A stretch of 27,567 bases of DNA from an uncultured Gemmatimonadales bacterium (GCA_963748815.1 CAVVKJ010000018.1:1-27567); one strand, 5' to 3'; positions 1 to 27,567 are shown, numbered from the stretch's first letter. The notes: generated from the sequence alone by a model not told the origin. Numbers and translations are program-made.

Positions 1-1
1 C

Positions 2-55
2 TGGGATCATTGGCGCCGCCTCAAGCAGGAATATGAGCAGCGCCTGCCTGCCTGA
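2..55 (+). CDS. 3' end of an upstream CDS (partial, ...WDHWRRLKQEYEQRLPA*)
   Basis: Frame 2 is open from the window edge to TGA at 53-55 and is followed directly by a terminator hairpin. Confidence 0.55.
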   Translation, partial: WDHWRRLKQEYEQRLPA

Positions 56-61
56 ACTGCC

Positions 62-90
62 AAGGCTCCGCTCCCCGGGGCGGAGCCTTT
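62..90 (+). terminator. Intrinsic terminator
   Basis: Inverted repeat AAGGCTCCGCTC-CCCG-GGGCGGAGCCTT with a short T tail, just after a stop codon. Confidence 0.7.
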
Positions 91-156
91 CTCCGGCCTT
101 CAGAAAATAAATGCACTCGCGCCAAATTTTTTGGAACCAAATTGCCCCAGCGGAAT

Positions 157-241
157 TTGAGTGGTGCACGGGCCATCTAGCCCCCCAAGATCGCCCGGGT
201 AGAAACCCGCCGCCCCCGCAAATGGCGGCGGGTTTCCTTTT
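157..241 (+). ncRNA. Candidate small RNA: C-rich-loop hairpin plus terminator
   Basis: Hairpin 169-197 (CGGGC-C-ATCT / AGAT-C-GCCCG, loop AGCCCCCCA), then a terminator at 202-241. It lies between two terminators with no convincing ORF. The 5' end is inferred. Confidence 0.4.
202..241 (+). terminator. Intrinsic terminator
   Basis: Perfect 13-bp stem GAAACCCGCCGCC/GGCGGCGGGTTTC followed by CTTTT. Confidence 0.75.
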
Positions 242-612
242 GTGCATGGCAAGATTTAGCCCGGACCGTCGCAGATTTATCGAGCCCGCTTGCGCGGCCT
301 GCTTTATGCCGCGTAACATCACAACCAAGCGCAGCGCTTGAGGCTTTGTTGTTGTGGCTTGCCAATTGTAATGTTCGGACGCGAGCAGTCCGGGGGAATA
401 TTTGATGTCAGTCTGGCCAAACGCACAAAATCAAAAGAGGCAACGGGCTTCCGGGAGAACCAGGCACTCGTGGCGATCCTTGACCCAGCTCTGGCATCAG
501 CAGTTCATCGACCGGCCCCGGCGATCGCTCCATTGTCGCTTGACGGCGCAGATGTTGTCCTTCACGAACCGCAGCCGTCCAACTTCGGAGCGGGCTGACC
601 GAGGAGCATATC

Positions 613-879
613 ATGACGGAAGAAGCAGTCCGGGAAAAAGTCTGGGCCTTCCTGGCCGAGAGTTTCCTCTACATGCGACCAGACTTCCGAGTCGACCCGG
701 ACGAATCGTTGCTGCGTGCTGGTGTCATCGACTCGCTGGGCGTGATGGAGGTCATTGCGTTCGTGGAGCAATTTGCCGGCATTCAGGTCGCGGACGACGA
801 GATCACCGAGGTCAATTTCGGGACCTTGAACGCGATCGCCGGGTACATCCTATCCAAGATGAACGCCGCCACGACCTAG
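613..879 (+). CDS. Acyl carrier protein (ACP1)
   Basis: 88 aa, acidic, GVIDSLG phosphopantetheine motif; GAGGAG RBS at 601-606. Confidence 0.9.
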   Translation: MTEEAVREKVWAFLAESFLYMRPDFRVDPDESLLRAGVIDSLGVMEVIAFVEQFAGIQVADDEITEVNFGTLNAIAGYILSKMNAATT

Positions 880-963
880 CCTATCCGCCGTCGCGTGGCG
901 GGATGGTCCCGCTGAATCGCCCCCGGAGCATGACACCGATCCCCATCACAGGGGCCGGGGGTA

Positions 964-1593
964 TCAATCCACACCTATCGCCTGGGCGTAGGCTCGTGCC
1001 GACGCCTCGACCGTCGACCCGCCCAAGATACCTCGAATGACCGCCACACCGACTCCGCCCGCCTCGAGAACGGTCGACACGTCGCGAGGGACAACACCGC
1101 CGATAGCCACGCATGGCACCGACGGGGGCGCCCATCGGGCAAGGCCGGCGAACCCTTGGACCTCGAGCGGAGCTCCGGCGTCCGGCTTGGTCGAGGTTCC
1201 ATGCAAGGGACCGATCCCCCAATAGTCCGCGGCCTGCCCCTTTCGCGCTTCCTCGATCGAACCCACCGACACTCCGATGAGGAAGCCCGCCGGCGCGATG
1301 CGGCGTGCCACCGTCAAGGGCACATCGTCCGGGCCGAGATGGACCCCTGCGGCCCCGACGGCGATCGCCACGTCCACTCGATCGTTGAGGAAGAGCGGCA
1401 CGGAGAGCACGGCACCAAGCGCACGCGCCGCCGTCGCGAGTTCCCGCGCGGAGGCGCACTTGAGCCGCAATTGGACCGACGTCACCCCCCCTCGCTCGGC
1501 CGCGAGGCAAAGCGCCACAAGGTCCCGGCCACCGATGAGCGCATCATCAGTCACCAGTACCAGTCTCAGGATTTCCGCTAGATTGTGCGTCAT
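964..1593 (-). CDS. thiE: Thiamine-phosphate synthase
   Basis: Motifs VQLRLK, LFLNDRVD, GVHLGPDD, TSTKPDA, VAIGG and GVAVI. Confidence 0.93.
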   Translation of the reverse strand: MTHNLAEILRLVLVTDDALIGGRDLVALCLAAERGGVTSVQLRLKCASARELATAARALGAVLSVPLFLNDRVDVAIAVGAAGVHLGPDDVPLTVARRIAPAGFLIGVSVGSIEEARKGQAADYWGIGPLHGTSTKPDAGAPLEVQGFAGLARWAPPSVPCVAIGGVVPRDVSTVLEAGGVGVAVIRGILGGSTVEASARAYAQAIGVD

Positions 1594-1626
1594 GACCGAC
1601 CGAACCTACCGAGACGGGGGCTGCTG

Positions 1627-2779
1627 GTGAAGCCCGTGCGTGTGAGCGACCGAGGGGCCGCCCGCTGGACCCGGGGACATCCCTGGATATTCCGCAGCGA
1701 CCTGATGGACGATGTGGAGTCGGCCGGGGTCGTCCCCGTCACCGACCCACGCGGCCGTTTCCTCGGCCAGGCGCTGGCCTCGCCCCACTCCGAAATCCGG
1801 CTCCGCCTCCTCGACCGCACCGAGACACCGATCGACCGCGCCTGGTGGCGCAACCACATCCGCGCGGCCCTATCGCGTCGCGAGGGGATCGACGCCAACG
1901 CCTTCCGCGTGGTGCACGGGGAGGGTGACGGGCTCCCCTCGCTGGTGGTGGACAAGTACGACCGCTGGCTCGTGGCGCAGGTGCTGTCGGCCGGCCTCGA
2001 GACGATGCGGGATGAGATCTCCACCGTGCTACTGGAAATCTTCGAGCCAGAGGGGATCCTGCTGCGAAATGACGTCGCCGTTCGGAAGCAGGAGGGGCTG
2101 CCGGAGGAAATCGTCCTGATGCACGGCACCGTCCCTGCATCGATCGAGATCCGCGAGGGAACCGTACGTTACCTCGCTTCGCCTTGGGAAGGCCAGAAGA
2201 CGGGGGCATTCCTGGACCAGCGCGAGAACCGCCTTCTCGCAGGGCAGCTGGTCCGTCCCGGCGGCACCGCGCTTGACTGTTTTGCCTATCATGGGTCCTT
2301 CGCGCTGCACCTTGCCGGCCGGGCGGGTCGGGTTGCCGCGCTCGACGCCAGCAGAGGGGCGCTGGCACGCGGCACCGAAAACGCCGTCCTGAACGGCATC
2401 GACAACATCGACTGGGTGGAGGGAGACGCCTTCGAGGCGCTCCGTGACTGGGAGCGCGCGGGCCGGCGATTTGACATGGTGGTGGTGGATCCCCCGCCTT
2501 TGCCAAGCATCGGGGCGCGCTGGGGCAGGCGTTGCGTGGTTACGCCGAGATCAACCTGCGGGCAATGCGCATTCTGGCGCCGAGAGGGTCCTCCTGACCG
2601 CCTCGTGCTCGCACCACCTGAGCCGCGCCGATTTTCTCAAGATGCTTTCGAATGCCGCCGCAAACAGCGGCCGCCGATTGACGCTGGAAAGCGTGCTCGG
2701 TCAACCGACAGATCACCCCGAAGTGCTCACCATTGCCGAGACGGGGTACTTGAAAGGAGCCGTGTTACGAGCTGACTAG
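1627..2779 (+). CDS. rlmI: RlmI-family SAM-dependent rRNA m5C methyltransferase (two apparent frameshifts, about 2493 and 2587)
   Basis: GHPWIF, EGDGLPSLVVDKY, GQKTGAFLDQRENR, LDCFAYHGSF. Adding one C at 2491-2495 restores DPPAFAK; adding one G at 2586-2588 restores LLTASCSHH...DHP...ETGYLK. Confidence 0.85.
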
Positions 2780-2809
2780 GCGACGCCGGGCCCTCCGCCG
2801 GCGGTGCCA

Positions 2810-3371
2810 TCAGAGGATGCTGCTGTTGTCGTACTCGCTCATCGCAACGCGCCCAGGATTTCCCATGAAGAGCGCCCGGCTCGGGACGTCACGCGAGACC
2901 ACGGCACCGGCACTGATCGTACTTCGATCCCCCACGGCGCGAGCCCCGACGATCTGCGCGTGTGGACCAATCCAGACACGATCACCAATCGTGGGACCGC
3001 CCTCATCTCCGAATGACTTGATGTGCACAGACTGGTGAATCGAGCAATGACTGCCGATGCGACAGTCCTGCACCACGATATTCCCAAAATGTCCGATGTA
3101 CAAACCAGGGCCAATCTCCGCGGAAAGATCCAGGTGAATGTCGAAGGCCGCCCTGACATAGCCGGTGATCGAGCGAGTAGGCCGCCCAGCCAAAGGGCCG
3201 GAGCAAGGGGAGTCTTTCCGCGTCGCGCAGTAGGGTGAGACGGCGCCCGAGCCGATAGCCCAGCAGTGCCTGCGTCCCCGCCGAAGTGAAGAGCAGGCGA
3301 ACGACTTGGGAGGCGGAGACGTGGGTCGAGTGCAGCATGCGGCAGCAATCCGCGAGAAACGCCGAGGACAT
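2810..3371 (-). CDS. Serine O-acetyltransferase-like (LbH) acyltransferase, apparent frameshift near 3170
   Basis: The N-terminus MSSAFLAD...LGYRLG is in one frame. The C-terminus AEIGPGLYIGHFGNIVV...PTIGDRVWIG...GAVVSRDVP...GNPGR is in another. Confidence 0.8.
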
Positions 3372-3378
3372 GGCGAGG

Positions 3379-4008
3379 TCAACTATCGTCAGCGTCGGGG
3401 AGGGCATAGACAACCTCCCTCGACTGCCGCAGGCGGGTGTTGTCGTACCCTCGTTGGATGATCCGCCCAGGGTTGCCCCGGATGACAGACCGCGGGGGGA
3501 CGCTGTAGGTCAGGTAGGTGCCCGGCAGCAACGTGGCGCCGTCGCCCACCTCCAGATCCCCCGCGATGATGCATCCCGGCCCGATCCACACCTCCCGGCC
3601 AATCCGGGGGCGCTGCACGTTGCCGTCGGCGACACCAAATCCAATGGTGACATGATTATGAATCAACGAACCAGCCCCCACCCTCTCCGCGCCACACATG
3701 AGGTACCCCCCGTCAGGGAGGTAGACCGGGCCTTCAAGTTCGCAATCCCCGAGCATCTCCGACTTGCACCTGATCTTGGCCAGGTAGTAGGCCGGCATTT
3801 CAAGTACCCGGGCGAGCCACCATTTCAGGCTGCCCAGGTTACGACGCGTCGTAGTGAAATATCCGATGCGATGCGCCGTGAGCAACCACAGTCCCCTTGA
3901 CCTGAATGCCGTCAAGAGCACTCGCCAGGATGCAGCATGTTGCCCAAAGGTTGTCAGCCGATGATAGAAGTGCGCATCGGCAGCCACCTGAGCCAATACC
4001 CGGAGCAT
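3379..4008 (-). CDS. Serine O-acetyltransferase-like (LbH) protein
   Basis: HRIGY, HNHVTIG, PRIGREVWIGPG and GNPGR; ATG at 4008 is preceded by GAGAAGG. Confidence 0.8.
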   Translation of the reverse strand: MLRVLAQVAADAHFYHRLTTFGQHAASWRVLLTAFRSRGLWLLTAHRIGYFTTTRRNLGSLKWWLARVLEMPAYYLAKIRCKSEMLGDCELEGPVYLPDGGYLMCGAERVGAGSLIHNHVTIGFGVADGNVQRPRIGREVWIGPGCIIAGDLEVGDGATLLPGTYLTYSVPPRSVIRGNPGRIIQRGYDNTRLRQSREVVYALPDADDS

Positions 4009-4296
4009 AGGGACCTTCTCGTGGCAGGGTGCCAGCCCGGCCAACTCGTGGCGGAATCTCAAGTCCGATGGAGGACAGGCCGTTGGCCAACGCAAGTTCG
4101 ATACCGGTTCACTCCGGCAATGCCGCCTCGGTGGCCCGCCAACCGCAATCTGGATAATACTGGGGTCAAGACCGAGCCGGAAGCAAGGCCGCCCCGGGCC
4201 TTGGAGGAGCTCGAGGCACGTCAGGATGTTTCCCAGAGCAGGGAATAGGGGAGAAATTGCAAGATCGGCGCGATCGTCGCCGCCGTAGGAGGGCCC

Positions 4297-5550
4297 TCAA
4301 CCCCACCCCCATGCCGTGTGGCTACCGAGCAGGTAGGCGTCTTCACCCACTCCGCGATGTCCGCGATGACCTGCGCATCGACCGCCCCCGCCACGCTGTA
4401 CTCCAGGAGCGATCCGGTCCTTCAGGTCGAGGCAGGGCTTCTCGATGACGCGCCAAGAAGCAAGCGCGGCCAGAAACGTCAGAAGGAGGACCAGGAGGAG
4501 GTACAGGGTGAGCCGCGCCAGGCGCCAGGGCGAATCCGTCCCGCGTACCTGATCGCCGAGGAGGGGGGTCAGGAGCTGCTGGATGGGCTGATGGAAGAGG
4601 TACATCGCGTAGCTGTACTTTCCCAGGGTGCGAATGGTTCTCATAGAGAGGAAGGTCTGGAGACGACTTGGAGCACCAGGGCCGTCTTCCACGACGAACG
4701 CGATGAGGACCGCCGAGAGGATCGCGATGAGGCTCTGGCCAATGACCTGGACGGACAACTCAAAGGAGTGAAACCCGCGCTCGACTGCGACAAGTACCGC
4801 CAATCCAGTCCCCGCCAGCACGAACAGTGGGCCCTGCCACCGCATGAGCAGCCTCCTTCCAGTCTCATCGCGCATGAGCAAGGCCACCAGCGCGCCGGCG
4901 GCCAGCGCGTCCCAGCGCGCGACCGTGAGCCCATAGGCAATATTCTGGTCCATTCCCGAGAGGCGCAGCGCCAACCGGATGACTGGGGTCCCAAGCATCG
5001 CGATCAGACAGATGTTGGTGAGCCCCCCCCGTCCAACGTACCAGACGACGAGCGGCCACACGAGGTAAAACTGCTCCTCGACAGCGAGTGACCATGTGTG
5101 CGAAAGTGCGTTGATTCCCGGGGAGGTCGTGACCCAGTTCTGGACATAGACCCAGTACGCCCATCGGTGGCTCTGCCGAATGGCGTCGGCCCACTCCGGG
5201 CTCCAAGCGAGGCGCGGCGCGACGACGATTGTCAAAGCGATCATGGCGTAGTAGAGCGGGAAGATCCGCAGGATTCGACGGACGTAGAACGAATGGAAAT
5301 ACTGTGGCTGGCCCTTCGTGTCGAGAAGGATGCCGGTGATCAGGTACCCGGAGAGCACGAAGAAGACCTGAACGCCGATCCAACCTGTGGCCGCAATCGC
5401 GCTCACGAGCTTCAGGAGGATCTGTTCGCTCTCGCCGGCGATCCATGCAGAGTTATGTATGATCACGACGAGCACTGCCAACCCACGGATACCGTCGAGC
5501 GGCAACTTGCGTTCACTCGACAGAATCGCTGCGTTCGGTACGTCGTTCAC
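4297..5550 (-). CDS. Membrane acyltransferase family 3 (OafA-like)
   Basis: LDGIRGLA, GVQVFFVLSGYLI, FYVRRILRIFPLYY, HTWSLAVEEQFY, LGKYSYAMYLFH and multiple TM segments; GTG at 5550 follows AGGAGG. Confidence 0.9.
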   Translation of the reverse strand: MNDVPNAAILSSERKLPLDGIRGLAVLVVIIHNSAWIAGESEQILLKLVSAIAATGWIGVQVFFVLSGYLITGILLDTKGQPQYFHSFYVRRILRIFPLYYAMIALTIVVAPRLAWSPEWADAIRQSHRWAYWVYVQNWVTTSPGINALSHTWSLAVEEQFYLVWPLVVWYVGRGGLTNICLIAMLGTPVIRLALRLSGMDQNIAYGLTVARWDALAAGALVALLMRDETGRRLLMRWQGPLFVLAGTGLAVLVAVERGFHSFELSVQVIGQSLIAILSAVLIAFVVEDGPGAPSRLQTFLSMRTIRTLGKYSYAMYLFHQPIQQLLTPLLGDQVRGTDSPWRLARLTLYLLLVLLLTFLAALASWRVIEKPCLDLKDRIAPGVQRGGGGRCAGHRGHRGVGEDAYLLGSHTAWGWG

Positions 5551-5793
5551 ATCCCCTCCTGCCGACCATCGCCCGCGGGGTTCGCTCAGCGATGTGGCCC
5601 GTTCATCATCGACACATCCGAGGCGGCAATGCACTCGGGTCGACATTGCGCCCCCGGATTCCAAGGCGAGCCACAAGTTCCACCCCGCGACTCGCCGGAC
5701 CGCGGACCCCCTGGAGCAATGCCGGCCGCCACACAGTCAATGTTGCATGCGCGCCACATAGGGGGTTCTCAGCAGCCTTTTCACAATCGGCGA

Positions 5794-7344
5794 CTACCCT
5801 ACTGGCCGAAGAATGGCTGATCGAATCGACTCAAAGTCGTATTTGCCCGCTGGACCCCTCGGTAGCGTTTCCAGGACCACAATTCGCGCCGGCTGCATGT
5901 ACCGTGGCAATTCACTGGCGGCATACCGCCTTATAGCCAGAACTGACCCCTCAGGCCGAAGCGCCACAACGGCGACGACACGCTGCCCGCGCACCTGATC
6001 AGGCTCTCCCAAGACAACTACATCGGTGACTTGTCCGGAGGCATGGATGACGTCGGCGACCTCGTCGGGGCTGATCCGGTAGCCTAGGGTTTTGATGACG
6101 TGATCTCGGCGACCGACGTAGAAGAGGCGACCGGCCTCGTCGGCTCTGACATAATCCCCTGAGAGGACGACTCGCTCCCCAGCGGGCACCCCAATGCCGG
6201 GTAGCGGCCCGGACCGAAAGACCCGCTCGGTCGACTCGGGGTCATTCCAGTAGCCGAGAGTGACGGTCGGCCCCCGGTGTACCAATTCGCCGACCTCTCC
6301 AGGTTCGCAGACCGTCAGGTCCTCGCGCACCACAAAGACCTGGGACTCCGGAATCGCGCGGCCCATGGAGCCCGGAAAAGCCTCCACTTCCTCCGGCGGC
6401 AGGAAGGTACTGCGAAAGACCTCGCTCAGGCCGTACATCAAGAAGAGTTTGGCTTGCGGCTGGACCTTTCTCAGGGCCAAGACAGCCTCCGGGGGGAGCC
6501 GACCGCCCGCACAGGTTATTGTTCTCAGCCTTGAAAGTGGAGCCTCCGTGAACGCAGGGGCCTGGAGCAGCTGCAGCCAAAGCGGTGGCACGGCGGCCAG
6601 CACCGTGACACAGTTCTTCCTAAGCGAGACGGAGAGGTCCTGTGCCAGCCCAGACCGCTCGACGACCAGGGTAGCCCCAGCGACCAGGCAGCACGTGAGT
6701 TGGTTGAAGCCGTAGACGAACCCGAATGGCAGCACACTGGCGATTCTATCGTCGGACCGAATGCCGAGGTATTCCGCCACGATCCTGGCACCGGCCCACA
6801 AATTGCCGTGACTGACCAAGACCCCTTTCGGCTGACCGGTCGATCCCGATGTGTAGACGAGCTGGGCAGGGTCAGCCGGAAGTCGCTCTATCGGAGTGCT
6901 GGGCGCCAGATCACGGATATCTGTGGGGGTGAGCCGCACGCCAGTGAATTCGATCTCACGGGTCAGGTTCCGCACCATGTCGGGATCGGTTATCAGGAAC
7001 TCGGACCCCGAATGAGCCAGAATGTGCTCGACCTGACGGGCCACGTAGAGTTCGTTGACCAACACCGCGATGCCGCCCGCACCGGTGACACCGAAGAAGG
7101 CGGCGGCAACCTCAGGGCCTCGCCCAAGAAAGATTCCGACCCTGTCCCCGGGCCGCAGCCCAGCCCGGAGCAGGAAGGACGTATAAACCGCCGAGCGGGC
7201 GGAAAGTTCTGCAAAACTCGTGGTTTCGCCATCATCCACGATGGCTGGCCGCTGACCGAAGGATCGGCCGGCATGGCCCAGAAGCCAGGCAATATTGGCT
7301 TGAGAGAGTTCTTCGATTGAATCAAAGGTGGTGGGGGGAACCAT
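5794..7344 (-). CDS. AMP-dependent acyl-CoA/acyl-ACP ligase, resembling the exosortase/EPS-associated subfamily
   Basis: YTSGSTGQPKG, MYGLSEVFRSTFLPPEEV, GELVHRGPTV, SGD, GRRD, GYRISP and the terminal GK. Confidence 0.9.
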   Translation of the reverse strand: MVPPTTFDSIEELSQANIAWLLGHAGRSFGQRPAIVDDGETTSFAELSARSAVYTSFLLRAGLRPGDRVGIFLGRGPEVAAAFFGVTGAGGIAVLVNELYVARQVEHILAHSGSEFLITDPDMVRNLTREIEFTGVRLTPTDIRDLAPSTPIERLPADPAQLVYTSGSTGQPKGVLVSHGNLWAGARIVAEYLGIRSDDRIASVLPFGFVYGFNQLTCCLVAGATLVVERSGLAQDLSVSLRKNCVTVLAAVPPLWLQLLQAPAFTEAPLSRLRTITCAGGRLPPEAVLALRKVQPQAKLFLMYGLSEVFRSTFLPPEEVEAFPGSMGRAIPESQVFVVREDLTVCEPGEVGELVHRGPTVTLGYWNDPESTERVFRSGPLPGIGVPAGERVVLSGDYVRADEAGRLFYVGRRDHVIKTLGYRISPDEVADVIHASGQVTDVVVLGEPDQVRGQRVVAVVALRPEGSVLAIRRYAASELPRYMQPARIVVLETLPRGPAGKYDFESIRSAILRPVG

Positions 7345-7415
7345 GATCCCTCAACTAGGTCGACGCACCGTGATGGCGACCCCGGCAAGAGCGCCGGAAC
7401 GAATGGAACGAGCCT

Positions 7416-8426
7416 GTGACGATGCCTGCAATTAACACACCATCGAATGCTGCGTTTCGTGACCCGGCGCTGCTGACGGATCAAATCGCCGACAGGCTGC
7501 GATCATTGCTCACATCGCGCCTCAACCGCCGAGGTTTTGTGGTGGCGATGAGCAGCGGCGTGGATAGCAGCGTCTGCGCGGGTCTGGCCGTACGCGCCGT
7601 CGGCCCCGAGCGGGTCTTCGGCCTCTTCCTTCCGGAGCGGGACAGCGACCCCCAGAGCCTCGAGATCGCCAAGGAGTGGGCCGACTCGCTCGGAATCCAG
7701 AGCCTGGCCGAGGATATCGCCCCTATCCTCGAAGCCGCAGGGTGCTACCACCGGCGGGACGAGGCGATCCGGCGCGCGGTCCCGGAGTACGGGCCGGGCT
7801 GGCGATGTAAGTTGTCCATTCCGGGAGGGGCAAAGCCAGGGGCGATCAACGTGACCCAACTGGTCGTCCAACCTCCGGATGGCCCGGCACGCCAGGTGAG
7901 ACTCACCGCCACCGACTACCGGCAGATCGTCGCCGCAACGAATTTCAAGCAACGGGTCCGCAAGATGCTCGAGTACTACCACGCAGACCGCCTGCACTAC
8001 GCGGTTGTCGGTACGCCCAACCGTCTGGAATTCGACCAGGGGTTCTTTGTGAAGGGTGGAGACGGATTGGCCGACCTCAAGCCGATCGCCCACCTCTACA
8101 AGACCGAAGTCTATGGCGTCGCCGAGCATCTCGGTGTGCCTCGGGCCGTGACCGACCGGCCTCCAACAACGGACACATTTTCGCTCCCCCAGACGCAGGA
8201 GGAGTTCTACTTCTCGGCTCCCGCCAAGATTCTGGACCTTGTGCTGCGAGCGAAAAACGCGGGGCGTCCGGCGGACGAAGCGGCCGCCGAACTCCGCCTC
8301 CAACCGGCGTTGGTGGAGGCATTGTACCACGACATCGATCAGAAGCGGCGGACCACAGCTTACCTCCACCTCACCTCGCTGCTGGTCGAAGAAGTCCCCG
8401 TCCCACTCGGTCGGCAACCCGACTGA
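7416..8426 (+). CDS. nadE: NH3-dependent NAD synthetase-like protein (NadE family, cluster-associated variant)
   Basis: PP-loop SSGVDSS, NFKQRVRK, GTPNRLE, GFFVKGGDG, KPIAHLYKTEV and PPTTD. The start may be ATG 7422. Confidence 0.85.
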   Translation: MTMPAINTPSNAAFRDPALLTDQIADRLRSLLTSRLNRRGFVVAMSSGVDSSVCAGLAVRAVGPERVFGLFLPERDSDPQSLEIAKEWADSLGIQSLAEDIAPILEAAGCYHRRDEAIRRAVPEYGPGWRCKLSIPGGAKPGAINVTQLVVQPPDGPARQVRLTATDYRQIVAATNFKQRVRKMLEYYHADRLHYAVVGTPNRLEFDQGFFVKGGDGLADLKPIAHLYKTEVYGVAEHLGVPRAVTDRPPTTDTFSLPQTQEEFYFSAPAKILDLVLRAKNAGRPADEAAAELRLQPALVEALYHDIDQKRRTTAYLHLTSLLVEEVPVPLGRQPD

Positions 8427-10404
8427 TGTGTGGCATCGCCGGAGTCGCGCGGGGGCAACCTGTAGGCGCCCCGCTCGAAATGCTCGGCCGCATGGCGGGC
8501 GCAATCCGTCATCGGGGCCCGGATGGCTACGGCTTCTTCACCAGCCCGCTGGTGGGGCTGGCCCACGTCCGCCTGAGCATCATAGACCTGGCCGGCGGTG
8601 CCCAACCGATGACGAACGAGGATGGCAGCGTCGTCATCAGTTATAACGGCGAGGTCTACAATTATCTGGAGCTTATGGCCGATTTGCAGTCACGCGGCCA
8701 TCATTTTCGCACAACTTCCGATACTGAAGTCCTCGTGCATGGGTGGGAAGAGTGGGGCCCGGGCTCTTCCAGCGGCTGAACGGGCAATTTGCCTTCGCAC
8801 TCTATGACCGACGGACGGAAGAACTCGTGCTCGCACGCGACCGATTCGGCGTCCGGCCTCTGTTCTACGCTGAACGGGCGGGGGACCTCTACTTCGGATC
8901 CGAAGTCAAAGCGCTGCTTGCCTCGGGGGAGGTCTCGCCCGAACCAGATCCGATCGGGCTCGATCAGGTCTTCACGTTTTGGGCTGCCCGCCCCCCACGT
9001 TCACCGTTCCGCGATGTCTGGCAGCTGGAACCCGGAACGTGGGCCCAATGGAGTCGTGGAAGGCTCAAAATTGAGCGGTACTACGCCCTCGACTATCCCG
9101 AGCAAGCCGAAGAACGCCCTGACGCCATTCACGCGCTGGATGAGCTACTGCACAACAGTGTCGCCTTGCGACTCCGGGCCGATGTGCCGGTCGGGGCCTA
9201 CCTCAGCGGCGGACTCGATTCCAGCATTACCTCAGCGCTGGCCGGCAAGGAGTCTCCGTTCTCACTGAGAACTTTCTCGATCACTTTCCAGGATCCACGG
9301 TACGACGAAAGTGAGTTCCAGCAGGCGGTGGCCGGCACGGTGGGCTCCCTCCACACGGTGCGTCACATAACGGACTCCGACATCGCGGATGCACTTCCCT
9401 CGGTGGTCCGGCATGTCGAGACCCCCCTCCTCCGAACGGCCGCAGTCCCGATGTATCACCTTGCACGGGCGACCAGAGAGGCGGGGATTTCGGTTGTCCT
9501 CACCGGTGAGGGGGCGGACGAGCTCTTTCTTGGTTACGATCTCTTCAAGGAAGTTGCGATCCGCCTGTTCTGCCTCAGCCAACCCGAGTCCGCATCGCGC
9601 CCTCGCTTGTTCGACCGGCTCTATCCATACCTCGCATCACCCGGCGGCTCAAAGGGCGGCGAGATGTGGCAGCGGTCGTTCCTTGGCGCAGGGGAACCGG
9701 GCGATCCGCTCTTCTCTCACCTGCCCCGCTTCCGGACCGCCGGATGGCTCCGTGAGTTCTACAGCGACCAGATGATCGAACAGACCGGTCAACATGATGC
9801 CTTGGACGAGTTGCGAGGTGCGCTGCCGCCCGCGTTTAGGGGCTGGGCACCGCTGAATCAGGCAGCCTATCTGGAGATGGTCACGCTCCTGTCGCCGTAT
9901 CTTCTGAGCAGCCAAGCGGACCGAGTCGGTATGGCACATGCCGTGGAGGGACGATATCCGTTTCTCGATCACCGCCTATTCGAATTCGCGGCCGCGCTTC
10001 CGACAAAGTCCCGCTTGCTCGGGCTCCGCGAAAAACGCATCCTCCGCCGCTGGGCGCGCGACCTGCTTCCCACAGCTGTGCTGCGCCGCACCAAACAACC
10101 TTACCGCGCTCCAGATGCGCCGCCGTTTCTCGCCCCGTCGGCTCCCCCGTGGGTCGAAGCCGAACTGTCGCGCGAATCGGTCGTTCGAGCCGGGATCTTT
10201 GCTCCTGGAGCGGTCTCTGGTCTCGTCCGGCGGTGCCGGAAGGGGGAGGCGGCAGGGATTCGCGAGCATCAGGCCCTTGTAGGCGTTGTATCATCCCAGC
10301 TCTGGCACCGAGAATTTATCCAGAGTTTCCGCTTACCACCGGCTCTCAGCGTTGCAGGCGCCGACGTGATCCTCCAATCAGAACTCGCGGGTAGCAGCGC
10401 ATGA
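8426..10404 (+). CDS. asnB: Asparagine synthase (glutamine-hydrolysing)-like amidotransferase, apparent frameshift near 8762
   Basis: MCGIAG, HRGPD, RLSIIDL, YNGEVYN and SDTEV. After one added G it continues LNGQFAF, ARDRFGVRPL, LSGGLDSS, LTGEGADE and EGRYPFLD. The start overlaps the nadE stop (TGATG). Confidence 0.9.
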
Positions 10405-10589
10405 GAGTTCCGCATCACCGGGTTGGTGGGGTTGCGGGGCAGCGTCGGGCGAGTGCTGTCGTTCAAGTGCCGGGACCAGCGAGTGCGGCGCTTCGGGCGT
10501 CCACACTAGATTCTTTGTAGCTTGGGCTGATCGTATTTCCCCGCCACCCGGCGGGTGGTGCGTTCGACCTCACTCCGGAAAACGAGACT

Positions 10590-10856
10590 ATGACCGAGAA
10601 CGAAATCCTGAGCTCTGTGCGCGCCTTCCTGCAGGAGAACTTCCTGTATATGAAACCGGATTACGTCCTATCCAACGACGACTCATTGCTCAAGAAGGGC
10701 ATTGTCGACTCCATGGGTGTCTTGGAAGTCCTGAGCTTTCTTGACGACTCATTCGGAGTAACGCCCAGCAACGACGAAGTCACGGAGGCCAACCTCGGAA
10801 CACCGAACGCCATCGCCCGATTCGTGGCGGCAAAGCGTTCGGCGAACTTGGGCTAG
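10590..10856 (+). CDS. Acyl carrier protein (ACP2)
   Basis: 88 aa, GIVDSMG motif; ungapped paralog of ACP1. Confidence 0.9.
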   Translation: MTENEILSSVRAFLQENFLYMKPDYVLSNDDSLLKKGIVDSMGVLEVLSFLDDSFGVTPSNDEVTEANLGTPNAIARFVAAKRSANLG

Positions 10857-10880
10857 TCCGGTGTCCGACTCGGATCGAGG

Positions 10881-11642
10881 ATGCCAGTCGTGACCGAGGC
10901 CCCCATCGCCAAGGCGGCACCTCAGGAAGGCCGGGGCTCGATGATGGGCCGCCTGCGTCATCGGCTTGTGACGTCCCAGCATCCAGTGGCGCTCACCCTC
11001 AAAGTCACTCGGCGCCGCCTGCTCCGCATCGGGATCGCGCTCCCGCCGGCGGCGTTCCGCCCCTTTTTGTGGTGCTTCCTAGCCGTCCGGGGCCTCTGGT
11101 TTGGGATTTATCGCATTTTCGTCTGTGAGCCGCTCTTTCGGGCCTACTGCACCACCGTCGGGCGCGGATTTCGTACTGGGGTGTTCGTGCACTGGGTCCA
11201 GGGATCCGGTCGGATCATCGTCGGGAGCGACGTGACCCTCGACGGACGGTCCTCCTTCGCATTTGGCTCCTCCTTTAGCGAGGCGCCAACGCTCAGCATC
11301 GGAGACGGGACCACGATCGGGCACGGGTGCAGCTTCGCGGTCGGGAAAAGCATCACGATCGGCCGGCACTGCCTCATTGCCCAAGGCGTTTCGATGCTCG
11401 ATTCGAGCGGGCATCCCCTCGACCCGGCCAAGCGACTGGCCGGCGCACCCCCTGATATCGAGGATGTCAAGCCAATTGTTGTCGGCGACAACGTGTGGAT
11501 CGGTGATCAGGCCAAGATCATGCCGGGCGTGACAATCGGCGATGGGGCCGTTGTGGCGGCCGGTTCGGTAGTTGGAGGAAGCGTACCCCCAAACGTCTTA
11601 GTGGCTGGGTATCCTGCCCGGAAGATTCGTGACGTCACCTGA
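10881..11642 (+). CDS. Hexapeptide-repeat (LbH) sugar O-acyltransferase, maltose/galactoside acetyltransferase-like
   Basis: ITIGRHCLIA, DSSGHP, PIVVGDNVWIG, PGVTIGDGAVVAAGSVV and VAGYPAR. Confidence 0.88.
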   Translation: MPVVTEAPIAKAAPQEGRGSMMGRLRHRLVTSQHPVALTLKVTRRRLLRIGIALPPAAFRPFLWCFLAVRGLWFGIYRIFVCEPLFRAYCTTVGRGFRTGVFVHWVQGSGRIIVGSDVTLDGRSSFAFGSSFSEAPTLSIGDGTTIGHGCSFAVGKSITIGRHCLIAQGVSMLDSSGHPLDPAKRLAGAPPDIEDVKPIVVGDNVWIGDQAKIMPGVTIGDGAVVAAGSVVGGSVPPNVLVAGYPARKIRDVT

Positions 11643-11711
11643 CCAAACAGGCCTCCGCCTGAAGCCCAGTCGCTTCCCGGAATCAGTGGTGGTCAAATCG
11701 AGGATCGACCC

Positions 11712-12560
11712 ATGTCCGCAACCCCATTCCTCCCCCAAGCCCTGGTGTGCGCCGCGATCTTGTGCGCGTGCACGGAGTCACCCGTGAGTTATCCATCCAG
11801 TGAGGTAGCTACGAGACTTGCCACTGTGACCCCGTCGCAATGGGCGGCCCTCGGGTCACGCCGAGTGTTCTTTGCCCACCAATCGGTTGGCGGCAACGTC
11901 ACCGAGGGACTAGATCGGGTGTTGCGGGACTACCCCGCGATCCCGGTTCGCCTGGTACGGAGCAGTCAACCGGACACCGTGCCGGGAGGAGCGATTTTCC
12001 ATAATTTTGTAGGCGACAATGGTCAACCATCCAGCAAGACGGAGGACTTCACTGCTATCGTACTCTCGACACAACACAATCCGATCGAGATCGGGATGCA
12101 GAAGTTCTGCTATGCAGACTTCAATCGACACACGGACGTCGACGCTGTCTTTGCGACGTACGAGCAACGCATCGAGGACCTGCGAGTGCTGCGACCAAAC
12201 CTACAGATCGTTCACCTGACGACACCGTTGCTGGAAGAACGCTTTTCAGTGAAGGACATTGCTCGCGCCGCGTTGGGGCGGACCACTACAAAGGAGCAAC
12301 TCGATCAGGTTCGCCGGTACAACGCGCGATTGCGGGCACGGTACTCGGGCGTGGACCCCATCTTTGACCTGGCGGCGATTCAGGCGCTGGGCGACCGCGG
12401 CGACCACGGCGACCAGAACGGCAGCCACGAGAATGAGAGTTTGACACCACGGTTCGCAACTGAGGATGGAGGACACCTCAACCCGGTCGGACAAGAGGTG
12501 GTTGCTGCAGAATTCCTCGTCTTTCTCGCGAACCTCTCGCCCAAGGAAGTTCCCGAGTAG
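11712..12560 (+). CDS. Putative lipoprotein with SGNH-hydrolase-like motifs
   Basis: Signal peptide ending LCAC; FFAHQSVG (block I-like Ser) and a C-terminal DGGHLN (DxxH). Confidence 0.65.
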   Translation: MSATPFLPQALVCAAILCACTESPVSYPSSEVATRLATVTPSQWAALGSRRVFFAHQSVGGNVTEGLDRVLRDYPAIPVRLVRSSQPDTVPGGAIFHNFVGDNGQPSSKTEDFTAIVLSTQHNPIEIGMQKFCYADFNRHTDVDAVFATYEQRIEDLRVLRPNLQIVHLTTPLLEERFSVKDIARAALGRTTTKEQLDQVRRYNARLRARYSGVDPIFDLAAIQALGDRGDHGDQNGSHENESLTPRFATEDGGHLNPVGQEVVAAEFLVFLANLSPKEVPE

Positions 12561-12625
12561 GCAATTCCGCGCCTGCCCGGGTTCGTTGGACCGAAAGCGA
12601 CGCTGTGCCTGTGACCGCCCGGGGT

Positions 12626-13291
12626 TCACTGGCGACCAGCCTCCTGGGGAGTCTCCTCCTTCTCCCGCCTCCACTCCAGGTACGAATACACCACCGGCCA
12701 GAGCACCATCCCGAAGACCGCCACCAGCATGGCGGTCGTGGAGTTCCGGCCCATCGGAATGAACGCTGTGGCAACGAATACCAGCCCGGCGATCGTAAAT
12801 GCGTAGCCGCCAATTCGGTGCGTCTTCCGCCACACCCGCTCGCTGCTCAGCGTCCACGGCGTCCGGATGCCCATGAACCAGTTCGGCCGGATCCGGGGCA
12901 GCAGGTTCCCCATGAAGACGAACAGCGCGCCGAGGAGGATCGGAAGCACCGACCGCATGTCGAACGGCCAGCCCAGAGCTGATCCGAGAATCAGGACCTG
13001 GACGATACCGACGAAGCCGATGATCACGTTGACCAGCAGGAAGTACACCGACCCATGGAACTCATAGTTCTTCTTGAGGGGGTCGATGTTCGGGAGGGCG
13101 GCGAAGATCAGCGTCATCAGCGCCATGACGGCCGGCATGAGGAACGCCGCGAAGGCCGGGGACGACCACCCGTTGGGCTGGCCGTTGACGCCCCAGTGCG
13201 TCGCAACCCGTTCCGGGAGTTGCGGCCAGGCCCACCACGAGAAGGCCAGTGTCGCGAGGGTGACGAGAATGGCGGGCATCAGCTTACGCAT
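12626..13291 (-). CDS. sdpI: SdpI family membrane immunity protein (DUF1648 + SdpI)
   Basis: LPERVATHWGVNGQPNGW, PNWFMGIRTPWTLSSERVWRKTHR and about six TM segments. Confidence 0.88.
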   Translation of the reverse strand: MRKLMPAILVTLATLAFSWWAWPQLPERVATHWGVNGQPNGWSSPAFAAFLMPAVMALMTLIFAALPNIDPLKKNYEFHGSVYFLLVNVIIGFVGIVQVLILGSALGWPFDMRSVLPILLGALFVFMGNLLPRIRPNWFMGIRTPWTLSSERVWRKTHRIGGYAFTIAGLVFVATAFIPMGRNSTTAMLVAVFGMVLWPVVYSYLEWRREKEETPQEAGRQ

Positions 13292-13565
13292 TGCGGCGCT
13301 CCTTGCGGCGAGGGGCGATTTCGAGCAGGTGCTGCAGGGCATCCTGCACCACCGTGGTGTTGAGGGAGTACCGGATGAACTGGCCGTCCCGGGTGGCGAG
13401 CACCAGCCCGGCTTCCTTCAGCACCGAGAGATGGTGCGACACCGACGCCCACGCCACCGGAAATTGCGCGGCAATCTCGCCGGCAGGGAGGTCCCCGTCC
13501 CGCAGCATGGCGAGAATGGCCCGGCGGGTCGGGTCGGCGAGCGCCTTGAAGGTCTGGTCGATCAC
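13284..13565 (-). CDS. sdpR: ArsR-family autorepressor, SdpR-like
   Basis: FKALADPTRRAIL, AGEIA, SHHLSVLKEAGLV and YSLNTTV; overlaps the sdpI start. Confidence 0.88.
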   Translation of the reverse strand: MIDQTFKALADPTRRAILAMLRDGDLPAGEIAAQFPVAWASVSHHLSVLKEAGLVLATRDGQFIRYSLNTTVVQDALQHLLEIAPRRKERRNA

Positions 13566-13599
13566 AACGCTAAGATATCTGTCTAATTATCTAAGTCAA
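13566..13599 (-). promoter_or_regulatory. Sigma70-type promoter of sdpR-sdpI, probably leaderless, with TTAGA operator-like repeats
   Basis: Minus strand reads TTGACT-16 nt-TATCTT-6 nt-GTG. The AT-rich spacer region contains TTAGA-TAA-TTAGA. Confidence 0.6.
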
Positions 13600-13603
13600 G
13601 CTC

Positions 13604-13751
13604 AACCCCTCACCGCCTTCCCTCTCCCTCCGGGAAAGCGGGGGATGCCAGCGTTGCGGATCGTCATCCCGACGCAAGTCGGGATTCCCGCTTTCTCGGG
13701 CCAATGGACCCGGCGACCCTGCCCCGGCGAAAGCCGGGGGCCGGGGCGACA
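13604..13751. repeat. Cluster of REP-like palindromes
   Basis: CCCCTCACC...CCTCTCCC..GGGAAAGCGGGG (13604-13645), GTCATCCCGACGCAAGTCGGGATTCC (13663-13688) and TGGACCCGG...CCCCGGCGAAAGCCGGGG...CCGGGGCGAC (13705-13751). Confidence 0.7.
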
Positions 13752-13772
13752 GCGACTCGACCTCCGCCCTCC

Positions 13773-13828
13773 GCCCCGCTGCCCCGCTGCCCCGCTGCCC
13801 GCCTGCCTCGCTGCCTTGCCCTGCCTCC
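13773..13828. repeat. 8-bp tandem repeat (GCCCCGCT x3 plus degenerate copies)
   Basis: Directly visible in the sequence. Confidence 0.8.
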
Positions 13829-13850
13829 CCAGCCGTACGACTTTTCTCCC

Positions 13851-14729
13851 ATGCCCCGCCCCGATTCCGCCGTCGAGGAACGCACCCGCCTGGTGCGGCG
13901 CGTTCTGCTGGGCGTCCTCCTCGCCAACCTGGCGGTGGTCGCCGTCAAGTTCCTGGTGGGTTTCGGAATCGGCTCGCTCGCCGTGGTCGGTGACGCGGTG
14001 CACTCCTCGGTCGATGCGATCAACAACCTCTTCGGGCTGGCCGTGGTGCGTTTCGCCTCGAAGGGGCCCGACGCCGAGCACCCCTACGGCCACGCCAAGT
14101 TCGAGAGTCTCGGCGCGCTCCTGATCGTCGTCTTCCTCTCCCTCTCCGTGTTCGAGCTGCTGCGCGGCGCCTGGGCCCGCCTCGTGGAGGGCGCCCCCGC
14201 GCTCGTCATCAGCCCCGTGCAGGTCATCCTCCTCCTCTTCACCCTGCTCATCAATCTCTGGGTCGTCTGGTACGAGACCCGGGCCGGCCGCCGGCTGAAG
14301 AGTCCGATCCTCCTCGCCGACGCCTCCCACACCCGCGTCGACGTGTTCATCACGATCGCCGTCCTCGGCGGGCTGTACCTGACCCATCTCGGCTACCCGA
14401 TCGCCGATCCCATCCTGGCCATCGTCGTCGCGTTCCTCGTGGTGCGGGTGGGCTGGGAAATCGTCGGGCACTCGCTCCCGACGCTGGTGGACGGCGCCGC
14501 GGTGGACGAGCCCTCGATCCGGGTGGCGGCCGAGGCAGTGGATGGGGTGCGCTCGGCGTATGCCATCCGTTCCCGCACGGCGGCGGCGCTTTCCTTCGCG
14601 GAGGTGACGATTGCGGTCGACGGCGCTCAGAACGTGACCGCGGCGCACGAGATCGCCGACGCGGTCGAGGACAAGCTGCGCGACGACCTCGGCTTCAACC
14701 ACGTCCAGGTGCACGTCGAGCCATGCTGA
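13851..14729 (+). CDS. Cation diffusion facilitator (CDF/FieF-like) metal efflux transporter
   Basis: SLAVVGDAVHSSVD, PDAEHPYGHAKFE, LLADASHTRVD, AHEIAD and VHVEP. Confidence 0.92.
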   Translation: MPRPDSAVEERTRLVRRVLLGVLLANLAVVAVKFLVGFGIGSLAVVGDAVHSSVDAINNLFGLAVVRFASKGPDAEHPYGHAKFESLGALLIVVFLSLSVFELLRGAWARLVEGAPALVISPVQVILLLFTLLINLWVVWYETRAGRRLKSPILLADASHTRVDVFITIAVLGGLYLTHLGYPIADPILAIVVAFLVVRVGWEIVGHSLPTLVDGAAVDEPSIRVAAEAVDGVRSAYAIRSRTAAALSFAEVTIAVDGAQNVTAAHEIADAVEDKLRDDLGFNHVQVHVEPC

Positions 14730-15557
14730 CCCTCGAGCAGGCCCGACAGCAGCGCCGCCGCCGGTCCCCGCCGTCGCTCAAGCAGCAGTACCAGGAATTC
14801 GTGATGCAGCGGGTCGAGGCCTTCAAGAACTCGATGTCGCGCGAGGAACTGCTCCGGCTCGGCGACGAGGCCGTCTCCGAAATGGAGGCCACCATCCAGG
14901 GTCAGTTCATGCTGACCGAGGTGCTGATGGTGGACCAGGTGGATCGCCTCATCATCAAGCGCCTCCGGCTTCGCTCGTACGCCAAGTGGCGTGAGCAGTA
15001 CCTGACGCTGCGGGCGGCGCAGCGGGAGCCGATGCACTGGGGGGTCGACCCGAGCAGTCCCGTGGCGCGCATCCTTCCGCGGCTGGAGCCCGGCGATTCT
15101 GCGCTGGTTTTCGGCACCGGCGCCGAGCCGACGACGTACCTCCTCGCCGCGCACGACGTCGAGGTCACCTTCGTGGCGGGAAATATCGGGACGGTCGAGC
15201 GGGTCGAGTCGCGGATGGCTTCGGAATCGCTGGGGAGCCAGTTCGAGGCATTCGTGGTGCCGATCGGCGGACAGGTTCACCAGCTTCGTCCCGCGGGTGG
15301 ACCTGGTGGTCATCGATGCCGGCGAGCTCACGCCGCTCGACCCGGATGGCCGACGGGCCGTGGTGGAACAGGTGCAGTGGCTTACGGAGCCCGGGGGCGT
15401 CCATGCCGTGCTGCCGACGCGCAGCCTCGCGCCGCACGCGTTTCGCACATTGTACGAGGGGTGGACCGAGGAGGAAGCGGAACGGGTGGGAGGAGGGCGA
15501 GGCCGGCGCGAGGGGCTGCTCTTCTCGAAGGAACTGGGTCGAATCGACACGAAGTGA
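14723..15557 (+). CDS. Hypothetical protein: helical N-terminus plus a degenerate methyltransferase-like region; apparent frameshift at about 15270-15296
   Basis: Coding-like frame from 14723 to about 15270 (ALVFGTG...YLLAAHD), continuing in the 15297..15557 frame (VDLVVID...LTEPGGVH). The start overlaps the CDF stop. Confidence 0.65.
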
Positions 15558-15660
15558 CCAACCGGAGCGTGTCGCTTCGACACGGTAACCTTCGGTACAG
15601 TTTTGTAAGCCACATATTATCAACCACTTACATTGAACTCCAGCACGGCACGGCTGGTGC
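15535..15660 (+). promoter_or_regulatory. Sigma54-dependent promoter with two UAS palindromes and an IHF site
   Basis: TGGGTCG-AAT-CGACACG (15535-15551), CGTGTCG-CTT-CGACACG (15568-15584), TATCAA-CCAC-TTA (15618-15630) and GGCACG-GCTG-GTGC (15647-15660, GG-N10-GC). Confidence 0.7.
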
Positions 15661-15716
15661 TCCTTGGTCGTGGTCCCGGCACGAGGCCGGGAATCACCAC
15701 CGCAAGGAAGTGCCAG

Positions 15717-15890
15717 ATGACCAGCCTCCCCGTACTGCTCGACGAGACGACTGTCGGCATCGTGATCCGGACCCCGAGCGCGGCCCCGCGCCCCGTGCGG
15801 TTCTGGGCCTATCTGTGGGCCACCGATGAGGCCACCGAAGGCCGTCCCTGGCATGAGCGGGTCCCGGTGGAGCGCATCGCGGCCGCCTGA
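15717..15890 (+). CDS. Small hypothetical protein (57 aa)
   Basis: ATG after AAGGAAG, GC3-rich codons, lying between a sigma54-type promoter and a terminator. Confidence 0.6.
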   Translation: MTSLPVLLDETTVGIVIRTPSAAPRPVRFWAYLWATDEATEGRPWHERVPVERIAAA

Positions 15891-15914
15891 TTGCGTGGTT
15901 GGTCCAGGAAAGTG

Positions 15915-15945
15915 AAAGGCCCCCGGTTTGGGGGCCTTTGTTTTT
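15915..15945. terminator. Intrinsic terminator, probably bidirectional
   Basis: AAAGGCCCCC-GGTTT-GGGGGCCTTT-GTTTTT between convergent genes. Confidence 0.8.
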
Positions 15946-15949
15946 GCCT

Positions 15950-16928
15950 CTACGGCGTCACGATCGTCCCCATCCGAACCACCTCGAAGTCGCTCCCCTT
16001 CACGTTCCGGAAGGCGTCGAAGATGGCGGGATCCCACCGCGTATCGGAGACGCCGGAGACGTACCAGTTCGATCCGTTGTCGGCCAGGATCATTCCGTAC
16101 TTCTTGAGCGCATCGAGCACGACGCGCGCATCGTGCGGGTACCCGCTGGTGTCGAAGGTGGCCTTGAGCCGCACCCGCATGCCCATCGGCGGCCGCGCGG
16201 GGTCGGTGGATGAGCTGGCCCAATGTCGGGCCGGGTGCACGTAGGCCTGGCGCGTCTGGGCCGCCGTGAACCGGAGGGCGTGGTTGATGGCGCCTGCGGC
16301 GACCTCGTCGTAGCGGGCGAGGCCCGGAAAGATCGGGAGCCCCGCGGCGTCGGCGGAGGTCCATCCCGCGGGGCGGAGCGCATTGGAGTTCAGGTCGAAG
16401 ATCGCGCCGGAGCCCGCCCGCCACCCCGCCCCACCCGATGGCGGGTAGGCGGCGTAGAGCTCGTAGAGGATCCAGTTGTCGCGATCGATGATCAGGATGT
16501 GGCGGTCTCCTGCAGCTGCCGGCGCCTCCTTCGATCGGCGCGTTGGCGGGAATCGGGTACGGGCCGGCGTCGCTCTCGTCGGCGTAGTCGAAGGTGACAG
16601 GCAGCTTCGGCGTGTTCCCGGCGACGACGACGTAGGGAATCCCGTAGTACGTCTCGGTCGTCCCCCAGTCGGGGTGCAGGCTGGTGTTGAGCCCGATGCT
16701 GGCGATCAGCACGTCGGACGCGGGATCGACCGCGGCGGTGTCGATCCGGAGATTCCAGGCGTTGTCGGCGGGAAAGGGCACGCGCCCGTTGAGGGAGGCG
16801 TTGACGCCCAGGTCGGCGGAGCCGGTCGGCGTGTCGAGGCCGGTCGGTTCGGATCCGCTGCCGCATGCGGCGAGACCAAGCACGCAAAACGCCGCGATGA
16901 ACGTGTTGGACATGTCGGAATTGTTCAT
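15950..16928 (-). CDS. Conserved hypothetical lipoprotein, apparent frameshift near 16515
   Basis: Lipobox LAAC; FPADNAWN, YGIPY, YADESDAGPYPIP. After the shift it continues GDRHILII, GWTSADAAGLPIFPGL, HALRFT, PPMGMRVRL and LKKYGMILADNGS. Confidence 0.8.
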
Positions 16929-17058
16929 GCCCGGATGGAACCCGCACATTCCGGACCTGCCGCAGCAAGCCAAGTCAAATTGTGATGGGGAGCACTTCGC
17001 GGTGCGGAGGGAAACGCATGGGGCCGGCGGCAGGCCGGCCCCGTTGCATCCGGTGGAG

Positions 17059-17199
17059 CTACTTGCCCTTCTTCGCCGGTGCCTTCTTCTTGGCGGGCGC
17101 CCGCTTCTTGGCAGGAGCCTTCTTCACGGCCTTCTTCGCTGCCTTCTTTGCTGGCGCCTTCTTGGCGGCCTTCTTGGCTGCGCGCTTCTTGACTGCCAT
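17059..17199 (-). CDS. Histone H1-like Lys/Ala-rich small protein (46 aa)
   Basis: MAVKKRAAKKAAKKAPAKKAAKKAVKKAPAKKRAPAKKKAPAKKGK*, with AGAGG upstream; too short for the ORF track. Confidence 0.8.
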   Translation of the reverse strand: MAVKKRAAKKAAKKAPAKKAAKKAVKKAPAKKRAPAKKKAPAKKGK

Positions 17200-17327
17200 G
17201 CTGACCTCTGGTGTCGAGGAGTTCCGCCGGCCCGAATGGCCATCCGGATGTTACAACATCGCGCATTTCGATTTTCGCGCAATAGCCGGGGCGGGGCGAA
17301 GTCGTTGCGGGGCGCGCGATTGTCCCC

Positions 17328-17356
17328 TTGCCGCCACGCCTCCAGCCCCGTAGAAT
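17328..17356 (+). promoter_or_regulatory. Sigma70-type promoter for the fdh gene
   Basis: TTGCCG-17 nt-TAGAAT, ending 36 nt before the ATG. Confidence 0.55.
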
Positions 17357-17392
17357 CGAACCATCCCTTCCACGCGTGAGTCGTACCCGACG

Positions 17393-20329
17393 ATGCCTTC
17401 GCTGACAGTCAACGGACAATCCGTGCCGATCGCCGAGGGCGATACCATCCTCGATGCGGCACGCGCGCACGGCGTGGAGATTCCCACCCTCTGCTGGTAC
17501 CCGAAGCTCCCCACCGTCGGGAACTGCCGCATCTGCCTCGTTTCCGTCGAGGGACAGAACAAGCTGCTGCCCGCCTGCGCCACGCCGGCCGCCGATGGCA
17601 TGGTGGTCGAGACCGAGAGCGCGGCCGCCGCCGACAACCGCCGCGGCGTGCTCGGCATGCTGCTCGAGCGCTACCCGTTGGAGCACCTGCGCGGGAACGG
17701 CAGCGCGCCCCCGCCGCGCAACGAGTTCGAAGGGTACGTGAAGCAGTACCAGGTGCCGATTCCCACCGACCAACCCCTCGGCCTCCGCGGCGGCGACACC
17801 CGCCCCGGTGACGTCATGATCCAGCACGATATGTCGCTCTGCATCCTCTGCACCCGCTGTGTCCGCGCCTGCGACGACATCCAGGAAGTCGGCGTCCTCG
17901 ATGTCGGCCAGCGCGGCCCGCACACCGAGATCATCGTCGGCGGCGACGGCGACCCCGACCACGCCGGCTGCACCTGGTGCGGCGAGTGCGTCCGGGTCTG
18001 TCCCACCGGCGCCATCTTCGAGGTGATTCCCCGCGAGCGATTCGGGGCGGAGGCGGTTCGCCATCCCGACACCGTCACCCGGTCGGTCTGCCCCTATTGC
18101 GGCGTCGGATGCCAGGTGGATCTCCACGTGAAGGACGGGGAGCTGGTGCGCGTCACGTCGCCCTGGATCGAGGAGAACACGCCGAACCAGGGCAGCACCT
18201 GCGTGAAGGGTCGGTTCGGCACCGACTACGCGCAGCATCGCGACCGGCTCACTGTCCCGCTGATCCGGAAGGGTTGGGTCCAGGAGGGAACGACCTGGCG
18301 CTGGACGGGCGAGACGCCGAGACGCCGGGAGGGACCGTGGCAGACCATCGAGGAGATTGGCGGCGGCAGGAAGCCGCGCCCCCCGAAGCGCAGCGTCGGG
18401 AAGCCGCCCCAGACCGGCCTGCCGATCGTGGGCGACGGCGACGTGCGCGACAGGGCGACCACCCCGGCCGAATGGTACGACGCCTTCCGTGAGGCCACCT
18501 GGGAGGAGGCGATGAGCCTCACCGCCCAGGAACTTCTCCGCATCAAGACCCAGCACGGCCCCCGCGCCCTCGCCGCGCTCTCCTCCGCCAAGTGCAGCAA
18601 CGAGGACAACTACCTCTTCATGCGGATGGTGCGCGGCGCCCTCGGCACCAACAGCGTGGATCACTGCACCCGCCTCTGCCACTCGACCTCGGTGTCCGCC
18701 ATGAGCCGCGCCCTGAGCACCTCGGCGGCGTCAGGCTCGATGCGGGAAATCGAGGAGGCGTGCGACGTCATCTTCATCTCCGGCGCCAACGTCACCGAGA
18801 ACCACCCGGTCTTCGGGGCACTCATCAAGCGGGCCGTGACCCGGGGCGCCAAGCTGGTGGTGGCCGACGTGCGGCGCACCGAACTCGCCGCCCTGGCCGA
18901 TGTGCACCTGCAGCTCCTTCCCGGCACCGACGTGGCGCTCTACAGCACCATGCTCAATCACATCCTGGGCAAGGGCCTCGAGAACAAGGAGTTCATTCGC
19001 ACCCGCACGAAGGAGTTCGAGCAGGTGCGGGCCGCCGTGGCGCCCTACACGCTCGATGTCGGGCAGAAGCTCACCGGCGTGCCGGCCGCCCTGATCGCGC
19101 GGGCTGCCGAACTCTATGCAAGCGGACCGAACACCTCCACGCTCTGGGCCATGGGACTGACCCAGCACGCCACCGGCACCGACATCGTGGCGAGCCTGCT
19201 GAACCTGCTGCTGGCGTGCGGGATGATCGGCCGCTGGGGCGCGGCGATGCTGCCGATCCGCGGCCAGAACAACGTGCAGGGGGCCAGCGACGTCGGCGCG
19301 ATTCCCTTCGCCTACACCGACTACCGCTCCGTCACCAATCCGGAGAACCGGGCCGACTACGCCAGGGCGTGGGGACTCCCCGAGGAGGCGCTCTCCCTCG
19401 AAAACGGCCTGATGGTGACGGAAATGACCAAGTCCGACAGCGGGGTTCGTGGCCTGTATATCATGGGAGAGAATCCCGTCATTTCCGACCCCGACGTGGC
19501 GCACGCGGAAGAATGGGTGCGCGGGCTCGAGTTTCTCGGTGTGCAGGACCTCTTTCTGACCGACACCGCGCGGTGGGCCGACGTGGTCCTGCCCGGATCC
19601 TCCTTCGCGGAGAAGGAGGGGACGTTCGCCAACACTGAGCGGCGTATCCAGCTCTCCTCTCCCGCCCTGGCGCCCCCCGGCCAGGCCCGGCGCGACCTCG
19701 ATATCCTGATCGACTTGACCGAGCGCCTGGGTCTCAAGAGCGAGTACGCCGGTGCCGAAGCGGTGATGAAGGAGATCGCGTCGGTGACACCCTCCTGGGC
19801 CGGCCTCACCTACGAGGGCCTGCGCCAGCACAACTTCGGCCTCCAATATCCGGTGCTGACGCCCGACTCCGACGGCACCGCGTTTCTCTTCGAGGACAAG
19901 TTCCCGACACCCGATGGCCGGGCGCTCTTCGTGCCGGTGGAGTTCCTCCCGCCCAACGAACTGCCCGATGCCGAGTACCCGTTCGTGATGGGCACCGGCC
20001 GGCAGATGTACCACTGGCACACGGGGACCATGACCCGCCGCTCGACTGGCCTGGACTCTCGTGAACCCGTGCCGACGGTGGAAATGCATCCGGAAGACGT
20101 GGCAGCACTCGGCGTGACCGACGGCGAGACCGTCCGCATCACCTCACGCCGCGGGAGCATCCTGATCGGCGTGCGCGCGTCAGGCCGGCAGGCCCGCGGC
20201 CAGGTGTTCGTGCCCATGCACTACCGCGAGGCGGCGGCCAACCTGCTGACCAATCCGGCGCTGGATCCGTATGCGAAGATTGCAAGCTTCAAGGTGAGTG
20301 CGGTGAGAATTGAGAGGACTGGGGACTGA
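17393..20329 (+). CDS. fdhF: Formate dehydrogenase alpha subunit (Mo/W-bisPGD, Cys-type, N-terminal 2Fe-2S and 2x4Fe-4S)
   Basis: IPTLC, CRICLV, CILCTRCVRAC, CTWCGECVRVCP, CPYCGVGC, CVKG, NSVDHCTRLCH, RGQNNVQG and HWHTGTMTRR. Confidence 0.92.
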   Translation: MPSLTVNGQSVPIAEGDTILDAARAHGVEIPTLCWYPKLPTVGNCRICLVSVEGQNKLLPACATPAADGMVVETESAAAADNRRGVLGMLLERYPLEHLRGNGSAPPPRNEFEGYVKQYQVPIPTDQPLGLRGGDTRPGDVMIQHDMSLCILCTRCVRACDDIQEVGVLDVGQRGPHTEIIVGGDGDPDHAGCTWCGECVRVCPTGAIFEVIPRERFGAEAVRHPDTVTRSVCPYCGVGCQVDLHVKDGELVRVTSPWIEENTPNQGSTCVKGRFGTDYAQHRDRLTVPLIRKGWVQEGTTWRWTGETPRRREGPWQTIEEIGGGRKPRPPKRSVGKPPQTGLPIVGDGDVRDRATTPAEWYDAFREATWEEAMSLTAQELLRIKTQHGPRALAALSSAKCSNEDNYLFMRMVRGALGTNSVDHCTRLCHSTSVSAMSRALSTSAASGSMREIEEACDVIFISGANVTENHPVFGALIKRAVTRGAKLVVADVRRTELAALADVHLQLLPGTDVALYSTMLNHILGKGLENKEFIRTRTKEFEQVRAAVAPYTLDVGQKLTGVPAALIARAAELYASGPNTSTLWAMGLTQHATGTDIVASLLNLLLACGMIGRWGAAMLPIRGQNNVQGASDVGAIPFAYTDYRSVTNPENRADYARAWGLPEEALSLENGLMVTEMTKSDSGVRGLYIMGENPVISDPDVAHAEEWVRGLEFLGVQDLFLTDTARWADVVLPGSSFAEKEGTFANTERRIQLSSPALAPPGQARRDLDILIDLTERLGLKSEYAGAEAVMKEIASVTPSWAGLTYEGLRQHNFGLQYPVLTPDSDGTAFLFEDKFPTPDGRALFVPVEFLPPNELPDAEYPFVMGTGRQMYHWHTGTMTRRSTGLDSREPVPTVEMHPEDVAALGVTDGETVRITSRRGSILIGVRASGRQARGQVFVPMHYREAAANLLTNPALDPYAKIASFKVSAVRIERTGD

Positions 20330-20340
20330 GGACTGAGGAC
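20316..20340. repeat. 7-bp tandem repeat GGACTG(A/G) overlapping the fdh stop codon
   Basis: GGACTGG GGACTGA GGACTGA GGAC. Confidence 0.7.
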
Positions 20341-20380
20341 CGCTGTTATCTTCAGCAGAACTTTCCGAACGAAAGAGACT

Positions 20381-21424
20381 ATGCGAGCGCTTGTTAAGAC
20401 CGCCCCCGGCATCGGCATGGAGCTGCGGGAGGTCCCCGTTCCTGCCTGCGGACCCAACGACGTCCTGATTCGCGTCCACCACGCGGGCGTCTGCGGCACC
20501 GACCTCCATATCTGGGAGTGGGACTCCTGGGCCAGCAACCGGCTGAAGCCGCCGGTGGTCATCGGCCACGAGTTCGCCGGCCGCATCGAGAAGATGGGCC
20601 CGGAAGCCGAGGCGGAAGGACTGCTCGACGTCGGTGACCTCGTCACCGCCGAGGGGCACATCATCTGCGGACACTGCCTCCAGTGCCGCACCGGCAACGG
20701 GCACCTCTGCCAGCGCACCTCGATCATCGGTGTGGACCGCGACGGCGCCTTTGCCGACTACATCGCGATGCCCGCCTCCAACGTCATGAAGCTCGGCGGG
20801 ATCCCCACCGAAATCGGCGCCATCATGGACCCGATGGGGAACGCCTTCCACACCGTCCTCGAGGGCGACGCCGTCATCGGGAGCGCGGTGCTGGTGCTGG
20901 GCTGCGGCCCCATCGGCTGCTTTGCCGTGGGGGTGGCGCGCGCGGCCGGCGCCTCGCTGGTCATCGCGAGCGACCTCAACGACAAGCGGCTCGGCATCGC
21001 GAAGCAGATGGGGGCCCACGTGACCCTCAACCCAACGAAGGACGACGTCCTCGCGCGGGTGCGGGAACTCACCAACGGCGACGGGGTGGATCTCGTCTGC
21101 GAAATGAGCGGCCACCCGGCCGGCCACGCCCAGGCCTTTGCGGTGGCGCGGCTCGGCGGACGCGTCAACCTGCTTGGCACGCCGAGCAAGACGACCGAGG
21201 TGAGTTTTGCGCGGGACATCATCTTCAAGGGGCTGACGCTCTACGGCGTGACCGGGCGCAAGATGTACCACACCTGGCACGTGATGCAGCGCTACCTCCG
21301 CGCCGGGCAGATCGACCCGATGCCCGTCGTGACCCACCGCTTCCCGCTCGAGAAGATCGCCGACGCCATCCAGGTCATCAAGGACGGGCAGGCCGGCAAG
21401 GTCATCCTGGAGATCGGCTCGTGA
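20381..21424 (+). CDS. tdh: L-threonine 3-dehydrogenase
   Basis: GVCGTDLHIWEWD, IGHEFAG, AEGHIICGHCLQCRTG, DPMGNAFHT, GCGPIG and GVTGRKMY. Confidence 0.95.
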   Translation: MRALVKTAPGIGMELREVPVPACGPNDVLIRVHHAGVCGTDLHIWEWDSWASNRLKPPVVIGHEFAGRIEKMGPEAEAEGLLDVGDLVTAEGHIICGHCLQCRTGNGHLCQRTSIIGVDRDGAFADYIAMPASNVMKLGGIPTEIGAIMDPMGNAFHTVLEGDAVIGSAVLVLGCGPIGCFAVGVARAAGASLVIASDLNDKRLGIAKQMGAHVTLNPTKDDVLARVRELTNGDGVDLVCEMSGHPAGHAQAFAVARLGGRVNLLGTPSKTTEVSFARDIIFKGLTLYGVTGRKMYHTWHVMQRYLRAGQIDPMPVVTHRFPLEKIADAIQVIKDGQAGKVILEIGS

Positions 21425-22620
21425 GCACCAACCTCGATACCCGGGTCCACGCCGAGCTGGCGCAATTCAAGGCCGATGGCGTCTACAAGAAGCTCAACTA
21501 CCTGGCCAGCCCCCAGGCCGCACGAGTGGAGATGGAGGGACGGGGCTCCGTCATCATCCTTTCCTCCAACAACTATCTCGGACTGTCCAACGAACCGGCG
21601 GTCGTGGCGGCGGGCAAGAAGGCGCTCGACCGGTACGGCGCCGGCACCGGCTCCGTCCGGTTCATCTGCGGCACCTTCTCGATCCACCGGGACCTCGAGG
21701 CGGCCTGTGCCCGGCTTGTGGGAACCGAGGCGTCACTCAGCTTCGTGAGCTGCTGGAACGCCAACGAGGCGGTACCCGGCACCCTGCTCACCGAACACGA
21801 CCTCATCCTGAGCGACCAGCTCAACCACGCCTCGATCATCGACGGCCTGCGGCTGGCCAAGGCCATCACCAAGTGCCAGACCGGAGTCTACAAGCACGGC
21901 GACCTCGACGACCTCCGCGCCAAGCTCGCAGCGGCCGCCGACCGCAAGGTGAAGATGGTGATCACCGACGGTGTCTTCTCGATGGAAGGGGCCATCGCCA
22001 AGCTCCCCGACATCGCCGCCATCTGCCGCGAGTACGGGGCGGTGCTGGTGGTGGACGACTCCCACTCGACCGGCGTCCTCGGCAAGACCGGCCGCGGCAC
22101 CGCCGAGCACTTCGGGATGGTGGGCCAGGTGGACATCATCACCTCGACCCTCGGCAAGGCACTGGGCGGGGCGGCGGGGGGCTTCGTGGCCGGTACCGCC
22201 GAGGTCTGCGATTACCTGACCCAGCGGGCACGGCCGCAGCTCTTCTCCAACGCCCTGCCGGCCACGGTGGCGGGGAGCGCGCTGGCCAGCATCGAGTTCC
22301 TGGAGCAGCACCCGGAGCGGGTCACCCTGCTCCGCGAGAACGCCAACTATTTCCGGGAGCAGCTCCTCGGGCTCGGCTTCGCACCCCTGGCGGGCGAGAC
22401 ACCGATCATCCCAGTCATCCTCGGGGAGACCTCCGCCGCCATCCGGATGAGCAACATGCTCCTCGACGAGGGGGTGTTCGTGACCGGGTTCGGTTTTCCG
22501 GTGGTGCCCCAGGGGCAGGCCCGGGTCCGCTGCCAGGTTTCCGCAGCCCACTCGAGGGCCGATCTGGATGAGGCGCTGGCGGCCTTCAAGAAGGTCGGGA
22601 CGAAGCTGGGGCTGATCTAG
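21421..22620 (+). CDS. kbl: 2-amino-3-ketobutyrate CoA ligase (glycine C-acetyltransferase)
   Basis: SNNYLGL, SVRFICGT, LNHASIIDG, DGVFSMEG, DDSH, TLGKALGG and LFSN; GTG start overlaps the tdh stop. Confidence 0.95.
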   Translation: MSTNLDTRVHAELAQFKADGVYKKLNYLASPQAARVEMEGRGSVIILSSNNYLGLSNEPAVVAAGKKALDRYGAGTGSVRFICGTFSIHRDLEAACARLVGTEASLSFVSCWNANEAVPGTLLTEHDLILSDQLNHASIIDGLRLAKAITKCQTGVYKHGDLDDLRAKLAAAADRKVKMVITDGVFSMEGAIAKLPDIAAICREYGAVLVVDDSHSTGVLGKTGRGTAEHFGMVGQVDIITSTLGKALGGAAGGFVAGTAEVCDYLTQRARPQLFSNALPATVAGSALASIEFLEQHPERVTLLRENANYFREQLLGLGFAPLAGETPIIPVILGETSAAIRMSNMLLDEGVFVTGFGFPVVPQGQARVRCQVSAAHSRADLDEALAAFKKVGTKLGLI

Positions 22621-22910
22621 CCCCCAACCCCATTCCCCAAGGCGTCTTGCAACCCCCCCGTCACCCTGCAAGTCGGTGCGCGGGTTCCCCCCGTCCCCCC
22701 CACCCCAGTGACGCTTCCAATCTGCCCGAGATGACCGAGGTCAACCCATTGGGGTCTAGTGTTTTAGGGCGATCCTTCCTATCTTGGACAGGCCCCGTTC
22801 CTCACCCCCACGGCCGTGGGGGCAAGGAATTTGCCCGAAGGTGACACCAATCGCAGTGTCGTGACCGGTCCTCGGACCCCCTTGGGCCGATTCTTCCAGG
22901 AGGCAGACTG

Positions 22911-23573
22911 ATGCGTGTGCTCACCCGTGCCCTTGCGACGCTCGGCCTGGCAGCCCTTGCCGGCGCCACCGCGCTCAGCGCCCAGTCCGCTGGTGTGGGC
23001 GCGTATCGCTTCTACCTCGGCGCCTCCGGTGGTGCCATGAGCTTCGAGACTGAGAGCCAGTCCCGCGGCACCATCCCGATGTTCGGCGGGAACGCACTGA
23101 TCACCGCCAAGCGGGCCGCCCTCCTGATCGGGGTCGACATCGGTCTTGGCAGCAGCGAGAACGCCTCGATGTACGACGCGGTGGACACTACCTTCACCCT
23201 CACCCGCGACGTCACCTTCGACAACATCAATCGCTACTACTTCATGCTGATGGCGTATCCGCTGAAGTCGCATATCCAGCCCTTCTTCGGGATCGGCTGG
23301 GGCATCCAGACGCTGTCGAACGTCCAGGTGCAGGGCACCTTCGCGGACAACTATGAGAAGGAACTCCAGCAGCAGCAGGCCGAAGACCTCGGCAGCACCG
23401 CCTACATGCAGTTCGTGGCGGGTCTCGAGATTCGGGTCGGCATCGTAAACGTCTTCGGCTCGCTCTCCGCGGCCACCGCCCCCAACAGCTACGACCTGGT
23501 CAATCATTCGATCTATACAGGCCAGGCAGGCCTCCGGCTCAGCCTCGGCAAGTCGCGCGACGACATCGACTAG
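22911..23573 (+). CDS. Secreted protein, probable outer-membrane beta-barrel
   Basis: Signal peptide (ALSA-Q), alternating amphipathic strands (FYLGASGG, QPFFGIGWG, GQAGLRLSLG) and an AGGAGG RBS. Confidence 0.7.
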   Translation: MRVLTRALATLGLAALAGATALSAQSAGVGAYRFYLGASGGAMSFETESQSRGTIPMFGGNALITAKRAALLIGVDIGLGSSENASMYDAVDTTFTLTRDVTFDNINRYYFMLMAYPLKSHIQPFFGIGWGIQTLSNVQVQGTFADNYEKELQQQQAEDLGSTAYMQFVAGLEIRVGIVNVFGSLSAATAPNSYDLVNHSIYTGQAGLRLSLGKSRDDID

Positions 23574-23595
23574 GCAACCCAGCAGCGACACGCGA

Positions 23596-23630
23596 AACGG
23601 GCGCACCATCTGGTGCGCCCGTTGCTTTTT
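23596..23630 (+). terminator. Intrinsic terminator
   Basis: AACGGGCGCACCA-TC-TGGTGCGCCCGTT-GCTTTTT. Confidence 0.8.
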
Positions 23631-23646
23631 CCCCTCTCCTCGCTGA

Positions 23647-23685
23647 AACCCCTCACCCCCAACCCCCTCTCCCCGGGAGAGCGGG
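23647..23685. repeat. CCCCTCACC...CCTCTCCC..GGGAGAG repeat (second copy of the type at 13604-13645)
   Basis: AACCCCTCACC and CCTCTCCC..GGGA blocks are shared with 13604-13645. Confidence 0.6.
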
Positions 23686-24291
23686 CTAGCCGCGAGGCGC
23701 CGATCGAGACGCCCAGCGAGTGCCGCCCTCCACGAATCTCAGGGGCCAGTCCACGGCCCTGGTGATGCCGATCCTCGGAGTGGCCACCGGGGGCGCCAGG
23801 GCGTCGCCCTGGTAGATCCGGAGCACCGCACCGCGCATTGGCTGCTGATCGAGCGAGCGGGTGATGCCGAGGGCCTGGGTGAGCCGTCCGGGGCCGGCGG
23901 CGAGCAGCCGATCGGCCACCCCTCCCCGCCGCCGGCGCATGGTCGGGAGGCCCTCCAGCGGCTCCACGGCACGGAGGAGCACCGCCCCTTCGTTTGGTGT
24001 GCGGCCGGCCACCAGATTGGCGCACCAGTGCACACCGTAGGAGAGGTAGACGTACCAGGCGCCCGCTGGCCCGTAGAGCCCCTCATTTTGGGCGTGGCGG
24101 CGGTTCTGGAAGCCGTGGGAGGCGGGGTCGCGCTGGCCAAGGTAGGCCTCCACCTCGACGATGCGCCCCGTGGTCCTCGTACCACGCACCGTCGACACGA
24201 TGACGGTGCCGATCAGCTCCCGCGCCACCACCTCGGCGGGGCGGCGGAAAAAGGAAACGGGCAGCAGCGCCGCCCGTTTCGTCCCGCTCAT
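23686..24291 (-). CDS. mpg: DNA-3-methyladenine glycosylase (AAG/MPG family)
   Basis: VARELIG, GRIVEVEAYLG, DPASH, YVYLSYGVHWCAN, AVLLRAVEP, GPGRL, PRIGIT and PLRF. Confidence 0.93.
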   Translation of the reverse strand: MSGTKRAALLPVSFFRRPAEVVARELIGTVIVSTVRGTRTTGRIVEVEAYLGQRDPASHGFQNRRHAQNEGLYGPAGAWYVYLSYGVHWCANLVAGRTPNEGAVLLRAVEPLEGLPTMRRRRGGVADRLLAAGPGRLTQALGITRSLDQQPMRGAVLRIYQGDALAPPVATPRIGITRAVDWPLRFVEGGTRWASRSAPRG

Positions 24292-25896
24292 TCTGCCTTC
24301 TTGGCCCGTGGCTTCCGGGCCGCCCGCTTCTTCTTCACCGGGGCCGCTGCAGCGGGCTCTCCGCTGCCGTCTTCGGCGACTTGGCTGCCTTCGCCGCCTT
24401 TGACGACTTCTTGACGCCGCCCACGGCTTCCCCGCTTCCCCGCTTCCCCGCCGATCCGCCCTCGTCATCGACGACGACCATCCCCACCAACGGGATCTCC
24501 GACTTCTGTGAGCCCATCCGTGCGCCGCGGCGGAACCGCCCCGGTGCCGTCGGGACGATGGTCGCGACCGCAGCGGCGGGCGGCGACTTGCCGTCTTCCG
24601 CACTCGGGGCCGCCACCGCATCCACGGCCGGCGACGGCCTCGCGGCGGGTCGCCGATGGGGAACCGCGATGTCGGTCGGGTGGACCGACACTTCGTAGCT
24701 GTCGTCGCCCGTCTTCCGGACATCCGCCACTTCGGCGTCGTTCGCCTGGCGGAGCAGCTTGGCGAAGCGCCCGGTTTCGAGCAGGGTGTCCTCACGGCCA
24801 TGGAGCGCCGCCATCCGGGCCCGCAGTGCGTCGTGCGCCACCGGATTGGGAAGTTCGGCCAGGACCTGCGCCATCAGCGCGAACGCCGAGGCGAGGGTGA
24901 GCCCCTTCGGCCCGGTCGCTGCCGCTGCACCCTCCCCGGCGGGACGATCTTCGCCACGGCCACGACCACGGCCCCCCCGACGACGACCACGCCCCTTCTT
25001 CTCCTCCGGGTCCGTCGTGGCGGCGGGCGCGGGCACGGCGGCCTGGGCCACGGCATGCCGTGCCCCTGCGGCCCCGCGGCCCCGCGGCCCCGCGGCCCGC
25101 CCCGTATCGGTTCGACGCCGCCTGCGACCGGCGCGATCTCGTACTGGCCGTTCTCCATCTTGTTGACGACCAGGATCCCCTTGGCACCGGCATCGGTCAC
25201 GAACTTGCTGAACCGGCTGTACCCGGCATTCTTCTCGTCGAAGTGCGGGTCGATCTGCTTCATCACCTGCTTCAGCCGGTCGGAACGCATGACGTCGTCG
25301 TTCCGGACCATCTGGGCCGCGGCCTCGCGCACCAGCTCCCAGGGGTCGCGCTGGATGGAGGGGGTGTCCTCCTCCTTCGTGAGCCCCGCCAGGTCGCTGT
25401 ACGAGTAGTACTCGTCGCAATTCTGGATCAGGAGGTCGCTGGCCGACTCCCGGATGCCGACGCCGATGACGTACTTCCCGTACTCCTTCAGCTTGATGAC
25501 CATCGACGAGAAGTCACTGTCGCCCGAGAGCAGGATGAAGGTGCCGATTTCGGGCCGGGTAAAGACCAGCTCGATGGCATCGACCGCGAGACGGATGTCG
25601 GTGGCGTTCTTCTTGTTGGTGCCGAAGGCGGGGGCGAAGATCAGGTCGATCGACGACTCCGAGAGCGGCACGATGTACTGCGGGTAGCGGCGCCAGTCGG
25701 CGTAGGCCCGCTGGACGGCCACCTTCCCCTTGATAATGTCGCTGTTGAGGAGGGTCCGCAGTTCCTTGGTCAGGTCCGAGCGGATGCCGAGGGTGACGTT
25801 GTCGAAGTCGATGAGCAGCGCCGCGTTCGGGGCGTGCACGGTGGCGGCGGTCGCGGCGACCGGACGGCCGGCGCGGATGATGTGACGGTTGTTCAC
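24288..25896 (-). CDS. NYN (LabA/DUF88) domain protein with OST-HTH/LOTUS-like domains, RG-rich linker and Lys/Ala tail; apparent frameshifts near 25097 and 24358
   Basis: [35 protein letters not shown] and [14 protein letters not shown]. The frames can be joined through to ...[17 protein letters not shown], whose stop overlaps the mpg start (ATGA). Confidence 0.82.
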
Positions 25897-27497
25897 GTAG
25901 TATTCAGCTCCAGGTCCACCACTCGCGCCAGCTCCATTCGCTTGACCTTCCCGGACCCGGTCATCGGGAAGGCGTCGAAGAAGCGGACGAGGTCAGGGAC
26001 CTTGTAGTCCACAAGTTGGTCGCGACCGAACTCCTTGAGTTCGTCGCCGGTCAGGATGGCCCCTTCCACCGGCACGACGCAGGCGCACACCAGCTCCCCG
26101 AGCAATTCGTTGGGGACGCCGACCACGCATACGTCGTCCACGGCCGGATGGGTCCGGAGGACGTCTTCCACTTCCCTGGGCGTGACGTTGTTGCCGCCGC
26201 GAATGATCATCTCCTTGCGGCGACCCACGATCTGCACGGCGCCCGCCTCGTCCACCACCACGAGGTCGCCGGTGAGGAGAAACCCCTCCGGTCCGTGGGC
26301 GCGTGCCGTCTCGCCCGGCATGCGGTGATACCCCAGCATCACGTTGGCACCCTTCACCGCGAGTTCGCCAACGGCTTCCGGCCCATGCAAGCTCCCGGTC
26401 GCCAAGTCCACCACCTTCACCTCCACCCCCGGGAGGGGGCATCCCACCGTCTGCGCGCGACGCTCGGCCGGGTCGCCGGGCCGCGTCATGCAGATGGTGG
26501 GGCCCGTCTCCGTGAGCCCGTACGCGATCTCCACATTGCACCAGGCGCGAATCTTCCGCACCAGGTCGGGCGACACCGGCGCGCCCGCCACCACCCCCGT
26601 CCGCAGCGCCGAGAGATCGCGGCCCGCGAACGTCCTGTCCCGCATCAGGAGCTGGAACATCGTCGGCACACCATGGCAGACGGTGATCCGCTCCCGCTCC
26701 AGCAGTTCCAGCGCTCCACCCGCCTCGAACCGCTCCTGCAGCACCAGGGTGCCGCCAGCGGCGATGGTCCCGATCACGGTCGAGACACCGAAGACATGGA
26801 AGAAGGGCACCGTGCCCAGCACCCGGTCTCCCTCGACCAATTCCAGCGCCTCGGCGCTCAGACGGGCCGTGTCCACCAGGTTCCGGTGCGAGAGGAGCAC
26901 ACCCTTCGGCTTCCCCATGGTGCCGGAGGTGTAGAGGAGCGCCAGCGGCTCGTCCGCTCCGCGAGTCGCGGCTGAAGCCGCGGCCACCGCTGTCACCCCC
27001 GCGAAAGCGGGGGTCCAGCCCTGACTTCCCTTTGATGCCAGATCCTCAAATTGCAGGAATCTGTCGTCCGTCCACAGATCCTCCGGCCCCACCGTGATCA
27101 CGTGGTGAAGGTCGGGAAGGTCCGGAAGCATCTCCTCATACAGCTCGAGGTAGTCGGTCCCGCTCCAGACCTCCGGCGTGACGACGACCTTCGCCTCGGA
27201 GTGCCTGAGCTGGTACTTCAGCTCGTGGAAGCTCAGCCCCGGGTCGAGCGGCACCACGGTGGCGCCGAGCCTGGCACCTGCCAGGAAGGCCACCACCCAC
27301 TCCGGCCAGTTGGGGAGGTCCACCGCCAGCTTGTCCCCTGCCCCGACGCCCAGCCCTTGCAGCGACGCGGCCAACCCCGCCGCCTGCCGATCCACCTCGG
27401 CGTAGCTGAACCGCAGCGCCCCGTGGACCACCAGTTCCCGGTCTGGATGCGCCTGCACCCGTTCCTGGAAGAGGGTGGCGAGGTGGCTGCTGGGCAC
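25893..27497 (-). CDS. Long-chain acyl-CoA synthetase (class I adenylate-forming enzyme)
   Basis: [39 protein letters not shown] and SGKV; likely GTG start at 27497 after GGAG. Confidence 0.9.
26965..27018. repeat. Two REP-like palindromes in frame inside the acyl-CoA synthetase CDS
   Basis: GTCGCGGCTGAAGCCGCGGCCAC (26965-26987) and TGTCACCCCCGCGAAAGCGGGGGTCCAG (26991-27018). Confidence 0.7.
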
Positions 27498-27567
27498 GGC
27501 TAGGGCTCCGAAGCGAAGGAACCCAGTAATATAGCGGGGGATCCCCCCTCTCCACATGGTGGAGAGG

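Follow-up and report, generated by a model that had tools for sequence, protein, structure and literature searches.

The window analysed here is the whole 27,567-nt stretch (GCA_963748815.1 CAVVKJ010000018.1:1-27567) from an uncultured Gemmatimonadales bacterium. Its positions 613..12560 had been read in a first-pass annotation as one ACP-dependent pathway that builds an amidated acyl group and transfers it to a surface polymer. Every gene listed for this pathway is present (Table 1), and in profile scans none of the 26 ORFs scanned matched a ketosynthase or condensation family, as had been claimed. The genes do not make up a single set, and the span also includes the ordinary genes thiE and rlmI. 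The ligase and nadE genes are transcribed divergently, as two units, and a promoter and terminator scan gave nothing exceeding chance. The nadE stop and the asnB start overlap as TGATG at 8426, in line with the proposed translational coupling, but the AsnB frame itself is split by a one-base loss.

Table 1. Features of the locus, in window coordinates.
Feature	Position	Strand	Remarks
asnB 3' stub, cassette A remnant	440-598	+	C-terminal piece; remnant with ACP1 spans 438..879
ACP1	613-879	+	carrier; 3' end of paralogous cassette A
thiE	964-1593	-	ordinary backbone gene, outside the pathway
rlmI	1627-2775	+	ordinary backbone gene, outside the pathway
LbH, CysE/EpsC-like	2810-3382	-	G001/G003-type backbone (cassette A side)
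LbH, CysE/EpsC-like	3379-4095	-	G001/G003-type backbone (cassette A side)
AT3, AT3-only membrane acyltransferase	4297-~5550	-	PF01757 83.4 bits (cut-off 31); left edge of inserted block
Adenylating ligase, cassette B, VinN/TIGR03098-related	5794-7344	-	TIGR03098 484.4 bits (cut-off 592)
NadE-like PP-loop amide-forming enzyme, cassette B	7416-8426	+	NF002048 454 (cut-off 313); without glutaminase domain
AsnB-like glutamine amidotransferase, cassette B	8426-10404	+	one-base frameshift at ~8758-8767
ACP2, cassette B carrier	10590-10856	+	Ppant Ser41
LbH_c, hexapeptide-repeat acyltransferase, cassette B	10881-11642	+	candidate cytoplasmic transferase
HQSVG protein	11712-12560	+	SGNH fold, lipobox Cys20; zero Pfam/NCBIfam matches
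HQSVG second-start region	11769-11786	+	lipobox Cys codon 11769-11771, SD-like GGAG 11774-11777, in-frame GTG 11784-11786

The listed genes are a mosaic of two cassettes rather than one pathway. Positions 438-4383 are 95% identical to G001, where a 100% identical ACP1 protein closes an MTase-HQSVG-ligase-nadE-asnB-ACP cassette, with thiE, rlmI, and the two LbH genes next in order. A 951-nt contig of run X1 shows 8 differences over window positions 438-908 and continues into the asnB of cassette A; the four runs compared with the window are all contigs of relatives. Positions 1-437 were not found in the 40 relatives searched. In the ligase tree (a quick search with SH-aLRT support only, three rows from two loci being left out), the window ligase joins that of G009 with a support of 100, and the ligases of cassette A fall elsewhere. 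ACP1 and two of the LbH genes lie on the cassette A or backbone side, and a single pathway with two ACPs and three LbH proteins is unsupported because the locus is such a mosaic. Two ACPs were found in only one of the best 80 of 582 HQSVG loci, which itself has two cassettes.

At the base missing from asnB, three relatives carry one extra base. The closest ortholog, that of G009, is a single intact ORF of 670 aa, and both the N-terminal Cys glutaminase and the synthetase domains are found in the window, split across frames. Since rlmI also shows two single-base losses, both in homopolymer runs, the AsnB frameshift is likely an assembly error. If it were real, the cassette B copy would be dead.

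The HQSVG gene was found in 7 of the 251 genomes of the phylum, always with a NadE-like gene at most 3.5 kb away, and 6 of the 13 NadE-like cassettes of this phylum sample lack it. It has zero matches among plasmid records, 116 of which carry a NadE-like gene. HQSVG loci occur in Gemmatimonadota, Thermodesulfobacteriota, Nitrospirota, Acidobacteriota, Myxococcota, Chloroflexota, Pseudomonadota, and others. The best 80 of 582 such loci include 45 with an ACP, 43 with a ligase, 42 with an LbH protein, 40 with AsnB, and 31 with the NadE-like enzyme; 49 have a polysaccharide or exosortase gene (an exosortase in 17), and 27, many of them on short contigs, have no core gene. The neighbourhood analysis suggested with the initial annotation bore it out on this point: the four-gene core co-occurs with HQSVG, often together with polysaccharide or exosortase genes. 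Among the papers that literature searches listed, none dealt with this cassette or this SGNH family, and none combined the cassette's terms.

The core that the first-pass annotation named from Sinorhizobium meliloti (SMb20649-SMb20652) corresponds to four linked genes of pSymB, asnB-smb20651(ACP)-smb20650(ligase)-nadE1, the same four as in the core of cassette B (identities of ~55% for NadE1, 49-55% for AsnB, 38% for the ACP, and 35% for the ligase). They form one operon in S. meliloti and two divergent units in the window. The rhizobial operon has unrelated neighbours, with no SGNH, LbH, AT3, or glycan gene annotated within 10 kb, and its ligase has a full VinN-type pocket (Asp, Lys-Arg) where that of the window has Val ... 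Phe-Arg. According to PMC7232532, this ligase charges its ACP with an acyl group in vivo and does not belong to the long-chain FadD type; the literature examined reports no product of the operon. In many phyla, relatives of this operon frequently lie among polysaccharide genes, and the window locus offers three testable handles on them.

The HQSVG protein is, by structure prediction (pLDDT 91.8), an SGNH-fold protein, which is a new observation. PatB was its first Foldseek match; in VIA-align, esterases came first at Z 15.1-14.0 (rmsd 3.1 and 174 residues aligned at Z 15.1) and PatB reached 12.6. The fold-search matches listed did not include DltD, AlgJ, or AlgX, and searching PDB sequences with an HQSVG profile yielded a single weak match (E 0.35). 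The Block I Ser and the Block V DxxH are present, with S58, D252, and H255 invariant in 115/115 sequences. G101 is found in 104 and N103 in all 115; past strand 127-130 comes K-x-C-x-x-D, without Asn. H56, K109, K131, and C133 are also invariant in the family and could bind an acidic partner. A lipobox is present in 62/85 loci, so the SGNH-like lipoprotein of the earlier annotation stands, with a predicted localisation.

Right behind this lipobox, an internal ATG or GTG with an SD-like signal occurs in 37/51 cases, versus 14/149 and 0/19 in controls. This conserved internal start predicts, from sequence, that the gene yields a cytoplasmic isoform in addition to the exported lipoprotein. The window's own signal is individually nonsignificant (p 0.32 by synonymous recoding). 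A complex prediction for the short form with ACP2 scored 0.00 (mark 0.32) and weighs neither way. This SGNH family, for which Pfam has no model, keeps a second start behind the lipobox across phyla. N-terminal proteoforms with different localisations are, in PMC13515050, mostly single-organism cases or predictions; a family-wide, pathway-linked two-start case, if true, would be a clean model for them.

The ligase had been proposed to load an acid or an amino acid. Its pocket reads V210/A279/F310/R311 where VinN, which ranked first in the PDB when the pocket of a family ligase was compared, has D230/S299/K330/R331. In VinN, Asp230 holds the amine, and Ser299 and Arg331 hold the carboxyl of the ligand, as described in PMC7756342. 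Only the Arg (R311) of these ligand contacts is kept in the window, the equivalents of Asp230 and Ser299 being changed. The missing amine-binding Asp and the retained carboxylate-binding Arg therefore point to an amine-free diacid, predicted to be loaded onto ACP2, and Val210 makes the amino-acid option unlikely. The beta-amino-acid systems VinN/VinL, BolO/BolC, and AfcQ share the ligase family and the distal-carboxylate Arg with the window; they differ from it in the residues equivalent to Asp230, Ser299, and Lys330, and the window has a glycan context and no PLP decarboxylase or PKS. TIGR03098, against which scoring had been recommended, is the ligase's best NCBIfam match but stays under its cut-off; within the exosortase-A set (TIGR03098, TIGR03108, TIGR03100/03101), the window scores under both cut-offs. 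The exosortase profile used gave zero matches in G000 (an 86% complete genome). Ornithine-lipid (OlsH/I) and cispentacin ACP profiles were far under cut-off, and an OlsH-type reading was abandoned. A PrmC-like methyltransferase lies alongside 9/18 ligase rows of the Asp type and 0/26 of the others (related genomes counted). The pocket divides the cassettes into an amino-diacid class and an amine-free class, and only the amino-diacid class has the methyltransferase.

The NadE-like enzyme mostly keeps the NAD-synthetase motifs and has an insertion of ~60 residues. Its gene is patchy (13/251 phylum genomes) and linked to carrier genes wherever the flank is sufficient. Ser41 of ACP2 is invariant in the 50 aligned carriers, and in HQSVG loci asnB usually adjoins the ACP gene. 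An LbH or GNAT gene lies at most two genes from HQSVG in 37/78 loci, an AT3 gene in 2; HQSVG-GNAT-Wzx forms a compact block in 4 loci. The contig C12, which overlaps the right end of the window, carries a Wzc/Wzx/Wzy cluster, at least 15 kb away and in a mixed-strain assembly.

What we observe directly is which genes are present, how they are conserved, the residues of the ligase pocket, the HQSVG fold, and the signal for a second start; from these we infer the steps of a pathway from its substrate onward. At about even odds (a probability near 0.5), the ligase, NadE-like, AsnB, ACP2, LbH_c, and HQSVG genes are one cassette that loads an amine-free diacid, amidates it, and acylates the sugar of a Wzy-type repeat unit in the cytoplasm. 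The substrate would be a succinate-, malate-, or malonate-like acid held by Arg311. AsnB would amidate the free carboxyl of the ACP-tethered acid, for which we take DdaH to be an analogy. The NadE-like enzyme might make a second amide, or an amidine, on a nucleotide sugar with ammonia from AsnB. Transfer of the acyl group, ahead of repeat-unit flipping, would fall to LbH_c (or to a GNAT in certain loci), perhaps aided by the SGNH isoform of the cytoplasm, and the lipoprotein isoform might trim or relocate the group outside. The likely acceptor would be the polysaccharide of the C12 cluster. Several of the findings above weigh against this reading: the rhizobial core with its unrelated neighbours, the plasmid records and phylum cassettes that lack HQSVG, the HQSVG loci that lack core genes, the NAD-synthetase motifs of the NadE-like protein, and the distance to C12. 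A precedent for the amidation is OxyD, an AsnB-like enzyme proposed, in PMC6164072, to amidate a small diacid into a malonamate starter; in the window, no PKS or NRPS follows.

We prefer such cytoplasmic, carrier-dependent acylation to the Dlt-like relay first envisaged, in which AT3, in place of MBOAT, would carry the acyl moiety of acyl-ACP through the membrane, for the SGNH lipoprotein to join to a glycan. The window shares an adenylating enzyme (as in Dlt), a carrier, and an SGNH protein, here predicted to be extracytoplasmic, with Dlt (DltA/C/B/X/D) and PatAB/AlgIJ. It has a PF01757 AT3 instead of their MBOAT and adds two amide-forming enzymes, LbH, and a predicted cytoplasmic SGNH isoform; its ACPs score 23.7 and 24.5 bits against the DltC-type carrier NF003464 (cut-off 68), and Val210 stands at the position of the amine-binding Asp. 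Transfer from AT3 to SGNH is known in the fused OatA, and the Tyr hexapeptide motif of the acyl shuttle DltX is described as well (both in PMC12148441). An AT3 adjoins the ligase in the window, in G009, and in G267 (an unrelated AT3), and one lies within ~10 kb of 5/13 NadE-like cassettes of the phylum sample; loci of at least 10 kb from the clade of the window AT3 have a carrier-protein cassette nearby in 12/44 cases. However, 11 of these 12, some being duplicates, belong to a different system (PRK07080/07081), this AT3 is missing from the cassettes of G001 and G013, and G008 has it without the NadE-like gene. Among the best 80 of 582 HQSVG loci, AT3 occurs in 5 (two of them same-genus kin) and MBOAT in 2; where loci have at least 5 kb on each side, AT3 occurs in 4/44. 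The AT3, 75% identical to the G004 copy and 58% to that of G009, has the FFx(I/L)SG motif (as FFVLSG), but R-X9-H-N rather than R/K-X10-H in helix 1, a variant of 52/98 clade members matching the pattern. PatB being the first Foldseek match favours the relay, yet esterases fit HQSVG no worse. We consider such a relay unlikely: AT3 is an accessory, probably an optional extra decorator, and its annotation as the dedicated membrane step is unsupported, in spite of its occasional proximity to cassettes.

SGNH isoforms on both sides of the membrane would make AT3 or MBOAT dispensable. It is quite unlikely, in our view, that dual initiation provides two enzymes, a cytoplasmic one unloading the amidated diacid from the carrier protein and a lipoprotein one adding it to the polysaccharide outside, without either acyltransferase. 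We give still less credit to a relay in which the cytoplasmic isoform charges a lipid carrier from ACP, a flippase follows, and the lipoprotein unloads onto the polymer. The lipobox and internal start kept across phyla, the rarity of membrane acyltransferases nearby, the HQSVG-GNAT-Wzx blocks, and the invariant residues that could bind an acidic partner are consistent with it. Against this, the lipid carrier is only hypothetical, LbH or GNAT is already available as cytoplasmic transferase, and the core does without HQSVG both in rhizobia and in 6 of the 13 phylum cassettes. We hold it very improbable that the cassette is unrelated to glycans (ordinary NAD and Asn synthetases with lipid or small-molecule acylation) or a pseudogenised copy. 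The above-cut-off NCBIfam matches to NAD(+) synthase and to asparagine synthase, the glycan-free context in S. meliloti, and the AsnB frameshift would agree with this. Yet C6 carries another NadE, a glutamine-dependent one, the NadE-like gene has the patchy, carrier-linked distribution given above, and single-base gaps are frequent in the assembly (C18 and the corresponding part of C10 differ by 11 of them over 6,948 nt).

Repeat-unit acylation with a carrier-bound amide also has to be weighed against carrier-independent amidation of nucleotide sugars (uronamide or amidine) by AsnB and the NadE-like enzyme, with ligase, ACP, and LbH adding a plain acyl group, which we think improbable. The asnB gene typically adjoins that of the ACP, and the four genes are together in S. 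meliloti even without sugar genes nearby; polysaccharide loci do contain other AsnB paralogs that have no ACP gene beside them, among HQSVG loci and in PMC9012009. Sugar amidation also agrees with the alternation of the NadE-like gene with a WbuX-like one, an N-acetyl sugar amidotransferase (TIGR03573 164-172 bits, under the cut-off of 203): 39 loci with ACP and ligase include 28 with the former, 9 with the latter, and only 1 with both (related genomes counted). This exchangeability with a sugar amidotransferase gives a testable handle on the NadE-like enzyme.

All the genes named in the first-pass annotation were found, but it had overlooked thiE and rlmI, which lie between ACP1 and the remaining genes, a frameshift in AsnB, and the mosaic structure of the span. 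The single pathway with two ACPs that it described is not supported: the span is a mosaic of two paralogous cassettes, and ACP1 belongs to cassette A. Window positions 438-4383 are 95% identical to the relative G001, where cassette A has the order methyltransferase, HQSVG (the SGNH-fold lipobox protein), ligase, nadE, asnB and ACP (equivalent to ACP1), followed by thiE, rlmI and two hexapeptide-repeat acyltransferase (LbH) genes. The window retains a stub of the cassette A asnB, and a near-identical contig of run X1 continues into this gene. Positions 1-437, which have 57% GC and are joined to mid-asnB at 438, had no match in the rest of the source assembly or in 40 relatives; they are probably either a chimeric contig start or the trace of a true deletion of cassette A. 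Cassette B occupies the block at 4384-12,650 and has the same arrangement as in the relative G009 (AT3, ligase, nadE, asnB, one ACP, one LbH, HQSVG). Two ACPs were found in 1 of 80 HQSVG loci, there too with two cassettes. At 4297-4383, the frame of the membrane acyltransferase AT3 continues into sequence that matches the 3' end of the G001 gene in this slot, a stretch that by its sequence marks the putative recombination edge of the inserted block. LbH_a has a His in a stretch where LbH_b lacks one (position by eye); LbH_b is possibly the non-catalytic partner of the pair.

Features of the window and their positions
Feature	Position (strand)	Assignment
asnB stub	440-598	cassette A
ACP1	613-879	cassette A
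LbH_b	3379-4095 (-)	
AT3	4411-5550 (-)	cassette B
Ligase	5794-7344	cassette B
NadE-like	7416-8426	cassette B
AsnB-like	8426-10404	cassette B
ACP2	10590-10856	cassette B
LbH_c	10881-11642	cassette B
HQSVG	11712-12560	cassette B
HQSVG second-start signal	Cys codon 11769, GGAG 11774, GTG 11784	cassette B
SdpI/SdpR-like pair	12626-13565	ordinary backbone
CDF transporter	13704-14729	ordinary backbone
Formate dehydrogenase alpha	17393-20329	ordinary backbone
tdh-kbl	20381-22620	ordinary backbone

The window spans contig C18 of the source assembly from end to end. The closest relatives of the window proteins are Gemmatimonadota records, and the source assembly is 86% complete. Its contig C10 repeats the window backbone at 1,158,548-1,181,636 (80-96% identity) without the block at ~2,780-12,650, and the last 3.1 kb of the window overlap the end of contig C12 (98% identity). 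The assembly is therefore a mixture of two strains or species. The block has 62-63% GC, against 67-68% in its surroundings. In AsnB a single base is missing around 8758-8767, which splits the gene; the relatives' copies are continuous. This is likely, if unproven, to be an assembly error, because the G009 gene is a single 670-aa ORF, rlmI has two similar losses, and alignment with the C10 counterpart gives 11 single-base gaps per 6,948 nt. The wider C10 region (1,145,000-1,183,366; L001, L002) is a second backbone copy with other inserts, including AsnB/lasso-cyclase-like genes, and where the contig ends it carries one more TIGR03108-like amidotransferase.

The cassette is already known but uncharacterised, and the window copy is a variant of it. 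Among the best 80 of 582 HQSVG loci, a sample biased to close relatives in which the gene caller recovered HQSVG itself in 78, we found ACP in 45, ligase in 43, LbH in 42, AsnB in 40, the NadE-like gene in 31, an exosortase in 17 and a WbuX-like enzyme in 10; a core gene (ligase, ACP, AsnB or NadE-like) is present in 53, and a glycan or exosortase gene in 49. LbH or GNAT lies at most two genes from HQSVG in 37/78. Restricting the count to the 44 loci that have 5 kb or more of flank on each side gives ACP 26, ligase 25, LbH 25 and AT3 4. Among cultured organisms, Citreicoccus inhibens (L086) has HQSVG together with LbH, ACP, AsnB, ligase and NadE, and Oscillochloris trichoides (L101) is another carrier. 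The NadE-like gene occurs in 13 of 251 genomes of the phylum and HQSVG in 7, always within 3.5 kb of it; six of the 13 NadE-like cassettes lack HQSVG. The Sinorhizobium meliloti core named earlier (asnB-ACP-ligase-nadE) does exist; up to 10 kb from it, no AT3, SGNH or glycan gene is annotated. According to PMC7232532, SMb20651 is acylated in vivo by SMb20650, which does not stand in for FadD. HQSVG was matched in none of the plasmid records, 116 of which carry the NadE-like gene, and in Azospirillum (A. thermophilum, L114) the core and a GNAT lie inside a glycan locus. A literature search covering few subscription journals found no published work on the HQSVG family or the cassette.

The best PDB match to the ligase pocket region of a family member is VinN (E 1e-45), which ranks ten for the window ligase. 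VinN binds the amine by Asp230 and the carboxyl by Ser299/Arg331 (PMC7756342 and PMC12186527). With this numbering transferred by hand from a printed alignment, the window pocket reads V210, A279, F310 and R311. Since it has no Asp at the Asp230 position, we infer that the cassette B ligase would load an amine-free diacid. The ligases of cassette A and S. meliloti keep this Asp, and in a quick tree the window ligase groups with that of G009 (SH-aLRT 100), apart from those of cassette A. Of 18 Asp-type ligase rows, 9 have a PrmC-like methyltransferase alongside, against 0 of 26 others, a count inflated by kin. In three loci (L042, L068, L105) an Asp-type ligase and a second, non-Asp ligase lie next to a single ACP. 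The NadE-like protein scores above the NF002048 cut-off; its PP-loop and most of the NadE motifs are preserved, and it has an insertion of ~60 residues and no glutaminase domain. Across 39 ACP+ligase loci, 28 have the NadE-like and 9 the WbuX-like enzyme; that only one has both suggests that the two may fill one job interchangeably. OxyD is a proposed precedent for AsnB-type amidation of a small diacid (PMC6164072).

We found 320 HQSVG homologs; H56, S58, G60, N103, K109, K131, C133, D136, D252 and H255 are invariant in 115 aligned sequences. The model (pLDDT 91.8) has an SGNH fold. Fold matches point both ways, to a transferase or an esterase: Foldseek places PatB first (E 7e-7), VIA-align esterases (Z 15.1; PatB Z 12.6; see also PMC9487903). 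A lipobox is present in 62/85 loci. In 37 of 51 distinct lipobox N-termini an ATG or GTG follows the Cys at +4 to +7, exactly at +5 in 25. This occurs in 14/149 other lipobox-like proteins of the source assembly (none at +5) and in 0/19 from the 80 HQSVG loci themselves. Glycine at +1 to +3 is encoded by GGA in 38/65 cases (expected 11.7), and valine at +4 to +7 by GTG in 11/13 (expected 5.5). Anti-Shine-Dalgarno pairing exceeds the synonymous null mean in 33/37, with p of 0.1 or less individually in only 9. Because this start and its Shine-Dalgarno-like signal are kept behind the lipobox, a cytoplasmic isoform is predicted beside the lipoprotein.

The most likely reading, with a probability of about one half, is carrier-dependent acylation of a repeat-unit sugar in the cytoplasm. 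The ligase would load a diacid on ACP2, where AsnB would amidate it, and the NadE-like enzyme would amidate a nucleotide sugar; transfer of the acyl group to the repeat-unit sugar would fall to LbH_c or the short SGNH form, and the lipoprotein form may edit the group outside. C12 carries a candidate acceptor locus with genes for a Wzc-like protein, a priming transferase, a deacetylase, Wzx, two GT4 enzymes and a Wzy-like protein. Sugar amidation independent of the carrier is improbable. A relay through SGNH forms on both sides of the membrane seems very unlikely. We give as little weight to ordinary enzymes or a dead copy; contig C6 of the same assembly carries a glutamine-dependent NadE.

A Dlt-like relay through AT3 is unlikely. 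As in Dlt, the cytoplasmic side combines adenylation and a carrier, and this part of the earlier comparison holds; membership in Dlt does not, for the cassette has no MBOAT, no DltC-type carrier score and no amine-binding Asp in its ligase (Dlt as in PMC12148441). Nor is AT3 supported as the dedicated step once proposed. Among the best 80 of 582 HQSVG loci, a broad AT3 profile found it in only 5 and an MBOAT query found MBOAT in 2; G001 and G013 have the cassette without an AT3 ortholog, and G008 the ortholog without the cassette. The ortholog is present in 5/16 same-genus genomes, and AT3 lies within ~10 kb of 5/13 NadE-like cassettes of the phylum, some on short contigs. In G008 it flanks another carrier system (PRK07080/07081), whose genes are also in G003. 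Of the 99 loci of its clade, 44 span at least 10 kb; among these, 12 have a carrier cassette, 11 of them of this type (duplicates included), and 20 a glycan gene. AT3 thus often turns up beside carrier cassettes without being a constant member of the NadE-like/HQSVG cassette. The second system comprises the SerRS-like amino acid-ACP ligase PRK07080, the ACP PRK07081, acyl-CoA dehydrogenase, DUF1839, AcpS and hydrolase 1/2; it is often found next to genes of the AT3 clade and in some cases next to the NadE cassette (L110, L111, L017, L119, L126 and others). The first helix of this clade (window AT3; L124-L222) mostly reads R-X9-H-N, not R/K-X10-H (52/98), and the genome G033 has four AT3 genes of the R-X9-H-N type within 13 kb.
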